Shown in pieces: positions 1 through 64,000 of a stretch of 64,000 nucleotides of DNA. Source of the DNA: a virus. The position numbers were made by a program, and so were the translations under genes. Positions within the stretch are counted from its first letter, which is position 1; every line of letters begins with the position of its first letter. The notes below the pieces were generated by a model. That model had not been told where the DNA came from, did no database searches, and saw only the letters and a list, made by a program, of their open reading frames with translations. The stretch covers positions 34,576-98,575 of IMG/VR virus record IMGVR_UViG_3300010391_000273. One strand, 5' to 3'.

Positions 1-848
1 ATGTCATGGGTGAGTTTATCCAGCATGGGACGATCTTCACCTAGAACTGAGTCTTTGTCGGATTCCTTTAGTTTGAATCGCTGAACTGCATCTGCCCAAG
101 TGATTCGACCTGAACGCCCAATCCATGAGGCATTGTCAAAGTTTGAGCCTGTGAAGGTAATTGGCCATAGAAGATCGGCTGGAGAGAATCTTTGGGTTGA
201 AAATCTATGATCAAGAGTATAGGGGGTAGATTCCATGGGAATAGGTTGGCCGTTAAGTTGACCTGTTTGGAGTGCTTGTGCATGAAGGGCTGGAGGAAGT
301 TGAGACATATCGATCTTGGGGACATCTCGATCCTCTGTGATTGAGTCATAGGAGACAATAACTCCACAAATACCAGCAGCGTTAATACAATCTGGAAGGC
401 ACTCGTCCATAGCAGCTTCGATACCCGACTCTTTTAAATAGTCATTAAGTTTATGCTCAAACTTCGAGGACCATGGGGCTTGCTTTGGGAGGAGGTCATC
501 ACCATGATTAAGACGAATTTCTGGAACTTGGGAGAAGAGGGCTGCTTGCTTTGATTTGGTTAGACTCCAATCGAGGTTTACTGCGATTTGATCTTGATCG
601 TTCTGGGAGGCAAAGGGCTTACCTCTCCGATAGTCGATTGATATGGTCCATTGAGCAATGAGCTTGCGTCTATAGGACTTACAAAGATCGACTCTCTGAC
701 GGAACTCATCATTACGCTTCTTGACCTTCGGATCAACTGAAGGCTTAGGATCTTTGGGTTGGTTCTGGTCTGAAACTACCTGTTGAGCTGTTGTAGTAGG
801 ATCCGATCCTAGGGTGGAATCTGGGTTGGGGGAGATTGGTGGAAACAT
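1..848 (-). CDS. putative portal protein (5' part; runs off window edge)
   Basis: Open frame from ATG 848 (MFPPISPNPDST...WTISIDYRRGKPF...AVNLDWSLTKSKQAALFSQVPEIRL...) to the window edge; directly downstream of terL. Absent from the ORF track because it is truncated. Confidence 0.65.
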   Translation of the reverse strand, partial: MFPPISPNPDSTLGSDPTTTAQQVVSDQNQPKDPKPSVDPKVKKRNDEFRQRVDLCKSYRRKLIAQWTISIDYRRGKPFASQNDQDQIAVNLDWSLTKSKQAALFSQVPEIRLNHGDDLLPKQAPWSSKFEHKLNDYLKESGIEAAMDECLPDCINAAGICGVIVSYDSITEDRDVPKIDMSQLPPALHAQALQTGQLNGQPIPMESTPYTLDHRFSTQRFSPADLLWPITFTGSNFDNASWIGRSGRITWADAVQRFKLKESDKDSVLGEDRPMLDKLTHD

Positions 849-907
849 AGGTTATTTAGCCTTCTTTTTTACGTTAGAGTTAATAGTAGGATGATCAAAC
901 TTGATTG

Positions 908-3478
908 TTAATTGACCCTCGTTCGTACATTGTTGGATCCTAGGACATAACGCTCTTGGGTTTTTGGCTTCATCCAAGGTTTTGGACCCGAAAATTCAGT
1001 ACTTGAACGTCTTTCGTCTGAAGCATGGGACATGACATAGTAAGCAAGAGCTACAACCGCATGGTCGTCTTTGTGGTCTGCCATAAATTCTGGTCGCTTT
1101 TGATCATAGCGCATTTGGGGAAGGGTCCTAACTAGATAGGGACATCCCTGGTGGCCGTAAGCAAAGAACTGGATTCGTGGGAGGTTTTCTCCAGCTTCTT
1201 CGGCTAGGACATTATGGATAGCTGATGCAAAGACATCCCGTTTGTTAATGGAGCATTCCATAGGGATACCATTAATCTCATAAATCTCTTTAATGGTACG
1301 GATATCAGCTGTTGTGTTGATGTCCATGGAAGGATCACAATAAGTGATAGCTACTTTGAAAACTCCAAGGCGGATGTCTTCGTCTTTGATATCTTCTGCA
1401 ACTTGGGTGGCGGTGGTCTTGTACCAAATCTTCTCGTTGAAGACGATGTGCCTGTTTCCCAGGTGGGCTATCCATAGAACTACAGTAGGATCAGGGAACC
1501 AACCTGAATCGATAGCTCGATAGACAGTGGCATATTTAAGTATTTTGGGTAGGTCGAGTTCAGGAGTAACATGGTAGGGCTTTCCTTCTAAAGTAGGTTT
1601 AAAGTCGAATAGAGCGTTTTCCATCGAGAATTCACCATCTACCCAAGCCTTTCTGACATGGGCTGGGAGGCCGGAGAATCTCTTTTTATACTCTATGGGG
1701 AGATAAGGGTTGTCTTCCAGGTTGGCTTTAATGGCGTACCAATCAGCTGGATTGTAGTCACGATCTTCCTCTGGGTCAACAGTTTTGTCTATAAAGTATT
1801 CTTGAATCTTCTGAGCTGACATTCCCATAGGATTTGTTAGGGCTCTAACGAGGGCACCACAATTCATGTTAACAGGGGCTCGGACTGAAGAGGCCAGTTT
1901 TCTAAAGTGTTCCCATTCAAAGGTTGAGACCTCATCAAACAGGGCCAGATAGAACTCACCTCCGAGAAGGTTTAGTACGTCTTCTTCCGTATTACAGTGG
2001 GAGAAGAAACCTGCTGAACCATTAGAATAGGTTAAAATATGTTTAGTTTGATTGTAGGAGGCCCCTAGAAGTTTAGCCTCCCTAGGGATGGCATAAAGGT
2101 GGGTATTATGAGTTGGGATAGACGTGTATCCAATAAGGTATTGATGTGAAGGATGTTCTACTGCAATACACTTACAAATAGTGTCCTCGACTTGTTCACA
2201 CCCTATGATATAATGATTGCTTGTCGTTAATCTAGTAATTCTAGTTGATTTATAAGTCTCTAGATTTTTTAGTTTTCTAGGAAGTCTAAAAAGAGGTAAA
2301 GAACTTGTCCATTCAACTTTATAGGCTAATTGACAAACTGACCCATTTAACTTTGGTTGGTATTCTGTAATATTTGGTTTAAATCCAAGAGAAGACACTA
2401 ATATAAGAACTTGATAAGCAAGGTTTTTATTCGAATTATAGAAACCAATTAATCCATCTTTTCTTCCATGTCCATCTGTATCTAAAAGTCCTTGTAATAG
2501 AGCAAGCCTATTGTCATAACTACTTATAAGATAAGCTGCTGGAATATGCTTTTTATTTAAAAGCCCTTGAAGACGAAGTTGTTTTTGTAACCTTAGAATA
2601 CCATAACCATATTGATTTGATGGTTGTTTTCTAACTGTGTAACCAAGTTCCACAACGTGTTCAAATATCTCTGGGTCATTTGACGTGATTGCTCCACAGT
2701 CTGAAGAACCGTCACCAAGCCATACCCCTAGTACATAAGGATTTATAGGAAGGGGTTGATTATTCTGTGTTTGCCATGGTTTTGCAATAGGAATAGAGTG
2801 ATTGGCTCGTAAACCATCTTCAACTTTTAATGTATTAAAAATCTCTTGAGTAGTTCGTATTTTTGGTGATGAGTTAATATAGGTTCTGGATTGGGCACCA
2901 GACTGTATTCTCTGTTGGCCCGACCTTTCTCGATGATTTGAGGTGACCCACAAATGACCAGCACTTACAATAAAACTTTCTTTGTTGTCAAACGTTATTT
3001 TGTAGGTTCCTTGTACATCAACTTTAGGAACCGACATACCAATAATTGTCGTGGGAGATCCATCTGGAGCAAAAACTTGATCGCCAATTTCTAAGGTACC
3101 CATGGTTTTCATACCATTTGGTGTAGGAATTAGGGTGTCCAAACTACAGGCTTTTTCAAGCTCGGGGAAAGTCCTTCTTAGAATGACATACTTATAATCT
3201 GGAATAGAGAGAGCCCTAATATGAGCATCCCACCTACCAGTTGTGGACTTGGCAGAACCTCGACCACCATAGAAAAGGACGTTTTCTTCGGTACGTTGGT
3301 GATATTCTACACCTTTTTCGGTGGGAACATAAAGAACCTCATTACCAACGATAACACTACCAACATTACACCATTCACAATTAATAGATGGAGGAATAAA
3401 CTTATGCCTACCATCTGGAGAAGGCTTACAAATTTTAACTAGGGGGATTGTAGTAGGATAATATAGCTCGTTAGACAA
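908..3478 (-). CDS. terL: terminase large subunit, intein-containing
   Basis: Walker A GGRGSAKS, RRTFPEL, Walker B ALFDE, coupling motif TNP, nuclease AIDSGWFPDPT, C-terminal DDHAVVALAY. Confidence 0.95.
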   Translation of the reverse strand: MSNELYYPTTIPLVKICKPSPDGRHKFIPPSINCEWCNVGSVIVGNEVLYVPTEKGVEYHQRTEENVLFYGGRGSAKSTTGRWDAHIRALSIPDYKYVILRRTFPELEKACSLDTLIPTPNGMKTMGTLEIGDQVFAPDGSPTTIIGMSVPKVDVQGTYKITFDNKESFIVSAGHLWVTSNHRERSGQQRIQSGAQSRTYINSSPKIRTTQEIFNTLKVEDGLRANHSIPIAKPWQTQNNQPLPINPYVLGVWLGDGSSDCGAITSNDPEIFEHVVELGYTVRKQPSNQYGYGILRLQKQLRLQGLLNKKHIPAAYLISSYDNRLALLQGLLDTDGHGRKDGLIGFYNSNKNLAYQVLILVSSLGFKPNITEYQPKLNGSVCQLAYKVEWTSSLPLFRLPRKLKNLETYKSTRITRLTTSNHYIIGCEQVEDTICKCIAVEHPSHQYLIGYTSIPTHNTHLYAIPREAKLLGASYNQTKHILTYSNGSAGFFSHCNTEEDVLNLLGGEFYLALFDEVSTFEWEHFRKLASSVRAPVNMNCGALVRALTNPMGMSAQKIQEYFIDKTVDPEEDRDYNPADWYAIKANLEDNPYLPIEYKKRFSGLPAHVRKAWVDGEFSMENALFDFKPTLEGKPYHVTPELDLPKILKYATVYRAIDSGWFPDPTVVLWIAHLGNRHIVFNEKIWYKTTATQVAEDIKDEDIRLGVFKVAITYCDPSMDINTTADIRTIKEIYEINGIPMECSINKRDVFASAIHNVLAEEAGENLPRIQFFAYGHQGCPYLVRTLPQMRYDQKRPEFMADHKDDHAVVALAYYVMSHASDERRSSTEFSGPKPWMKPKTQERYVLGSNNVRTRVN
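2105..3151 (-). mobile_element. class-3 intein with LAGLIDADG homing endonuclease, in terL
   Basis: Starts Ala (ACSLDTLIPTPNG), block B GHLW, block F CKCIAV, ends IPTHN|T. LAGLIDADG motifs PYVLGVWLGDG and LLQGLLDTDG. Splicing restores RRTFPELEK-THLY. Confidence 0.92.
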
Positions 3479-3821
3479 CCTTTAGAACCTCAGCTTCAAT
3501 AACGTGGGGAGGGAGTTCTTTTGGTATGTTTTTATTGGGGCCTAATTGAATTCCTATTTGGATTACAGGCACTTGTTTACCCTCAATTTCCTTAGGTTTG
3601 GCAGCTGAGGAGTCGATCATGCGATCCCCCTCTTCATGTGGCATATGCTCGATGAGCTTCCATAGGACTTCTTCAGCGACCTCTAACTTACCTTCTGACT
3701 TAGCTTGGGCTGCTAACTCCATATAGGCTTCAAAAATCTCTTCAGCTCTCTCCCTTAGGAGTTCTCTAGCCACTTTAACTTTAGGGAAGTATTCACGTTT
3801 TTCACCCTTTTTAGTTAGCAT
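3471..3821 (-). CDS. putative terminase small subunit
   Basis: 116 aa helical protein immediately upstream of and overlapping terL; SD GGAG. Call is positional. Confidence 0.55.
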   Translation of the reverse strand: MLTKKGEKREYFPKVKVARELLRERAEEIFEAYMELAAQAKSEGKLEVAEEVLWKLIEHMPHEEGDRMIDSSAAKPKEIEGKQVPVIQIGIQLGPNKNIPKELPPHVIEAEVLKVV

Positions 3822-3835
3822 TGGTTTCCGCTCCC

Positions 3836-3859
3836 CTTACGATCATGCATGATCATTAG
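3836..3859. promoter_or_regulatory. dispersed palindromic operator (consensus CTTACGATCATGCATGATCGTAAG), representative copy
   Basis: Related copies or half-sites at about 4019, 4033, 4231-4270, 12678, 12855, 18746, 31927, 36418, 36843, 39091 and 39549; almost all intergenic or at gene boundaries. Confidence 0.7.
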
Positions 3860-4342
3860 GAATTTTGCATGATCAGGTTTATGACTATACATTCTTAACC
3901 TTTTTGACCTTTATCTCTTGACTATTAAGATTAGGCTTTCTGGGACCTGTAGCGTGGCCCTCGGGCTTTCGAGAGATACGATCGAGTTGAATGAGAAGAA
4001 AGGTGGCTAGGGTCATTGCTTACAATCATGCACTTACGATTATGGGGAGCTCCCGCCATATTTGCGATCAAGCGCCGCAGGCTATGAGGTTTGGTTATAA
4101 GCCCTTTGACAATCTCAGGCTTATATAAAGAGCCTCAATAATGTAGTTTCCGTCCATACTTAAATGGTACCAAACTATACCGACTCAACCACCCTACGGG
4201 GTCGGACTGTAGGGCACCCGACAAGCCATGTTTACGATCATGCTCCTACGATCAGGCCTATGATCATGCTTAATCATTAGGTATCTTGCATAATAGTTGA
4301 AAAAGGGATTGTCAAGGGAAAAGTAGTCTATCTATAAACAAT

Positions 4343-4371
4343 ATAGTACATAGATAAACCTTCATTGTCAA
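4343..4371 (-). promoter_or_regulatory. sigma70-type promoter facing the packaging genes
   Basis: TTGACA-17 nt-TACTAT on the minus strand with an AT-rich upstream tract. Confidence 0.6.
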
Positions 4372-4847
4372 GTTTTATTTATTTTTTTTTAGTTTATATG
4401 TGGACAAAGCTTCTCGTAGGATCCTATTTTTAGTTTAGGTTTGGTCTTAAAGGGCTTAGAATCAACAAGTTAGCTATATGGGCTACTGTCACTTTAGATC
4501 CTAAAACTTGAGAAACAGGATCACGCTTCTACCCCCAGCGGACTCGAACGTACTCTAACGTACTCCAACGACACGCCCGAAAGTGGCGCACGCAAGGCTC
4601 CCGCCCATAGAGTACCTAAGAGTCATATCAAACCCTAGCCCTTCCGAGGGTGTCAACACTACAAATAGTCCTTTAGAGTCGTATGGCCCCGCCTGGTCGG
4701 CTAGGTCGAGGGCAAAGCGATCACCCAATCACGCACCCTTCGGCACGCAGCACCTGGCCCTTGGGGGGCAAAGCAAAAGGGGCCGACGAGCTCCAAGGCC
4801 CATCGACCCCCTCTCCAGACCGCCGGCGTAACCCGTTACCTCGTTAC

Positions 4848-5042
4848 CTACTCAGTTATCGATTGCACGACGGCCCGCAGCGCGAAACTGACCAGGGTCA
4901 TTGCTGCGAACCAACAGCCCAGGACAAACGGAACCGCAATCAACCACGCAACGACCGTTGTCATTCGTTCGCCCATAGATCCCTCTCGCCACACCCGTTG
5001 TTGCTCAGCCCAAAACACCGCATCATCGACTTGTTCGCTCAC
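4848..5042 (-). CDS. small membrane protein, hypothetical
   Basis: GTG start with GGGGG SD; hydrophobic C-terminal half; coupled to 5039..5230. Confidence 0.4.
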   Translation of the reverse strand: MSEQVDDAVFWAEQQRVWREGSMGERMTTVVAWLIAVPFVLGCWFAAMTLVSFALRAVVQSITE

Positions 5043-5230
5043 GACTGACCCCCTTCTCTCCGAACCCGCTTCACTTCGAGCAGCGCGACCTTGAATCGTA
5101 ATAGCTCGCGACCCTGCAACCATCGATACAGCAGCCTCGCAACCTCGCACGCTTCATCCGCCCGACCCAGCTTGATCTCCCTTCTCACACGCCCGACGAG
5201 AAACCAAAACATCATATCCTCTATCATCAT
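5039..5230 (-). CDS. hypothetical protein
   Basis: SD GGGGGA before ATG; overlaps the next gene's start. Confidence 0.45.
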   Translation of the reverse strand: MMIEDMMFWFLVGRVRREIKLGRADEACEVARLLYRWLQGRELLRFKVALLEVKRVRREGGQS

Positions 5231-5330
5231 TCCCCCCTGTCAAACCATCGCGGATTGATCGTCACGTTCCCGAGCCAACCAAATTTTTCCAGCCTTGCCC
5301 GCCACCAGCCGACCCAATCACACATACCAG

Positions 5331-6467
5331 TCATCGTCCGCCCCCCGCACCGTCTAGCCCCAATCCCTCAAACGCCCGCACGACATCGGCCCGCTGATAC
5401 CCCTTCAGCGCCTTTCCCGCCACCTTGACGGTCCTCGGAGCTAACCCATGACGCGATACCAAAGACGCCAGCATTTCAGCCGTCAGCCCACCCCGGAACA
5501 CACCCCACGGCGACATCGCCCGCAACCGACCGACGATATCTGCACTGAACATCGCCCGCCCGACGAACAGCGCCATGACATCACGCACAGCCCGCTCGCC
5601 ATACGCCAGCGTAACCACCGCTTGCTCGTCTTCGTGGATTTCATTGCGCCTACGCGGCTCAGTCTTGACCGCCGCCTGATTGATCGCCCAATTTTCAAGG
5701 CGCGCCATCATCGCGACATCACACCCAAGCCAATTCGCAAGCCCGAGCATCGATCCCCAAATCTCCCGATCCCGCGCATCCAACCGTTCCGAGAACACCG
5801 GGCCGATAGCGTGCTCGCCAGTCGAGAGCACCGCCTGTATCTGCCCGCTCAACACCTGCCCCTCATGCTCTGCTACCTCCGGCAGATATTCCCGCGCCGG
5901 TCGCCCACGCTCAAGCGTCATCACAATCGACCGCCCCCGCGCAGTCTCATCAAGATCACCAATCAACGCAAAAGCCCACACGCTGTAGCTCCGGTATTCG
6001 ACCGTGCCACTGGCCCCACTTGCGCGGCCAATCGTATCGCCACGCCGATAGCCGCTATTGATCACTTCTGAAAAAAACTTGTTCCCCCTCGTTTCCGCTT
6101 CATCCCATAGCTGACTACAACGCCCATCGGCCTCAGCAATCCGACGCAGAATGAACGCCGGAGACGGTCCAACACCTTTCCACGGCCTACGAACCAGTAA
6201 CCGAACCAATTCCAAAACACGCGACTTGCCCGCACCCTTGACCGCTGCCGTAACCGCGAGAAACGGCCACGCATAGAACCGGTCGAAAACCCAAGACCCC
6301 ACACACCACAACGCCAGCACCAACGGCAGATCCTTATCGCCGGTCGCTACATACCCGCTGATCCACGACGCCACAGCTTCAAGCAACTTTTGACCGTTCG
6401 ATTTTTCCACTTCAGCCCCCAAACTTGACACAATCGCCACTGATAACAGGAGCAAACAGCATACCAC
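5331..6467 (-). CDS. DUF3631-family P-loop protein (primase/helicase-associated); true start probably GTG 6410
   Basis: LALW..., P-loop AVKGAGKSRVLE, WDEAE, INSGYRRG, RGRSIVMTLER, C-terminal KGYQRAD. Confidence 0.7.
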   Translation of the reverse strand: MVCCLLLLSVAIVSSLGAEVEKSNGQKLLEAVASWISGYVATGDKDLPLVLALWCVGSWVFDRFYAWPFLAVTAAVKGAGKSRVLELVRLLVRRPWKGVGPSPAFILRRIAEADGRCSQLWDEAETRGNKFFSEVINSGYRRGDTIGRASGASGTVEYRSYSVWAFALIGDLDETARGRSIVMTLERGRPAREYLPEVAEHEGQVLSGQIQAVLSTGEHAIGPVFSERLDARDREIWGSMLGLANWLGCDVAMMARLENWAINQAAVKTEPRRRNEIHEDEQAVVTLAYGERAVRDVMALFVGRAMFSADIVGRLRAMSPWGVFRGGLTAEMLASLVSRHGLAPRTVKVAGKALKGYQRADVVRAFEGLGLDGAGGGR

Positions 6468-6921
6468 ACAAAACCCCTGCTAACCCCTTGCATAATCGCC
6501 CTTAGACCCCTCTCATTGTGTCCTGTTTTTCACCCTATGTCCCAAAATAGCCCAGCAAGCAAACTGCATACCGGAACCAAAGCGAACACATAGCGAAAAT
6601 TCCCCGCCCACAGCTCACAAAAAACTGACCAAAAACAGCCCAATTTCCACCAGCTCACAAGACCGACCGAACGTCCGTAAACCATTGCATATCGACCAAG
6701 CACCCAGACCAGAACCCTACTCGCACGAGCGCCGGCAGAACCTCGCGCCTACCCGCCGCGCCACCCGATACCCCGTTACCTTTGGTCGCTTGCCGAAGCT
6801 TTTCCCCCCTCGCGCCCGGACGCCACACAACCCCGGCAAGGCGTCTAGCTGGCCCGCTACGCCCCGAACGCAGGCCGAGCGCCCCATCAGTCGGACCCCA
6901 AAAAAAAATCGTTAAAACCCC

Positions 6922-6950
6922 TTGACAGCCCATTTCGCAAGGCGCATACT
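6922..6950 (+). promoter_or_regulatory. strong sigma70-type early promoter
   Basis: TTGACA-17 nt-CATACT preceded by an A-tract (UP element); heads the long plus-strand region. Confidence 0.75.
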
Positions 6951-7092
6951 CCGTGAGTCAGTTCGGAACGGGGCGACGAAACGCCAAAGACGCCAGCGGC
7001 AAGACAGCGCGGCAACCTAAGCGAAGCTATACCCCAAACCGAATCATCTCAACAAACCGGGCTAACAGCCCAAACATCAGGAGAACATCACC

Positions 7093-7599
7093 ATGATCGA
7101 CGGAAACAACGACGAGACTCTGACAATCGGTGCCGCGCCGACGCCCCTGCACACTATCGCGGATCTCTTCTCTGGCGTGATCTTCATGACGCCCGCACGC
7201 CCCGAACCCTATACTTTCACCAACGGCACGAAGAGAACGCCGCTGGCCGATGTGCTGTTCGAACTCGGAAACACCGGGATCACCCTGAGCGGTGCTCAGA
7301 TCGTGGACGAGCAGAACCCGAAGCGCGGACGCTCGATTCAACTCCGACTCCCGAACAAGGGCAAGGTCGGCGGTTATGATCCGCTGTTCATGGCGGAATC
7401 AGAACGGGACAAGGCGGCATTCATCGCGTTTCACAAGGACGTAGTTTCCAAGTGGGCTACGTGGCGCCGTGAGCAGGTTCTCGCCGGAACGACCGTTCGA
7501 CCGAGCGAAATCAAGGCTGACGCCGTGGTTTACTCTGACGACGACCTGATCAGCCTTGGACTGATGGAGGCAAACACACCCAAGCCGGCAGCCGTCTAA
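7093..7599 (+). CDS. hypothetical early protein
   Basis: AGGAG SD; first ORF after the promoter; 168 aa. Confidence 0.75.
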   Translation: MIDGNNDETLTIGAAPTPLHTIADLFSGVIFMTPARPEPYTFTNGTKRTPLADVLFELGNTGITLSGAQIVDEQNPKRGRSIQLRLPNKGKVGGYDPLFMAESERDKAAFIAFHKDVVSKWATWRREQVLAGTTVRPSEIKADAVVYSDDDLISLGLMEANTPKPAAV

Positions 7600-7671
7600 A
7601 GACCGTCGAAAGGTGGACCGGAGCTTAGGTTCCGGTCTATCTTTGGACACGTCTTAGACAAGGTTTCCCTT

Positions 7672-8292
7672 ATGGCTAACCCCTTTAACGGATCAGCACA
7701 TGGCAAGCGCGACGGTTCAGTCTATCGAGCTTCCAAGACTGCCGACCGTGTGTTAGACATGCGTCCCGCTGCCACCCGCAAGGCTCACCCATTGTACCAG
7801 CCTGATAGCGCCCCCTCGACTTGGACGGCAACCGAAAGCGCCGGTCTAGCATGGCAGTGCAATCAAGAAATCGAGGAAACCCGCGAAACACATGGCGACA
7901 TTCGACGCCGCAGCCTAACCGAGTCAGCACACCTCGAACAGCGAACCGAGCAGCTAGACTTTGGTGTCAGGCGCGAACGTCGTATCGTCCGCAGGTGGAA
8001 CGGCTACAAAGCCGAGTGGGAACCAGTTTTCAACGCCGACGGTTCCCCATGTTGGGTTAAAGGTATGCCCGAGGCGGAAGGTTGGATTGAAAACCCGCGC
8101 CTACTATGGAAGTCTGACAAAACCCTGTTACGTCAAGGACATCCAGACCAAGCACCCAAAGACATCAAACGTATCGACCCCTACACCAAACAAATCATTC
8201 GAGACGAACAAGAACGGTCCGCAGTCGAAGAAGTGCCGATCATGGACAACCTCGAAATCGACCGCTTGAACCTCGACTACAACGACCTTTAG
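7672..8292 (+). CDS. hypothetical protein
   Basis: AAGG SD; 206 aa; colinear with neighbours. Confidence 0.65.
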   Translation: MANPFNGSAHGKRDGSVYRASKTADRVLDMRPAATRKAHPLYQPDSAPSTWTATESAGLAWQCNQEIEETRETHGDIRRRSLTESAHLEQRTEQLDFGVRRERRIVRRWNGYKAEWEPVFNADGSPCWVKGMPEAEGWIENPRLLWKSDKTLLRQGHPDQAPKDIKRIDPYTKQIIRDEQERSAVEEVPIMDNLEIDRLNLDYNDL

Positions 8293-8321
8293 CCGTTACC
8301 CCGTTACCATTTCGGTTCAAA

Positions 8322-8945
8322 ATGACCAAAACACCACTATTGCTGTACTCAAGGGAAGTAGGCTTTTCCCGCTCCCGCGATGAGGCGATGCGTAATGAGG
8401 TGAAGTCAGTCCATAACCATAGTGGACTAACTAACACGACATCAGCAATCAAAACCAGAATCGCTAAGGTGACTGAATCGTTAGCAACTGGCGAGCGTCT
8501 ATATGCGAAGGACGCAGACACACCAACAGCCGATCAGGGTGGACTACTCGCGGATCGCAAGGTTCAGGCCGAAGCTAGATTGAGAGAAGTAGAGATCAGA
8601 AGCGATCAGGAATTTTCCGAGCTAGTCTCAAAGTGGGAAGAGAAATTTCCCCCGGTAAACACGTTAGGACCAATCACGCCCGGCCTAATCAACGATTTAG
8701 GATTGGATCCGACAATCGTTTTCCCGGCTGGCCCATGTTGCACATTCTGCGGTAAGTCGGTCGAAGAAGTGCATGCAACACATGGCCGCCGACCCCTTCG
8801 TAAGGTCAGTGTGACCGAAGAAATTATCGTCGCGGGCAAGCTGATCACAACGACTAAAATCGTCCACACGACCGATAAACAGCTTGCTTGCCCCGATTGT
8901 TGCCTGAAGATCACCGATACCATGTTCAAAAGTCAAAGGACATAA
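8322..8945 (+). CDS. hypothetical Zn-finger protein
   Basis: CTFC...CPDC pairs; colinear. Confidence 0.6.
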   Translation: MTKTPLLLYSREVGFSRSRDEAMRNEVKSVHNHSGLTNTTSAIKTRIAKVTESLATGERLYAKDADTPTADQGGLLADRKVQAEARLREVEIRSDQEFSELVSKWEEKFPPVNTLGPITPGLINDLGLDPTIVFPAGPCCTFCGKSVEEVHATHGRRPLRKVSVTEEIIVAGKLITTTKIVHTTDKQLACPDCCLKITDTMFKSQRT

Positions 8946-9101
8946 CGCTCATGGATCAACCACACTGTTACTACTGCCACTCCACCCATACCACGTGGAA
9001 TGATCGGTTCCGTTGTTACCTCTGCCACCATTGCTATCTCAAACTGGAAGATGATCGAAGACGACCAGGAATAGTAGACATGAGGTAACACCCAAGTAAT
9101 C

Positions 9102-9293
9102 ATGACAATTTACAGAATGGGGCCTAAAGTGAACGAGAAGACCTTTCCAGTAAACATCGGCCAGGACGAGCGGGACATGATCACGTCAATCCAGAACAAG
9201 ATTGAGGTGAACATGGGCTACAAGGTCACTCAGCGAGCCGTGGTCACTCGTGCGATTCGCAAGATGCACGAAGAGATTTTTCAGAAAACTTGA
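9102..9293 (+). CDS. small putative DNA-binding (ribbon-helix-helix-like) protein
   Basis: KTFPVNI strand followed by two helices (VTQRAVVTRAIRK). Confidence 0.4.
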   Translation: MTIYRMGPKVNEKTFPVNIGQDERDMITSIQNKIEVNMGYKVTQRAVVTRAIRKMHEEIFQKT

Positions 9294-10846
9294 TTGTCGT
9301 ACCACAGTCTCTGAAGATGGCGGACCTCATGTGTACGACCCACAAGGATTACGTCATCGCGCCGTTTGATTGCCCAGGATGCACCCATGAGGCGCTCGCG
9401 CGCATGCAGACCCTTGCACCACACGATGCGGTGGACGACCTCGCAGAGACAGTCGCGGTGCCCACTATCTGTTGCTGTGATGAGGACGTCACGGAACCAG
9501 ATGGGTCGTACATAGGCACCAAGGGGTGCATGCACGATCCGCCAGCACCCTTCTCCTTAAAACACGACGATTAAGCCAACGGATGAGGTCAAGTCATGCT
9601 GTGGCGAAAGATGAAGGATCGCGGCGGGAAAATGTCCTCGGTGTGGAGATGCCCCAAGTGTAAACAGTGGAAAGTCGAGCTTCTAGCTGAGGCCTGTCAC
9701 GCTTTGATAGAGTTCGACAAGGGGATAGATGAGAACAACCCTCTACCTAAGTAGGAGTACAAGGATGATCATCGAACTTGCGAACGGTGTAAAGGTTGCT
9801 ACTAAAAGAGCTTCCAAGATCACATTTAGGAAGATCGGGCTTCCCGGTTGGTGGCGGTGGTATCTCATCTACGATGCAAAGGGTGGGCAAAGCCGCAGTT
9901 TAGTAACCGTTCGTAGTATACAATCAATCAAAGGAGGAACTGATTATAGTCATTTCTTGGGAAGAAAAGAAAGTTCCTGTAAGTCGTAAACGTAGGGGTT
10001 ACATAGACTTAGAACTATGAAACTCTCAAAAGATCACGCCATTCGAATTGCTGTCTCTCATCTCAAGGGAGTTGATCGAGACGCCGAGATACTTCGCTTG
10101 TGTAAACACCCCAGGCAAATCATGCGGGCAGCCCAGATCAAGATCATCTTGATTCGTCGGATGAAGGGTGTAAGAAAAGAGCACAAGCATAACCTTAACC
10201 CTTCGCATAAGTCATTGAGGTCTTAAGCTATGTGGACACTACTTAATCAAAGTGGAACCTTGACATGTGGCATCTTTGAAACTGAGGAAGATGCCATCGA
10301 CTGGTCAGAGAGGTTCCTTCCCAGTTTAGGTTTGATCCCAGTTGAACTCCTTATCTCAAAAGAGATGAAAATGAACATCACCATAACTACATGGGAAGGG
10401 CAAGCCCATACTTTCCCCACACCCCTGAGCATTAACTAGGATCAGGCTACAAGAGAGAACAAATCGCAAAGAGGAAGCAGGTTAGATCATGATTCTTCCA
10501 GGCTGGTCCTTTCCTATATCTCCAGAATTAGAGAAAGCCATCAACGATGGGATAGTCACGACTGAGTAGAACGCGAAGGAAAAGTTTACCTACGTAAAAG
10601 GTAAGTATGTAAATGCTCATGGGATCGTGATTGAGTTTCAATATGGAATATGAAGTAGTCGAGAGCGACTTCGAACCTGGTGTATGGAAAGTTGAAGTCC
10701 ATGACCATAGGAGCGGTGATTGCTATATCACAAACTTCTACGGTCCCAAGTCAAAGGAACGCGCCGTGGAGTATCTGGTGTTCAAAATAAAAACCTCCGC
10801 GCCATCTGACGTATTCCACGCTGTCATGTGAAAGAGGCTATTCTAA

Positions 10847-11137
10847 GTGCCTAACAAGTATGAACTAGGTAATGGTCTCATTCCACTTGGTGCTAAACAT
10901 GGCAGGTACCTCTATATCAAGTATAAGTGCAAGTGTGTAGTGTGTCGTAAAGCGGCTTCAGTCTACCAAGTCGAGAGGGTCAAAGCACTCGTAGCCCAAG
11001 GTAAGTGTAAGTCATGTGGGAAACCTCATGTTGATGGCCTTCAGTATAGGTGCAAGGCTTGCAATGAGAAGTCTACCATCTACAATAGGAAGATGAGGGA
11101 GACTAACAAGCTTTTAAAGACTCTTGGGGTTTTTTAA
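10847..11137 (+). CDS. Cys-rich Zn-binding hypothetical protein
   Basis: HGRY..YKCKCVVC, CKSC, CKAC; GAGG SD. Confidence 0.55.
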   Translation: MPNKYELGNGLIPLGAKHGRYLYIKYKCKCVVCRKAASVYQVERVKALVAQGKCKSCGKPHVDGLQYRCKACNEKSTIYNRKMRETNKLLKTLGVF

Positions 11138-11225
11138 TCATGGAGTTCGGCAACACGGAGATGCCGTGGACGTACAATAAGGCGAAGAAGACGCTCACGC
11201 TGGACGAAGAGGCGTAGGACACATC

Positions 11226-11297
11226 GCGGGGATAGGATGACGTGTTATCCATCGGGCCGCGCCCGAGAGGCTGGTGTGACACCCAGTTCCCCGCACA
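11226..11297 (+). ncRNA. tRNA-like cloverleaf RNA, copy 1 (non-canonical D and T loops)
   Basis: 7-bp stem GCGGGGA/TCCCCGC, arms GGAT/ATCC, TCGGG/CCCGA, GCTGG/CCAGT; homologous to 17859..17930 with compensatory changes. Confidence 0.75.
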
Positions 11298-11524
11298 GTT
11301 TGCCGGTTAGTTCAAAATTGGAGATCGAGTTTGGATAACAAGTAGAAACAAGAAAGCTACTATTGTCCATCTCACTAGTAGTGGATGAAGATTGGAGGGT
11401 TTCTGGCCATTTGCCCTCGCTCATGGCGGGTCGGACTGGGGATCGCGCTGTGGAATACCAGTGCAGGGCTCCTGCCGATGATGGTCCGCTGATTGCACAC
11501 CCAACAACTCAGGAGAAACGAATC

Positions 11525-12394
11525 ATGAAACGATTGACATGGGGATTTCTTGCACTCGTGTGTGTCTACAGTCTGCTCGTCGGCGGGTGTTCGTTGGACA
11601 AGGGGTCCACAGGGCCCTCGGCAGTCGAATTGGGGACTCCGGTGTCGCCAGGATCACAGCTGTACACCCTCGTGGGGAGTCAGTTTTTGGGGACATTGAC
11701 CGCCAATGTGGGTGGCACCAGTGGAACATTGGGCATCCTGTTTACCTCAGAAGGGGGCACCGCTGTGACCGCAACGGTGACGTTCAACGATGGCCAGGGC
11801 TATGTGGGCGATGCCGTAGGGACACTGAGCAACCTCCATACACTCGCGCGCAACGGATTATCGGGTGGCGGGTGTACGGCATGGGAGAGTCAGGGAACGG
11901 TGACGTTGGCTGTGCCGCCTGCTCGCGACACCTACACAGGCTCGTACTACGCCACATGCCACAACAGTCCTTCAGCGGTGTTTGGTGATAGCGGGACGTT
12001 TGCTCTTTCCCGTACAGGGACATTGGGACTTCCGATTCCGCCGCCTCCAGTGATTGTAGACGTGTGTCCTAATCTTGAAGGGACACAGCTTGTCGTGCCA
12101 GCGGGATACGTCCTCACAAATGGGCAGTGTGTCCTGATTCCCCCTCCGCCACCGCCCCCGCTGCTCTGCTCCACGTCCTACTGGAGGATGAACAATGGGA
12201 ACACGAACGCCAAACAGAACAAGTGCGTGAACAACGGTGGTACGTGGCTCGGAGAGTTTGACGTGCCGGGATCAGCAGCCGGTATCGAGCACGACGTATG
12301 CAAGTTCCAACCGAATCCACCGGGCGCACCAGGGAACGATGAGACATTGATCACGCCGCCTGGATTGACGCCGATTGCGTGTCCGATCTCGTAG
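11525..12394 (+). CDS. Pro/Cys-rich lipoprotein
   Basis: AGGAG SD then MKRLTWGFLALVCVYSLLVGG|C lipobox, poly-Pro linkers; GC-rich. Confidence 0.75.
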   Translation: MKRLTWGFLALVCVYSLLVGGCSLDKGSTGPSAVELGTPVSPGSQLYTLVGSQFLGTLTANVGGTSGTLGILFTSEGGTAVTATVTFNDGQGYVGDAVGTLSNLHTLARNGLSGGGCTAWESQGTVTLAVPPARDTYTGSYYATCHNSPSAVFGDSGTFALSRTGTLGLPIPPPPVIVDVCPNLEGTQLVVPAGYVLTNGQCVLIPPPPPPPLLCSTSYWRMNNGNTNAKQNKCVNNGGTWLGEFDVPGSAAGIEHDVCKFQPNPPGAPGNDETLITPPGLTPIACPIS

Positions 12395-12887
12395 GCGACA
12401 ACTAACTACTAGTGAATGACGTGGATTTCACTGCTAGATACTACCCAGATAGGCCTTTAACATGAGGTATTACACATACAACGAGCCTCCAATCGTACCC
12501 GGTGGTACACCCACTCAACCTATTCTTTCAGAGGCCCAGATCCTAGCGATCTACTTCCCATGTTGGTCTAAACAGATGAGGAAGGCAGGCAAACAGAATC
12601 TCATCAGCTTCGAGAATTGCATAAAGGATTGGGTTGTAGTCCATTGGGCTTGGGAAGTCCTTAAGCCATTAGATGTATAATCGTGCATGATCGTAACAGG
12701 AAAAAATTAACCATGATCTCAATCATTCTCGGCTTTACGTTAGGTGGCCTAATCCCGGCCTATATCCTTAAGCATTACCAGGCCTATACATGCCTCGTTA
12801 ACCTAAATTGTAATTGTAAATATGATGAGGATTGGTTAGATTAAGTCTTCTAACAATCATGCAATGATCATCAGTCATGCAATGATC

Positions 12888-13088
12888 GGTAGTAGGTTGA
12901 AAAAGTCTCTCTAAGAACAAGTTAAATCCTCAACCGTGCTGGGAGCTAGGTTGAACTCACTTGTCTATGATCTACTGATCATGTTAGAGAGACCTTTTGA
13001 GCCTACTGCCCGGTCAAACCTCAAGGTAATAGGGTGTGAGGTGCCTTCACCTACCATCTTTCTCCCAACCCATTGGTGGTAGGCTCAA
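12888..13088 (+). ncRNA. candidate structured RNA / conformational switch
   Basis: Long rod GGTAGTAGGTT...GTCTCTCTAA / TTAGAGAGAC...AGCCTACTGCC in a gene-free gap, plus a competing strand at 13075-13088. Confidence 0.5.
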
Positions 13089-13135
13089 CTTTATCATTGC
13101 ATAATGATATGCATGATTATTCTAAGGTGTTTAAC

Positions 13136-13711
13136 ATGATCGCGGCTAAAGTCGTCGTCGTCGTGAAGGATCCGTTTGAAGTCAGTCTCTTAACGAGTGA
13201 GGATGCGAACCTCCTTGTTCGTGGGTCAGGGCGTTTGCAAGATCATGCTGCTCGTCAACTCAAACCTGAGTCTGATCCTTTAGGGCTCCCTGTGAATGAG
13301 TGGCAATGTGTTCATGTGGAGACCACCTACAAACAACAGGATGGAGCACCGAAAGGTGTCACCATTCCACAAAGTTTCCGGTGTACCCACTCTATCGATA
13401 ATGGTGGGTTCCTTTGCTCGTACCATGATCGACACCTTCTCTCAATCAAACTGAGCCCGGTTGACCAAGCCCAGTTCAAACTTTGGTATGAGACTCATGC
13501 CGCTGATATCGTGGTCGATGGCGTGATCAAGGCTGACCAGCGTGAACTTAGGAACTACACCATCCAGAAGCGGTGGGGTCTCAAGATCCACACTTGCCCA
13601 ACGCCGCCACAGCTTGTCAACTCCAAGACTGGAAAGACAAGAGAGATCGCTGTTGACCCTGAATGGGAGAAGGTGGAGCTTGTAGGGGCTGGTCAATCCG
13701 ATGAAGTCTGA
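13136..13711 (+). CDS. hypothetical protein
   Basis: AAGGT SD before ATG 13136; coupled to the next ORF. Confidence 0.6.
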   Translation: MIAAKVVVVVKDPFEVSLLTSEDANLLVRGSGRLQDHAARQLKPESDPLGLPVNEWQCVHVETTYKQQDGAPKGVTIPQSFRCTHSIDNGGFLCSYHDRHLLSIKLSPVDQAQFKLWYETHAADIVVDGVIKADQRELRNYTIQKRWGLKIHTCPTPPQLVNSKTGKTREIAVDPEWEKVELVGAGQSDEV

Positions 13712-14096
13712 GGACTACCTGAACGACATACGGCTTAGCTCATTCAAGCCGCTGAAGACTCTTCCTAAGGAGTCTAAGAAGATTCTCTACATGACTCTCT
13801 TTAATGAGGGTAACAAGGTTCTTAAAGCTTATAACCCATGTCAAATTAAGGATGGGACGTGCGCCGGAAGCTATAAGGATGATATAGGCTTATGCTGTAA
13901 TGGTTGTAAGCACCTTGGACCTCTTGGCTGTACTGTTGAAAGCCTAATGTGTAAGCTTTGGCTTTGTCAAGGTATCATACAAACACCAGCTGGTAAAAGT
14001 GCTATCTTAAGACTGATTCAACTTCACCATGTAGCACGAGCATCTGGTGTACCTCTCGTAATGAGATCTTCATTTGAGGCATCTTTCAATGAATGA
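13701..14096 (+). CDS. Cys-rich hypothetical protein
   Basis: NPCQ...CCNGCKHL...GCTVESLMCKLWLC. Confidence 0.6.
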   Translation: MKSEDYLNDIRLSSFKPLKTLPKESKKILYMTLFNEGNKVLKAYNPCQIKDGTCAGSYKDDIGLCCNGCKHLGPLGCTVESLMCKLWLCQGIIQTPAGKSAILRLIQLHHVARASGVPLVMRSSFEASFNE

Positions 14097-14195
14097 CTAC
14101 CTAGGAGAGCTGGCTCCACTCAAGACTAAGCTTAAAATCTTCTATAAGTGTTTTGAGTGTGGACTCATTCGGCGAAGCCTTTTGGAGACCTAAAT

Positions 14196-14696
14196 ATGCG
14201 TGATTTTATCAAAGTGCCAGCTATGTTTTTTACCTATGGTTTTCTCTGGATCGCGATTCAAGACCGTAGTGTTGATGCTCTCGTGGCGATGATCTTACCT
14301 ATAGTTATCTGGGTCTGGGCAGGCACGACTGGTGAATATCCAACCTTTGATTGCACCTCGTGGGAAAAGAAGCTTGCAAAAGAGATTGAATATGGGATTG
14401 AGCAGACTCAAAAACAAGCAGATGAGCAAGAAAATGATCGACAGAGCGGTATACGGTGGTTCAGAGTTACTACTGGTAAACCATCAGTCCTTGCTCAAGC
14501 GTTCTATGTTCAGGGATCAGCCTATGGACCTCAACGATATTTCAGGGCGAAAAGTTATTCTATTAACTGTGGGGCTCTTGTATTAGAAGGGCCGGTTTTA
14601 CCAAAACGGAGCATTTCTGTTTTTTCTTCTGTATGGTTAGAGGATGCTCCACAGTGTATGTCAGCAGGATCTTGGTGCTCTATAGAAGAAATGTAA
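14196..14696 (+). CDS. membrane protein, hypothetical
   Basis: GGAG SD; two N-terminal hydrophobic segments. Confidence 0.55.
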   Translation: MRDFIKVPAMFFTYGFLWIAIQDRSVDALVAMILPIVIWVWAGTTGEYPTFDCTSWEKKLAKEIEYGIEQTQKQADEQENDRQSGIRWFRVTTGKPSVLAQAFYVQGSAYGPQRYFRAKSYSINCGALVLEGPVLPKRSISVFSSVWLEDAPQCMSAGSWCSIEEM

Positions 14697-14863
14697 GGAC
14701 TGTAATAGAAGGAAATCAGGAAAATAGTATGACCCTTTGGTTCATCTCTGATAGATACAACGGGAGCACGATAAATATCTCCTTTGTTTCCATAACTCAT
14801 TGTAACACACCCTTCACCATCGAATAATCCGGCTAGATATTGAATAGAAACAGTCTTTTTCAT
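14555..14863 (-). pseudogene. truncated LAGLIDADG homing endonuclease remnant
   Basis: QYLAGLFDGEGCV motif, GGGAG SD, own promoter (TTGACA-18-TAGACT, 14896-14925). Similarity is lost after about 40 aa, and the frame then runs antisense into 14196..14696. Confidence 0.65.
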
Positions 14864-14928
14864 TTTTAAATACTCCCAATAAGTTACAAACTTATAGTCT
14901 ACTAGATAATAAAGAAGATTGTCAACAA

Positions 14929-15195
14929 GATTAAACTGTTGAAGATCAACAAACCGCCATTCGGACGGGGCTGCAATGCCCCCGACTCCACCATAACAAA
15001 TTTAATGAGTATGGGGTCGACTTAGTTTCGACGGGTAGCTTAGTAGTTGATTGGAGGTTTAGTCGTAAGACCCACGAAACGGGTCAACCGATAGTCAACG
15101 ACTATCAAATGGCAGCGTAAGCTGCAATCGACTTATAAGGTCTAATCACCTTTAGGTCCGGGTTTTGTGGGTTGTCCTCGGAACAGAATCAACCC
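14929..15195 (+). ncRNA. ssrA: circularly permuted (two-piece) tmRNA
   Basis: 3' acceptor piece ends CGACTCC-A-CCA at 14993; 19-nt spacer; then 5' piece GGGGTCGACTTAGTTTCGAC at 15013 (G3:U70). Tag frame ATAGTC-AAC GAC TAT CAA ATG GCA GCG TAA; terminal pseudoknot. Confidence 0.9.
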
Positions 15196-15216
15196 TCTTT
15201 CAAACAAGTTTTAAGT

Positions 15217-15338
15217 TTGTGGTGTCCAGACTCCTTAGAGGAAGAGGAGACACTCCTCACTTAAGCGGCTTAGGCTAGCAGGCTGACAGACGCTGGATGA
15301 GAGACCCCTTTGGCGTAATAGCACACTAGGCACCACAA
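15217..15338 (+). ncRNA. structured RNA directly upstream of the TerD-domain gene
   Basis: Closing stem TTGTGGTGTCCAG/CTAGGCACCACAA enclosing hairpins GAGGAG/CTCCTC and CTAGC/GCTGG. Confidence 0.6.
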
Positions 15339-15352
15339 TCAATAAGGTTAGA

Positions 15353-17092
15353 GTGTATATGATGAATCCAACTCTAGCTACGATTGACCTGTTCAATGTG
15401 GTAGTTGCCTCTGAGACTGGCTTGAACCTAAGCCATGCTCCCTATGGGTTTGTGACCAACTTCCAGCCCACTCAGGAGCAGATTGAGGTTCTGAGGGAAC
15501 GTTTCAAGGCTCTCTCCATCATCACCCTGTTTTCGGTGAGGGAGCGGGAAACCGCAAGCCTTGACCAACTCCTTCTCAAGCAGCTGCTCCACTATGTCGA
15601 GGTATATGGGTTGGAGAGCCCAGGATTGTTCAATCTTGAGGTGATAGGTGGGAGGGTTCAGACCATCTCCTATGTCAAAGCCATCTCGATAGGTGAGCTA
15701 GACAAAAAGATAACTGAACTACTCTATGCCAATCGCCCCATAGATGATATCGCCCCTGTGCTTGAGATCATCTCACACTACAAGATCCTCTATGACTTTA
15801 ACAAGATCAAGAATAACGAGCTAAAGGTCGCTCTCTTTGATATCTGTAGGGATACATTTGTATCTGGAGATGATGCAGTTCGTTATATCTGCTACAAAGC
15901 TACTAAGAGTACACTCCTTATCAAGAGCAAAGATGTCATTCAAAAGGTAGCAGTCAGTCAGCCTTCTGATGAGTTTCTATCCAAGCATGTAAAGCCATTA
16001 GCGCAGGTATTCAATCGACATAAGAGGATCATCCTCGCCTGTAAGAACAAGCTGAATCGTGGAGTGATTAACCGGATCTCAAAGCTGAGTAAAAAGGCTC
16101 ATGTTCCTATTCATGAGGCAGTTTCCAAGAGATTCATCTCATCAGCAGTTAACGGAAAGGTTCCAACCAATCTTCTCGATACTGAGGCCATCACCCTTCG
16201 TGACAAGCTAAAGTATCTAAACTTGATCGAGTATAGGCTCCTTGAGCTCCCCTTTGATACGTTCCTGATCAGGAATGGAAAGGTGTGGGCTGAGACAGAG
16301 CGAGCCATTCTCGATCCATCTAAGTTGACCACTCTTCGGGAACTTATTCTCAAGTCAATTTGCAAAGATTTGAGTGAACTGAGGGGTAAGTCCATCCTCC
16401 TCGATCCTGCCGTTGATTATGGCTTGCCTACCTCCCGGAAACAAGTTGTAGGACGACTTCCCTTCGGGACACGGGTTGAGGTTGATCCTCATGATGAGGT
16501 ACTTTCAGCTGGAATCTACTGGCATAACGACTCATGGGAGGGTCAATCAATCGATCTAGACCTCTCCGCCATAAGCTCAAGTGGTGGTCGTACTGGGTGG
16601 GGACATTACTCAAGCTTCACATCTAAAGATATCGTGTTCTCTGGAGACATCACGAGTGCTCCTGAGGGCGCTATGGAATTCATGATGGTTCATCCAAATG
16701 AGACCAATCGCTATGGTCTCATGGTGAATGTCTACAAGGGTCCAGATGAGTGTCCTATGGAGATTGTGGTGGGATCTTCTAACAAAAAGGATTGGCTTGA
16801 TCTTGCTATCATTCGTGAGAAGATTGTTCTCAAGTCTAAGCAGAGCATCATTGGCTTCCTAAAGGACGATACCTTTGTCGTGTACACTGGGAGACTCAGC
16901 AATTCAAGGGTCTCGGCTGGAAAGCATCCAGTTATCGACAAGGGCTTAGGCAATCTGTGGACGATCAAGACACTTTTGGATGAGTGTAAGGTCAAGTATG
17001 ATTTTGTTCCCAAGGCGGGATTAGTCTACGACTTCGATCTGACCTATCAAAACTTCTCGCTTGACAAGCTAGAAATCCTCTTGGGCGTCTAA
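15353..17092 (+). CDS. large protein with helical N-terminus and C-terminal TerD-like domain
   Basis: GIYW...IDLDLSA...GW...IVFSGDITSAPEGAMEF...VNVY is a TerD-family signature. Confidence 0.75.
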   Translation: MYMMNPTLATIDLFNVVVASETGLNLSHAPYGFVTNFQPTQEQIEVLRERFKALSIITLFSVRERETASLDQLLLKQLLHYVEVYGLESPGLFNLEVIGGRVQTISYVKAISIGELDKKITELLYANRPIDDIAPVLEIISHYKILYDFNKIKNNELKVALFDICRDTFVSGDDAVRYICYKATKSTLLIKSKDVIQKVAVSQPSDEFLSKHVKPLAQVFNRHKRIILACKNKLNRGVINRISKLSKKAHVPIHEAVSKRFISSAVNGKVPTNLLDTEAITLRDKLKYLNLIEYRLLELPFDTFLIRNGKVWAETERAILDPSKLTTLRELILKSICKDLSELRGKSILLDPAVDYGLPTSRKQVVGRLPFGTRVEVDPHDEVLSAGIYWHNDSWEGQSIDLDLSAISSSGGRTGWGHYSSFTSKDIVFSGDITSAPEGAMEFMMVHPNETNRYGLMVNVYKGPDECPMEIVVGSSNKKDWLDLAIIREKIVLKSKQSIIGFLKDDTFVVYTGRLSNSRVSAGKHPVIDKGLGNLWTIKTLLDECKVKYDFVPKAGLVYDFDLTYQNFSLDKLEILLGV

Positions 17093-17101
17093 TTAGCTCT
17101 T

Positions 17102-17284
17102 GAAGCCAATAGAGTTCCTTAAAATTTAATGCAAATTACTCTACGCTTCTAATTAAAAATATGGTTTAACTGGTCTGTATGAGCAAATAGGGTTCCTTAA
17201 ACTTGGTTATTACCCTACGCCCTTAACCTTTTCTCGACAAACAGAGTTCCTTAAAATTTTATACAAATTACTCTGCGTCGGGAA
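17102..17284 (+). repeat. three tandem structured RNA repeats
   Basis: Units at 17102, 17181 and 17231: stem-MAA-YAGRGT-TCCTTAAA...ATT-ACYCTR-C-stem, with compensatory changes. Confidence 0.85.
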
Positions 17285-17329
17285 TCTCTACTAGGCCTAT
17301 TAGAATAACTCGTCAGATAGGAGCCGCCC

Positions 17330-17854
17330 TTGTTTATTTGTGATGTATGTTCGAAGCCTGTCGGCCCTGGGGTCAAGCCCCTTATGCTCATCCTTCCGAC
17401 TGATATGAGGCAGACTTCCTATCATAATGTGATAGTCGATCCCGAGACTGAGGAGAAGTTTACCAAGGTCTCAAGTGGAAGTGAGTTCATCATCGAGTAT
17501 AAAACGTGTGGTGCGTGTGCTGGAGTGGAAGCGAAGATTCCAACCAAGCCCAACCATACAGGCCACATCAACATCATGAGAGGTATGCAAGCTCATGCTA
17601 AGCTGTGTAAGAAGAAGTTTGACGAGTGTGGTCATTGTCAGGAGAATGTGGAGTTTTTCAAGTCGATTCCACTCGTGACCATAAATTTGGGTCTAACCGA
17701 TCCTATGACAAAGCCTATGAAGGTTAGCATGGCCTACACAGTCGTGGAGAACATGCTCAGAAGGTCTAAGCACACCTCCATGCGGTCCAAGGCAGACTTT
17801 AACGTATCTTACCCCATTCTCAAACAGTATGAGGAACGTGGAGGAAGTCTCTAA
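17330..17854 (+). CDS. Zn-finger hypothetical protein
   Basis: AGGAG SD; CDVC, CGAC, CGHC. Confidence 0.65.
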   Translation: MFICDVCSKPVGPGVKPLMLILPTDMRQTSYHNVIVDPETEEKFTKVSSGSEFIIEYKTCGACAGVEAKIPTKPNHTGHINIMRGMQAHAKLCKKKFDECGHCQENVEFFKSIPLVTINLGLTDPMTKPMKVSMAYTVVENMLRRSKHTSMRSKADFNVSYPILKQYEERGGSL

Positions 17855-17858
17855 AATT

Positions 17859-17930
17859 TCGGGGATAGGATGACGTGTTATCCAACAGGTCGCAACTGTT
17901 AGGCCGGTTTCACACCCGGCTCCCCGAACA
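17859..17930 (+). ncRNA. tRNA-like cloverleaf RNA, copy 2
   Basis: TCGGGGA/TCCCCGA, D-arm GGATGACGTGTTATCC identical to copy 1, AACAG/CTGTT with loop GTCGCAA, GCCGG/CCGGC. Confidence 0.75.
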
Positions 17931-18024
17931 ATAAGTCCGGTCAATATGCAATTTGGAACACGGGGCCACAAACGTTGAGTCCCATCACCTGTGTGTTTAA
18001 ACCGTTGGTGCATCAGGAGTTACA

Positions 18025-18309
18025 ATGTTTACCTTGAAACCGAGCGACCTGTCTATCCTTTCAGAAATCAACGAGCTTTCTCATAGATATGGCGACATTT
18101 CTGGGGCGTACCTATTCAAATTAGGAGAGACGTTTCAATGGATGCCCCTCAAAGACTATCAAAGACGAATAATCAGGCTTGTAGACAACAAATACATCGA
18201 TATTAAAGGCAACTTAGCCTTCCTAACACCTCTTGGGACACGTGCCGTAGGGGGTGTCCTAACGAGGTCGGATGTAGTTGGAGTAGAGACAGAAGCCGAG
18301 CAGGCATAG
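18025..18309 (+). CDS. small winged-helix-like protein
   Basis: AGGAG SD; RRIIRLVDNKYI...AFLTPLG wing motif. Confidence 0.5.
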   Translation: MFTLKPSDLSILSEINELSHRYGDISGAYLFKLGETFQWMPLKDYQRRIIRLVDNKYIDIKGNLAFLTPLGTRAVGGVLTRSDVVGVETEAEQA

Positions 18310-18778
18310 GCTGCTACTTTTTTACCATTTTCCATTGTCCAGCTCATTAGAGGTTCAACCTGTAGCCTATGGTTTCGTCGTTTGACTATACCTAATTTTG
18401 AGTGGTCCTTTAGGTTTAGTTATGTTTATCTTTCCACTACTCCTCGTTTTATGTGCTGTTTGGGGTTTTGGAATTTAGGAAACTTGGAAAAGCTATGCAA
18501 AATTATTGTAATCATGACTAATCCCATTCAAAGGATGAGAGAGCGTGTTTGGAACTACATGAACGAAGACTATGATATTGACGACTCTTATGCTGTCGAT
18601 ATCATGGAAGACTTCTTGAAGATGTTAGGGACAACGCTACCACACTCAGAGAACGATTTTAATAGAGCCTCCATTTTAGACGATCCTAAGATGGAGGAGT
18701 TCCTACTCAATGTCGAGATGAACTTGAGTGGTGGCGGTTAGAGGTTAATCATGCATGATCGTAAGCGGGGTGTAAGTT

Positions 18779-19657
18779 ATGAAGAAGATCATCATGGTAA
18801 CCCTAGGCATGTTGAGTGCTGGCCTTCTGTGTGCCCAAACGGGGAAACTGTATATTGGTCCAGAGAACCCCACAGATACCCGGTGGGCTACTAAAGCAGA
18901 CTTTGATGGCTCCATTATCTTTTGCCGTGGGTTCTATACGAGTGATCGACAAGAGGCTAATGGGGGTGGATGGTGGACCGATTACCCAGGCGGTGATAAC
19001 AATTTCCTTGTGAGACTCTCTGAGTTGACGGAGACTCGGGTAAGGTTCTCCAAGGATCGAATTCCCTTCTTTGTAGTTGTGCATCTGGACGATCCGCTTC
19101 TGTTCAAATGTCCGATCCTGTTTATGGAGGATGTAGGGACAGTACGATTCACCGATCGGCAAGTGGAGATGCTCACACGATATTTTGCTCAAGGTGGCTT
19201 CTTGTGGGTTGATGACTTCTGGGGCTCACAAGCTTGGGAGCAGTGGGAGTATGAGATTCGACGGGTCTTACCATCGGGAACCCATCCGATGTTTGACATC
19301 CCTACCGACCACCCGATTATGCACATGCTGTATGAGGTGCCAAAGATTCATCAGCAGCCCACAATTGGGTTATGGAACACAAGTTGCTCGGGCGATGAGT
19401 TTGACTCTGACGCCACAGTCATTCCATGCCTTGATCAACGCTGGCCCACCTCCGAACGTGGGGCCGACAGCGCAGAAGTCCACTTTAGAGGCATTCAAGA
19501 TGAGAATGGCCACCTCCAAGTCGTCATGACACATAACACAGACATCGCGGATGGCTGGGAAGAGGAAAAGCCCAATAACATGGCCTACATCCATGAGTTT
19601 TCCGCTAAGTGCTACGCGATTGGCGTCAACATCTTTTTATATGCGCTTACCCATTAA
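18779..19657 (+). CDS. DUF4159-family exported protein (host-derived)
   Basis: Signal peptide; WWTDYP, RLSELT, LFKCPILFMEDVG, GGFLWVDDFWG, HNTDIADGWE, GVNIFLYALTH. Confidence 0.85.
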   Translation: MKKIIMVTLGMLSAGLLCAQTGKLYIGPENPTDTRWATKADFDGSIIFCRGFYTSDRQEANGGGWWTDYPGGDNNFLVRLSELTETRVRFSKDRIPFFVVVHLDDPLLFKCPILFMEDVGTVRFTDRQVEMLTRYFAQGGFLWVDDFWGSQAWEQWEYEIRRVLPSGTHPMFDIPTDHPIMHMLYEVPKIHQQPTIGLWNTSCSGDEFDSDATVIPCLDQRWPTSERGADSAEVHFRGIQDENGHLQVVMTHNTDIADGWEEEKPNNMAYIHEFSAKCYAIGVNIFLYALTH

Positions 19658-19850
19658 CAACCGTTTTAGAGGTCTAAATTGAAAGCTACCGAAAAGCGCA
19701 AGATTATTCGGCTGCGTTGGGCACAGAAGATGAAAGAGGGTGACACGAACGATGCTTCAAGTGGCAATTGGGGCAAGGCCGCCAACGCCACCACTGAACA
19801 CCACAATACTTGGGGATCTAGCCACGGAAGATAGTTACTGAGGTCATCTC

Positions 19851-20258
19851 ATGTTATTCCTGGTCTTACAACTTTGGACTTCCCTAATGAGTCCCTACGA
19901 TCGTCAGCATGAGGTAAAGCTCTTCGGGAATTGGCAAAGTTGTTTGCAGGATGATAACACGTATGGTGAGAGGATTTATGATCATGTAGTTGGTAGTAAG
20001 TTCCTTTGGACCTTTCATATGGGACCCATGGATGAGCTTGCCTTTTATAGTGGGTCTGGTCCCGAAGATGATCTCCATGATCATGATAATACACTAAACT
20101 TGCTCATGCCTGCCTATAGAGTATTTAGCGTCTCAACTTGGAAAGGCAAGCGTAATTGGTCTATCCCATCTTTTAAGCTTCATATCAGCGTGGTAAGTGC
20201 AGGCGGGAGCCGAGATGAGTGTGAGAGCTTCATTGTTAAGATCGAGGGGACACGATGA
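19851..20258 (+). CDS. exported hypothetical protein
   Basis: GAGG SD; hydrophobic N-terminus. Confidence 0.55.
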   Translation: MLFLVLQLWTSLMSPYDRQHEVKLFGNWQSCLQDDNTYGERIYDHVVGSKFLWTFHMGPMDELAFYSGSGPEDDLHDHDNTLNLLMPAYRVFSVSTWKGKRNWSIPSFKLHISVVSAGGSRDECESFIVKIEGTR

Positions 20259-20484
20259 TCATAACCTACATTACCATCCTTGCCGTGAGCTTTCTAGTAG
20301 GCTTTATATTTACCTTTATTAATCGTAAAGGATTAAGCATGAAACTTCCCCCCTATTGGGATGCCAAAACTATCTTAACCTTTGAACTTGTCATGGTTGG
20401 TTTAATCTCATCCCTTTTTGTGTGGTTGATTACTAATACATACAATACTAGTGCATACTAGGATTATATGGTGGCGGGAGTCTT

Positions 20485-21273
20485 ATGTTAAAAGGTAAAG
20501 AGTGGTATGACGATCATCTGAAGAGTTTCGTTATACCTGTCTTAGGTAAGATTCCAAAGCTTCTTAACAATAACTATCTTACAACTAATCAATCTCTAAA
20601 AATGTTAAAGGTTGAGGTTAATCTTAAGGCTCTTCTAGAGTTGTGGGCCGAAGCTAAAAAGAGAGCCCAAGGTAGGATTATCCTCCTACCTGGGAGAGAT
20701 GTATGGCTATTCGAAGTTTTAGCCAGGCTTGATGGTACGAAGACCATCTTTAGACCTGAGATTTCTTCAGACACTTGGAAATGGGTAGCGGCACATGATC
20801 CTGAGAGGGAACTCTTTAAGAATTGTTATTGTGTAGACTCAGGAAATGCTGGGTCCATCCCTAAAGGATTGAGTTGTGTTGATTGGGGCTTGGTTTACTA
20901 CTCTATGGGTCATCATCCACTCCACCAACTGATTCAATTTAACCCTAATTTTAAAGGTCCCTACTACGATTGCTATTGCATCTTGGAGAGTATCCCAAAG
21001 TATTGGGTGAGAGGTGCTTTAACTACTGGTCCTTACAATGTTCAGAAGATTGCTCCGACTAGTTTGAATGGTATTGGTACCTTTACGGTTGCTGTTTTAG
21101 GTACGATGCTTGTAGCAAACTATTGGTTCAAAGTTAATGAGACTAAGGTAGCTTCACGTATAAGGTTAACAGGACTAAGATTGAAAAGGCTTAAGCCTAG
21201 AATCCTCAAGAGACCTAGAATAAGGTATGTGGATGGTCATTCTATCCCGACTAAGTTAAAAAGGATAAGATAA
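20485..21273 (+). CDS. hypothetical protein (possible PRTase-like motifs)
   Basis: ILLPGRD and CVDSGNAGSIP; basic C-terminus. Confidence 0.5.
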   Translation: MLKGKEWYDDHLKSFVIPVLGKIPKLLNNNYLTTNQSLKMLKVEVNLKALLELWAEAKKRAQGRIILLPGRDVWLFEVLARLDGTKTIFRPEISSDTWKWVAAHDPERELFKNCYCVDSGNAGSIPKGLSCVDWGLVYYSMGHHPLHQLIQFNPNFKGPYYDCYCILESIPKYWVRGALTTGPYNVQKIAPTSLNGIGTFTVAVLGTMLVANYWFKVNETKVASRIRLTGLRLKRLKPRILKRPRIRYVDGHSIPTKLKRIR

Positions 21274-21301
21274 CAAACTTTCCATTCTAAATAGGAACTA
21301 A

Positions 21302-22045
21302 ATGAGTTTACCTAAGGTAGTTACGTTTACGGGGGCCGACGATTCAGTCAAGGCCAAAGACATCCTAAAAGTTTCTAAGGCCTATCCTGATACCGAATGG
21401 GGAATCTTATTTGGTGGACCAACAAACGGAGCCCCCAGATATCCTTCTAGGCTATGGCTGGCTAGTGAGCTTCCTAAGTTAAAGGGACTCAATCTCACAG
21501 CTCATTTGTGTGGGAACTGGGTGTATGACCTGGTTCTTAGAGGTGATTTCACATGGCTTTATGCCTTTAGTGGGATTACCACACTATTCCAGCGGATTCA
21601 ACTGAACTTCCATGGCATGGAGTTCCCGCCTGCTGCGAGGAGTTTCCACCCTAGAATCCAAGATGAACCATTTCAGTTCATCTTTCAAGACGATGAAGTC
21701 AATGGTCATCTCATGCAACATGGTACTATTAATGAGGTAAGGTTGTTTGATGTGTCACACGGGGCTGGAGTCCTTCCAGGTGAAGAGGGTGAAACTAATC
21801 CATGGCCTAAGCGTACCAAGTATGAATACATGGGCTATGCTGGTGGCTTAGGTCCTGATAACATTGTAGAGCAACTTAAACTGATTACAGAGTCGGCTAA
21901 TCCGGCATCGTATGGGAACTTTTGGATCGACATGGAATCAAAAGTTAGAAGCAAGGTTCCTGTTGTGGATGGGCTTATTAATCAGGTTGAAGACATCTTC
22001 GACCTAAAGAAGGTTAGACAAGTCTGTAAGAAGGTGTGGGGCTAA
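21302..22045 (+). CDS. phosphoribosylanthranilate isomerase-like TIM-barrel protein (phage family)
   Basis: TFTGADD, EWGIL, AHLCG, QLNF, LFDVSHGAG, GYAGGLGPDN, WIDMES. Confidence 0.75.
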   Translation: MSLPKVVTFTGADDSVKAKDILKVSKAYPDTEWGILFGGPTNGAPRYPSRLWLASELPKLKGLNLTAHLCGNWVYDLVLRGDFTWLYAFSGITTLFQRIQLNFHGMEFPPAARSFHPRIQDEPFQFIFQDDEVNGHLMQHGTINEVRLFDVSHGAGVLPGEEGETNPWPKRTKYEYMGYAGGLGPDNIVEQLKLITESANPASYGNFWIDMESKVRSKVPVVDGLINQVEDIFDLKKVRQVCKKVWG

Positions 22046-22405
22046 TTGTCAGCCTTACTAAAAGCCTTAGCATTCAGATGGTGTCGGGATTATGGGGACA
22101 GGACCCATAAAGACTTCCACTATAAGGGAGGCGAATGTCAAAACATCTTCAATCTGTTTTGCCCCAATTGTAATGATGGCTATAACTTTGCAAAAGATGT
22201 GATCGAGTGTGTTAAAAAGAGGTTAGCATAATGAATGCAAAACGTAGTAATAAAATCATTCTCACTCTAACCCAGAGTGAGGCTGATAAAATCGTGGAAG
22301 AACTTAGTGACTTTGGCTTCGATGCCGATGACATGTCTGGGAAGAAGCAGCCCAACCAGAAGTGGCCTACTTTATTTGAGCTATATGAGGAGTTAGGTTA
22401 CTAAG

Positions 22406-22852
22406 ATGAGACTTGAACCAACAAACTCAGGCTCACTACGCTGGTTCATTTTGGAAGATGAGGCTTATACTGATGCGGGCTATGACAACCCACCTAGATC
22501 AACTCTCTTAAAGATTCTAGGACGCCATAATCTAACAGTCGCACTCAGTTCTGATGAGGCTAAGCTTAAATTTGATCCTAGAGCTTGTTATACGCACATG
22601 ATCATCGATTTTGATATGCACGGGTTCCCCAATCCCGATTTGACCTTTCCTAACACTGGATTAAACTTCATTCAGTGGATGGTAGCTAGACATAAGCTTC
22701 TAATTCCAACCCCAGAGATTTTCCTCCATTCTCAAAACGTTAGAGGCCGAGAAGCTATGGCTAAACTTCTAAAGGTCTCAGGTTATAAGAAGGTAAGTCA
22801 ACACTACTTTGGTAGAGACTATTTGGCGATGTTGAGTGAGAGGTTCCTATGA
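22406..22852 (+). CDS. cyclic-phosphate-processing receiver-domain protein
   Basis: FILEDE, IDFDM, NTGLNFIQWM, IFLHSQNVRGREAM. Confidence 0.65.
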   Translation: MRLEPTNSGSLRWFILEDEAYTDAGYDNPPRSTLLKILGRHNLTVALSSDEAKLKFDPRACYTHMIIDFDMHGFPNPDLTFPNTGLNFIQWMVARHKLLIPTPEIFLHSQNVRGREAMAKLLKVSGYKKVSQHYFGRDYLAMLSERFL

Positions 22853-22982
22853 AGTTCCTTTGTAGACTCTTCGGGCATAAGCGGCCCAAGTTCAAGCTTC
22901 GGCGAGGTTTCCATTGTCGTCGATGTATGACTTGGGTAAATATCCTTCCTCCTAAGTATGATCGTAAGGATGGCGAGAGCTT

Positions 22983-23198
22983 ATGAAAGACCCCCTTTGT
23001 GAAGGTGGAGAGGCTGAAATCTTCAAGGGCTTCATTCATCTGGGCCTATTCGGGCTCGGTGTGACCTGTGCGGCCTATAATGCGATGGCTTGGAGTCAAC
23101 GCCGCGAGAACCACTTGCTAAAGAACGTGATCGTCTACGGCGCCCTCGCATGGTATGAGGGAGTACAGATCTCCCGACATCTCATAGGGACTAAGTGA
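22983..23198 (+). CDS. small membrane protein (host-like)
   Basis: H.GL.GL...AAYNA.AW.QRRE.HL..N...Y.AL..YE...I.RHL pattern. Confidence 0.6.
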   Translation: MKDPLCEGGEAEIFKGFIHLGLFGLGVTCAAYNAMAWSQRRENHLLKNVIVYGALAWYEGVQISRHLIGTK

Positions 23199-23404
23199 TG
23201 TGGAATAAACTTAAGTGCCTACTTGGCTTTCATGACTATGTTCCAAGTTTAAATGCCAAGTATGACTATTGCACTCGTTGCCCCAAATACATTAAGGTAG
23301 TTTAAAATGAACGAAACTATTGTGCCCCTGCTCGGTTGGATACCTATCATCTATTGCGTAGTGATGTTGGGGATTCACGCAGGCAAACCAAGTGGCGGTT
23401 TTCG

Positions 23405-23746
23405 ATGAAATTCCTAATCCTACTTTTGCTCACTCTTACTCCACTTGAGGCGAAGGAATTGAAGATTAGTGTGAAGGTGACACCCACGATCTGTCTGGCT
23501 CCCTGCACGGTGCGGGTCGAGTTGGTGATTCCTCAACAAGAAGACAACCGATGGGCTGTTGTTGAAGTGAGTGGAGATATGTTTCGCTCCACACAAGTTC
23601 AGCTTGATGGACTCTCTGCCCCAAAACGCTTCACCTTCACCTACAAAGATCTTCCTGAAGACAACTACGACGTTAAGGGTATGTTATACAATAGCGTCCG
23701 AGAAATTGGTCGCTCACAGCAAACCCTAATTGTCAAAGGCTTTTAA
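23405..23746 (+). CDS. exported beta-sandwich protein (host-like)
   Basis: Signal peptide; VTP..CLAP, DNR, FRSTQVQLDG..APK, LP...YDV. Confidence 0.65.
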   Translation: MKFLILLLLTLTPLEAKELKISVKVTPTICLAPCTVRVELVIPQQEDNRWAVVEVSGDMFRSTQVQLDGLSAPKRFTFTYKDLPEDNYDVKGMLYNSVREIGRSQQTLIVKGF

Positions 23747-23766
23747 GCTATAGATGATTATAAAAA

Positions 23767-24039
23767 ATGTCTAAAGGCCGGAGAAGTTACAGGCATCTTA
23801 GTGAAAAATGGGTTGCAATCTTAAGAAAAGACCCTTGCTCATTTTGTGGAGTGAGAGCCTCTATCACGATTGACCACATTTTCCCTTTGAGCAAGTTTAA
23901 TGAACTTAAGACTTATTCTACGTTTGGTCCCAATAATTGGGAGAACCTTACTGGAGTCTGTTGGGATTGCAATGAATTTAAAGGAACAACTAAATTGTTA
24001 AGATTCCTTGTGGAGGCTCATGAAAATCTACTTCATTAA
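23767..24039 (+). CDS. HNH endonuclease
   Basis: CSFC, TIDHIFPLS, NWENL..VCWDCNEFKG. Confidence 0.85.
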   Translation: MSKGRRSYRHLSEKWVAILRKDPCSFCGVRASITIDHIFPLSKFNELKTYSTFGPNNWENLTGVCWDCNEFKGTTKLLRFLVEAHENLLH

Positions 24040-24219
24040 ACATGAGACTGATTATGGTCCCTTCTTTTCCTCTAGAGCGAAAGCCCTAGACTATCTCAAA
24101 GAAGATTCTGAGTGGTGGAAGGTATGGGGAGCTGGGATAGAGACTGATAAAGACGCCTATATAACAGTTCAAGAAGTCGAACTCGATGATGAAAATGTTA
24201 GATTTGATGGTTAATCTTT

Positions 24220-25107
24220 ATGAGTTACATGCACATAGACCTACTTTACAAGTGCCCAGACATCTTAGCTTTTAAACAACTCTTTGCCTTAGAGAAGATT
24301 CATGGGACGAGTGCTCACCTTAGACTTAAGCTTGGGGAGATTACCTACTTCTCAGGTGGGGAAAGTCTAGGTAAGTTTAGAGCCTTGTTTGATGATGACA
24401 AGCTTCATGAGGCCTTTAAGACTAAGTTTGGTGAGGCCGATGTAGTTACCATCTATGGTGAGGCCTACGGAGGTAAACAACAGGGCATGAGCCATACCTA
24501 TGGGCCTGACCTGAAGTTTGTGGCCTTCGAGGTCAACCTGAACGAGATGTGGCTGAGTGTTCCTCAAGCTCACGACTTCTGTACGAGTTTTGGAATTGAG
24601 TTTGTAAGTTATAATCTTGTAAGCTCAGACTTAGAGACTCTTAATGCTGAGCGTGATTTGCCTTCTGTGCAAGCCGTGAGAAACGGAATTACTGAGCCTA
24701 AGCTCCGAGAAGGCATCGTTCTGAGACCTCCCTTCGAATGTAAGACTAATAGGGGTAGGCTCATCTCTAAGCATAAGGGTGAGGCTTTTGACGAGCGCGA
24801 TAAGCCTGTTCACCCTGTCGATCCAGCAAAAGCTGATGAACAGGTTAAAGCCGAAGCCATCGCCTTTGAATGGGTAACACCTAATAGGCTTGAACATGTA
24901 ATCGACCATATGGTTGCCATGCGGGAGGATAAAGAGGTTGGTATGGAAGATGCAACAGCCCTTATTGCTGATATGGTTGAAGACATCACCCGAGAAGGTG
25001 CAGGTGAGGTTGAAATGACTCCCAAACTCAATAGGAAGGCCATAGGAGCCCAAACAGTGAAGCTTCTTAAGGCTAGACTCCAAGCAAGACTAGAACAAGC
25101 ATCATGA
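24220..25107 (+). CDS. RNA ligase, Rnl2 family
   Basis: EKIHGTS (motif I), YGEAYGG, FVAFEV, REGIVLR, ISKHK. Confidence 0.88.
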   Translation: MSYMHIDLLYKCPDILAFKQLFALEKIHGTSAHLRLKLGEITYFSGGESLGKFRALFDDDKLHEAFKTKFGEADVVTIYGEAYGGKQQGMSHTYGPDLKFVAFEVNLNEMWLSVPQAHDFCTSFGIEFVSYNLVSSDLETLNAERDLPSVQAVRNGITEPKLREGIVLRPPFECKTNRGRLISKHKGEAFDERDKPVHPVDPAKADEQVKAEAIAFEWVTPNRLEHVIDHMVAMREDKEVGMEDATALIADMVEDITREGAGEVEMTPKLNRKAIGAQTVKLLKARLQARLEQAS

Positions 25108-26249
25108 CTTTAGATCCTGAGCTATTCGATGTCCATGAGAAAGACGGCCTTAGACTTATCATTCCAGCTAGGAATGGGTCTGTAGCCAACGCCCCATGGT
25201 CTAAAGAAACTGTTATGTATCGGTCTAGAGTGGAAACTTTAGAAGGATTAGTTGTTTCTCAAGGCTTTGGTAAGTTCTTCAATTTGGCGACTGGGCCTGA
25301 TGGTCTAAGGGTCGAGCTTGATGACTTGATCAAGGCAACTGAGAAAAGTGATGCTATAGCAACCCTTAAGATCGATGGCTCACTCCTGATTAGGTCGGTT
25401 TATAATGGCAAGATCATGCTCAGGACTAGGGGCAGCTTTGGGTATGAGTTCTTAGATAACGCCGATGAGATCGACCTCTTTAGAGCTAAGTATCCACTTG
25501 TCTTTGATCCTAGCTTATTTGTGGGTTATAGTCTCCTATTTGAGTGGGTAAGCCCGAGGAACGTAATAGTTCTTAAGTATCCTGAGCCTAACATCATCCT
25601 AATTGGGGGTGTGCAGCATACTCCAGACTTACCATACCTGACGTTTGCCCATAGTCAGTTGGACTTCATTGCAAAACGTTTAAATGTGCCGCTTGTTACC
25701 TCCTTTGATTTGACTTCTGAGGGCTGGGCTGAACTTCATGCAAACTTGGAGTCTAACCAAGAGATTGAGGGTTATGTTATCAGGCTTCATAATGAGCAAG
25801 TCTTAGTCAAGGTGAAGTGTGCCCCATATTTGACTAAGCATGGGCTTAAATCGACCTTGACAACCGAGAAACTCATCGACATGTGGTTCCAGCAGGGATC
25901 ACCTGATTATCAAGCTTTTTGTGCAACTTTCCTTGCAAGTTTTGACGAGGAAACCTTTATGTGGACCTTGGGGGCTATCTCAAGTCTCTTTGATGGGATT
26001 AGAACCCTAACCAAGATCATGAACCATATGGGCGGTAAAGTCGAGGTTAGGAAGAATTGGCCTAGAAAAGAAGCTGCCCTAGCTGGGCTAGCCGAGTACG
26101 GTCAAACTAAGAGATTCTCGGCTTACATGAACTTGTGGGAAGGTAAACAGCCTAGCTTTGATTTGCTTAAATCGCTTCTGTTGCAAAATACCAAGCAGGT
26201 CGAAATTGAAATGTTCAAGGCTACAGGCCCAGCTATTTTAGGAGATTAA
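25104..26249 (+). CDS. RNA ligase, T4 Rnl1 family
   Basis: KFFN, TLKIDGSL, RTRGS, LLFEWVSPRN.IV, EGYVI, VKVK...Y. Confidence 0.88.
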   Translation: MTLDPELFDVHEKDGLRLIIPARNGSVANAPWSKETVMYRSRVETLEGLVVSQGFGKFFNLATGPDGLRVELDDLIKATEKSDAIATLKIDGSLLIRSVYNGKIMLRTRGSFGYEFLDNADEIDLFRAKYPLVFDPSLFVGYSLLFEWVSPRNVIVLKYPEPNIILIGGVQHTPDLPYLTFAHSQLDFIAKRLNVPLVTSFDLTSEGWAELHANLESNQEIEGYVIRLHNEQVLVKVKCAPYLTKHGLKSTLTTEKLIDMWFQQGSPDYQAFCATFLASFDEETFMWTLGAISSLFDGIRTLTKIMNHMGGKVEVRKNWPRKEAALAGLAEYGQTKRFSAYMNLWEGKQPSFDLLKSLLLQNTKQVEIEMFKATGPAILGD

Positions 26250-26251
26250 AG

Positions 26252-27031
26252 ATGCCTAGTGTGAATCTAAAGATTGCCAAAGTCGCTCTGACCCCGACGA
26301 ACTATGAGACAGGCCACTTACTGCGGGAGCTTATGATCGAGAGAGGGATTACCTTAGACAAGAATAGCCCTATCACAATCTGCTATGGATTACCTTCTGA
26401 AGCCTCTAAGTGTCTAAACGGCAATGTGGGTGGGGGAGATAAGATTTTAAGATTGAAACAGATGGAAGAGGGTGGAGTACGAACCATTCCGTGGTTTGAT
26501 GGAAGGAATCTTTCAACAACTGGCGTACCCATGAGCTTTAAGTTTCCAGCCCTCGCAAGAGCTATCTCAGGTCATGGTGGAGAAGATATCATGCCTGTCT
26601 TTCAGGCTCAAGAGATCCCATGGCGAGTTGCTGCGGGGTTTGCATGGTTCTCAAGTTATGTACCCTTTACGACTGAATATAGGGTGTGGACCTTTAGGGG
26701 TAAGATCCTGGATGTGTACGAGAAGACAATGGCTCGGCCGGATGAATATAAGTTCGTAGCTGGTAGGAACTTTAGACAGGGATTTGAGTTTACAAAGGTC
26801 ACTAATTTCCCTGAGGAAGAAGTTAAGATTCAAGCTGGAAGGGTCTTGAAGGCCTGTAAGTTTGACTTCGCAGCTATTGATATGCTTCATGGTGAAGACG
26901 AGAAGGTCTATGTCCTCGAAGCTAACACAGCCCCAGGAGTCATCCGGTCAGGTTGCAAGCCTACGCTTGAAAAGCTTGTTGACTGTATGGCGGGTTGGGT
27001 TCATGACGGATGCCCAGTGCGAGGTTACTAG
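26252..27031 (+). CDS. ATP-grasp ligase (RimK/phiEco32-like) 1
   Basis: EYRVW, RNFRQG, DFAAIDM, YVLEANTAPG. Confidence 0.85.
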   Translation: MPSVNLKIAKVALTPTNYETGHLLRELMIERGITLDKNSPITICYGLPSEASKCLNGNVGGGDKILRLKQMEEGGVRTIPWFDGRNLSTTGVPMSFKFPALARAISGHGGEDIMPVFQAQEIPWRVAAGFAWFSSYVPFTTEYRVWTFRGKILDVYEKTMARPDEYKFVAGRNFRQGFEFTKVTNFPEEEVKIQAGRVLKACKFDFAAIDMLHGEDEKVYVLEANTAPGVIRSGCKPTLEKLVDCMAGWVHDGCPVRGY

Positions 27032-27227
27032 AATGATCATCCTTACTAAAAAAGATTTAGTAGAGGCATTATCCAAGTATCCAGATGACGCTGTAGTTTC
27101 AATCAGCGATGCTGATACTGGCTGGGACATGAATATTGATACTATAGTAAAAGAAGAAAGAGAACAAAAAACCTTGCTATCTTTTATTCCTTCTGGCTAT
27201 AATGCAGACTTTCGAATGGAATAAACC

Positions 27228-27959
27228 ATGGTTACACTTCTATATCATTCTAAACAGATTGGGTACATTTGCAAGCGGATCGCAGATACTAATCCTGAGA
27301 AGCTCCGGGCGGTCTGTGACAAGACACTTCCAAATGCTATGATGGATTATGGCACCATCGTTCGATGGGACTCAGTTCACCCACTAGGTGCTCATAAGAC
27401 GATTAACACGGCTGAAGCTGTAACCCTATCTAGAAACAAGCACGATTCAAGATTTAAGCTTCTAGACTTGTGTCCTACAACTTGGGATGATGCTAGTTAT
27501 CTTGAATACCCATGCCTAATTCGGCCTAAAAAGCATTTTGCAGCCCATAAGTTCTTTGTAGTCAAGACTAAGCTTGAAGCTAAGCGGGCTATCAAGCGGT
27601 GTGGGCGTGGTTGGTATGCGAGCCCTTTAATCGACAAGAAGCTTGAGTATAGAGTGTTTGTCCTGAATGGCAAGGCTTTCAAGATGGTTAGGCGATTCCA
27701 CACCGATCCTAATCAGGTTGCTTGGAACATTGCCAACGGTGGGACGAGTGTTAGGATTATGAAGGAATCTTGGCCAGCGAACGTTGCTACGATTGCTGTT
27801 GAGGCTGGGAAGCTTCTAGGACTTGATTGGTATGCTGCTGATGTGATTGTTGATCAAGCTGGTAAGCCCTATGTCCTCGAACTTAACACGGCCCCAGGCC
27901 TAGCTCGCGATCTTACGATTACTAACCTTGCAAAACTGTTTGTAAAGTGTGGAGCCTAA
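27228..27959 (+). CDS. ATP-grasp ligase 2
   Basis: IVRWDS, LSRNK, EYRVFV, WNIANGG, DWYAADV, YVLELNTAPG. Confidence 0.85.
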   Translation: MVTLLYHSKQIGYICKRIADTNPEKLRAVCDKTLPNAMMDYGTIVRWDSVHPLGAHKTINTAEAVTLSRNKHDSRFKLLDLCPTTWDDASYLEYPCLIRPKKHFAAHKFFVVKTKLEAKRAIKRCGRGWYASPLIDKKLEYRVFVLNGKAFKMVRRFHTDPNQVAWNIANGGTSVRIMKESWPANVATIAVEAGKLLGLDWYAADVIVDQAGKPYVLELNTAPGLARDLTITNLAKLFVKCGA

Positions 27960-28965
27960 TCTAATGCCACTAGATCCTACAACTATTGTAACCCCAAGTA
28001 TACCTAGTCTAACAATAGATGCCCATCTTGACACTCCTTGGATTGGGACCAAGGTGAGAGCTGCTAATAATGGAATAGGGTTCTATTTGCGTGAGGGTCA
28101 TGAACAGTCATTGTTTACAATCGATGCGGCTCATGAAGGTGGGCTCAAAGCTGCTATCTTTGCCCTTTATCTTTCGGATGTGTGGCAAGATGCACATACT
28201 GAAGCTGAAGCATTTGAGGAACTCCGTATCCAACGAAATAGGTTGATAAATGGTTTTCGTGTTTTGTTTCCGAATCCCAATCATAATTTTAACTTAGAGC
28301 ATTTTCTACAAGATGTAAATGATGCTCCTGATTGGTTCCCAGTACTTCTTGGTTTGGAAGGTGGAAGACTCATTCATAATAGTCTTGATAGACTTAAGAC
28401 TTATGCTGAATGGGGTATAAGATATCTTACACTCACACACAATAGAAATACAAATTGGGCTGACTCAGCTACCGATTTTGAACATATTGGTGGTCTCTCC
28501 GGTTTTGGAAGAGACGTTATTAAGAAGTGTAATGAGCTTAATATTCTAGTTGATGTATCTCATGCTTCGGATCATACAGCTTATGATGCTATAGATATTT
28601 CTACTAAGCCTGTGATTGCTTCACACTCAGGTGTTAGAAGTCTTGTTAAGCAACCTAGAAATCTTTCAGACTCCTTAATTAAGCGAATTGCTCAAACAGG
28701 CGGGATTATATGTGTGCCATTTGCGAAGCGGTTTATGGGTCACTATAAGGTAAGTGACCATATCAACTATATCGTGGATTTGGTTGGGGTTAATCATGTA
28801 GGGATTGGGTCTGACATTGATGGGGCCGTGTTGATTCCTGGGTTCACTAGTATCACTCAATGGAAAGATACTATTGTTCCAGACTTAATGGGTGCAGGTT
28901 GGAGTCAAGTTGACATCGACAAGATCCTAGGTGGGAACCTCTTGAGAGTCTTAAAGAATGCCTAA
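27949..28965 (+). CDS. membrane dipeptidase (peptidase M19)
   Basis: DAHLD, GLEGG, RYLTLTH, VDVSH, ASHS, RNLSD, HVGIGSDIDG, ILGGNLLRV. Confidence 0.92.
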   Translation: MEPNLMPLDPTTIVTPSIPSLTIDAHLDTPWIGTKVRAANNGIGFYLREGHEQSLFTIDAAHEGGLKAAIFALYLSDVWQDAHTEAEAFEELRIQRNRLINGFRVLFPNPNHNFNLEHFLQDVNDAPDWFPVLLGLEGGRLIHNSLDRLKTYAEWGIRYLTLTHNRNTNWADSATDFEHIGGLSGFGRDVIKKCNELNILVDVSHASDHTAYDAIDISTKPVIASHSGVRSLVKQPRNLSDSLIKRIAQTGGIICVPFAKRFMGHYKVSDHINYIVDLVGVNHVGIGSDIDGAVLIPGFTSITQWKDTIVPDLMGAGWSQVDIDKILGGNLLRVLKNA

Positions 28966-29828
28966 CATGATTAAGCCCAAGTGTGATCATAGAGTTAAAC
29001 CAACTCCCTCAGGATATGTATGTATAAAATGTGGGAGATTTGCATGATAAAGCCTATGATCGAAAGGCTAAGAGCTGCTATTAAGGATGCTGAGGCTTGT
29101 AGTCCTAAGCATGGAGTGATCATCTCTCAGACTGATGCAAAACGATTGCTTTATAGACTATTGAAAGAGGAGAACCATGATAGGAAAAAATACATACCCT
29201 TTTCTGTGTAAACACCCCTTCCATAGCCTAAAACGAGTTGATGATGGAGACTATGGAACCCACTTCATTTGTAAGAGGTGTGGCGCTAAATTAGACATGC
29301 TTGGAAGACCATGGCAAGAACAATAAAATCTTTCTTTAGGGTTACCAAGCCTTCTAAAAGGTTCTTTTATCTTATGTTGTGGATTTTAACCTTTGAGATT
29401 GTTACTATCCTAATGGGTGGTGGGAGCCTATGGCGTAAGACTCCCCAAGTATGTAATCCAAGAGTCTTAAGTACTTGTGAGCCTTAATATGCTTTATATA
29501 GTTCTTATTGTTGTAGCTGTTTTTGCAGTTTGGTTAGATTGGAAACGTATAGCCAAATCCCCAAAATGCCCAACTTGTAGAAGGAGCTATTGAGAATGAA
29601 AGAAATCCATGTTGGTAAGCTTGATGATTGGGATGAGGTCCCACAAACTGTTTATTTGTCATGGTCTGAGGCTAGAAAACTTGACTATTGTATGCGAAGA
29701 GATCTTCATACAGCAAGTCATATAGAGTTAAATCGAGATATGAGTCGAGGACGGTACTTAGAACGAGCTGCTTACTATAAAGAACAGTTAAACACTTTAC
29801 TTAATGGTGGTTAAATTTAGGAGAAGAA

Positions 29829-30161
29829 ATGAAGTTCACATATGAAGGATCAACTTATCTAATCGAGTTCGAGAGGAAAAAGCATAAACGTAAGCTCGGG
29901 GGACTTACGACCTTCCCTGACACAACAGTGAGGATCCTAGTGAGTAGACCTAACCGACTACCAGGAGAGCTTTATCGTACAGCTACAGTGGGGTGCTCTA
30001 TCCATGACAAGTTTAGTCTAGAACGGGGTAGACTTGCAGCCCTGAGGCTTGTCTCGATGACTCTCGATAAGGACTTTAAGAAGGCCCTATGGACAAACTA
30101 TATCAACAGGTTCCCACCCAAGCCAGTTAAACCCACTTTAGTTAAGGGATGTGAACAGTAA
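29829..30161 (+). CDS. hypothetical protein
   Basis: AGGAG SD; CSIHDKFSLERGR.AL motif common in phage proteins. Confidence 0.6.
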   Translation: MKFTYEGSTYLIEFERKKHKRKLGGLTTFPDTTVRILVSRPNRLPGELYRTATVGCSIHDKFSLERGRLAALRLVSMTLDKDFKKALWTNYINRFPPKPVKPTLVKGCEQ

Positions 30162-30409
30162 GGTCAAGTTATGTTAGTTATCCTAACATTTATAACCATT
30201 ATAATTGTGGCTACCTTGGCCAACTTGAACGATCCCAATTCAGTCACAAATGATTTGAATGAAATCTTGCATCTAGACGAGGTTGATCCTAGGTATCCTA
30301 TGATGAGCGGCCTGTGTTGTATGAAAGATCATGCAAATGCTGCGGCTTCATGGACATGTGATTGTCCGTGTCATTTCTTTTTTGATGATGAGGTATGATC
30401 ATCCAATCT

Positions 30410-30562
30410 TGGGCATTAGCTTAAGCTAGAAAGCACCTTTATAAACACCATGCCTTGTGCATATAGAATTATAAAAGAGAGTGGGTAAGACCTAAGATCA
30501 TATTGCCTACACGAGACGCAATAGATTTGAGGTCAGAGTGGAATACTCCCCATGCCCAGCTA
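30410..30562 (+). ncRNA. tRNA-scaffold RNA with about 90-nt structured insert replacing the anticodon loop
   Basis: TGGGCAT/ATGCCCA acceptor, TA-GCTT/AAGC D-arm, ACCT/AGGT, degenerate T-arm GAGT-GGAAT-ACTC; directly upstream of tRNA-Ile. Confidence 0.45.
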
Positions 30563-30568
30563 TTTTCA

Positions 30569-30664
30569 GGACCTGTAGCTCAATTGGTAGAGCGGTAGGC
30601 TTATATCCTACGTATGCCCTAGATTGGGGCGCGGTTGGGGGTTCGAGTCCCTCTGGGTCCACCA
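30569..30664 (+). tRNA. tRNA with TAT anticodon (Ile, AUA) and a long variable arm
   Basis: GGACCTG/TGGGTCC-A-CCA, D-arm GCTC/GAGC, GTAGG-CTTATAT-CCTAC, 25-nt V region, GGGGG-TTCGAGT-CCCTC. Confidence 0.9.
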
Positions 30665-30969
30665 TTTTCTCTGACCTTGTACCATCCATTAGGATTATTT
30701 ATGACTACAAAAGTTAAGATAAAAGTAGAGCGGCCTACCACTGATCTTATGCTACTTAGCGATTTAACAGAGGGGGACTGGTTCATTACATGTCCAATAG
30801 GGATTACTAAGCCATCTACGATTGGTGTTATAGTAGATGGTAAGCCCTTCTATCCTTGGTGGTATGGAAAATCTTGGAGGATTGAGAACTTAAACCAATC
30901 GAGAGTTAGAAGAATAGATAAATTAGTTATTCGTGAGGGCTGTGAAAGATTTACAACTTAAGGCTTAAT

Positions 30970-31941
30970 ATGAGTTATTTAATTGGCTGCGATCCTGAGT
31001 TGTTCCTTTCTAGAGGTGGGAAGACTATAGGATCTGAGCGAGTTGTCCCTGAAGTCAAGTCCATTGTTATGAGGGATGGGATTCAGGTTGAGCTTAACCC
31101 GCCTGCGAGTATGAGTCCAGCCATTTTAGGCTCATGGATAAGCCAAGCCTTTCGAAACCTAGATAGAATGGTTAAGGCCCAACCTGGGGTTGAGATTGAT
31201 TTTAATGAGGTAGTAGAAGTCGAACGGGCTGAACTGGATAGCTTGAGTGAACGATCGAGGATCCTCCTTTGTACTCCATCTAAGAATATTTATGGCCCCC
31301 GGCCTAGTATGAGTGAGGCTGAACGGGCTGCGTATCGTATACGGTCGGCTGGGGGCCATCTTCATTTTGGTCTTAGAGGCGATCTGTATGATGAACGATT
31401 GAGGATGGTCACTTGGTTCGATGTTTTTGTAGGGAATACATGTGTCTTAATTGATCGGGATCCTAAGGCAATCATCAGGCGGGAACATTATGGAAGAGCT
31501 GGAGAGTATAGAATCCCTAATTATGGTCTAGAATATAGGACACTCTCAAACTTCTGGCTTAGGAACTTTACTCTTCTAGACTTCGTATTTAGCCTTTCTA
31601 AAATTGCTATTGGAGTTGTAGAAGATAGTTTAAATGGAGGAGAACTTGAAAGTCGCCTTATAGAAGTTGTAGATATTAACCGGGTCATTAAGGCGATTGA
31701 TGAAAACAATTTAGACTTAGCTTGGAAAAATTGGAAAGACCTCACTATCTTGAATAGATCGCTTGTTGGCTACACTGGTTCCAAACTTGGTCTATTTAAC
31801 CAGTGGCCTATGTTGAGTCTTATGGCTTGGTTCGAAAAGACCGAGAAAAATGGTCTTGATAAGGTTTTCTTAGGAGACCCAGTTGATCATTGGCTACGTG
31901 GAAAACAGGTTCCATTCTCAAGTTATATCATGCATGCATGA
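30970..31941 (+). CDS. phiEco32-like COOH-NH2 ligase type 2
   Basis: IGCDPELFL, DGIQVELNP, RSAGGHLHFG, RREHYGRAGEYR, GLEYRTLSNFW. Confidence 0.9.
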   Translation: MSYLIGCDPELFLSRGGKTIGSERVVPEVKSIVMRDGIQVELNPPASMSPAILGSWISQAFRNLDRMVKAQPGVEIDFNEVVEVERAELDSLSERSRILLCTPSKNIYGPRPSMSEAERAAYRIRSAGGHLHFGLRGDLYDERLRMVTWFDVFVGNTCVLIDRDPKAIIRREHYGRAGEYRIPNYGLEYRTLSNFWLRNFTLLDFVFSLSKIAIGVVEDSLNGGELESRLIEVVDINRVIKAIDENNLDLAWKNWKDLTILNRSLVGYTGSKLGLFNQWPMLSLMAWFEKTEKNGLDKVFLGDPVDHWLRGKQVPFSSYIMHA

Positions 31942-32068
31942 TCATACATGATTGTAAGGGAGATCTAAATTATGGGGAGAGAATCCAAAGTTAGAAAAGA
32001 GAGAGTTATTAAGAAGTCCGGGACCAAAGTTTATGCTACAGCTGAAGAATTGAAGGAAAGAGGTTAAG

Positions 32069-32551
32069 ATGGACGCGGAGCTATCTAAAAGTGGGGTAAG
32101 TTGGGGATCGATTTCTGTAGATCGTAGATCCAAGGGCCAGAATATATGGGTAAGACTCGATCCTAAGGTTGAAGAGCTTATTCAATCCGCATCAGAAGGG
32201 GGAGGGTATACAAATTCTCTAGAATCGTTTGGAAGGACTTGGGTAGGTATAGATCCCACCCCCAATATCAAGTGCTATGCCTTAGATCGATCACTAGATG
32301 GACCTACATATATTTTATCTAATGTATGTGGTCCTATCAAAGACTCTAAGGGTAGAACTAACCTCAGCTTCCTGACATTTTGTGGAATTGGTAAGCCGGA
32401 TGGGGTACGGTTCCTGATTCTAGGTCCGGTGCAGGCCGAAAATGTAAAGGAATATGGTAAGAATATCGTTCGTGATATTACCTGTTTCTTGAGAGAATAC
32501 CTTGTCCCCGTCCACATTGGCATCAATATCTCCGTGAGTGGATACTTCTAA
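32069..32551 (+). CDS. hypothetical protein
   Basis: GAGG SD; lies within the ligase cluster. Confidence 0.6.
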   Translation: MDAELSKSGVSWGSISVDRRSKGQNIWVRLDPKVEELIQSASEGGGYTNSLESFGRTWVGIDPTPNIKCYALDRSLDGPTYILSNVCGPIKDSKGRTNLSFLTFCGIGKPDGVRFLILGPVQAENVKEYGKNIVRDITCFLREYLVPVHIGINISVSGYF

Positions 32552-32582
32552 CCTAAAACGATCATGTTGGAGCACTTAATCT

Positions 32583-33353
32583 ATGGTAAAAGCTAAACCT
32601 CCAGTTGTAAACCCCCTAAATATTGATCATTTACTTGGTAAAGCTTGGAATAGGGTAGCCAAGATCGGTGTCGAACTAGAGGGTGGTTGGATTAGGCCTA
32701 TCGTGTTACCTAAGGACTATAAGTTTGAGGGTGATGGTAGTGTATTTGGGCATGGTTCAACTATTTCAAGTCACCCTAGATATGGAGATTTGACAAAAAA
32801 GGGAGAACTGGCAATTGGCCCAATGCTTCCTGCCCAACTCTCAACTTCTATAAAGAAGTTTTATCCAGAACTTATAGATATTACATGTGGAATGCACGTT
32901 CATATGAGCTTTGGTAGAGTATATGAATACATGCTGTTGTCTGATTCTCCCGTGTATCAAGAGACGGTCTTACACTATCTTCTCAAGTGGGCTTCTAAAG
33001 AAAACTTCCCTAGTAGTCATTATATTTGGGATCGGCTTAAAGGTCTCAATAAGTTTTGTGTAAAGGAATTCTGGCCAGATAGTCAAATCACAAAGACAAA
33101 TAAAGATTATGGAATGTCGGGAGATCATCGTTATACAGCCATCTCCTATCAGTGGTCCAGGTATAAGACTGTTGAATGCAGGGTACTTCCCATGATGGAG
33201 ACTCCAGAGATGGCTATTCGAGCAATTCAAGAGGTTGTAAAGATTACCAATGCTTTCCTCATTACTACTGATAAGTCAAAGGTTAAGGGGGGAGGCAAGA
33301 TTGAACTCCCAAATGGGGAAATTTACGAGGAATGGCTAGAGGTTAGAATTTAA
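32583..33353 (+). CDS. putative amidoligase
   Basis: IGVELEG, DGSV, GEL, TCGMHVHMS, RYTAI, TVECR. Confidence 0.85.
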   Translation: MVKAKPPVVNPLNIDHLLGKAWNRVAKIGVELEGGWIRPIVLPKDYKFEGDGSVFGHGSTISSHPRYGDLTKKGELAIGPMLPAQLSTSIKKFYPELIDITCGMHVHMSFGRVYEYMLLSDSPVYQETVLHYLLKWASKENFPSSHYIWDRLKGLNKFCVKEFWPDSQITKTNKDYGMSGDHRYTAISYQWSRYKTVECRVLPMMETPEMAIRAIQEVVKITNAFLITTDKSKVKGGGKIELPNGEIYEEWLEVRI

Positions 33354-33404
33354 GGATTAGGCTTGATCAGAGGATTAATTTCTTGTTAGAAAGAGGGTAG
33401 CTAT

Positions 33405-34406
33405 ATTTGCGTTATTGTTCTTGTTGACTCGGAGAAGAAACGTCCCTCGGAAATCATGCTTGATCTGATGTGGGAAAAGAATCAAGATGGGGGTGGAGCT
33501 GCATGGCGAGAACCCCAAACCAATGGAAATCCCCTTGTATGTTGGGAAAAGGGATTGATGAAAGATGCCGGGCTTGCAAGAATGAAAGAGCTTGTTAAAG
33601 TCTTGCCTATTCCCTTTATTCTTCATTTTAGGATTGCCACAATTGGTGGGGTGAAGCCTAATATGACTCATCCATTTCCAATTGATGTAAATGGGCCAAA
33701 TGAACTCAGTGGTAAAACGAGCGGGTTTGTCCTTTTCCACAATGGAACCCTACGGGATTGGGATAAAGAGGCTAGAATGCTAGCTTTTCATACAGGAACA
33801 CGTATCCCCTCTGGGAAGTGGTCTGATTCTAGGGCTATTGCTTGGATGTGTTCTGTTGTAGGTAATGGCCTTATGGAATGGTACCCAGATCAAAAGGGCT
33901 TGGCATTTGGTCCTATGGGTTCAGACATTTTTACAGGAACCACTGGATGGGATCAGGTGGAAGATCCTGTAACTGATGAGAAGATTTGGTGTTCGAATAA
34001 CAATTTTGTATCAACTCCCCATAACGGGTTCTATACTATTACCCCATATTGTAATGGGGAGCGATCATGTTTTCGGAAGGATGTAGGAAAAGATGGGCGT
34101 TGTCCTAACCATCCATTGATTACTGATCATACTCAACCCAAAGCTCTCCCCCCGGCGCCGGGGGTGAGCCCGATCCAGATCCCTTTTCCTCCAACGCCCA
34201 AGGATTCGGACAATCCACAGGGGCCGATACTCTCTCTCGAAGTAGCATTGCGGGCTTGCGTACAGGGGAAGATAGGGAAGGATTTCCTGGGGTCGGTTCA
34301 GAGGGCACACGAACGGATGAAGAAGGGTGGCAAGGACGGGGACAGGGCAAAGAGAACCCTGATCATATGCGGGGCGATGCCTCCTTTCAGTGGGCTGCAG
34401 GTATAA
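33405..34406 (+). CDS. class II glutamine amidotransferase (Ntn hydrolase), predicted AUU start
   Basis: N.DGGG, HFRIAT.G, THPF, FHNG, SDSR. The catalytic N-terminal Cys (TGC 33408) follows ATT 33405, with a GAGGG SD. Confidence 0.85.
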   Translation: MCVIVLVDSEKKRPSEIMLDLMWEKNQDGGGAAWREPQTNGNPLVCWEKGLMKDAGLARMKELVKVLPIPFILHFRIATIGGVKPNMTHPFPIDVNGPNELSGKTSGFVLFHNGTLRDWDKEARMLAFHTGTRIPSGKWSDSRAIAWMCSVVGNGLMEWYPDQKGLAFGPMGSDIFTGTTGWDQVEDPVTDEKIWCSNNNFVSTPHNGFYTITPYCNGERSCFRKDVGKDGRCPNHPLITDHTQPKALPPAPGVSPIQIPFPPTPKDSDNPQGPILSLEVALRACVQGKIGKDFLGSVQRAHERMKKGGKDGDRAKRTLIICGAMPPFSGLQV

Positions 34407-35014
34407 ATCAACCCAATCGTTACAACCAAAAAGTTAAACACTCAACTATTAGTGGATCAGAGATACAGAAGGGTGAGTCTCCATGTGTCGATTGTGGAAG
34501 GGCATATTATCATCTACCTGGTTGTTCACTCGATGATACACGAACATCAAAATGGTCCGGGTCTGAAATTCCACCGGAAAATTGCCCATGTTCAAAGTGT
34601 GGGGGTACTTATTTTCATGCTGATGATTGTATTGACGATTATCTAGGACAGGTTAAGGATGCTGAAATCGTTGATGATCATGATCCCATGGATAACAATC
34701 CCAATAAAAAACAGGGTAAGTGGAGTTTAACTAAAGCCCCAGTAATTTGTAAAATGTGTTTCGGAGAAAATGGGCATCGAGCCACATGCCCAACACGACT
34801 GGAAAACCCTAGTACCCCCCATATATGTACAAAGTGTGGGATGGAAGATACCCCCATTCATACCGAGAGAATGTGCATCATCCGGCAGGCAGCTGTAAGA
34901 ATCAGGACTAAGGAAGATAATAAACCCTGTGAAAAATGTGCAGGAACACTTGCACACTTCTGGCCATGCACAAATGTGATACTCGTAGATAGTAAGGATG
35001 TAAAGGTCCAATAA
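34256..35014 (+). CDS. protein with five CxxC-x(5-7)-H-x(3-4)-C Zn-knuckle repeats (start uncertain)
   Basis: CVDC..H..C, CSKC..H..C, CKMC..H..C, CTKC..H..C, CEKC..H..C. Confidence 0.65.
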   Translation: MRTGEDREGFPGVGSEGTRTDEEGWQGRGQGKENPDHMRGDASFQWAAGINQPNRYNQKVKHSTISGSEIQKGESPCVDCGRAYYHLPGCSLDDTRTSKWSGSEIPPENCPCSKCGGTYFHADDCIDDYLGQVKDAEIVDDHDPMDNNPNKKQGKWSLTKAPVICKMCFGENGHRATCPTRLENPSTPHICTKCGMEDTPIHTERMCIIRQAAVRIRTKEDNKPCEKCAGTLAHFWPCTNVILVDSKDVKVQ

Positions 35015-35331
35015 TGGAAAATAATGAATTACGTATTGACCCTGATGAAAGTAGGTTTGACCTGTCTGTACTAGAAGAAAGCTTAACATCTGATGAGGAT
35101 GATGATCCTGACGACGATGAAGAAGTCGAGGAGCAGGTTCAAATAGACCTTAATGATGGATTGATCCTAATTAAGCGAGCTAAGACACTCATTGACTATA
35201 TATCAGACCCCTTGCTATGTAAGTCTATCTCTAAGCGGGAGCGTGAGGTCATGTTCAAACTGTCTATGCAACTTGGTGATTTCCTAAGTTCTACTGTCCC
35301 AAGTTATGAAGGTGTTGAGGATGGATTATGA
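35014..35331 (+). CDS. acidic hypothetical protein
   Basis: Coupled start; D/E-rich N-terminus. Confidence 0.6.
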   Translation: MENNELRIDPDESRFDLSVLEESLTSDEDDDPDDDEEVEEQVQIDLNDGLILIKRAKTLIDYISDPLLCKSISKREREVMFKLSMQLGDFLSSTVPSYEGVEDGL

Positions 35332-35434
35332 GTGAAATTTCTTATACTAAACTTTACACAACGTAAGAACATATTAAGTGGCGCAATTTACTCGCCGAGA
35401 TGAATTATGATCGGGCTGGAAGGAAACATAGTTT

Positions 35435-36175
35435 ATGATCTATCTATATAGTACTAAAACCTACCCAGGATTGGAAAAACTTACCTCATCTTTAGGGGCG
35501 TTTCGTCTTTATAGGTTTGATGGAGAATCATTCTGGTCAAAGAACCGGAAAAATAGAATTCATATCCCATCTGGGAGTGTTGTTATTCCTTGGGGGGAAA
35601 ACCTTCCAGAAATGGAAGGAATAAAAGGCCTCAACGGCAGTGAAAAACATTATAATGAGGTAGAAACCACCCAACTACTCAAAACTTTTGGGGTCTCAGT
35701 TATTCAAAACTGTCATACTAAGAACCTATCAGTAAACTATATTCCTAGAGCGTTTGGAAAAAGTTTATCAATTGAGGAGGTTTCTTGTCCTGATTATTTT
35801 TCTTCTAAACTGGATTTTTCTGATGAATATGTTATCCATTCATTTGATGGGAAATCTATTCGAGCTGGTATAAAAGCTCCAGTATATAACATGGGCGGAC
35901 ACCCATGGATTAAAACCCGAGCCATGGGTTGGAAAACAGATTTCACATGGAAATCCACACCACTTCTTAGAGGATTAGCTCATAAAGCTGTAAAGTCTCT
36001 TGGATTAACCTTTGCCTCAGTTACAATTGGAGCAGTTACAACTTCTGGTAGCTTTGTTATTATCAATATAAATCGTGCTCCCGATCTGTATGACACTAAT
36101 ACAATTATAGCCTACACTAAAACCATTCTAAGATGGATTAAGGGTGAGAATATAGAGGTACCAAATGCCATATAG
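35435..36175 (+). CDS. ATP-grasp ligase 3 (divergent)
   Basis: VIPWG, EYVIHSFDGKSIRAG, HPWI, AVKSLGLTF, ININRAP; the canonical E-x-N has become N-x-N. Confidence 0.7.
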   Translation: MIYLYSTKTYPGLEKLTSSLGAFRLYRFDGESFWSKNRKNRIHIPSGSVVIPWGENLPEMEGIKGLNGSEKHYNEVETTQLLKTFGVSVIQNCHTKNLSVNYIPRAFGKSLSIEEVSCPDYFSSKLDFSDEYVIHSFDGKSIRAGIKAPVYNMGGHPWIKTRAMGWKTDFTWKSTPLLRGLAHKAVKSLGLTFASVTIGAVTTSGSFVIININRAPDLYDTNTIIAYTKTILRWIKGENIEVPNAI

Positions 36176-36416
36176 AGAAGATGATCATGATGACCCTATT
36201 GATGATCTTATTGGTGATGATGACGAGATATACGAAGAGGATCCTTGTCAGCATTGTGTCTGTTATATTGATCATGGTACTTGTTGTGATTGTGGTTTGG
36301 ACAACCTAAATAGCCCCAATAATATTCCTATTTATCCCAGTGAAGTAGATACAATCTATCCACCACTTGTTATTAGTGTTACCGATGATGACGGTTCTGA
36401 AGAACTTAAAGACTAA
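36165..36416 (+). CDS. small acidic Cys-cluster protein with C-terminal DDGSEELKD
   Basis: GAGG SD; overlaps the stop of ATP-grasp 3. Confidence 0.65.
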   Translation: MPYREDDHDDPIDDLIGDDDEIYEEDPCQHCVCYIDHGTCCDCGLDNLNSPNNIPIYPSEVDTIYPPLVISVTDDDGSEELKD

Positions 36417-37009
36417 TTTATGATCATGCATGATCATATATGATTGTAAGTATTTTTATAGTTGGGTCGTTGACTATCTATTTCACATGCTGGCAGGATG
36501 ATTATGATAAACCTAAAAAATCTATTCCACTTCTATAGATACTATCGCAATTTTGCAGTTGGGATCGGTTTTGAACATACGTTTAATGGGTACTATGCTG
36601 CTCGTTTTGGGCTTGGATTCTGGTGTTTCTCTATCACTTGGAAGAATGGCGTGAGCTTATGACTCTAGATGAGTTTTATGATGAGCCTGTAAAGACTCCA
36701 ACGAATGTTATTTTGAAACCTGATCCACCAGCTATCCCTTCGATCATTACTCCCTGTACAGAAGAAAAACCAGACTATAGTGGTTTTGTGACTGAAGATG
36801 GTAGACTTGTCCATATAGACGAGTGGTATTATTAGGACTCTGTATGATCATGCATGATTGTAGGGTGGATTGTTAAAGTTGGCTAACACATGTGTATGGA
36901 TTCTTTTAAGTCCATATTAGAATGTGATACTCGTAGATCGCTCTGAAATGTTAGCAAGATCCTAAGTATCGTGGTTGGGCTATCTTAGAATGACATACTT
37001 AATATACGA

Positions 37010-37441
37010 ATGGTTATGATGCCAAATCTTAAATACTTTGACACACAATGTTGTGCTATGCAAGAGATAGACAAGCTAAGTAGCTTTCAAGATGACCCTA
37101 AGGGGGCTATGATAAGCTTCTGTAAGGATAATTTGGGTAGGCCTGTTGTATGGAAGGTGAGGGATTCAGGTGGGAACGATAAAGGAGCCTTAGGAGCTCT
37201 ATTTTCATTCTATTTCTTTACAGCTGCGGTTTATCATGGTAAAGTAAGCTATGGGGCCAAATTTGCTAAGTTTATTGAGGATGAAAAGCTCGGAACCTTA
37301 ATCTCTACTCCGGCCTTGGTCAATTATGCATATCATTCAGATCACTTGAATCAGGTCTGGATTTGGATGCCAAATCTGAAAGCTCTTGAGACATGGTGGA
37401 AGGCTAATCAGTCCCCCAGGGTTGCTAGAAAGGACTATTAA
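37010..37441 (+). CDS. hypothetical protein
   Basis: 143 aa; colinear. Confidence 0.6.
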   Translation: MVMMPNLKYFDTQCCAMQEIDKLSSFQDDPKGAMISFCKDNLGRPVVWKVRDSGGNDKGALGALFSFYFFTAAVYHGKVSYGAKFAKFIEDEKLGTLISTPALVNYAYHSDHLNQVWIWMPNLKALETWWKANQSPRVARKDY

Positions 37442-37444
37442 ACT

Positions 37445-37999
37445 ATGTCTAATACTTGGAACTTGGATGATGGTCTTAAGCTTGTACGAGCGTTACAACC
37501 CGAAACGCGAAGATATGGATACCATCTAGCGTTAGGCGGGAGTGTCCTGAATAATGGAATATCCCGTAAAGACATAGATTTATATTTTCTTCCCATGGAT
37601 TCTAAGCAACTAGCCCCACTAGGGCCTAATACTGAGGCCCTTATAAAGTGGCTTGTTAAGCTGTGGGGCAACTATGAAAACATAGGCAAAAACTATGACG
37701 ACGACGAGGTTCAAAGTCTAACATTAAACTCTTCTCCTTTTGTTATTCATGATAGCGTCGGTGTGATCAATCGCCCTATACCTATAACACCTTCGGAATA
37801 TTATGGTGTACCAGGAAATACCATTCGTTTACCTATATCTGAGACAATAGACACCGTTCGTCTCCCCGATCATGTTCTAGACAGTCTTTTTAATGAGCCC
37901 GCAGCCCCTTTAAAGCCTATGAACAATGGTGGTTATAAGTATAAGTTGAAGTTCAACAGGAACAATTCGGGTGACCGTATTGATGCCTTTATTATCTAG
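37445..37999 (+). CDS. nucleotidyltransferase-like protein
   Basis: ALGGSVL...SRKDIDLYF matches hG[GS]x(n)DhD; C-terminal RIDAFI. Confidence 0.6.
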   Translation: MSNTWNLDDGLKLVRALQPETRRYGYHLALGGSVLNNGISRKDIDLYFLPMDSKQLAPLGPNTEALIKWLVKLWGNYENIGKNYDDDEVQSLTLNSSPFVIHDSVGVINRPIPITPSEYYGVPGNTIRLPISETIDTVRLPDHVLDSLFNEPAAPLKPMNNGGYKYKLKFNRNNSGDRIDAFII

Positions 38000-39379
38000 C
38001 AAGATTAAGCAAGATAGTTATACCATGAAAACAAAGAATATAAATGTCTGGGCTATAAAACTTAATAACATTTTTGTGGAGCTGCGGGCAACTTTTGGTC
38101 CAGCACATATACGAGTTTCGCTTATTAAGAACCATAAGATAAACCATATGGAATATGGTTATAATTGGGCAACATGTAGGTATGATATAAAAAGACCCAC
38201 ATTCGATGAGATGCCCTTCAAGCAGTCCCAATTTATAGGGGGTAGATTCTTGGGTATCACAAGAACGAGAAATCTCAAAGTTAAGTTTTCTCGTAATAAC
38301 GATGTTACAAAACTTACCCCAGCACAGGCTAAAGTAGTATTAGATCGAGTGTGGAGAAAGAGGAATTTGTAGCCTACGGTGTCGGATCAAGTGCAATCGT
38401 AAAAAGGAAACTACTAAATGTCTGGTGATATCAATGATTTTGAAATAGTCTGGAGCGGCTCATTACATAGAGCAGGTCTGGTTCCAAGCCTCATAGGCGA
38501 TCGGGATACGAAGGTTACAGGATTCTGGGAACCTCCACATAGACTCTATAATATCTCGGGCAAGTTCATTGGGAAGTTTAAACGTAAAACCACAAGTAAG
38601 GGGCTAATCCTAGAGAAGATTAAGCTTGACAATTACGATGAAACAGTAGAAGCTAGAAATGATTTTTAAATTGGATTTTTAAAGGTCAATTATGACTAAG
38701 AAAAAGAATATATCCACTCTAACCCTTGAACAAGAGATAAACAAATTAAAACACATTTATGGTTGCCATGAGTGTGATCCACATGGGCTAGGTGGAACAA
38801 TGGTTGAACTTGACGATGTACTAGATCTACTTAGTAAATACAGTCTGTTAAGGTGGAAAAATGATAAATGATATGATTAATAATCTTAAAGATTCTAGTG
38901 GTAATGGCGAAACAGTAATCAAAGCAACAACCTTAACGATTGAGTCTACCTTAGAAGCCGTGGTAGAGGGCCTAGGTCAGGTTCAAGAATCTCTAGATGA
39001 ACTTAAGGCCCAACAGGCCGAGATTATAGAAAAGCTAAACAACCTCAACCTGGATAATGATGGATTTGAAGTGTATGAAGACAGCTAACACCATGCATGA
39101 TCATAAGGATTAAAACTATGACCGATCGTAAAAAGATAAAGACTGAATTTGGGGCCGATAAGGAAGCCGATAAGGTGCTTAATAGGCTTCCCAGACTCGA
39201 TCCTAAATTCCTAGCAAGTTTAGGGTGGCTCGCCTTCCTAGCTATAGACGTTTCGGGGAGGCTATGTATTGCTATTGATGGGGGAGGCCTACTCTCTATT
39301 AATGAGCGGGATCTATGTTATATCCACGGAGATGAGATTTTCGAGGCCTAAAGGCTACGATTAAATATGATTGTCATAT

Positions 39380-39455
39380 TCGGGATTAGCATAACGGTAG
39401 TGCGGGAGGCTTTGAACCTCCGTCAGTCGGGGTTCGATTCCCTGATCCCGAGCCA
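39380..39455 (+). tRNA. tRNA-Gln(TTG)
   Basis: TCGGGAT/ATCCCGA-G-CCA, GGAGG-CTTTGAA-CCTCC, GGTTCGATTCC. Confidence 0.93.
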
Positions 39456-39649
39456 ATTTTTAGGTAGTCCCCGAGCTACCTAAGAAAGCTGCCCCGGCAG
39501 CTTAGAGTGGTGAAAGTCCACACCGGGCCATTTTCATGATTATGTTTAATCGTATGCATGATCAAAAGGGCAAATAGGCGTTCATAGAGCCATGATCCAC
39601 ATCATGGCTCAATAGCCTAAGGGGTTCCCTCATCTTTTGGATCAGTCAT

Positions 39650-39707
39650 GTCATGATGTACGATAGTGCTCTCCAAAAGCACTTTTCGCAGTTCGATGCC
39701 GTCGCCA
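39650..39707 (+). pseudogene. degenerate tRNA-Trp(CCA) remnant
   Basis: GTGCT-CTCCAAA-AGCAC arm, GTTCGA and terminal GCCA, but no intact acceptor or D arm. Confidence 0.45.
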
Positions 39708-39711
39708 ATTT

Positions 39712-39785
39712 GGTTCCATCGTTCAATGGCAGGACGCATGATTGTCTATCATGTCATCGGAGTTCGAATCTCCGTGGGACCGCCA
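39712..39785 (+). tRNA. tRNA-Asp(GTC)
   Basis: GGTTCCA/TGGGACC-G-CCA, CATGA-TTGTCTA-TCATG, CGGAG-TTCGAAT-CTCCG. Confidence 0.92.
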
Positions 39786-40252
39786 TTAATTTTATCATCC
39801 TGAGCAGGGTGATCCCGGATCGGAGAATGGGTGTTATCAATACTTTTACTTGTGTTTATTATGTTTATCCTTATGAATAAGATAAAGGGTTAGAATGGAA
39901 GTTTATTGGCGTGTTAAAGGAACAGCTTACTGGCACTATGGTTGGAAAACTTCAATAGGAGATGGCTTGGTTCACATGGGTTTGTATAATGGTGATACAA
40001 CTCGCGGACCAGTTTTTGACCTTGTTGACATCGAAACCAGGCAATATAAAAGAGTTTAAAATTTATGGTAAAAAAGGTTTGTTATCCAGATAAATCTAAA
40101 TGGCATCGATGGTTTGCTTGGTACCCAATTTATATCGGCCCAACTCATACTGAAACTCACTATTGTTATCATAAAATTTGGTGGGAGTGGGTAGAGAGAC
40201 AAGTCTATAATAGTTATGATGGGGGCTTTTGTATATATCGTAAGATCGAACC

Positions 40253-40597
40253 ATGATCAAACCTAACGACCCTAAGCAACTTGCCTTGGATATTATGCTA
40301 AGGTCAATCTGCTCAGTCCAAGTAGGGGCTGCTATAGCTGACAATTCAGGTAGGATCCTATCCTGGGGCTGGAATGGGTGTGACAGTGGTTTTGGTATTC
40401 ACGCTGAGTGCCACGCCATTAGACGATCGAATCGGGCTAGACTAAAAGGAACAACCATCTATGTCGCTTCGATTCGGGCTAGAAATGCAAAGCCTATCAA
40501 TTCTAGGCCCTGTCATGAGTGTCATGATTTGATCTCTAAGTGGAAAATGCACGCTTTCTTTAGGGCTCCAACCGGACTATGGCTTCAGGATTGCTAG
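40253..40597 (+). CDS. cytidine/dCMP deaminase family protein
   Basis: VGAAI, GWNG, HAE, PCHEC. Confidence 0.85.
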   Translation: MIKPNDPKQLALDIMLRSICSVQVGAAIADNSGRILSWGWNGCDSGFGIHAECHAIRRSNRARLKGTTIYVASIRARNAKPINSRPCHECHDLISKWKMHAFFRAPTGLWLQDC

Positions 40598-40721
40598 AGG
40601 AAATTATGCTATCATTTAAACAAGCACAGCTTCTTTTAATTGGATCTTTGTGCTTCCTTATCGGGAACGTTGTTATATGGTTTCTTTATGGGGCTTGGCT
40701 TTGGTGGATTGGGGCCTTATA

Positions 40722-41291
40722 ATGGTTCAACTTTGGTTTGCAAGCGATCACCATTTTGATCATCGAAACATGGTCGAGAAATTCAAGCTTGATGATGGGT
40801 CCCCTTCAAGACCCTTTGCTAGTGTAGAAGAGATGAATGAGATCATGATAGAGCGGCACAACAAGGTTGTAAAATCAAATCATCATGTGTACTTTCTTGG
40901 TGATCTGACCATGCATAGGCAAATAGGTCAGATTAAGTATCGTATTCTTGATCGTCTCCAAGGACACAAAAGGCTCCTTCTTGGGAATCACGACGGCGAT
41001 AAGATAGAAAACTACCTGAAGTATTTTGAAAAGATCTTTGCTAGTCGTGTCATAGACAACATGCTATTTACACACATCCCAGTCCATCCTGAGAGTCTTG
41101 GACGCTTCAAAGCGAACATTCACGGGCATTCCCATCACAATAGTTATAAGCCCATTATGAAGATCGACCAGAAGGGCTACGGCCCACACGAGCGTAAGGT
41201 ACCTTATATCAACATATCAGTAGAAAAAATTGATTATAGGCCGGTTTCTCTAGAAGAAATCCAGTCTATGGTAGAGAAACAATCTAGGTAA
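40722..41291 (+). CDS. calcineurin-like metallophosphoesterase
   Basis: SDHHFDH, LGD, GNHD, THIP, HGHSH. Confidence 0.9.
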   Translation: MVQLWFASDHHFDHRNMVEKFKLDDGSPSRPFASVEEMNEIMIERHNKVVKSNHHVYFLGDLTMHRQIGQIKYRILDRLQGHKRLLLGNHDGDKIENYLKYFEKIFASRVIDNMLFTHIPVHPESLGRFKANIHGHSHHNSYKPIMKIDQKGYGPHERKVPYINISVEKIDYRPVSLEEIQSMVEKQSR

Positions 41292-41303
41292 GGATGGTTA
41301 AAA

Positions 41304-41501
41304 ATGAAGGCTGTCATTCAATTTGCAAGTAAGCTAGATCAAGCAATTATTCCAATCTCTTCCTATGTGCTCGAAAAACTAGGCTGGGCCATCGGCGACG
41401 AAGTTGAACTCGACATACCCATGTTAGGTGGGGGTTTAAGGATTTATAAAGACAGAGAACCCTATGGAGAACAACAACGGGCAGGAGACGAGGTCGTTTA
41501 A
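41304..41501 (+). CDS. AbrB/MazE-like DNA-binding protein
   Basis: IIPI...LEKLGWAIGDEVEL. Confidence 0.65.
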   Translation: MKAVIQFASKLDQAIIPISSYVLEKLGWAIGDEVELDIPMLGGGLRIYKDREPYGEQQRAGDEVV

Positions 41502-41866
41502 CATGGATGATCATATTCATTATTGTAGATACTGTCAACAACAATGTGATTACCAGAGTATTGTGATAGTTGTTACAAGTGCTATTATCGAGTTTGGGTA
41601 ACAAATAGGTGAAGAGGAATAAAAATGAGAATACGTTTAACTCAAACTAAAGCTATATATGATGTTAATGACAAAAAACTATATATAATTGAGACAAAAG
41701 GTGGGTTTTTCAGTTCATGGGTTCGTTTTAAGGATATCTATGCCACATGCTTTAAAGAAGCTGAAAGAATGGCTCGACTAGAAATAAAACGTAATAATCG
41801 TAAAGTCATTACCCAAGAACTCCTACCTATTTTAGACGACGGAAAGTTTGCTCTGAGGTAATCCCT

Positions 41867-42073
41867 ATGAAAACATTCAAGCTAGTTCGTAAGGAAGATA
41901 TAAGTGGAGTCTCAGGTTGTGGTGATATTGCTGAAGGAGTCCAATGGGATGATGGTCAGGTGACCATCTGTTGGCTTTCCAAGTATCATTCAATAGCTAT
42001 CTTCGACAATATCCTTTGTCTTGAGAAAATTCATGGTCATGAAGGTTCCACTGAGATTATATGGTTAAGTTAA
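41867..42073 (+). CDS. conserved small phage protein
   Basis: R.EDISGVSG.G.IAEGV.W.DG...IHGH.G.T pattern. Confidence 0.7.
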   Translation: MKTFKLVRKEDISGVSGCGDIAEGVQWDDGQVTICWLSKYHSIAIFDNILCLEKIHGHEGSTEIIWLS

Positions 42074-42193
42074 CCTACTGTCTAGGCCTACCGGGATAGA
42101 CCATAGAAAACCTAGAATTATGGATAACCTCTCAACCACCTGGACAACGAGTAGAAGATCTAGTAGAATGGGCTAAAGAAATATTGGAGAAGT

Positions 42194-43063
42194 ATGGCGA
42201 AATTGATTATGTGTATCGGTTTACAAGGTAGTGGGAAGTCATTCTGGGCTGCCCGGCAGGATGCCATTGTAGTCAACAAGGACTCGATTAGGGCCATCTT
42301 GGAGACCCAAGGGTGGGTATGGAGCCGAGAGGCCGAAAAGGACGTTATAGCCCAACGTGACAAGCTCATCATAGGAGCCCTTAAAGAGGGTAAGGATGTC
42401 ATAAGCTCGGATACTAACCTCGCCCCCAAACACCAAAATCGCCTTAAGCAGCTTGCCACCCAAAACCATGCCAAGTTTGAAATCAAGGATTTTAGGGGGG
42501 TTCCTATTGAGGTCTGTATCGAACGGGACAGCAAGCGAGAAGGTAAGGATCAAGTGGGCCGGGATGTGATCGTAAAAATGGCTGTACAATTCCTTAACTA
42601 TACTCCCCCGGTCCCTAAGTTTGCCCCTTACGTCCGTCAGGATGGCCTACCAGAAGCTATTATATGCGATCTTGATGGGACACTTTGTAACCATAATGGT
42701 CGTAGCCCCTTCGACTATGACAAGTGTGATACCGACACAATAAATCTTGCTGTAGACGCAGTTTTAGAAGGTATAAACTTACAAGGTGTAGAGATTATCT
42801 TTATGTCAGGCCGAGAAGCTACACCAATCTGTAAAGCCAAAACTGAGCAATGGTTAATGGACCATGGCTGGGGTAATAGAAAACTATTCATGCGAACTCA
42901 AGGAGATTATCGGAAAGATAATGTAATAAAGGGTCTTCTTTTCGACACTCATATTCGAGATAAGTTTAATATCCTATTCTGTCTTGACGATAGATCACAA
43001 GTTGTTAAGTTCTATCGTGAGTTAGGTTTAACAGTCCTACAAGTCGCTGAAGGCAACTTTTAG
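42194..43063 (+). CDS. pseT: polynucleotide 5'-kinase/3'-phosphatase (T4 PseT-like)
   Basis: GLQGSGKS, DTNL, HAD motif DLDGTL, SGR, DDRSQVV...QVAEGNF. Confidence 0.93.
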   Translation: MAKLIMCIGLQGSGKSFWAARQDAIVVNKDSIRAILETQGWVWSREAEKDVIAQRDKLIIGALKEGKDVISSDTNLAPKHQNRLKQLATQNHAKFEIKDFRGVPIEVCIERDSKREGKDQVGRDVIVKMAVQFLNYTPPVPKFAPYVRQDGLPEAIICDLDGTLCNHNGRSPFDYDKCDTDTINLAVDAVLEGINLQGVEIIFMSGREATPICKAKTEQWLMDHGWGNRKLFMRTQGDYRKDNVIKGLLFDTHIRDKFNILFCLDDRSQVVKFYRELGLTVLQVAEGNF

Positions 43064-43429
43064 CATGTCTAAAAAATCAGATGGTCTAAATGGAAAGTGC
43101 TGGTGGTGTAAGAAAATTCTAGCTCAACCGCGTCAGAATCCTGATGGTTACTGTTCAGAAATATGTAAAAAGAAAGAATGGGTTTATTTGAAACTTCAAT
43201 ATAAACCCTACAAGGCAACAGGAGCTTAAAATGTCTAAATATGACATATATTGTCGCTCATGTGGCATACCAATGCGTACAAAAGTAGGCAAATATGGAG
43301 AGTATTATCAGTGTCCTAGGTGTAAGTCAACTATGTCCATCCGGGACGCCGCCTTGGAAGATGATCGACCTAATACCTATGAATACGATTGGTCAGAAGA
43401 CCCAGGCTCACCATGGAATAAGGACTAAT

Positions 43430-43930
43430 GGATTATACAAGGGTTTATAGTCAAGCCCAGGCGAGCCTGCCTTGGGTTGAGAGCCTGACCCTTTATGCAA
43501 GTGCCTCGGACCCTTTAAAAATCACCCATCTCTGACGAGACAACACACGACCCTAAGGGAGTGTTTGTCTCTAAGGGCGAACGTTTGCATAATTTTTGCA
43601 TATACCCGGTGTTTTGGATGCATAAACGGCAAAAAACAGGGGTTAAGTCCTTTAGAATCAGGTATATGCATTGCATAAAAATCGCCAAAAAATAAGGCAT
43701 TTAGAATCAACGACTTACGGGACATGCATAAATATGCCTCGCTCACTTACGGACCCACGGGATCTATGAAACTTATAACTTTGAGCGTTCAAACTCTTTT
43801 AACCTAGTATGAGCAGCATCGTAAGCCACTAGAAAACTTGACAATCACATTAAACCTTGCTAACTTGAATAAATCCAGAAAATACAACCCAAATTAACCC
43901 AAATACAATCCCAAGAAGAGAGGTATAATA
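43430..43930. other. putative replication origin / control region
   Basis: About 500 bp gene-free gap upstream of the helicase, with repeated (A/T)TGCATA units, inverted repeats and an AT-rich 3' end. Confidence 0.4.
43838..43866 (+). promoter_or_regulatory. sigma70-type promoter of the replication genes
   Basis: TTGACA-17 nt (ending TGC)-TAACTT. Confidence 0.5.
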
Positions 43931-43966
43931 TTTTACTATCCACCCTAAGATTGAAAGGGTCCCTAA

Positions 43967-44968
43967 TTGTCCGACAAACGGTTCCTTACATTGACTGACT
44001 TAACGAACATGCCACAACCTAGCTGGCTAATTAAAGACCTTTACGAGCGATCAAGTCTTGTCATGCTAGCTGGACCTAGCTATAGTTTTAAGTCATTCCT
44101 CCTGCTTGATTGGCTTTTATGTATGGCCTCCGGGCGGGATTGGTGTGGTAAAAAGACAGCTGAGTGTAAAGTGGGTTATGGCCTAGGTGAGGGTAAATCA
44201 AGCCTACTAAAAAGGGTTCAAGCATGGATCACCCACAACGAACCAACCCCAGAAGAGCTAATTAAGCTTGATCTTAACTTTCGGACGACCTTTGAGGTTC
44301 CACAGCTCGCCTCTAAAGCAAGTGTTGACAATATGTTAGCCGACTTAGAAAAAGAAAACTTCCATCCTGATGTAATTGCCATAGATACCTTCGCTAGGAG
44401 CATGGTAGGCCTAGATGAGAACGATGCAAAAGATACGGGTCTATGGATAGAGAGCGCAGACAGACTCAGGCAACTTGGTTTTGGGGTTATCTTTTTACAC
44501 CATACAAAGAAAAACATATTAGAAGGCCAAAGTGGAGTCGTCTATAGAGGATCCTCAGCCATCATGGGTGCCATGGACACAGCAATGACCCTACAGCGCA
44601 CCGGAGGATCCTGTACTCTCACAATCACCAAGCAAAAGGATCATGATGAGGGGGCTCCAATGACCTTCAATCGTCTTATTATGTTTGCAGGCACTCCTAA
44701 TCAATCATGTGTCTTGATTCCAAAGCTCGTTTTAGACTCCAGATATAGTGAGGACAATGGAATAGATGATCCCCAACCATTTGAGCTAGTTGAAGATGTA
44801 CTCCCACAACTCCTAGGTAACGACTCTTACAAGTCAGACCGAGCAAGGGCTGATGCCCTCTCTAATAGGACTGGCATCAGTTGGAGTGCGGCCCAAAGCC
44901 GAGTAAGTAGAGCCAGCTCACGCCAAGTTGATATTGTAACCACCTTACATAAGGACAAATTAATATGA
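43967..44968 (+). CDS. RepA/AAA_25 family (SF4-like) helicase
   Basis: GPSYSFKS, GEG, IAIDTFAR, DEND, HHTKK, RGSSA, KQKD. Confidence 0.9.
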   Translation: MSDKRFLTLTDLTNMPQPSWLIKDLYERSSLVMLAGPSYSFKSFLLLDWLLCMASGRDWCGKKTAECKVGYGLGEGKSSLLKRVQAWITHNEPTPEELIKLDLNFRTTFEVPQLASKASVDNMLADLEKENFHPDVIAIDTFARSMVGLDENDAKDTGLWIESADRLRQLGFGVIFLHHTKKNILEGQSGVVYRGSSAIMGAMDTAMTLQRTGGSCTLTITKQKDHDEGAPMTFNRLIMFAGTPNQSCVLIPKLVLDSRYSEDNGIDDPQPFELVEDVLPQLLGNDSYKSDRARADALSNRTGISWSAAQSRVSRASSRQVDIVTTLHKDKLI

Positions 44969-45573
44969 AGGCAATCTATGGTAAGAAACTTTATGCCATC
45001 AATAGAATGTTTAAAAATGGTGTAGAGCTTAAAAATCTTGATATTCCAACCCATCATGAGATTCTATTTATAAGCTTAAAAGACCCAGAACTCAATCTAA
45101 AACCTACAGAACTCGAACTACAGGAGCTAAGCGAGTGACAACACATGAACTAGCAAAGGCACTATTAGAAGGACCAAATCTCCCATGTACCCGGCGTGGA
45201 TATGAAGGTGGGGTTGAGGTTATTAGCCATATTGGGACTCCAACCCCAATTCACTTCAATGTCCATACAGAATGGTATTATGGTTCACATGAATACCATA
45301 AAAATGAGGAATGCTATCATGAGGATGAACTTGATGGAACCCATCTGGCCCCAACTGAACTCGCTATACACATACGTTAAAGTTAACATCATACGTGATT
45401 AAAATGGAGTCTAAAAATGGCTGGAGATTATGGTAGATATAAAAATGAAGTAGAAGCCCGAGAAGGAGAAGCCCGATTTGATCCACGACTAGCTGCTGAG
45501 GTAGCTAAAGCCTTAGCCTTAGAAGCTATTGGAAGAAGTTTAGAAAAACTCATCAAGTTAATGGAGACTAAAG

Positions 45574-45855
45574 ATGGCACAAGCAAGTAAAGCAGTCAGG
45601 AGACTTAGGCGAGCCAAGAGAGAGGCTAATCAAGCCTACAAAGGCCTAGATATAGCCCTCAAGCAACGTGATCAGGCAAGGATGATCGCTGGAGCTTTAG
45701 AACAGGAACTCAAGAAGTATACCTCAGACCCCTTCCCTGAGGGCGAAGACAAGACTGAAATAAAGCCAGCTCTAAATAAAGTTACCATGATTAAACTCCC
45801 AAATGAAGAACTGATACAAGATATGATAAATGAGGGTAGCCCAACTCATGAGTGA
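45574..45855 (+). CDS. hypothetical coiled-coil protein
   Basis: GGAG SD. Confidence 0.55.
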   Translation: MAQASKAVRRLRRAKREANQAYKGLDIALKQRDQARMIAGALEQELKKYTSDPFPEGEDKTEIKPALNKVTMIKLPNEELIQDMINEGSPTHE

Positions 45856-46348
45856 GACCTTACCCATCAAAATAACAGATACATTAGAAGCGAGATTCTG
45901 GAAGAAAGTAGACAAGAAGGAGAAGAATAGTTGTTGGCTTTGGTTAGGTGCCCGACTTCCAAGTGGTTATGGCCGCTTATTTCTATTTAAAAAGAATGGT
46001 ATCCCTTATTCAAGAGGTGCTCACAGAATAGCCTACACTCTTTTAGTTGGTGACATTCCAAACGGACTTTTAGTTTGTCATAAATGTGATAACCCTCCAT
46101 GTTGTAATCCAGATCACCTATTTCTTGGAACATATAAAACTAACGGCCAAGATATGGTACTTAAAAAGAGAAATTTTACCCCAGCTTGCAAAGGTGAGGC
46201 AAATGGTAAGTCCAAGTTAACAAATCAATTAATCCAAAAAATTAGATTTTCAAAACTACCTAGTAGACAATTAGCTAAAGAACTTGGTATTTGTAAGTCC
46301 TCTATTAATTATGTGAGATCAAAGGTATTATGGAAACACATCCCTTAA
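45848..46348 (+). CDS. HNH homing endonuclease
   Basis: RFWKKV, CWLW.G, GYG, AHR.AY, VCHKCDNPPCCNPDHL.LGT...N..DM, C-terminal HTH. Confidence 0.92.
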   Translation: MSETLPIKITDTLEARFWKKVDKKEKNSCWLWLGARLPSGYGRLFLFKKNGIPYSRGAHRIAYTLLVGDIPNGLLVCHKCDNPPCCNPDHLFLGTYKTNGQDMVLKKRNFTPACKGEANGKSKLTNQLIQKIRFSKLPSRQLAKELGICKSSINYVRSKVLWKHIP

Positions 46349-48300
46349 GATTTGTTACTTTATCCCGTACGCAGACAGATTGGACCTGTCAGCGAAAACG
46401 CTACTGGGCTTATGAATATTCCGGAAGAGGTTTAACAAAAGCAAGTACTAGTCAAGCTTTATTTGTTGGCAGTTCCTTACATGATTGTTTAGCTGTTATT
46501 GGTTCACGATACATGAATAGTATTCCAATAAATATTGATGAGATTGCAGAGACTGCCTTTAAGCAAGTATTCAAGTCAATTTTGGAAGCCACTCCAAACC
46601 CTGAGTTACCAGAATCAATAAATTATGCTAACGAACAAGGTACATTAGTAGAAGGTATAATACGTGGTTTTGAAAAGCATGTGTGGCCCAAACTCCTAGC
46701 TAAATACCCCACGATCGTAGGGGTTGAACAAGAAGCCACCTATTCTATGTCAGATGAGGTTAAGTTCATAGCTAGACCCGATCTGATCATGGTCGATCCT
46801 GAGGGGGGTTGGCATTATATTGAGTTTAAGTCAACGAGCTCCAAAAAGGAAGAGTGGATCAACTCATGGAACACAGCTGTTCAACTCCATTCGAGTGTGA
46901 AGGCCGTCGAACAAACTTTTGGAATCATGCCTGAGGATATCACGATTGTGGGTATGTATAAAAGCTACGTGAGCTATGGCCGGCAAAATAGCCCATTTTG
47001 CTTGAGCCCTAATACTAAAGTTCTTACAAAAGACATGAGATGGGTACCAATTAGCAGCTTAAGTAAGGGTGACAAAATAGCCGGTTTTGATGAATTCCCA
47101 GAGAGCAGGTTTAATAAGAAGCCTAATAGATATTGGAGAAATGCCGAGGTTTTAAATATTGAAAAGATAAACCTCCCATCTTTAAAACTCACATTTAGTG
47201 ATGGAACAACTGTAACTTGTTCAAAAGATCACATGTGGCTTACGGCTCAGTATAGAACAGGGCCAGCTGCTAAATCCACTACTTGGACACGGGCTGAGCA
47301 CATGCGGCCACAAAGTATTTACCCGACAACTGCAAGTAGAGTTTTAAAACTTCTTCCATTATGGGAACCAGGAATAACTTTCAATGACGGTTATTTACGT
47401 GGTGCTTATGAAAGTGAGGGCTCTTTAGTCCATATAAACTCTAAAAGGGATATACCTTACGTAGCCATTAGTTTCTCACAAAAACCAGGGAAAATGTTAA
47501 CTAGAGTAAAGGATCTTACCAAGGAATTAGGAATAAAAGTTCATGGACCATATGATCCATCACATACCCACTCAGCAGGGACCCTTCTCATAAATAATCG
47601 AGCAGATGTACTTCATTTTCTAGGCAGAGTCCGACCAGAAAGATTTCTTGAAAAACTAGATCTAGATAAAATAGGAACTTTAAGATCTCAATTTGATCCG
47701 GTCATTCTACTTTCAGTCGAAGATATAGGAAATAAAGATCTCATAATGTTAGAATCATCTACAAAAACACTGATTGCTGAAGGTCTAGCTTCTCATAATT
47801 GCTATGCTTATAAAAAGGCTGGTAATCCACCCTTCACCCAGGACCTCATCCAATATGAATATAAAGCTGGTTATAAGAAGTGTCCTGTGTGGGAGATGGA
47901 AGGTGGATGTAAAGCTTGGATAGACTCTATGCCCGAAGCCATCCTTGCTAACCAGTTTCCCATGACTGCCCCAATCTTCATAAATGAAGACATGATCGAA
48001 GGGTTCTTTAGGCAAAGACTTATGAGAGAGCAATCGATCGCAGAAGCCCTCCAAGTTGCTGACGGGGAGGAACCATGTTCAGACATTATGGATGAAATCT
48101 TTCCACAGAAGTTTGAAGCGTGTAGCCCTGCATATGGGTATGGATGTGAGTTCAAAAAATTATGTTTTGGATTTGTTCAAGACCCCACGACTGAAGGCTT
48201 TACTCTTAGAGTTCCCCATTTAGATGCTGAACGAGCCCAGATGGGTCTAGATAAAGAGCCCATTGTAGAACCGACATTAGACCCAATTGAGGAGGTCTAA
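46330..48300 (+). CDS. PD-(D/E)XK Cas4-like exonuclease, intein-containing
   Basis: C.RKRYW.YE, GSSLH, VEQE, RPDL, IEFKS, QLH, C-terminal C...C...C. Confidence 0.85.
   Translation: METHPLRFVTLSRTQTDWTCQRKRYWAYEYSGRGLTKASTSQALFVGSSLHDCLAVIGSRYMNSIPINIDEIAETAFKQVFKSILEATPNPELPESINYANEQGTLVEGIIRGFEKHVWPKLLAKYPTIVGVEQEATYSMSDEVKFIARPDLIMVDPEGGWHYIEFKSTSSKKEEWINSWNTAVQLHSSVKAVEQTFGIMPEDITIVGMYKSYVSYGRQNSPFCLSPNTKVLTKDMRWVPISSLSKGDKIAGFDEFPESRFNKKPNRYWRNAEVLNIEKINLPSLKLTFSDGTTVTCSKDHMWLTAQYRTGPAAKSTTWTRAEHMRPQSIYPTTASRVLKLLPLWEPGITFNDGYLRGAYESEGSLVHINSKRDIPYVAISFSQKPGKMLTRVKDLTKELGIKVHGPYDPSHTHSAGTLLINNRADVLHFLGRVRPERFLEKLDLDKIGTLRSQFDPVILLSVEDIGNKDLIMLESSTKTLIAEGLASHNCYAYKKAGNPPFTQDLIQYEYKAGYKKCPVWEMEGGCKAWIDSMPEAILANQFPMTAPIFINEDMIEGFFRQRLMREQSIAEALQVADGEEPCSDIMDEIFPQKFEACSPAYGYGCEFKKLCFGFVQDPTTEGFTLRVPHLDAERAQMGLDKEPIVEPTLDPIEEV
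46999..47799 (+). mobile_element. intein in the exonuclease (single LAGLIDADG-like motif)
   Basis: CLSPNTKVLT start, CSKDHMWL block B, GYLRGAYESEG, ends GLASHN|C. Confidence 0.9.
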
Positions 48301-48302
48301 CG

Positions 48303-48593
48303 ATGCCCCAACAAGTAAGACATACCCCATGCCCATCTAGGATTGGATCTAGTAGTCACTGTTTTTGTGGTGGGTTTATCTGTTGCTTCTGTTGTCTTCC
48401 AAGAGAAGAAAGCCAAATCGAACAACCCTCATCATCACGAGAAACCATAACTATTGGATCAACAGCATGGTATACCGCATTGAGGAGGTTTAACGATGCC
48501 CTTGTTAATTTGTCAGATAATGTAAGTAACACACCAACCAAGACCCCAATCTTTATCGAAGAAGATGATGGCTCAGACGAGATGAAAGATTAA
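48303..48593 (+). CDS. small Cys-cluster protein with C-terminal DDGSDEMKD
   Basis: GGAGG SD; shared C-terminal tag. Confidence 0.65.
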   Translation: MPQQVRHTPCPSRIGSSSHCFCGGFICCFCCLPREESQIEQPSSSRETITIGSTAWYTALRRFNDALVNLSDNVSNTPTKTPIFIEEDDGSDEMKD

Positions 48594-48594
48594 T

Positions 48595-48780
48595 ATGCCC
48601 CTCACTATAGCTGATATCGTGGCAGTCCCTTACCCACAAATTGTTAGAAATATGAGAGTACCTAGTCAACAAGTACTGAGAGTCTTTGAAAATCTTGGAC
48701 TCATCGAAAATGTAGGTCGGATTGAACAAAATTTCCCAGATGAATGGATAGACGATGGCTCAGATGAGATAAAGGACTAA
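48595..48780 (+). CDS. small protein with MPLTIADI N-terminus and C-terminal DDGSDEIKD
   Basis: Coupled to the upstream ORF; N-terminus resembles 52308..52784. Confidence 0.65.
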   Translation: MPLTIADIVAVPYPQIVRNMRVPSQQVLRVFENLGLIENVGRIEQNFPDEWIDDGSDEIKD

Positions 48781-48785
48781 CCTAT

Positions 48786-49076
48786 ATGAGTAATTACACC
48801 AAAGGTCGAGCCTTTGAATATGAGACTATGAAAACTTGGAAAGAGCAAGGTTACACTGTTGCTAGAAGTGCTGGGAGTCATAGCCCTGTAGATGTCTTTG
48901 CTTGGAAGCCAGATCGTAAGCCTGAGCTAATTCAATGTAAGCAAGTTAGCTCTCATGCTACGGCCTTAAGATTAATAACCAAGTTTAAGGCTGAAGTTCC
49001 ACCTTCAAGCAGCTTCCATCAAGTCTTGACAATCAAGACAAAAGGCAATAAACTTAGAATGAGTATAACATTATAA
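48786..49076 (+). CDS. Holliday junction resolvase (Hjc type)
   Basis: KGRAFEYE, RSAGSHSPVDV, LIQCK. Confidence 0.85.
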   Translation: MSNYTKGRAFEYETMKTWKEQGYTVARSAGSHSPVDVFAWKPDRKPELIQCKQVSSHATALRLITKFKAEVPPSSSFHQVLTIKTKGNKLRMSITL

Positions 49077-49405
49077 AGTTTAAATATTGGTACACTTGTA
49101 CAATTCATATGTGTCCAGTCTGTGGTTCGGAAAGTAAGTATAGAGAACGTGTCAAGACCAAACCTATAGACTACTGGATTTTCGAAGAAGCTTATGATCA
49201 CTGTTTAGAAAGAGATATAGGACTATGAAGCCGGACTTTATCATATGCCACGAGTCTCCAAGACTCACTCACTTCTGCCCAGTATGTCGATATTGGGTAA
49301 CGTTCGTGGTCTTTTGTGTGGTAATTGTTAGGTTGCTTTAGGTGTATTTAAAGATAGTAAAAAATTATTAATAACAGCACATGACTGCCCAGAAAGGCGA
49401 ACGTT

Positions 49406-50149
49406 TTGAAAATCTTTGCAATGAGTGATAACCATGGTAAGCTCGATTTCAGTGTCCCCTCATGTGACCTCCTCCTAATTGGGGGTGACGTATGTCCAGA
49501 TTGGGCTCCTGGAACTTCATGGGGCTCATCCATGCAAGAGCAGTGGCTAAACTCCAAGTGGCTCAACTGGCTCGACGCCCAACCAGCCGATCGTGTTATT
49601 GCCACTTTTGGGAACCATGACTTTGTAAGGAAACAGGAAGCTCCTGCTAACTTTAAAGTAGACGAACTAGTCGAGATTTCAACAGGAGAGCGTATCCCAT
49701 GTGGTTGTCCACCAAGTACAGATAACTGCAGATGTAAACTAAATACTAATGGACTTAAAATCTGGTTTAGCCCTTGGTCAAATACCTTTGGAGGGTGGGC
49801 ATGGATGGCAGATCCAGACACCCTAGGTGCGGCCTATAGCTTAATCCCTAACGATATTGATATCATCGTAAGTCACCAACCCCCTTATGGCTATGGTGAT
49901 CAGGTTCCTGAGAGGTACAGGTTTAGTCCAAGTGATATCGAAAATGATGGTCATGTAGGATCTAGAGAGCTTCTAGCTACGATCGAACGAGTTAAGCCTA
50001 AGGTTTTAATTTGTGGACATATCCACTCAGGATTTGGGCTGTATTATCACGTTAGACTAGATGGTGGAAAAACCAAGATCTATAATGTAAGCATCGTTGA
50101 TGAAGCCTATCATCGAGTTAACAATCCAACTGAAATTGTACTAGACTAG
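49406..50149 (+). CDS. metallophosphoesterase
   Basis: SDNHG, GGDVCP, GNHD, SHQPP, CGHIH. Confidence 0.9.
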   Translation: MKIFAMSDNHGKLDFSVPSCDLLLIGGDVCPDWAPGTSWGSSMQEQWLNSKWLNWLDAQPADRVIATFGNHDFVRKQEAPANFKVDELVEISTGERIPCGCPPSTDNCRCKLNTNGLKIWFSPWSNTFGGWAWMADPDTLGAAYSLIPNDIDIIVSHQPPYGYGDQVPERYRFSPSDIENDGHVGSRELLATIERVKPKVLICGHIHSGFGLYYHVRLDGGKTKIYNVSIVDEAYHRVNNPTEIVLD

Positions 50150-50163
50150 AAAGTCTATAATAA

Positions 50164-51228
50164 ATGAAAATAAATGACACGCTTGATGACGGCGAGGTTC
50201 TCCTTCAAGAGCTTTTAAATGACGAGTTTGACAAACAAGCATCTACTTCAAATGATGCTAAAATCCCTGCTAATGTTCCTTCCCTAGGGGAAGCTGAAGA
50301 ACCCAATAAGAAACCCTCATTAGATAAAGAAACCCACACCCAATGGGCCTTAGGTGGAAATAGTAGGTTTGTTCCTGTAGGTTCAACGATTGAACGTTTA
50401 CCAGCTGGGGTCTATGAACCATTTGCCATACCTGGTATGTGGGGCCTAGAAGCATCATCAGTCATCACGGATGGAATCTATATCCTTCCCGATATGGCCA
50501 CGAATGTCATCCTAAAAGAGGCTAGTAAGTTTTGGGCCTCAGAAGCCCAGTATAAGCATCATAACCTCCTGTATAAGAGAGGTCTTATCCTATGGGGAGA
50601 ACCAGGAGGCGGAAAGACTATTGCCATTAAGCTTTTGATGAGTGAACTTGTTAAGCAAGATGGAGTTGTTATTGTGGCACAATCCATTCCTCTCCTAATC
50701 TTGTGTCTAAAAGCAATTCGAAGAATTGAACCAAATCGTAATATCATTGTAGTCCTAGAAGATATAGACGAGATTATCAACTTCAATGGCGAGAGTGTCG
50801 TGTTATCCATGCTTGATGGGGAGAGTAGCATCGCTAACATTCTATGTATTGCAAGTACCAACTATCCAGAGAGATTAGGTGCCCGCATTATCAATAGACC
50901 ATCCAGATTCGACCGGAGAATTTATGTAGGGATGCCCTCACCCGAGGCTAGACGAGTATATTTAGAAAGGGCTACAAATAATGGTCTTACAGATGAACAA
51001 CTTACCACATGGGTAGCCGACTCCAATAAAATGTCTGTGGCCCACTTACGAGAACTAGTAGCTGCTGTGTATTGCCTTGATCAACCTTACGATGAAGTGA
51101 TCAAGCGGTTACAAGATATGGCTATTCAAGTTAGATCTGCAGACGAGTTTACCCGATCCAAGATGGGCTTCAACCAAACTCAAGTCGCCCAATCTTCAGC
51201 CCCATTAGGGAGCCAATACTATGTCTAA
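50164..51228 (+). CDS. AAA+ ATPase
   Basis: KRGLILWGEPGGGKT, LEDIDE, STNYPE, NRPSRFD. Confidence 0.92.
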   Translation: MKINDTLDDGEVLLQELLNDEFDKQASTSNDAKIPANVPSLGEAEEPNKKPSLDKETHTQWALGGNSRFVPVGSTIERLPAGVYEPFAIPGMWGLEASSVITDGIYILPDMATNVILKEASKFWASEAQYKHHNLLYKRGLILWGEPGGGKTIAIKLLMSELVKQDGVVIVAQSIPLLILCLKAIRRIEPNRNIIVVLEDIDEIINFNGESVVLSMLDGESSIANILCIASTNYPERLGARIINRPSRFDRRIYVGMPSPEARRVYLERATNNGLTDEQLTTWVADSNKMSVAHLRELVAAVYCLDQPYDEVIKRLQDMAIQVRSADEFTRSKMGFNQTQVAQSSAPLGSQYYV

Positions 51229-51384
51229 AGCCCAAGATAACACGATCAAGTTATTAGAAGACCTATTATTCTTTTTGGCTTATGTTATAAACCCCACTAC
51301 AACTCCTTTAACCAAGCATCAACAGAAGCTCATAAAAAAACTTGCATGGCGCTGTAGAATCGCCCTTTTAGACTTAGAGGAACT

Positions 51385-52299
51385 ATGATATTAGCCATTC
51401 TCAAATCGAAGCTCGCCCAGTTTGCCCTCGTAGGTCTTATAAGTGTAAGTATAGGTGCCTATATCAATCATAAGGTTAGCCCTCCTGAGACCATCACTAC
51501 AATCATCCACGACACTAAAGAGATTAAGGTTGAGGTCCCAGTTTTAACTACGAAGATTGTCGATCACCTAATCACTGATTCTCGACAACAAGCAGCTATC
51601 AAGATTCTCATGAAGGAAAATGATGACCTCAAACTCAGAGTCATTCAACTCACCTCCACGATCGCGGAGAACCATACAGGAGGCGGTACGGACCCTACGA
51701 ACCCATCGCCGGGCACGATCACACTCCCACAGGTGGACCCTAGTGGACAGGGTGGATCCCAGAATCCTAGCCCAACTAACTCGTCAGTGGCAGGCCATTA
51801 TACCGATTACCAACTCGATGCCCACTACACCACAACGACGTTCAATTATGAACTTAATCAAACCTTCCTTGTTACGACGACGACTGGGAAAGATAGCCAA
51901 GGGAATCCCACAGGAATCGTTCGACTTTTCCAAGACACACCAACGGGCCTTACTCCCATCGCTGCTAAAACAACGGTCATCCATGCGGACGAGAACCTAC
52001 CCAGGTGGTTCGTCAGTCCTAGGATTCAAGGAGGCCTCGGGATTGACCAAGACAAGGTTAAGTCTGGGTTCGTAGGCCTACAGCTCCTTAAAAGAGGCAG
52101 ATCATCCGATCCAAAGGACATCAAATTTAGTCTTGGTACGATTGGGGCTAAGTTCGATGCTCATGGAGTAGAACCCTTACTATTCCCTATAAGTGTAAAC
52201 TTAGGCTCCCTACCTCATCAGCCCTTCTCCAACTTGTGGCTAAGCCCGTCGGTTCATCTCAAGAAACAGGTTGGCCTGTTTTTAACGGCTACATTTTAA
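51385..52299 (+). CDS. N-terminally membrane-anchored protein (possible lysis/envelope accessory)
   Basis: GAGG SD; TM helix, coiled coil, beta-rich C-terminus ending in F. Confidence 0.55.
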   Translation: MILAILKSKLAQFALVGLISVSIGAYINHKVSPPETITTIIHDTKEIKVEVPVLTTKIVDHLITDSRQQAAIKILMKENDDLKLRVIQLTSTIAENHTGGGTDPTNPSPGTITLPQVDPSGQGGSQNPSPTNSSVAGHYTDYQLDAHYTTTTFNYELNQTFLVTTTTGKDSQGNPTGIVRLFQDTPTGLTPIAAKTTVIHADENLPRWFVSPRIQGGLGIDQDKVKSGFVGLQLLKRGRSSDPKDIKFSLGTIGAKFDAHGVEPLLFPISVNLGSLPHQPFSNLWLSPSVHLKKQVGLFLTATF

Positions 52300-52307
52300 G
52301 GATAACC

Positions 52308-52784
52308 ATGCCAATAACAATAGCTGACATTCTTGTTGCCGCCTATCCTGAAGCCTTAAAAGTAAAACTTGATGGATATGGTTTTATTAGTCCAAAATTA
52401 AGATGTAAACAAAGGCGTGGTAAGATCATAGTTGATCCTCCCATAACCTACCCTGTTAACGAAATATGTACCCCTATAATATGGAGTTATCAAGATGAGA
52501 CCAAAAATCCTTATCTATATCAGAGGATTAATATTGTAGCACAACTACTTAGCAACGCACTAGAAAGCCATGATGACATACTTCTAAAACATATGGGTAA
52601 AGGTAGAGCTGTTATTTCAAAGGAATACAAATATAGACTATCTGAAGTTGTTAAAGTAGGTGCTCTGTATAGCCATCATTATGCATGTAGCATCCACACT
52701 GCTGTAGCTTTTATACCGTCTCGTCTGCCTAGGACTACTGAGATAAGGAGTTTGTATGAAAATTTGGAACTGCAAAATTGGTGA
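52308..52784 (+). CDS. hypothetical protein, possible degenerate major-capsid paralog
   Basis: AAGGA SD; MPITIADILVAAYP and PIIWSYQDETKNP...LLSNALESHDD. Confidence 0.5.
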   Translation: MPITIADILVAAYPEALKVKLDGYGFISPKLRCKQRRGKIIVDPPITYPVNEICTPIIWSYQDETKNPYLYQRINIVAQLLSNALESHDDILLKHMGKGRAVISKEYKYRLSEVVKVGALYSHHYACSIHTAVAFIPSRLPRTTEIRSLYENLELQNW

Positions 52785-52986
52785 GATAGACAGTAGATAT
52801 CTAAAGGATGGAGCTGATCTCCCTATGCGTGAAGCCGTAAGAAAGGCCTATACACAAGTCACAGGACAAGAGCCTTTATTCATCTTCAGTGGGTGGGCAG
52901 GACAATTAACTGAAGCTGAGCGTGAGGCCTACGAACCATACACGACATTTAGATAGCTCCACTTACGATCGCAATGGAAATTAAAT

Positions 52987-53349
52987 ATGAACTTAGTTCA
53001 CTATATTTTTGTACGACGAGACCTACCGATAGGTATTATAGCATCCCAAATCACCCACGCGGCTGGTGAATCAGCAGCCCTCTATCAGGATGTGTATGGC
53101 AAGAGGTTCCCAGGGGCCACAGCAGTCGTCTTAGAGGCTAAAGATGAGCTTGGTCTCCAGAAGATTAGGGATCACCTTAAGTCTTTAGACATCCAATACT
53201 TAGAGGTTCATGAATCAGAAGGGATCTACCATGGTCAGTTTATGGCCATTGGCATCGTTCCAACTGAAAGGGAGTTTCTTGCCCCTAAACTCGTCCATTT
53301 CCAAAACTTAAAAAGTAGTCTTGAGCCTACAGAATATGAGAAGGAATAA
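52987..53349 (+). CDS. peptidyl-tRNA hydrolase PTH2-like
   Basis: YIFVRRDLPIG..ASQ.THAA, VVLEA, AIGIVP. Confidence 0.8.
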   Translation: MNLVHYIFVRRDLPIGIIASQITHAAGESAALYQDVYGKRFPGATAVVLEAKDELGLQKIRDHLKSLDIQYLEVHESEGIYHGQFMAIGIVPTEREFLAPKLVHFQNLKSSLEPTEYEKE

Positions 53350-53928
53350 ACTAAATCTCTTGACAATCCCCCCTTTCGCATGAGATGATCTATAAATCAA
53401 CATGAACAAGCCAAGGCGAGTCTCCAAGATCCCTAGAACTTTACCAACCTTCATTGTAAAATGTATGTGGTACGCTACGGCTATCATCCTTAAAATCCCT
53501 GCTAAGACAGAGTTGGAAGCTTTAAATTTAGCCTCTAAGAAGGTATCTCGTATGGAAGGCGGCATCATGTGTCAAGATATAGTAGTGATCGGGTGGCGAT
53601 GAGGGTATTATGCCAAAGAAGTCATCACTACCAATTTTAATACATGAAGACCGTGTTGGATATGATGAGCTTCTCGTGGAGTTCTATGAGCACCACTGTG
53701 GATTCGAGCGGGTTCCTAGACTTGAGGATGATACGTTTGCCCAATACTATGGAGACCCTGATATCATGACCGCTAAATATTGTCCAGGGTGTGGTGAGCG
53801 GATCGTGTGGAGGGTTAAATGATGGAACGTATCTTAGTTGAAATCATGATAGCCACTTTTACAATAACACTAATAGTTCTAATAATTTTTAGTCCAAGAA
53901 CATAATCAAGGAAGGACGATTCAAAAGG

Positions 53929-54816
53929 ATGAGTAGACGTAGAACAATCTTAATGTATGGTCGAACACGATCTGGTAAGACCTCTCAGATTGCCGAGCTT
54001 GCAGAGCATGTAAAAGTTACAACTGGATTAAAGTCCCTCGTCTATTCTATAGATGCAGGTGGTATAGGTCCTCTAGGCCCGCTCGCAGACTTAGGGATTA
54101 TAGACCTAGTATTACAAGGGGAGACAAACCCATGGATGTTCCTAAATAAGGTTAGTCGGGGTCAAGTGAGGGGTGGGGCTGGGAAATGGGTTCCAGCAGA
54201 CCTCTCTAAATATGGTCTTATCGCGAATGAGTCCCTTACCGGGTTTGGCGATGCCATCATGATAAATATGGCCACCCAAGCTGGAGATGGGATCAACATC
54301 GGTGGCCAAGCTAATATAAGTTTTAAGATCACCTCAGATGGAGAGACAATCAATATTGGTGGGTCAAATATGGCCCATTATAATATAGCTCAGTCTAGAC
54401 TACTTGACGAATTTTTACGATCACAAAAACTAAATGTGCCCCTTCTCCTATGGACAGCCTCAGCCTCGAAAGAGGAAGACACCAACTTTGGGGGAAAGGT
54501 CATTGGCCCAGCAGGCCCAGGTAAAGCCCTCACAGCTGAGCTTCCTCGGCATTGTGACCTCTGTTTTAGGATCGATTGCACACCAGCCAGTCCAGGTAAA
54601 CCTGAGCGACACATCATCTATCTAGGTAACTCTGTAGACATTCTAGCAGGCAGTGCTACAAGCCTAGGTAACACCCGACTTCCTATAGGAGTTGAGGTTC
54701 CAGCCACAGTTGAGCCAGCCTCAATCGTAAAAGTTTTAAGGCTGATTGAGGAAGCAGAGTCTAAAGCAAAGGAGGACATCAAGAAGCGGTTAGAAAAGGT
54801 CGTAGTTAAAGCGTAA
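53929..54816 (+). CDS. AAA_24/Sak4-like NTPase
   Basis: YGRTRSGKTS, ESLT, GPAGPGKALT.ELP; followed by an SSB-like gene. Confidence 0.75.
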   Translation: MSRRRTILMYGRTRSGKTSQIAELAEHVKVTTGLKSLVYSIDAGGIGPLGPLADLGIIDLVLQGETNPWMFLNKVSRGQVRGGAGKWVPADLSKYGLIANESLTGFGDAIMINMATQAGDGINIGGQANISFKITSDGETINIGGSNMAHYNIAQSRLLDEFLRSQKLNVPLLLWTASASKEEDTNFGGKVIGPAGPGKALTAELPRHCDLCFRIDCTPASPGKPERHIIYLGNSVDILAGSATSLGNTRLPIGVEVPATVEPASIVKVLRLIEEAESKAKEDIKKRLEKVVVKA

Positions 54817-54834
54817 AAAACAATCGTAAGTACA

Positions 54835-55452
54835 ATGAAAGTAAAGGGTAACTATATTTCAGACATTTCACATCTTGGCGGCTTGAAAGAGATCGAACAG
54901 CTCGACATGGATAATACCTACCCAGTAGCCAAGGAGAGTACGTTTCAACTCCCTCCGAAGGGTACCTATACACTTAGAGCCCCGGACTCGTTCCCAAGTG
55001 CGTCTTTTGATCGTACCAAGAATGGCGACCTTTCCATCCAAATTGATCCAACCATTGTTGGTCCAACAGGAGAAGGTCTAGTGGTTCGATATCAGAAGAT
55101 TTCGAACAAGGGCTTCAAGCGTGGTAACCAGACAGTCTCACAGGTAGGAGACTACCTAGCAGCTACTAGTTTCTCAGGCTCCCTTAAGACTGAGCAGGAC
55201 GTAGCTGATGCAGTTGAACTCACAGCGGGCACCGTCTATCAAGCCAAGCTTGATTGGAGAGCCTACAACAAGCGGACAGGTTGGAGTCTGGAGGGTATGG
55301 AGCGTTTCCCAAAGAACGCAGATGGTACCCACACAAGTCGTGTGGTCGATCCTGCTGAAGTAGGTAAGGTTGATGATACTGGTCGTCAGCTCATCGTCTT
55401 TGCAAACCTCTACATCCCATTCGGTGGCTTTATCGCAAACGAAGCTAACTAA
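54835..55452 (+). CDS. putative ssDNA-binding protein (possible AUU start at 54856)
   Basis: LPPKGTY motif; lies after the Sak4-like ATPase; followed by a terminator. Confidence 0.55.
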   Translation: MKVKGNYISDISHLGGLKEIEQLDMDNTYPVAKESTFQLPPKGTYTLRAPDSFPSASFDRTKNGDLSIQIDPTIVGPTGEGLVVRYQKISNKGFKRGNQTVSQVGDYLAATSFSGSLKTEQDVADAVELTAGTVYQAKLDWRAYNKRTGWSLEGMERFPKNADGTHTSRVVDPAEVGKVDDTGRQLIVFANLYIPFGGFIANEAN

Positions 55453-55482
55453 CAACGAGATCTAAGGTAACCTAGGGCGTCA

Positions 55483-55516
55483 AAGGGGGAGCTTCTAAGG
55501 CTCCCCCTTCTCGTTT
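55483..55516 (+). terminator. rho-independent terminator
   Basis: AAGGGGGAGC-TTCTAAG-GCTCCCCCTT followed by CTCGTTT. Confidence 0.7.
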
Positions 55517-55847
55517 AAGGTTGAGTATCATGACTATGAGTAATATTCAAAATGTCCACATCTCAGGACTAGAGATAGCTAACATTATAGAGGCCATTGG
55601 AGAAGCTACCAAGACTCATTCTGATAATGCTACACTCTTGGGTTGTCTTGCCATGACCATTATTCTTAGTAGGCCTGAAATCTCTAAAGATAGGCTTATC
55701 GAGGGAGTTAAAGACCTTAGTAACTACCTTGTCCTATGGCTTTCGACCGAGACCGAAGCTTTAACAATAAATTAGGAGATTTAAAATGTATTTATCCCTC
55801 ACAACCATACTTGTTATTCTACTCATTATCTACCTCATTAGGCGGGT

Positions 55848-56159
55848 TTGAAACTGGCCACAATTGCGATTGATTGGGACGGCACCCTCATGGATGGAAA
55901 GGAGTGGCTCCCTGGAGCCCAAGAGGCCATCAAAAGACTTCGTGAGCTAGGGCACTATGTAATTATTCACTCATGTAATAACCCCAAATGGATTGAAAAG
56001 AATCTTAATGAGGCGGGGATACCTGTCGATCTCATATGGACTAAGCAGGGCAAGCCTGTAGCAAACTGTTATTTAGATGATCGTGGTATAAATTTTAAGA
56101 ATTGGGATGAAGCATTAGTTGAAACCTTATTATTTATAGAAGCTCATGCCAAGAGCTAA
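55848..56159 (+). CDS. small HAD-family phosphatase
   Basis: IDWDGTL, IIHSC, KP.A.CYLDDR. Confidence 0.85.
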   Translation: MKLATIAIDWDGTLMDGKEWLPGAQEAIKRLRELGHYVIIHSCNNPKWIEKNLNEAGIPVDLIWTKQGKPVANCYLDDRGINFKNWDEALVETLLFIEAHAKS

Positions 56160-56652
56160 TTATAAACATTCTCAAGAAACTAAAGACAAGATAAGTAAAA
56201 GTAATACTGGTAAAGTATTTCCCTATAAACCTAGGCCTAGTATGTTAGGTAAAATACCTTGGAATAAAGGTCTCACTAAACGTTATCACAAGCAACATAA
56301 TGATGAGTCTAGACGATGGTCAAATAATAATCCTGAAAGAAGAACAGAACAGGCATTACGAAGTACCCTTAAACAAAAATATGGAATGACTTTAGAGGAT
56401 TATAGACAACTAGAAAAAATTCAGGGTGGGAAATGTGCTATTTGTAAAAATATTCCTACACCTAGAGTAGATAAAACGGGCCGGTCTCGGGCACGATTAG
56501 ATGTTGATCACTGTCACCTTACAAATACAAACAGAGCATTACTTTGTGATACATGTAATAGAGGGCTAGGCCAAATTAAAGAATCCTTACAAAACCTAAA
56601 AAATGCTGTTGCATATTTAGAACATTGGGATATAATATGCGAGCAAATATAA
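56146..56652 (+). CDS. endonuclease VII-family homing endonuclease with NUMOD3
   Basis: HSQETKDKIS, PWNKG, KYGMT, CAIC, VDHCH, RALLCDTCNRGLG. Confidence 0.9.
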   Translation: MPRANYKHSQETKDKISKSNTGKVFPYKPRPSMLGKIPWNKGLTKRYHKQHNDESRRWSNNNPERRTEQALRSTLKQKYGMTLEDYRQLEKIQGGKCAICKNIPTPRVDKTGRSRARLDVDHCHLTNTNRALLCDTCNRGLGQIKESLQNLKNAVAYLEHWDIICEQI

Positions 56653-56672
56653 TAGATCCTAACTATATGATG

Positions 56673-56782
56673 AAGCCTAGGGCTCACAAGTGTATATTGA
56701 TGATCGTAGTTTCGAATTTAGACCCAATGGTGATTGGAACGACGAACTTCCCAACGTCCTCCTAAGATTAGAAAGAGCATAA
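56673..56782 (+). pseudogene. displaced original 3' end of the HAD phosphatase gene
   Basis: KPRA/(frameshift)/QVYIDDRSFEF...DW...* parallels KPVANCYLDDRGINFKNW. Confidence 0.7.
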
Positions 56783-57208
56783 TCAAATATGATCATAAAG
56801 CCTACATGGGATCTTTCAAAGTATATATGGTTTCTATGGGATCCAAAGAACTATCAAGGTAAAAATTACCAAGTATATTATATGCTTTCAGATGAGCAAT
56901 ATGGATTAGAAGTCAAGCTCACAAGCTTAGGGTCACAATAATAAAGATCATGAAGCCTAAACAATCTGATCCTGAGTTTACAATGAAGCCTAGAGTAAAC
57001 AAGTGGAAGTGCCCAGCTTGTCTAGAGTGGGTTCGAGAGGAAATAAATAGAGTATGCCTAAAGTGCAAAAAGACTACATCGTCGCAATTGTCTACACCAA
57101 GCTCGTAAAAGTTAAGGCTAAGGATATATTAGAAGCCTATAGTAAGACTAATGTTAACTGTACGGATAATTCATTTAACCTATCTAACTGGCATGCAATA
57201 AAGGTTTA

Positions 57209-57718
57209 ATGGCTAAAGTCCCCATACAAAAACCAGGCTTAAGTAAGCAAGACTACGAGACTCCAATCGAGCTGTTAGTAGCTATTAAAAAACGTCTTCA
57301 TATTGAGAAGTTTTCGATCGATCTTGCGGCTTCTCACAAGAATAAAGTAGCTGATATGTGCTATACCGAAGAGGATGATTCCCTTGTACAACCATGGAAT
57401 GTTATCCCTGGATCATGGGGATTTTGTAACCCACCCTTCGCTTCAATCGAAGAATGGGTAGCTAAAGCTGCTTCTGAGTCCATGCAAGGAGCCAATACTG
57501 TTATGTTGCTCCCGGCCTCAGTTGGAGCCAATTGGTATAGAAAGTGGGTTGAACCTTATGCCTTTGTAAGCTTCTTAAATGGGAGACTATGTTTCATCAC
57601 ATACTGGAAAAATCAAGGTTTAAAATCTAAGCCCTTGTATCCGAAAGACACTATGTTGTGTTTCTACACGCCGTGGTCATTTCTAGGTTCGGAGGTGTGG
57701 AATTGGAATCCAAAGTAA
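57209..57718 (+). CDS. dam: phage DNA N6-adenine methyltransferase (T1 Dam-like)
   Basis: YETP, IDLAAS..N, FCNPPF, VMLLPA, GRL.F. Confidence 0.88.
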   Translation: MAKVPIQKPGLSKQDYETPIELLVAIKKRLHIEKFSIDLAASHKNKVADMCYTEEDDSLVQPWNVIPGSWGFCNPPFASIEEWVAKAASESMQGANTVMLLPASVGANWYRKWVEPYAFVSFLNGRLCFITYWKNQGLKSKPLYPKDTMLCFYTPWSFLGSEVWNWNPK

Positions 57719-58137
57719 AATTAAAAACGAATAATGGTATAGAGTTCCTGATAGACCCCCATAATTTTGAACAAGTATCAAAACATACTTGGCATTTTCA
57801 AAGATATATAAGAACTACTATCAATGGTAGAATTATACGTCTTCATAATTTTCTTTTTGGTTATGCTCCAAAGAATCTTGAATGGGATCATATCGATAGA
57901 GATACCCGTAATAATTGTCAAGAAAATCTGCATTTAGTAACCCATAGTCAAAATATGCGAAATAAGTCAGTTCCACGGAATAACAAATCCGGTACCAAAG
58001 GAGTCTGTTGGCATATTCATGCAAGAAAATGGATCGCCCAAATAAAATTGGATGGTAAAATAAAACATCTTGGTTATTTTATTAACCTACAAGACGCTAT
58101 AAACATTAGAAAACTTGCTGAGGTAAAATACCTATGA
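57703..58137 (+). CDS. HNH-AP2 homing endonuclease
   Basis: GGAGG SD with TTG start; RLHN, DHIDRD.RNN...NL, SGTKGV.W, W.AQI, HLGYF. Confidence 0.9.
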   Translation: MESKVKLKTNNGIEFLIDPHNFEQVSKHTWHFQRYIRTTINGRIIRLHNFLFGYAPKNLEWDHIDRDTRNNCQENLHLVTHSQNMRNKSVPRNNKSGTKGVCWHIHARKWIAQIKLDGKIKHLGYFINLQDAINIRKLAEVKYL

Positions 58138-58487
58138 AAGTCCTAGTTACAGGCTCAAGAGTCTACCAAGACTATGATAAGGTGAAGGATGCCATCCTAG
58201 CTTCGGGTGCCTCTATTGTCGTCCACGGGAACGCCAAAGGGGCAGATACCCTAGCTAAACACGTATGCCTAGCCTTTGGGCTGGACGAGCGGCGATATCC
58301 GGCTAATTGGGACCTAAATAAAAAGGCTGCTGGCCCTATTCGTAACCAACAGATGCTCGACCTGGAGCACACCCTAGAAGAGCCTATAGACCTCGTGCTG
58401 GCCTTTCCAGTGGAGGGCTCTATTGGAACCTATGATATGATGAGGCGGGCTGAAAAAGCTGGGATCAAGGTAATTATCTATGGATAA
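58134..58487 (+). CDS. SLOG-family (YspA/DUF2493-like) protein
   Basis: VLVTGSR, VVHGNAKGADT, AAGPIRNQQM, AFP...GT.DM. Confidence 0.88.
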   Translation: MKVLVTGSRVYQDYDKVKDAILASGASIVVHGNAKGADTLAKHVCLAFGLDERRYPANWDLNKKAAGPIRNQQMLDLEHTLEEPIDLVLAFPVEGSIGTYDMMRRAEKAGIKVIIYG

Positions 58488-58857
58488 ACCCAAACTCTTT
58501 AGTGTTTACATTAAGGATTGTAGGGTTGATACCTTCACAGTCGGGGGTCATGGTGGCTCAGGTAAGGATACCTCCAACACCGGGGTGAGGATTACCCATC
58601 CACCCTCGAAAGCCATAGGAAGGTCAGTTGACACCCGATCCCAGTGGAAGAATAAGCAGATTGCATGGAGACGAATGGCCGAGACTAAAGAGTTTAGGCT
58701 GTGGGTCACAATGGAAGCAGCCCGACTTAATGGCTCACTCTCTATAGAGACTCAGGTTGAGGAAGCTATGGACCCTAAAAACCTTTTAGTCGAGGTCAAG
58801 GGTCCAGATGGTAAGTGGCTCGATGTAAATATTGATTCTGAGTATACGAAGATTTAA
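58480..58857 (+). CDS. peptide chain release factor-like protein (RF-1 domain) with GGS replacing GGQ
   Basis: RVDTF.VGGHGGSGKDTSNTGVRITH.PS...RSQWKNK..AW.RM. Confidence 0.8.
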   Translation: MDKPKLFSVYIKDCRVDTFTVGGHGGSGKDTSNTGVRITHPPSKAIGRSVDTRSQWKNKQIAWRRMAETKEFRLWVTMEAARLNGSLSIETQVEEAMDPKNLLVEVKGPDGKWLDVNIDSEYTKI

Positions 58858-59167
58858 TGACAATGTTTAAAATATTCAATGGTCTAATAATATTGTTAAG
58901 GGGAATATTTAAAAGACGTAGGAGATTATCCATAAGACCACCTTACCGGACGGCAGCATACAGGTGGGAGTCTGGGCTCTTAGCTGAAGAACAGGCACTT
59001 GAGGATAAAATAAAGTTAAAGATTGCTGAATTTCTAGCAAAGCCTAAACCTAAACATGTAGCTCTAGCAAATCATGGTCCTTTCAATATGCAAGAAAATA
59101 AATGTTTAGGTTGTGATAGATCCTTAGAAACACTCCACTCAACTAAACTCATGCCGACGTGTAACCT

Positions 59168-61981
59168 ATGATACCAAAACCTGCTGCGATTTGCTCGGGA
59201 TGCCCTCTTTATCATAAGCCTCATGGTAAACATGATGGGTTTAGTTACCCTACTGGCACAGGTTTAAATGGAGTGATGATCGTTGGAGAGGCCCTTGGTA
59301 AGGATGAGGAACAGGCTGGGGTCCCATTTGTAGGGAAGAGTGGATATACCCTTTTTCAACAGCTTAAAAGAATCGATATTGAGCGTGATGACTTTACAAT
59401 CCACAATGTCATATCATGTAGGCCACCAGATAACCAACTAGTTAAGACCCCGTATGAAGTAGAAGCTATTGCTCATTGTACCCCTAACCTTAATCAAGCT
59501 ATAGAAGCAGCTAAGATTGTCGCTCAAGCTCATGGTAAGACATTCGTGATCATTACACTTGGGGTAACAGCCTTCAAGAGGGTCCTGGGATTCGATTACA
59601 AGAGGGATGCTGAGCTTCTTAAAAAGGCCTATTGGGGTTATCCTTTTAGGTCAGATACATATAATTGTTGGGTCTATGCTGTTCCACACCCGGCCTTTTT
59701 GCTTAGGGGAAACACTAAATTATGGCCTGTCGTATGGAGTGTTTTTAAACGTGCTTTGGAGGTAGCACATGATGGATTACGTCTTGATGAACCTGATTAT
59801 CTACTTGATCCTACTACCACTCTTTTTGATAGCTGGATTAATGGGTATGTGGGGTCTTTACGGGATATACCAGACAATCCTTTATCCTACGATATTGAGA
59901 CTCCATACAAAAAGAAGATAAAGGATGAAGACGAAGTTGCTAAAGAAGAGGCAGCACTCGATGACGATCATACCATCCTTAGATGCTCCTTTTCCTACAT
60001 GGGAATGGATAATCAAACCCATACCACCTCCGTTGTCTGGGATGCACGGTATATGGCGGGGATCGAGCGACTCTTTGGGCTCGCGCCATATACTGTGGGC
60101 TGGAATAATTCAAAATATGATGAACCAAGAGTATCTCGATACCTAACAGTTAAAGGTATTGGTTTGGATGCCATGATCGCCTGGCACATCCTCAATACGA
60201 GTCTTCCTAAAGCCCTAGGATTTGTGACTCCTTGGTATTGGAAAACTACTCTCCTCTGGAAACACCTAAGTGATAAGGAACCAGCCTATTACAATGCTAA
60301 GGATGCCGACGCAGCCTTGAGAAATTGGATCGGGATTAAGAAGGACCTTAAGGAAAATGGTTTATGGGAAGTCTACGAATCCCACTGGATTGAGTTGTCT
60401 AAGGCTCTTAAGTATATGAGTGGAGTAGGCGTCCTAAGAGACAACGTGATGAGGGACGCAGCTGAAGCTGAGATGTCAACCCTCCTAGATGGAATTGAAT
60501 CTCGAATGGAAGAGAGTGTACCAATAGAGGCTAGGGCTCTTAAAATCTATAAAAAGGAACCCAAAGTTCAACCTGAGGGGATGTTTAGAGCTGAAAGGGT
60601 TTATCCAGTTAAGTATTGTGGGAAGTGTGGACTGCAAAAGCCAACAAAGGTCCATGCAAAGCTTTGCCCAGACATGGCGATTGTGCTCCTCCCCGAACCG
60701 AAAGAGGTCTGGTGCCTCCCATTAGATTTTAAAATCTCCAAGAAGCGGATGAGTTCATATCAGCATGCTCTCAAGCATCAGGCCATTTTAAGTCGGAAGG
60801 ATCGTAAGATCACCTTTAACGCTGATGCCCTCGTTAAACTGGTTAAGCAGTATCCTAAGGACCCCCTCTATCCGACCATTTTGGAGCATCGTAAGGTTCA
60901 AAAACTCCTTAGCACGTATGTAGGATGGACAGATGACAAAGGTAAACTCATTGGTGGGATGCCAATAGGAGCTGATGGAAGAATACACACCGTTTACGGA
61001 CGTGATGCAAGCACCCTAAGATTTACATCCGAAGACCCCAACCTACAAAATCTACCTCGTCCAAACCCACAGGACCCTAGTGATCTTGTTAACATCATCA
61101 GGAACCTCATTATTGCCGAGCCAAGCTCAATCCTTTATGCAAGAGATTTCTCAGGCATTGAGGCGGTCCTTACAGGATACTTCGCCCTCGACCCTTCATA
61201 TATACGACTTGCTAAACAAGACGTTCACACTTACTATACAGTCCACGCCCTTTACGAGCTTGAAGGGGGATCTAGGATAAAAGCTTCGGACCTCCCAGAT
61301 GTTAATTGGCCAGATGACAGACTATTTCCTTACTTAGCTCAACTTAAGAAAGAATTTAAATATGAGCGTAATACACTCTTTAAGCACTTAGTCCATGCTG
61401 CTAACTTCTTACAAGGGGCCATGGGGGCCAAGGATAAGATCTTTAGTGAGACTGGGATTGAATACCCTGTCAAGACCATTCAGAAGGTCATGGACATCTA
61501 TTTTACCCTATTTCCTAAGATTAGACAGTGGCATAGAAACGTCCTGGAGCAGGTAGAACGAGACGGTTATATAAGGAACCCATATAATTATGTCCACAGA
61601 TTCAATAGAATATTTGACTACAAAAAAGAGTTCGGTGAATGGATTAAAAAGCCTGGAGCAGACGCAAATAAAGCTATTGCTTTCGGGCCACAGAGTACCG
61701 CTGTTGCCCTCATTACAGAGGCTATCTTAAGACTATATTTTAATCGCTTCGAAGAGGCTGGTCAGTATTTAAGGCTTCAGGTCCATGACGAACTCCTGTT
61801 CGAATGTCCCCGAACACACTGGGAAGCTTTAGACTTGATTGTAAAAGAAGAAATGGAAAGACCTAGCCCCCAACTTAAGTTGCCAGCCTCGTGGAATATG
61901 GGACCTGAGTTGAGCATCCTAACCGAGCCTAAGATCGACTTAAGTAGCCCCTCCAGGTGGGGCCAGATGAAGGGATTCTAA
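59168..61981 (+). CDS. polA: family A DNA polymerase with N-terminal family-4 UDG-like domain
   Basis: CSGCPL, VGEALG, PFVG.SG, CRPP, HPAFLLR; exonuclease YDIET, YNAKDADA; polymerase PNLQN, DFSGIE, QST, QVHDEL. Confidence 0.95.
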   Translation: MIPKPAAICSGCPLYHKPHGKHDGFSYPTGTGLNGVMIVGEALGKDEEQAGVPFVGKSGYTLFQQLKRIDIERDDFTIHNVISCRPPDNQLVKTPYEVEAIAHCTPNLNQAIEAAKIVAQAHGKTFVIITLGVTAFKRVLGFDYKRDAELLKKAYWGYPFRSDTYNCWVYAVPHPAFLLRGNTKLWPVVWSVFKRALEVAHDGLRLDEPDYLLDPTTTLFDSWINGYVGSLRDIPDNPLSYDIETPYKKKIKDEDEVAKEEAALDDDHTILRCSFSYMGMDNQTHTTSVVWDARYMAGIERLFGLAPYTVGWNNSKYDEPRVSRYLTVKGIGLDAMIAWHILNTSLPKALGFVTPWYWKTTLLWKHLSDKEPAYYNAKDADAALRNWIGIKKDLKENGLWEVYESHWIELSKALKYMSGVGVLRDNVMRDAAEAEMSTLLDGIESRMEESVPIEARALKIYKKEPKVQPEGMFRAERVYPVKYCGKCGLQKPTKVHAKLCPDMAIVLLPEPKEVWCLPLDFKISKKRMSSYQHALKHQAILSRKDRKITFNADALVKLVKQYPKDPLYPTILEHRKVQKLLSTYVGWTDDKGKLIGGMPIGADGRIHTVYGRDASTLRFTSEDPNLQNLPRPNPQDPSDLVNIIRNLIIAEPSSILYARDFSGIEAVLTGYFALDPSYIRLAKQDVHTYYTVHALYELEGGSRIKASDLPDVNWPDDRLFPYLAQLKKEFKYERNTLFKHLVHAANFLQGAMGAKDKIFSETGIEYPVKTIQKVMDIYFTLFPKIRQWHRNVLEQVERDGYIRNPYNYVHRFNRIFDYKKEFGEWIKKPGADANKAIAFGPQSTAVALITEAILRLYFNRFEEAGQYLRLQVHDELLFECPRTHWEALDLIVKEEMERPSPQLKLPASWNMGPELSILTEPKIDLSSPSRWGQMKGF

Positions 61982-62132
61982 TGGCCTACGATATTTTAAC
62001 ATACTCACTAATAGGGGGGATCATCCTAATTCTTATAAGGGAGGGTTTACTTCTTATCCATTTGACACCTAGAGAATACTTACCACCAACCGATTGGTGG
62101 GATACACACCCTCTAATTAGTAGAAAGCGAAA

Positions 62133-62513
62133 ATGAATAGAAGAGACTTCTTTAAGCGTCTATCAACAAGTTTAGTTACAGCTTATGTTGCTACCTCCCT
62201 ACCCTTTGATTGGTTACCAAATAAGGCTAGAGTTGAGGGTCTCCAAATGATTATGACGAAGGCCTTTAACGAGTTTGTTAAGGGTAAGAGATCTGCAGAT
62301 TGGGGGCACATTAAGATTGAAGCCTCACATAAGGTGTTTGAACAGTTTAGTTCGGAGATTCAACAAAATCAACGATTTACTTCTACAGACTATATGTATA
62401 GTGGTATCCCAACTCTCATGTTTAAGTCAGCCATTATGACTAACTCAGGATCTAAGGATGGGTTCTGGTTCACTATAACAGATGGAACTAGGACTAGTAA
62501 ACACTATCTATAA
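62133..62513 (+). CDS. twin-arginine-signal protein, possible capsid-fragment paralog
   Basis: MNRRDFFK; FEQFSSEIQQNQRF...SGIPTLMFKSA. Confidence 0.55.
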   Translation: MNRRDFFKRLSTSLVTAYVATSLPFDWLPNKARVEGLQMIMTKAFNEFVKGKRSADWGHIKIEASHKVFEQFSSEIQQNQRFTSTDYMYSGIPTLMFKSAIMTNSGSKDGFWFTITDGTRTSKHYL

Positions 62514-62522
62514 AGGTTTAAA

Positions 62523-63110
62523 ATGAAAGGAGAAGGCGACATGAGTATCATTCTTGGCGTTGATATTGACGGAATTTTGTCCAACTTTAACGAAGCTTAT
62601 ATGAGCCTTATGGTTAAGGTAGGTGGTAGGGACTTATTTGAACCTAAGCCATTTAATATCTTTACATGGCACTATCCAGAAGCCATAGGTTATAGTGATC
62701 CTGAAGTCAAGGAGGCTTGGAAGAGTATCACTGCTAACATAGGATTTTGGTCTGGTCTTAGACCATATGAGGGAGTGGCTGAGTTCCTTCAAAAAATTAA
62801 GGCTGAACCTAATCTTTATTTTATTACATCTCGTGTAGGAGTTACAGCCAAGAGACAAACAGAGCTATGGCTTTCTAGACAATGCCATGGGTTGCACCCT
62901 ACCATTCTTATAAGCTCTCATAAGGCCCTCTGTTGTAAGGCTTTAGGGATCACCCACTATATCGATGACAATATTGAAAATTGTGAGGATGTCAGAGACA
63001 ACGCACCAGATACCAAGTGTTATATGATGGAGAGAACATGGAACAAACCTGTCGATGAGGTTCCCATAGTTAAGTCTTTACAAGAGTTTTTGGAGATTGT
63101 TCGTGGGTAA
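62523..63110 (+). CDS. 5'(3')-deoxyribonucleotidase (HAD, NT5C-like)
   Basis: VDIDGIL, FW..L.PY, ITSR, YIDD, WN. Confidence 0.88.
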   Translation: MKGEGDMSIILGVDIDGILSNFNEAYMSLMVKVGGRDLFEPKPFNIFTWHYPEAIGYSDPEVKEAWKSITANIGFWSGLRPYEGVAEFLQKIKAEPNLYFITSRVGVTAKRQTELWLSRQCHGLHPTILISSHKALCCKALGITHYIDDNIENCEDVRDNAPDTKCYMMERTWNKPVDEVPIVKSLQEFLEIVRG

Positions 63111-63657
63111 ATTGACTAACGAAGTTTTTAATGAAGCCTGTTGTGATGGGGGCGCTGCCTCAACCAATGCTAAAAGTTGTCAGCCCTGTGGGTGTGATGA
63201 AGGGGCCGGTTGGACATGTAAAATGCATACTAAGGCTGATGCAGCCTTTGATATCGAGATGCTTAGAAAGGACCTTGTTCATCCATATCCACCTCTCTAT
63301 CAACAAGAAGTTGAGAGGCCTACAAACCCTAAAAAGATGAATAGATTAAAGGAGCACTATTTAGAAGTTGTATCACGCCTATGGAACGCAGCTGAGCGAT
63401 GTGAGACTGACAAGGACCACTTTTTAAACGCCGCCTTGGGCTTAGCTGCTGAGGCTGGTGAAGTTGCTGACATCCATAAGAAGCACTTTTACCACAAGGT
63501 CAACGATAAATATCGGGAGGAACTCCTCCTAGAGTTAGGGGATGTCTATTTCTATCTTCTTAAGGTTCAAGCCCTATGGGGCTTTACAACCAAGGAGATC
63601 CTCAAGGCTAATAAGGATAAGCTTTTCAAGAGATATGGAGTTGATGATGCCAAGTGA
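63097..63657 (+). CDS. MazG-like NTP pyrophosphohydrolase
   Basis: LGLAAEAGEVAD..KK, ELGDV.FY, N..KL.KRY. Confidence 0.88.
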   Translation: MFVGKLTNEVFNEACCDGGAASTNAKSCQPCGCDEGAGWTCKMHTKADAAFDIEMLRKDLVHPYPPLYQQEVERPTNPKKMNRLKEHYLEVVSRLWNAAERCETDKDHFLNAALGLAAEAGEVADIHKKHFYHKVNDKYREELLLELGDVYFYLLKVQALWGFTTKEILKANKDKLFKRYGVDDAK

Positions 63658-63988
63658 ATTTGTAATTAAGGACTCTGGTGTAAGAACAAAGTTCTCAGGC
63701 GGTATGGTTAGAGATACTACAGAAAATAAGATTAATTGGTGTCTTGTAGCCGATGGTCCCATGCTTAAACGATGGGCTATCCACTTAACTAATGGTGCCA
63801 AGAAGTATGCAAAACGTAATTGGATGAAGGCTGAAGATCAGGAAGAACTTGACCGGGCCAAAGAATCAGCTTATAGACATTTTATGCAGTGGTATTACAA
63901 CGAAGTTGACGAAGATCATGCTTCAGCCACTATATTCAATATTAATGAGACTGAATATATAAAGGAGAAGTTAAATGAGCCCAAGTAG
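63644..63988 (+). CDS. dATP/dGTP diphosphohydrolase-like (DUF5664) protein
   Basis: DSG.R..F.GGMVRD, GAKKY..RNW.K, SA.RH, EDHA.A..FN. Confidence 0.8.
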   Translation: MMPSEFVIKDSGVRTKFSGGMVRDTTENKINWCLVADGPMLKRWAIHLTNGAKKYAKRNWMKAEDQEELDRAKESAYRHFMQWYYNEVDEDHASATIFNINETEYIKEKLNEPK

Positions 63989-64000
63989 GCCCCCCCCCCC

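Follow-up and report, generated by a model that had tools for sequence, protein, structure and literature searches.

What are the two 72-nt sequences with the outline of a tRNA that stand behind genes of this sediment phage, and are they tRNAs at all? Both lie in the window, as we call the whole stretch of 64,000 nucleotides that was analysed, and between them are a tmRNA gene and the gene of a 579-aa protein:

11226..11297, + strand: copy 1 of the tRNA-shaped RNA, 72 nt
14888..15198, + strand: two-piece (permuted) tmRNA gene (Rfam RF01849, 55.4 bits; RF04321, 69 bits)
15353..17092, + strand: 579-aa protein; TerD-fold domain at the C-terminal end (residues ~374-529), N-terminal part uncharacterised
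17859..17930, + strand: copy 2 of the tRNA-shaped RNA, 72 nt

Copy 1 begins 8 nt past the stop codon of a 25-codon ORF, and copy 2 begins 4 nt past that of a 174-aa ORF (17330-17854). A 24-mer common to both, GGGGATAGGATGACGTGTTATCCA, occurs exactly twice in the window, where shuffles lead one to expect no occurrence, and the 16-mer of the D-arm occurs twice in the entire 98,575-bp virus record. The copies mismatch at 15 of 72 positions, of which none falls in bases 2-26 (100% identity), 14 fall among the other 46 positions and the 15th is at base 1. Their similarity starts at acceptor base 1-2 and stops after the 3' ACA. Outside these limits the flanks resemble each other no better than shuffled sequences do (312/2000 and 1115/2000), and the proteins flanking copy 1 are unrelated to those flanking copy 2. 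Because similarity is confined to the cloverleaf while flanks and flanking proteins are unrelated, the pattern is that of a unit the size of a mature RNA. By their sequence, then, the elements are two diverged paralogous copies in a sediment phage, so far from one genome only. The stretch is present in two DNA runs of one sediment study, in which the elements are identical with zero variants, and no RNA sequencing run containing the phage is listed. Since the sample consists of two sequences from a single phage population, everything said below about selection rests on one pairwise comparison.

Our results show that each copy alone folds into a four-arm, tRNA-sized cloverleaf, which is its minimum-free-energy structure in RNAfold (-35.2 kcal/mol for copy 1 and -30.2 kcal/mol for copy 2, z about -3.3). 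Only 1/200 and 0/200 shuffles of the respective copies folded as well, the minus strands gave no cloverleaf, and the fold survived the addition of ~75-80 nt of flank. The arms, in positions of the element, are as follows:

Copy 1, + strand: acceptor stem 1-7/63-69; D-stem 10-13/22-25; T-stem 45-49/58-62
Copy 1, + strand: third arm 27-32/36-41 closing a CGC triloop, alternatively 27-30/38-41 closing a 7-nt loop
Copy 2, + strand: architecture as in copy 1; third arm 26-30/38-42 with the 7-nt loop GUCGCAA

Both copies have a 7-bp acceptor, a UA linker, a third arm centred on CGC, a 5-bp T-stem and a 3' ACA, and in both the D-arm is GGAU-GACGUGUU-AUCC. The coordinates, strand, cloverleaf and arm details that an earlier note had read from the letters were thereby confirmed. 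The 20 core pairs in the four stems hold nine copy-to-copy differences, and pairing is kept in all. Both sides have changed in pairs 1/69, 27/41, 29/39 and 47/60; pair 45/62 is G-U in copy 1 and G-C in copy 2, and pair 32/36, at the base of the anticodon-like loop, covaries as a fifth double change (C-G versus U-A). When 15 random substitutions were simulated, all 20 pairs were kept in 29 of 150,000 trials, and in 0 of the 69,547 trials with at least nine stem hits; slid-partner controls gave 0-1 double changes against the five observed. An RNA of the + strand fits both the G-U pairs and the orientation of all neighbouring genes. The compensatory changes claimed earlier are thus real, with no pair broken by the nine differences. 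Because of these changes, and because homology breaks off precisely where the cloverleaf does, the view that the copies are structure-selected RNA, and not freely decaying tRNA pseudogenes, is supported, as the earlier note had argued.

Two other explanations have to be weighed against this evidence. The copies might be non-functional remnants, two old tRNA pseudogenes that owe their stems and their common block to chance plus gene conversion. Signature bases of tRNA are missing, no homologues were found in the collections searched, and this phage has lost the large tRNA arrays amid which relatives carry the TerD-family gene; gene conversion, moreover, yields an identical 5' block, and the identity of bases 2-26 could be its work instead of that of selection. 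We nevertheless regard remnants as quite unlikely, since the neutral trials with at least nine stem hits never kept all pairs and since a non-canonical D-loop, an 8-nt T-loop and CGC are common to both copies, so that the non-canonical state predates the divergence in which the stems co-varied. It is extremely unlikely that the repeat acts at the DNA level, as a site of recombination or protein binding at the borders of a 6.6-kb cassette, or that it is a short sequence coding on the minus strand. The copies are direct repeats around the tmRNA and TerD gene block, and one minus-strand frame is open through both of them; however, the double changes and G-U pairs indicate pairing in a + strand RNA, the sequence between the copies is no compositional island, and the ORFs of the minus strand overlap genes of the + strand and differ mostly by amino-acid changes. 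Coding across both copies was rejected as not credible.

Is this structure-selected RNA a decoding tRNA? The elements share their cloverleaf with canonical tRNA (RF00005), and likewise the helix lengths of 7/4/5/5 bp, UA as linker at 8-9 and a 3' end that is unpaired beyond a discriminator A, and with many animal mitochondrial tRNAs they share D- and T-loops without the conserved elbow bases. They differ from canonical tRNA in several respects. The D-loop, GACGUGUU, has no G18G19 and carries G at position 14 where tRNA has A14; the T-loops are of 8 nt instead of the canonical 7 nt with T54-Psi55-C56-R57-A58 (UGUGACAC in copy 1, UUUCACAC in copy 2), with U50 and A54 conserved between copies; the variable region has 3 nt, and an encoded CCA is absent in both. 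When the earlier note listed G18G19, TTC and CCA as missing, it was right about the guanosines and CCA, but the letters UUC do occur in the T-loop of copy 2, outside the canonical register. The anticodon-like loop is not conserved between copies: that of copy 1, GCCGCGC, has C before CGC, lacks U33 and can pair shut to a triloop, whereas that of copy 2 has U before and A after CGC and fits the rule for a 7-nt anticodon loop, namely U33 and a purine at 37. The phage's real tRNA-Ile, tRNA-Gln and tRNA-Asp are fully canonical, with the signature bases that the elements lack, which indicates that the host machinery is standard. Given the lost signature bases and a copy 1 loop that can be closed, a decoding role is unlikely, and the element is probably a non-decoding tRNA look-alike.

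The tRNA finders are in line with this. At default settings ARAGORN called neither copy, as had been predicted; in mitochondrial mode it called both as Ala(cgc) and with the -ps80 setting copy 2, these relaxed modes giving 30-70 calls in the genome, mostly false. Rfam, including the tRNA model RF00005, gave no match at gathering score or at E<=10, even with 112-nt slices, and the Rfam comparison suggested earlier thus yielded no known family. No sequence similarity of the elements to any tRNA was found, and their alignment with tRNA-Ala genes of relatives showed no kinship. A covariance model (R1) built from the two copies was applied to the surroundings of homologues of the 579-aa protein at 44 loci, and for the closest seven loci and the window the filters were switched off; in the 44 loci and the window it picked up ordinary tRNAs or noise, and no relative with the element. 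Its next-best scores were 33.5 bits (locus L043, 66-139), 18.7 bits (a tRNA-Gly) and 15.7 bits (the window's tRNA-Gln), and since ordinary tRNAs come next, the architecture is tRNA-like. A genuine, if unusual, tRNA-Ala with anticodon CGC is very unlikely. The ARAGORN calls and the loop of copy 2 would fit it, and the small ORF upstream of copy 1 ends in a GCG codon. The pair G3:U70 is the alanine identity pair, and it is absent here: pair 3/67 is G-C in both copies, while the acceptor of the phage's own tmRNA, in the same window, does carry G3-U. The missing U33 and closable loop of copy 1, the loops, variable region and 3' end that set both copies apart from the phage's real tRNAs, the silence of the Rfam tRNA model and the false calls of the relaxed ARAGORN modes speak against it as well.

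How the elbow would be built is a separate matter. As stated in the earlier note, GUGU of the D-loop is complementary to ACAC of the T-loop in both copies, without variation. A 4-nt loop match such as this arises by chance in 8-12% of random or shuffled loop pairs, and a Watson-Crick kissing elbow, a proposal resting on an invariant 4-nt complementarity with a chance rate of ~10%, is conjectural.

We propose, with a probability that we put at roughly 0.4, that the elements are tRNA-derived, structure-selected RNAs which, like mascRNA, are substrates of the enzymes that process tRNA ends. Both copies would be read on the + strand within long multi-gene transcripts. Selection would preserve the set of four helices together with the dimensions of a tRNA, in which the 7-bp acceptor stacks on a T-stem of 5 bp, the linker has 2 nt and the D-stem 4 bp. 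The sequence itself is frozen in the acceptor stem (save pair 1/69, which differs), throughout the D-arm and in the T-loop's 3' half. Host tRNA end-processing enzymes would act on the element, RNase P cutting its 5' edge and RNase Z/BN, or RNase E plus exonucleases, its 3' edge, and the ACA end might be completed by the CCA-adding enzyme. The phage transcript would in this way be severed at two intercistronic points and a stable, tRNA-shaped RNA of ~70 nt would be freed. Processing, whatever the freed RNA may do, and a tRNA ancestry, for which the basis is shape and neighbourhood, are inferences; the invariant D-arm suggests that it is read by a protein. Scans for sigma-70 promoters and terminators gave background levels only, and a genome-wide search for an antisense target found no complement of at least 12 nt to the invariant block.

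Recognition by RNase P and by RNase Z goes through the tRNA elbow, in which G19-C56 is stacked on the T-loop. As the elbow guanosines are absent from the elements, recognition by these enzymes would need a re-wired elbow, and a further point against processing is that the 3' ACA differs from the RCCA that helps bacterial RNase P. The closest likeness that we draw is to mascRNA and menRNA, tRNA-like RNAs that RNase P and RNase Z release from MALAT1 and MEN-beta, at whose 3' ends they lie (PMC11693755). Like the elements, they are non-decoding cloverleaves within a longer transcript, without encoded CCA and with a tRNA-sized acceptor stem and T-arm (in the elements 7 + 5 = 12 bp stack with no linker between), and the borders of conservation are the borders of the small RNA. 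[quoted passage not shown] However, mascRNA is eukaryotic and nuclear, whereas the elements belong to a phage and their processing is a proposal. For elbow recognition mascRNA has kept two D-loop guanosines (PMC11693755), with which, and with a canonical T-loop and its U-A pair, it rebuilds the elbow, where the elements have no GG and an 8-nt T-loop; their D-arm is full-sized and invariant, unlike that of mascRNA. Phage T4 offers another comparison. Its RNAC and RNAD are longer (about 120-140 nt) and single-copy, whereas the elements have 72 nt and two copies. These stable products of the T4 tRNA region, with roles unknown (PMC3014915, PMC9697503), are small phage RNAs other than tRNAs in tRNA-gene territory, as the elements would be.

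The neighbourhood bears on both the origin and the possible partners of the RNA. The earlier note had called the product of the gene between the copies 'TerD/Ro-like'. Its TerD domain was confirmed by fold searches; for the Ro-like half no TROVE/Ro60 signal was obtained with Pfam, PHROGs, a PDB profile search, Foldseek or VIA-align, the fold searches barely covering the N-terminal part. A Pfam scan of 10 neighbouring ORFs, among them that of the 579-aa protein, gave no family at E<=0.01, and the top Foldseek rows for this protein, to botulinum toxin, had a TM of about 0.1 and were discarded as spurious. Of 38 loci with a homologue of the protein, 28 have tRNAs close by, which save in locus L034 lie on its strand, and 5 have a tmRNA; the survey covers loci other than those of the nearest protein relatives, which have 59% identity and stem mostly from Logan/ENA contigs. 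In the cultured cyanophage S-CRM01 the homologue g174 lies in the middle of a tRNA array, and in locus L011 a non-canonical cloverleaf follows the homologue. Since homologues lie inside phage tRNA arrays, the two elements are in tRNA-array territory, and this context strengthens the case for their tRNA origin.

The same protein could be a partner of the RNA. In this explanation, which is compatible with processing and which we consider possible, if doubtful, the cloverleaf would be a scaffold, and a protein of phage or host, with the neighbouring TerD-family protein as one candidate, would recognise the sequence of its invariant acceptor/D-arm face, in a relation resembling that of Ro60 to Y RNA. 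The identity of bases 2-26 set against 14 differences elsewhere, the place of the TerD-family gene between the copies, the embedding of its homologues in tRNA arrays and the cloverleaf trailing the L011 homologue would all agree with it. TerD domains are not known as RNA binders, however, and fold searches match the TerD domain only, with no TROVE/Ro60 signal; the association of the family is with ordinary tRNA genes in general, and no relative among the loci searched has the element. Jumbo phages have been reported with ROT/TROVE proteins, which in cells have a tRNA-like partner (PMC7824862). YrlA Y RNAs resemble the elements as prokaryotic or phage tRNA mimics on the same strand as nearby RNA-repair genes, and as in the elements their invariant D- and T-stem sequences lack explanation; that of M. 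smegmatis has a 7-bp acceptor, is cleaved by RNase P and receives CCA (PMC4201824). Y RNAs also carry a GNCGAAN0-1G motif in the Ro-binding helix and canonical D/T-loop bases (PMC4201824). This motif is missing from both copies, which have no Rfam match either, and whereas a Ro60 (TROVE) gene lies within ~4 kb of YrlA on the same strand, no Ro60 signal was seen here in the ORFs scanned.

The RNA-repair genes of this phage lie downstream of copy 2:

22406..26249, + strand: RNA-repair gene set, three genes
22406-22852, + strand: cREC_REC cyclic-phosphate receiver
24220-25107, + strand: Rnl2-type ligase
25104-26249, + strand: Rnl1-type ligase

With the tmRNA, the receiver and the two ligases would form a counter-defence RNA-repair set, and a tRNA shape stripped of its decoding features could suit a decoy or sponge that occupies a tRNA-targeting host factor (a toxin binding the acceptor end or elbow, a nuclease or a modifying enzyme), shielding host or phage tRNAs during infection. 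We hold this to be improbable. The anticodon-like loop, the classic target of anticodon nucleases, is the least conserved part and in copy 1 can form a triloop, which makes the anticodon-nuclease decoy suggested earlier unlikely; the elbow bases read by many tRNA-binding proteins are missing, and two gene copies in operons are not obviously a high dose. A broader proposal, that of a phage tRNA-mimic class that would reach its L-shape through a GUGU/ACAC kissing helix replacing the G18G19/T-loop elbow and would act in trans as RNA partner of the TerD-family protein or as decoy against tRNA-targeting host defence, is unlikely. A tRNA-derived RNA processed like mascRNA is the reading that we prefer.

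Searches for relatives of the elements returned none. Among 50,697 phage records neither megablast of 7.6 kb nor blastn of the element found a homologue; exact 19/20-mers of the D-arm were absent elsewhere in viral, metagenome and genome contig collections, and a pattern search with the 3' half found no homologue in viral and genome contig collections. Single-protein searches of IMG/VR gave no close relatives of the 174-aa, 579-aa and 343-aa ORFs or of PolA. A degenerate pattern with free D- and T-loops matched one viral and four bacterial sequences, which were rejected as homologues because their number fits chance and they have no cloverleaf and no Rfam match; none had a significant z but for one weak value of -2.0.

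What would these elements mean for phage biology? Mimics of tRNA are few, and each has been instructive, as the viral TLSs, Y RNAs and mascRNA illustrate. The TerD-family proteins, a large and unnamed phage family with an uncharacterised N-terminal domain and a TerD domain, are associated with tRNA arrays and tmRNA genes across dozens of phages, S-CRM01 among them, and are a better-populated lead than the RNA. If the proposed reading is true, this phage would encode an RNA with a selected tRNA geometry but without the universal elbow nucleotides, pointing to another way to build or forgo the elbow, and the element would serve as a simple substrate on which to learn the true requirements of RNase P, RNase Z and the CCA-adding enzyme.

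Two tRNA-shaped elements of 72 nt lie on the + strand of this phage sequence (copy 1, 11226-11297; copy 2, 17859-17930), as read directly from the sequence and in agreement with the earlier note. The four-armed cloverleaf which that note had drawn is the minimum-free-energy structure of each copy alone, with RNAfold energies of -35.2 and -30.2 kcal/mol (z about -3.3; at most 1 of 200 shuffles folds equally well), and it persists when about 75-80 nt of flank is added; it was not obtained by RNAfold from the reverse complements of the two copies. Helix sizes are tRNA-like in both elements:

Parts of the 72-nt element
Acceptor stem: 7 bp
Linker after the acceptor stem: UA
D-stem: 4 bp, with a loop of 8 nt
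Third arm: 4-6 bp, CGC at its centre
Variable region: 3 nt
T-stem: 5 bp, with a loop of 8 nt; abuts the acceptor stem
3' end: ACA, single-stranded

A gap-free alignment of the copies shows 15 differences over 72 positions. The compensatory stem changes noticed earlier are real: nine differences fall within the 20 core pairs and none of these pairs is broken. Both sides have changed at pairs 1/69, 27/41, 29/39 and 47/60 (base positions inside the element) and at pair 32/36, at the base of the 'anticodon loop' (C-G to U-A), and pair 45/62 goes from G-U to G-C. When 15 substitutions were placed at random, all 20 pairs were kept in 29 of 150,000 trials, and in 0 of the 69,547 trials with at least nine stem hits. 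With the 3' partners shifted by 1-3 columns, 30-48% of cells are paired instead of 96%, and the double changes number 0-1 instead of 5. This evidence is a single comparison of two sequences, yet it is strong. Our results show that the RNA structure of the elements is under selection, which upholds their reading as structure-selected tRNA mimics and, through the covariation, makes it improbable that they are inert remnants. That the RNA belongs to the + strand follows from the G-U pair and from the direction in which all credible nearby genes run.

The 98,575-bp IMG/VR virus record, of which the window is bases 34576-98575, is rated complete and belongs to a tailed phage with a large terminase, a UDG-PolA fusion, Rnl1- and Rnl2-type RNA ligases and three canonical tRNAs. 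LAGLIDADG domains in the large terminase (908-3478, - strand) and in a PD-(D/E)XK nuclease (46330-48300, + strand) suggest that both proteins carry inteins. The sequence is present in two DNA runs of one sediment study, and the elements are identical in both. A 24-mer common to the two copies, GGGGATAGGATGACGTGTTATCCA, occurs twice against 0 expected, and the 16-mer of the D-arm is found twice, and no more, in the whole genome; a covariance model trained on the two copies alone (R1), run with filters off, detected no third copy in the window. That this is a repeat serving the DNA itself is a reading to which we give almost no weight.

What is repeated stops at the edges of the cloverleaf. Shuffled flanks scored as well as the real ones in 1115 of 2000 cases upstream and in 312 of 2000 downstream, and the proteins flanking copy 1 are unrelated to those flanking copy 2. 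Each element begins shortly past the stop codon of an ORF on the + strand (8 nt for copy 1, 4 nt for copy 2), and 65-95 nt separate it from the next ORF downstream; promoter-like and terminator-like sites are at background level in the region, with none flanking either element. The elements are therefore intercistronic modules within long + strand transcription units, and the span conserved in them is what would be expected of a mature small RNA. Just upstream of copy 1 a 25-codon ORF (11141-11218) ends in GAG GCG TAG, GCG being the cognate codon of an anticodon CGC; this is probably chance, since the ORF preceding copy 2 ends differently.

As had been predicted, default ARAGORN misses both elements and reports solely tRNA-Ile(TAT), tRNA-Gln and tRNA-Asp; Rfam reports the same three tRNAs and a two-piece tmRNA at 14888-15198. 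For the elements Rfam gave no hit at the gathering score, nor at E<=10 over 8 kb, and the hits at E<=10 to 112-nt slices were noise. The mitochondrial mode of ARAGORN calls both elements 'Ala(cgc)' and the -ps80 mode calls copy 2, but these modes make 30 and 70 calls in the 98-kb genome, so that such calls mean no more than 'cloverleaf-like'. The phage's three true tRNAs have the D-loop GG, the GGTTCGA T-arm and an encoded CCA, from which we conclude that the host machinery is standard; both elements lack all three features. Further points argue against a decoding tRNA-Ala: pair 3/67 is G-C and not G3:U70, the alanine identity pair (a pair of this type is present in the acceptor of the phage's own tmRNA); copy 1 has C, not U, ahead of CGC, in a loop able to pair shut; and no part of the molecule is less conserved than the loop bases. 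The elements are not a standard tRNA, and a true tRNA is very unlikely. Copy 2 is the more tRNA-like, with a 7-nt loop, CGC flanked by U and A, and the letters UUC in its T-loop, which hints at descent from a genuine tRNA gene.

Several other features of the tRNA complement were recorded. The tRNA-Ile(TAT) at 30569-30664 has a long variable arm, unusual for tRNA-Ile, and recurs in three distant TerD-family phages (L004, 13818-13909; L006, 8539-8631; L020, 3462-3553), with lengths of 92-96 nt over the four. The 256-nt spacer between tRNA-Gln and tRNA-Asp (39456-39711) has several obvious hairpins and no ORF, and could represent a processing spacer or a further small RNA. About 5 kb before the window begins, and so outside it, default ARAGORN reports a 'tRNA-???' with a 2-base anticodon (genome 29484-29553, - strand).

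Between the copies and beyond copy 2 lie the following genes:

Features near the elements
14888-15198: two-piece (permuted, alpha-type) tmRNA, found by Rfam and missed by ARAGORN
15353-17092, + strand: 579-aa protein
22406-22852, + strand: cREC_REC cyclic-phosphate receiver, first of an RNA-repair set (22406-26249)
23767-24039, + strand: HNH endonuclease, RNA-repair set
24220-25107, + strand: Rnl2-type ligase, overlapping the Rnl1-type ligase
25104-26249, + strand: Rnl1-type ligase, RNA-repair set

The 579-aa protein matches no Pfam or PHROG family and has more than 876 homologues at E<=0.001, the closest at 59% identity; those with 53-59% identity come mostly from Logan/ENA assemblies. It had been called 'TerD/Ro-like', of which the TerD half holds. 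In an AlphaFold model (38 homologues, mean pLDDT 82), residues 374-529 match TerD structures with Foldseek probability 1.0 (2kxt, 3ibz and 2qz7) and a VIA-align Z of 9.0 (rmsd 3.9 over 141 residues). No Ro60/TROVE match was found by fold search or by comparing the family profile with PDB sequences, the N-terminal part being weakly tested; the only look-alikes of this part in the ESM Atlas are RING-domain proteins of actinobacteria and hypothetical proteins of viruses. The protein is a member of a large unannotated phage family that joins an uncharacterised N-terminal domain to a C-terminal TerD fold.

We fetched 46 loci around its homologues, two of which (L032 and L036) repeat viral loci (L003 and L005). 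tRNA genes are present in 28 of 38 loci, often 10-33 per locus and, L034 excepted, on the strand of the homologue's gene, and tmRNA in 5 of 38; g174, the homologue from the cultured cyanophage S-CRM01, sits centrally within a tRNA array. Such arrays are absent from the present phage, in which the 579-aa gene is flanked instead by the tmRNA gene and the two elements, with the cREC receiver and both ligases 4.5-8.4 kb further downstream. Thus the elements sit where relatives keep their tRNAs, in a region of RNA repair and ribosome rescue. The TerD protein family is a candidate tRNA-linked factor. Besides its G3-U acceptor pair the tmRNA has a non-TTC T-loop, and ATP-grasp R2K-like proteins come after the RNA-repair set. 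Locus L011, whose TerD-family protein is 56% identical to that of the window, has a cloverleaf missed by ARAGORN (7091-7165, + strand; fold z -2.5) about 370 nt past that gene and a few bases ahead of tRNA-Tyr. An ACCA end is encoded in it, its D-loop is 5 nt long and lacks GG, its T-loop reads UGGAAAU, and it has no sequence kinship to the window's elements; from this case, non-canonical tRNA-like RNAs may recur in the TerD-family neighbourhood.

The element comes from a single phage population and is an orphan. A blastn search of phage records gave no homologue, and neither exact nor degenerate patterns brought one up in the viral, metagenome or genome collections; five matches to a looser free-loop pattern, with numbers, folds and scores such as chance would give, were set aside. 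Four proteins revealed no close phage relative in IMG/VR. In the fetched loci, which do not include the closest, Logan/ENA-borne relatives of the 579-aa protein, R1 found ordinary tRNAs alone (best score 33.5 bits, a canonical tRNA in L043), and homologues of the remaining ORFs between 7.6 and 21 kb of the window are absent from these loci.

What could be the role of such an RNA? The reading we favour, at a probability of about 0.4, takes the elements as modules of tRNA descent that do not decode and that the host tRNA end-processing enzymes still recognise. The elements have a 12-bp acceptor/T stack followed, after the discriminator A, by a single-stranded 3' end. By cleaving the polycistronic RNA at two points, the enzymes would free a stable small RNA, in the fashion of mascRNA, in whose third arm a compact loop likewise caps a long stem (PMC11693755). 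The elbow is read by RNase P and RNase Z, and two guanosines are kept for it in mascRNA (PMC11693755); the main objection to processing is that in the elements something else would have to stand in for this elbow. The D-loop GUGU (17-20) is, as claimed, complementary to the T-loop ACAC (54-57) in both copies. All eight bases are invariant, so no covariation signal can come from them, and a 4-nt Watson-Crick match arises in 8% of random pairs of 8-nt loops and in 9-12% of shuffles of the elements' own loops. A kissing elbow is possible but unsupported; equally possible is a T54-A58-like pair, which the conserved U50 and A54, correctly spaced for it, could form.

Two further roles were weighed against processing. 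The elements could be the RNA partner in an RNP, their acceptor/D-arm block being read by a sequence-specific reader; the block is invariant, an outcome that gene conversion could also yield, and we hold this role possible but doubtful. A decoy for tRNA-targeting defences is unlikely, given the unconserved loop. The specific mechanisms proposed in the earlier note are unsupported at present. The elements encode a putative tRNA-like non-coding RNA.

Follow-up and report, generated by a model that had tools for sequence, protein, structure and literature searches.

A covarying hairpin RNA family coupled to the gene for a protein with a TerD-like domain: a strong candidate for a new RNA-protein system of phage tRNA/tmRNA islands

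Phage tRNA islands harbour enigmatic RNAs, among them GOLLD, skipping-rope and the T4 species 1 and 2 RNAs; we know of no partner for any of these RNAs and of no dedicated gene for a partner protein. TerD domains are known as calcium-binding stress proteins, not as RNA binders, and to our knowledge the Ter proteins have no link to RNA. Arrays of variable ncRNAs are found in the UG27 RT systems, in which the units are about 135-167 nt long and contain a pseudoknot, and in which the RT and two accessory proteins are required (bioRxiv 10.64898/2026.09.22.753630). Here we describe a phage locus at which tandem hairpin RNAs adjoin the gene for a large protein with a basic N-terminal and a TerD-like C-terminal domain.

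The locus and its hairpin RNA family

The locus lies in a stretch of 64,000 nucleotides, which we call the window. A sequence-only reading had described a 579-aa gene beside a tmRNA, three hairpins 3' of the gene and a 122-nt closed multibranch leader RNA ahead of it. Most of this anatomy held. The ORF at 15353-17092, read from GTG 15353, does encode 579 aa, the database protein being 577 aa long; a permuted tmRNA lies just upstream; and the three hairpins, found at the positions given in Table 1, have the outer helix, the CAA or AAA bulge opposite a single C and the 6-bp inner helix that had been proposed. The leader fared worse, being a prediction that shuffled sequences can equal. Nothing similar to it was found in 53 related loci, the closest homologues having coding ORFs directly upstream of the gene, and Rfam gave no match to it at E<=5.

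Table 1. Features of the locus, with scores under the covariance model R1 and predicted folding energies
Feature	Position in the window	Strand	R1 score (E)	Fold in kcal/mol (z against shuffles)	Remarks
Permuted (two-piece) tmRNA gene	14888..15198	+			Rfam tmRNA_permuted 69 bits, alpha_tmRNA 55.4 bits, both above gathering
Predicted 'leader' fold	15217..15338	+		-42.1 (z -1.87)	minimum-energy prediction, unsupported as a conserved RNA; 10/200 shuffles fold equally well
Gene for the 577-aa partner protein	15359..17092	+			database protein P0001, ATG 15359
TerD-like beta-sandwich domain, residues 374-524	16478..16930	+			motifs DLDLS and SGD..A..GAMEF
Hairpin RNA unit 1	17102..17149	+	50.9 bits (1.2e-11)	-10.7 (z -2.95)	GAAGC / CAA / TAGAG(T) / loop TCCTTAAAATTTAATGCAAATT / (A)CTCTA / C / GCTTC
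Hairpin RNA unit 2	17180..17223	+	29.3 bits (3.7e-5)	(z -0.24)	weakest copy; short loop of 20 nt, outer helix with A.C mismatch; fold on its own no better than shuffles
Hairpin RNA unit 3	17231..17284	+	54.6 bits (9.1e-13)	-16.4 (z -4.67)	8-bp outer helix TTCTCGAC/GTCGGGAA, AAA bulge, CAGAG(T)/(A)CTCTG; 0/200 shuffles equal
Rnl1 and Rnl2 RNA ligase genes	24220..26249

The loops of the window units start with TCCTTAAA and are 20-24 nt long. Pairwise, the units are 83-89% alike over 23-38 nt, and both helices differ between them. These three units were the only R1 matches in the complete 98.6-kb phage; searched for as a plain word, GTTCCTTAAA had one further match in the genome, in coding sequence and without a hairpin.

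The hairpins are members of a widespread, phage-specific family of structured small RNAs. In each unit an outer helix ending in GC leads into an A-N-A bulge opposite one C, and then into an inner 5-bp helix, closed by a G-C pair and an invariant U-A pair, from which a large loop starting with UCCUU extends. The apical part is variable, 20-45 nt long in nearly all units and sometimes furnished with small hairpins of its own; in arrays, the apical loops are conserved and position-specific. The model R1, built from such units, found 113 copies across 53 sources. All 10 modelled pairs showed compensatory changes among 41 units (121 double-change cells), and the covariation score of these units was 0.87, as against 0.20 when shuffled and about 0.1 with the partner slid. 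Among the 113 units that the model found, pairing was kept in 97.6% of 1084 cells, and double changes were present in 378 cells. Moreover, RNAalifold recovered the same fold independently, together with the invariant U-A pair. We conclude that the hairpin is a conserved RNA structure. Some of its letters are also close to invariant: UUCCUU was present in 119, the final A of the loop in 121 and the single 3' C in 120 of 122 units, and UUCCUU is kept across cyanobacterial phages, phages of hosts with a permuted tmRNA and a gut code-15 phage.

Functional DNA hairpins also gain compensatory changes, and initiators commonly have tandem sites adjoining the gene of the binding protein. The units could, in principle, act at the DNA level, as hairpins of single-stranded DNA or as sites recognised by the protein, for instance an origin, a recombination site or a hairpin promoter. 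We consider this very improbable, because 28 G.U cells among the 113 units, which become A.C mismatches if read on the opposite strand, are tolerated on the transcribed strand only, and because the units are interspersed among tRNA genes, share their strand and show tRNA-like spacing. In addition, no replication or recombination genes are conserved near the module in the related loci, and the phage has no reverse transcriptase (RVT_1 had no match in the complete 98.6-kb phage but matched in control genomes). Nor do the hairpins resemble intrinsic terminators, as no terminator-like site was found at the window units and no T-run or U-tract 3' of the hairpins.

That the repeat is not a described family, as had been suspected from the sequence, was borne out by a covariance-model search of Rfam 15, in which no family covered the units, whether at E<=5 in the window region, at gathering score at 15 loci or at E<=1 at 7 further loci with 19 units. 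The rRNA and tRNA models had no match over units, and tRNA or tmRNA calls (ARAGORN, Rfam) never covered them, although genes of both types were found beside units. A literature search confined to sources outside the subscription journals returned no description of the RNA or of the protein. Since the RNA family is linked to an orphan protein and is absent from Rfam and from the literature searched, we regard the pair as a strong candidate for a novel system of RNA and protein in phage tRNA/tmRNA islands.

The partner protein and its coupling to the RNA units

The 577-aa protein has 876 homologues at E<=1e-3 among the candidates, and 1467 clusters at 50% identity were found at E<=1e-3, nearly all of 570-640 aa. 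No Pfam or PHROG family matched the protein (Pfam was searched with 24 members, E<=1), and the family profile had no match to PDB sequences. The AF2 model has a pLDDT of 79 over the whole protein and of 84 over the N-domain. The N-terminal domain, residues 1-345, is basic and alpha-rich and has no fold match; the median pI of the N part is 9.2, and the C part has a pI of 5.3. Foldseek, VIA-wide and ESM Atlas searches with the N-domain returned nothing convincing; the best PDB match (Z 6.4) covered a helical sub-bundle of about 70 residues, and no RNA-binding fold was recognisable. Botulinum-toxin entries in the N-domain fold search had a TM of about 0.1 and were discarded as noise. We also dropped a HEPN-like Rx5H motif (K/R242...H248), because the window protein has K242, one member has Y248 and no HEPN fold was matched. 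Many basic and polar residues of the N-domain are invariant, the basic ones including R175, K189, R220, K229, K245 and R305.

The earlier designation of the product as a TerD-domain protein stands for the fold and fails for the sequence. VIA-align gave Z 9.1 to Klebsiella pneumoniae TerD 2kxt (140 residues, rmsd 3.5) and Z 7.7 to 2qz7, and Foldseek gave a probability of 1.0 to 3ibz, 2kxt and 2qz7, with TM values of 0.49-0.53 by target. Conversely, the Pfam TerD family PF02342 had no hit at E<=1 in 24 members, and phmmer found no PDB TerD. At the sequence level, the NCBIfam model RING_SCO0854 matched residues 365-453 (E 6.8e-6). Within the C-domain D399, D401, G429, D430 and E440 are invariant, and the motifs DLDLS (399-403) and SGD..A..GAMEF (428-441) show little or no variation; we take these motifs to be candidate TerD calcium sites.

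The units travel with this gene. All but one of the model matches (112 of 113) lie on the gene strand, beside a gene for a homologue of the 577-aa protein, and the coupling persists in homologues of 25-28% identity, with five units each. Homologous genes do carry the repeats, as units are present at 39 of the 45 homologous loci with enough downstream sequence; six homologous loci (L038, L046-48, L055, L056) had no unit in the sequence available. Approached from the RNA side, four IMG/VR loci passed the model, and the gene is adjacent at all four. Most of what the 14-base pattern used for that scan picked up was chance similarity, with 76 of 80 loci rejected by the covariance model, and a stricter two-part pattern returned 2 loci only. 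Whole-genome scans found units in six gene-bearing genomes, that of the window (G000) and five others, where the matches were confined to the gene, its vicinity or tRNA arrays, and found units in none of five gene-less, tRNA-rich phages (S-PM2, T4, KVP40, phiCbK and T5). Among the carriers are two cultured Synechococcus phages, S-CRM01 and S-CBWM1, as well as Phass-1, a gut phage. At another locus, L179, units and tRNAs are present, but 9.9 kb of upstream sequence did not contain the gene. Among the related loci compared, conservation does not extend to any other neighbouring ORF, and blastn of the locus against GenBank phages gave no match. These data demonstrate the genomic coupling of the RNA to the protein: an RNA family of unusually clean covariation is tied to one large unannotated protein family.

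Placement in tRNA islands and possible roles

The units lie 4-15 nt apart and 7-15 nt from the next tRNA. In Phass-1, three units are flanked by tRNA genes at a distance of 10 kb from the gene, and a separation of 1.4 kb between units and gene is also seen; in S-CBWM1, one unit lies within the tRNA array, and a separation of 2.5 kb from the gene is seen. This tRNA-like packing, together with the Phass-1 units among tRNA genes 10 kb away, suggests from sequence that the units are most likely discrete small RNAs and not untranslated regions. At L009, a TTGACA-N17-TATATT promoter lies ahead of two units. A permuted tmRNA directly follows the unit array at five loci (L008, L027, L029, L032 and L036); the tmRNA of the window is context, outside the conserved module. 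GOLLD and skipping-rope RNAs share islands with units (L009, L026). In S-CRM01, the ORF g173c has been annotated across two units, on the strand opposite to theirs, a call that the RNA family corrects.

At most loci, however, the first unit shares the strand of the gene and begins 0-45 nt past the stop codon; L005 has an intrinsic terminator after the second unit, and neither promoter nor terminator separates gene and units in the window. This would suit cis-acting elements of the gene transcript, whether 3' or 5' stabilisers, RNase punctuation between the mRNA and tRNAs, or autoregulatory operators. We regard such a role as quite unlikely. Units occur upstream of the gene as well as downstream (L097, L121, L124, S-CRM01 and S-CBWM1), ORFs or tRNAs intervene between some units and the gene, as in Phass-1 and S-CBWM1, position-specific conserved apical loops would be needless for simple stabilisers, and the hairpins are not followed by U-tracts.

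On balance, we think it probable that the hairpins are small structured RNA genes of about 45-75 nt that, together with the 577-aa protein encoded upstream, make up a module of two parts. We infer that the units are transcribed as discrete RNAs, that the protein binds them and that the complex has a target. The RNAs would be co-transcribed with the gene or with neighbouring tRNA or tmRNA genes, and are probably freed by the same processing as the flanking tRNAs. The basic N-terminal domain of the protein most likely recognises the constant bulged base of the RNA; the evidence that this helical part may bind RNA lies in its basic character and its invariant basic and polar residues. The result would be an RNP family, in which the variable loops or the invariant UCCUU may engage a further target, possibly within the translation or RNA machinery that the phages bring with them (tRNAs, tmRNA).

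The invariants of the RNA are conserved far better than the protein, which diverges to 25% identity while UUCCUU is kept, so that a host target as the main partner would fit too. Possibly, the units are decoy or sponge RNAs against a universally conserved host component, to which the protein is linked functionally only; they could mimic a ribosomal or tRNA element and titrate a host nuclease or enzyme, or pair with AAGGA-type sequences. The loop start UCCUUA has what we take to be the same six letters as the 16S rRNA 3' end, the stem-closing G followed by UUC presumably recalls the tRNA T-arm, and some units do lie inside tRNA arrays. Nevertheless, a decoy seems unlikely. If independent of the protein, it would leave the strict co-occurrence with one protein family unexplained, and both the size of the apical part, as against the 7-nt T or anticodon loop, and the failure of the tRNA and rRNA models to match over the units speak against mimicry.

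Returning to the two-part module, a more specific version of it is possible, though not probable. The system would be a new class of phage RNP, in which a TerD-fold protein that also has an orphan basic domain is loaded with modular adapter RNAs (constant bulged base, invariant UCCUU) that are expressed and processed like tRNAs and act on the translation apparatus. The adapters might mimic the 16S 3' end or a tRNA arm, or guide the protein to tRNA or tmRNA, and could serve to sustain phage translation against host defences directed at tRNAs or ribosomes. Should the pair prove to be an RNP that acts on translation or on host defence directed at tRNAs, it would be a new type of phage counter-measure and would also give TerD-like domains their first nucleic-acid-linked role. 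Because carriers are available in culture (S-CRM01 on Synechococcus LC16 and S-CBWM1 on CBW1002), the role of the RNAs and of the protein is directly testable. At a minimum, a new RNA family model and annotation corrections are gained.

Comparison with known systems

Ro60 (Rsr) with its Y RNAs or YrlA offers a parallel in that small structured RNAs are encoded beside the protein gene; their ends pair, a conserved helix carries a bulge, the large loop varies, and in phages they lie near RNA-repair and tRNA-type genes. The sequence-only reading had accordingly proposed that the helical N-terminus binds the small RNAs in a Ro/Y-like RNP that works with the phage RNA-repair enzymes. The likeness in RNA logic is loose (paired 5' and 3' ends, a helix with a C opposite a 3-nt bulge, a large pyrimidine-containing loop), and Rnl1 and Rnl2 genes are present in the window. 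A diverged Ro60/TROVE orthologue that takes part in RNA repair with the phage ligases is, however, hardly tenable. Pfam found no TROVE, vWA or HEAT domain (TROVE and vWA absent at E<=1 in 24 members), Ro60 was not among the Foldseek and VIA matches listed for the whole protein or the N-domain, and the C-terminal domain is TerD-like, not vWA. The units, 45-75 nt long and without a tRNA-like domain, had no match to Y_RNA or YrlA in Rfam, and the polarity of their bulge is reversed, with 3 nt on the 5' strand and the C on the 3' strand. The two ligases lie 7 kb away and are not conserved neighbours of the module. Thus, what survives of that proposal is a novel small-RNA family tied to a protein, a candidate RNP for which comparative genomics argues strongly, whereas its Ro/Y-like reading does not.

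In type III toxin-antitoxin systems (ToxIN, CptIN), tandem RNA repeats likewise adjoin the gene of the binding protein, here a putative one, and processing of the array into single units may be a further likeness. ToxI-type arrays, however, are near-identical direct repeats of 34-36 nt upstream of a small endoribonuclease, whereas the present units diverge in sequence, keep the structure alone and are mostly downstream; the 577-aa protein has a different fold and no match to a ToxN/AbiEii-type family (Pfam, PHROG), and the setting is the tRNA islands of lytic-type phages. UG27 systems share with these loci the tandem arrays in phages, hairpins that are diverse in sequence yet conserved in structure, short conserved motifs in an asymmetric internal loop around a variable centre, and gain and loss of units between relatives (bioRxiv 10.64898/2026.09.22.753630). 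The motifs are others, and here the complete phage has no RT and the RNA a single, unrelated partner protein.

On the protein side, the C-terminal beta sandwich matches TerD structures, and the fold predicted for the whole protein is similar to that of the last 560 aa in the bacterial MXAN_6230/SCO0854 RING family (NF041916; Atlas TM 0.60 over 467 residues). Unlike these, the present family is phage-specific, lacks the RING domain and gives no Pfam TerD sequence hit. Finally, GOLLD, skipping-rope and the T4 species 1 and 2 RNAs are unrelated to the units in structure but, like them, are encoded among phage tRNA genes.

Hairpin units in the window and in related loci

The window covers bases 34576-98575 of the source phage record (98.6 kb, rated complete in IMG/VR). 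The phage also carries terminase, PolA-UDG fusion, Rnl1 and Rnl2 ligase and amidoligase genes. The three repeats 3' of the protein gene have the anatomy described in the sequence-only reading, that is, an outer helix, a CAA or AAA bulge opposite a single C, and an inner helix, here of 5 bp plus a U-A pair; their loops, of 20-24 nt, start TCCTTAAA. Units 1 and 3 folded clearly better than shuffled sequences (z -2.95 and -4.67, respectively); unit 2, which carries an A.C mismatch, was by itself no better than shuffles (z -0.24). T-runs and terminator-like or promoter-like sites were looked for at the window units and none were found. The Cys-rich protein encoded directly 3' of the array had no match in Pfam or PHROG, and its gene is not kept beside the module in other loci. 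The 122-nt structured leader RNA also proposed in that reading was treated as unsupported: its z was -1.87, Rfam gave no match, and no counterpart was found in any related locus, ORFs occupying that place in the nearest relatives.

Coordinates of features in the window and in related loci
Feature	Locus	Position	Strand	Remarks
Large terminase, LAGLIDADG domain	window	908-3478	-	
Cloverleaf-like RNA, 72 nt	window	11226-11297	+	
Permuted tmRNA	window	14888-15198		Rfam tmRNA_permuted 69 bits, alpha_tmRNA 55 bits
Supposed leader fold	window	15217-15338		
Protein ORF, 579 codons	window	15353-17092		database form P0001 from ATG 15359, 577 aa
Spacer with three repeats	window			237 nt, between the 579-codon and 174-codon ORFs
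Cys-rich ORF, 174 codons	window	17330-17854	+	directly 3' of array; CxxC...CxxC motifs
Cloverleaf-like RNA, 72 nt	window	17859-17930	+	adjoins 3' end of the 174-aa ORF
tRNA-Ile(UAU) gene	window	30569-30664	+	
PD-(D/E)XK nuclease, LAGLIDADG domain	window	46330-48300	+	
Permuted tmRNA	L008	4853-5219		3' of array
GOLLD RNA	L009	5669-6131		187-192 bits (both copies)
GOLLD RNA	L026	5433-5894		
Skipping-rope RNA	L009	135-226		51 bits
Two hairpin units	S-CRM01 (L061)	2574-2703		beneath g173c
Annotated CDS g173c	S-CRM01 (L061)	2617-2763	opposite to units	

Three other features of the window were noted. The two cloverleaf-like RNAs are identical over a long D-arm-like stretch, show compensatory changes in both remaining arms and each fold better than shuffles (z -3.3); neither was called by ARAGORN or by the Rfam tRNA model. 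The LAGLIDADG domains in the terminase and the nuclease look like intein or homing-endonuclease insertions. The tRNA-Ile(UAU) gene has, in the Rfam alignment, an insertion of about 21 nt 3' of the anticodon arm.

DNA around homologues of the protein was taken from viral, genome and metagenome collections. In all of the first five viral loci (44-48% protein identity), two to four copies of the same hairpin follow the stop codon directly. A structural pattern search of the fetched loci gave about 100 units, on the gene strand save for a few oddly long chance matches. In A2, an alignment of 41 units selected by their pairing, compensatory changes occur in all 10 pairs; the covariation score was 0.87, whereas shuffles scored 0.20 and slid partners about 0.1, and RNAalifold returned the identical structure together with the invariant U-A pair. 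Because the A2 units had been picked by pairing, we built a covariance model, R1. Over 304 kb it gave 113 matches, all beside the gene; 112 are on the gene strand. In the whole window phage it found exactly three units. Among the units found with R1, 97.6% of 1084 cells were paired and 378 carried double changes; 28 were G.U cells, and the fold is therefore specific to the transcribed strand.

Across 122 units, the loop starts with UUCCUU in 119 and ends with A in 121, and the 3' single base is C in 120. Bulge sequences include AAA (68 units), AUA (22), ACA (13) and UAA (9); a G-C pair closes the inner helix in 110, and the outer helix ends GC/GC in 97. UUCCUU is extremely invariant across host phyla, as would suit decoy RNAs directed at the host, an explanation that we nevertheless regard as unlikely. 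Arrays hold position-specific unit types, in an order that related phages share: the loop of one type contains UUGGAA (complementary to the invariant UUCC), another type has GCAAA, and another a GC-rich, UUCG-capped apical hairpin that itself covaries.

Coupling of the units to the protein gene

The reading of gene and repeats as one system would be undermined by homologous genes without repeats; units were present in 39 of the 45 loci in which 70 nt or more follow the gene, the others being L038, L046-48, L055 and L056. The linkage extends to a distant branch (25-28% identity), with five units per locus and with unit order and apical loops kept between related phages. Starting from the RNAs instead, we searched IMG/VR with a 14-base pattern. 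Of the 80 loci returned, only four pass R1, and in each of these the gene is present on the strand of the units, which lie upstream or downstream of it. A stricter pattern added one locus, L179, where two units and tRNAs are present; no gene was found in the 9.9 kb upstream, and the contig stops after another 390 nt. By tblastn against 50,697 GenBank phages, distant homologues were found in three, Synechococcus phages S-CRM01 and S-CBWM1 and gut phage Phass-1, and all three have units. Whole-genome scans of five gene-bearing genomes placed units solely at the gene or within tRNA arrays, and five phages rich in tRNAs but lacking the gene (S-PM2, T4, KVP40, phiCbK, T5) had none at E<=0.1. Related loci conserve none of the other ORFs that surround the gene in the window; thus, the module consists of the protein gene and the RNAs.

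The annotated ORF lying over two units in S-CRM01, g173c, is probably miscalled, and the 78-aa 'gp23' directly 3' of gp22, the S-CBWM1 homologue, may be a similar miscall.

Setting in RNA-gene islands

The module lies within islands of RNA genes in phages: the fetched flanks of 36 of 60 loci contain tRNAs, nearly always on the same strand. A permuted tmRNA lies 3' of the array in five loci (L008, L027, L029, L032, L036), starting right after the last unit, and in three of these the ARAGORN tmRNA start overlaps the unit 3' strand by 16-20 nt; the window differs, its tmRNA being upstream of the protein gene. GOLLD and skipping-rope RNAs occur in the same islands, within 1-3 kb of gene and units. 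Units are spaced 4-15 nt apart, and the next tRNA follows after 7 nt (L025) or 15 nt (L015). In Phass-1, three units stand among tRNA genes, 3-30 nt from their neighbours and 10 kb away from the protein gene; two units of L009 have a consensus promoter on their 5' side. This packing and placement, together with the L009 promoter, suggest that the units are probably transcribed along with tRNA-type genes and then released as small RNAs. The same tRNA-like packing and placement away from the gene speak against terminators and against a function confined to cis effects on the gene's own transcript, and we consider cis elements improbable; sites acting at the DNA level, against which unit spacing and position among tRNA genes also count, seem very improbable.

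The protein and the closest precedents of the module

Searches for homologues of the protein returned more than 870, about 575 aa in length and carrying neither a name nor a Pfam domain; the family as a whole is large and forms 1467 clusters at 50% identity. In the AF2 model (pLDDT 79), the segment formed by residues 374-524 resembles TerD structures (Z 9.1 and 7.7; Foldseek prob 1.0), and the motifs DLDLS and SGD..GAMEF are invariant or nearly so in the family. Pfam TerD matched none of 24 family members at E<=1, and the C-terminal domain is therefore predicted to be TerD-like by fold only; NCBIfam gave a weak match on this part. The N-terminal 345 residues, modelled alone (pLDDT 84), had no convincing match in the PDB or Atlas. 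The N part is basic, with a median pI of 9.2 (5.3 in the C part), and holds many invariant Arg, Lys, His and Asn residues. In the Atlas, the protein as a whole also resembled the bacterial MXAN_6230/SCO0854 RING family (TM 0.60).

On balance we favor, with a modest degree of confidence, a module of two parts: the protein, and a group of small RNAs whose base is constant and whose top varies. Such a module would most likely be a ribonucleoprotein. The earlier suggestion of a Ro/Y-like particle found no pointer in the protein analyses; with no TROVE or vWA signal seen there, kinship with Ro/Y particles is hardly credible. We found neither the RNA family nor the protein described in Rfam 15 or the searchable literature. 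For each of the Ro60/Y RNA, type III toxin-antitoxin and UG27 systems, a defining feature was looked for and not found here, in the case of UG27 a reverse transcriptase. In logic, these three are nonetheless the closest precedents for the module: Ro60 with its Y RNA, the arrays of type III toxin-antitoxin loci, and the ncRNA arrays of UG27 systems, reported recently (bioRxiv 10.64898/2026.09.22.753630).
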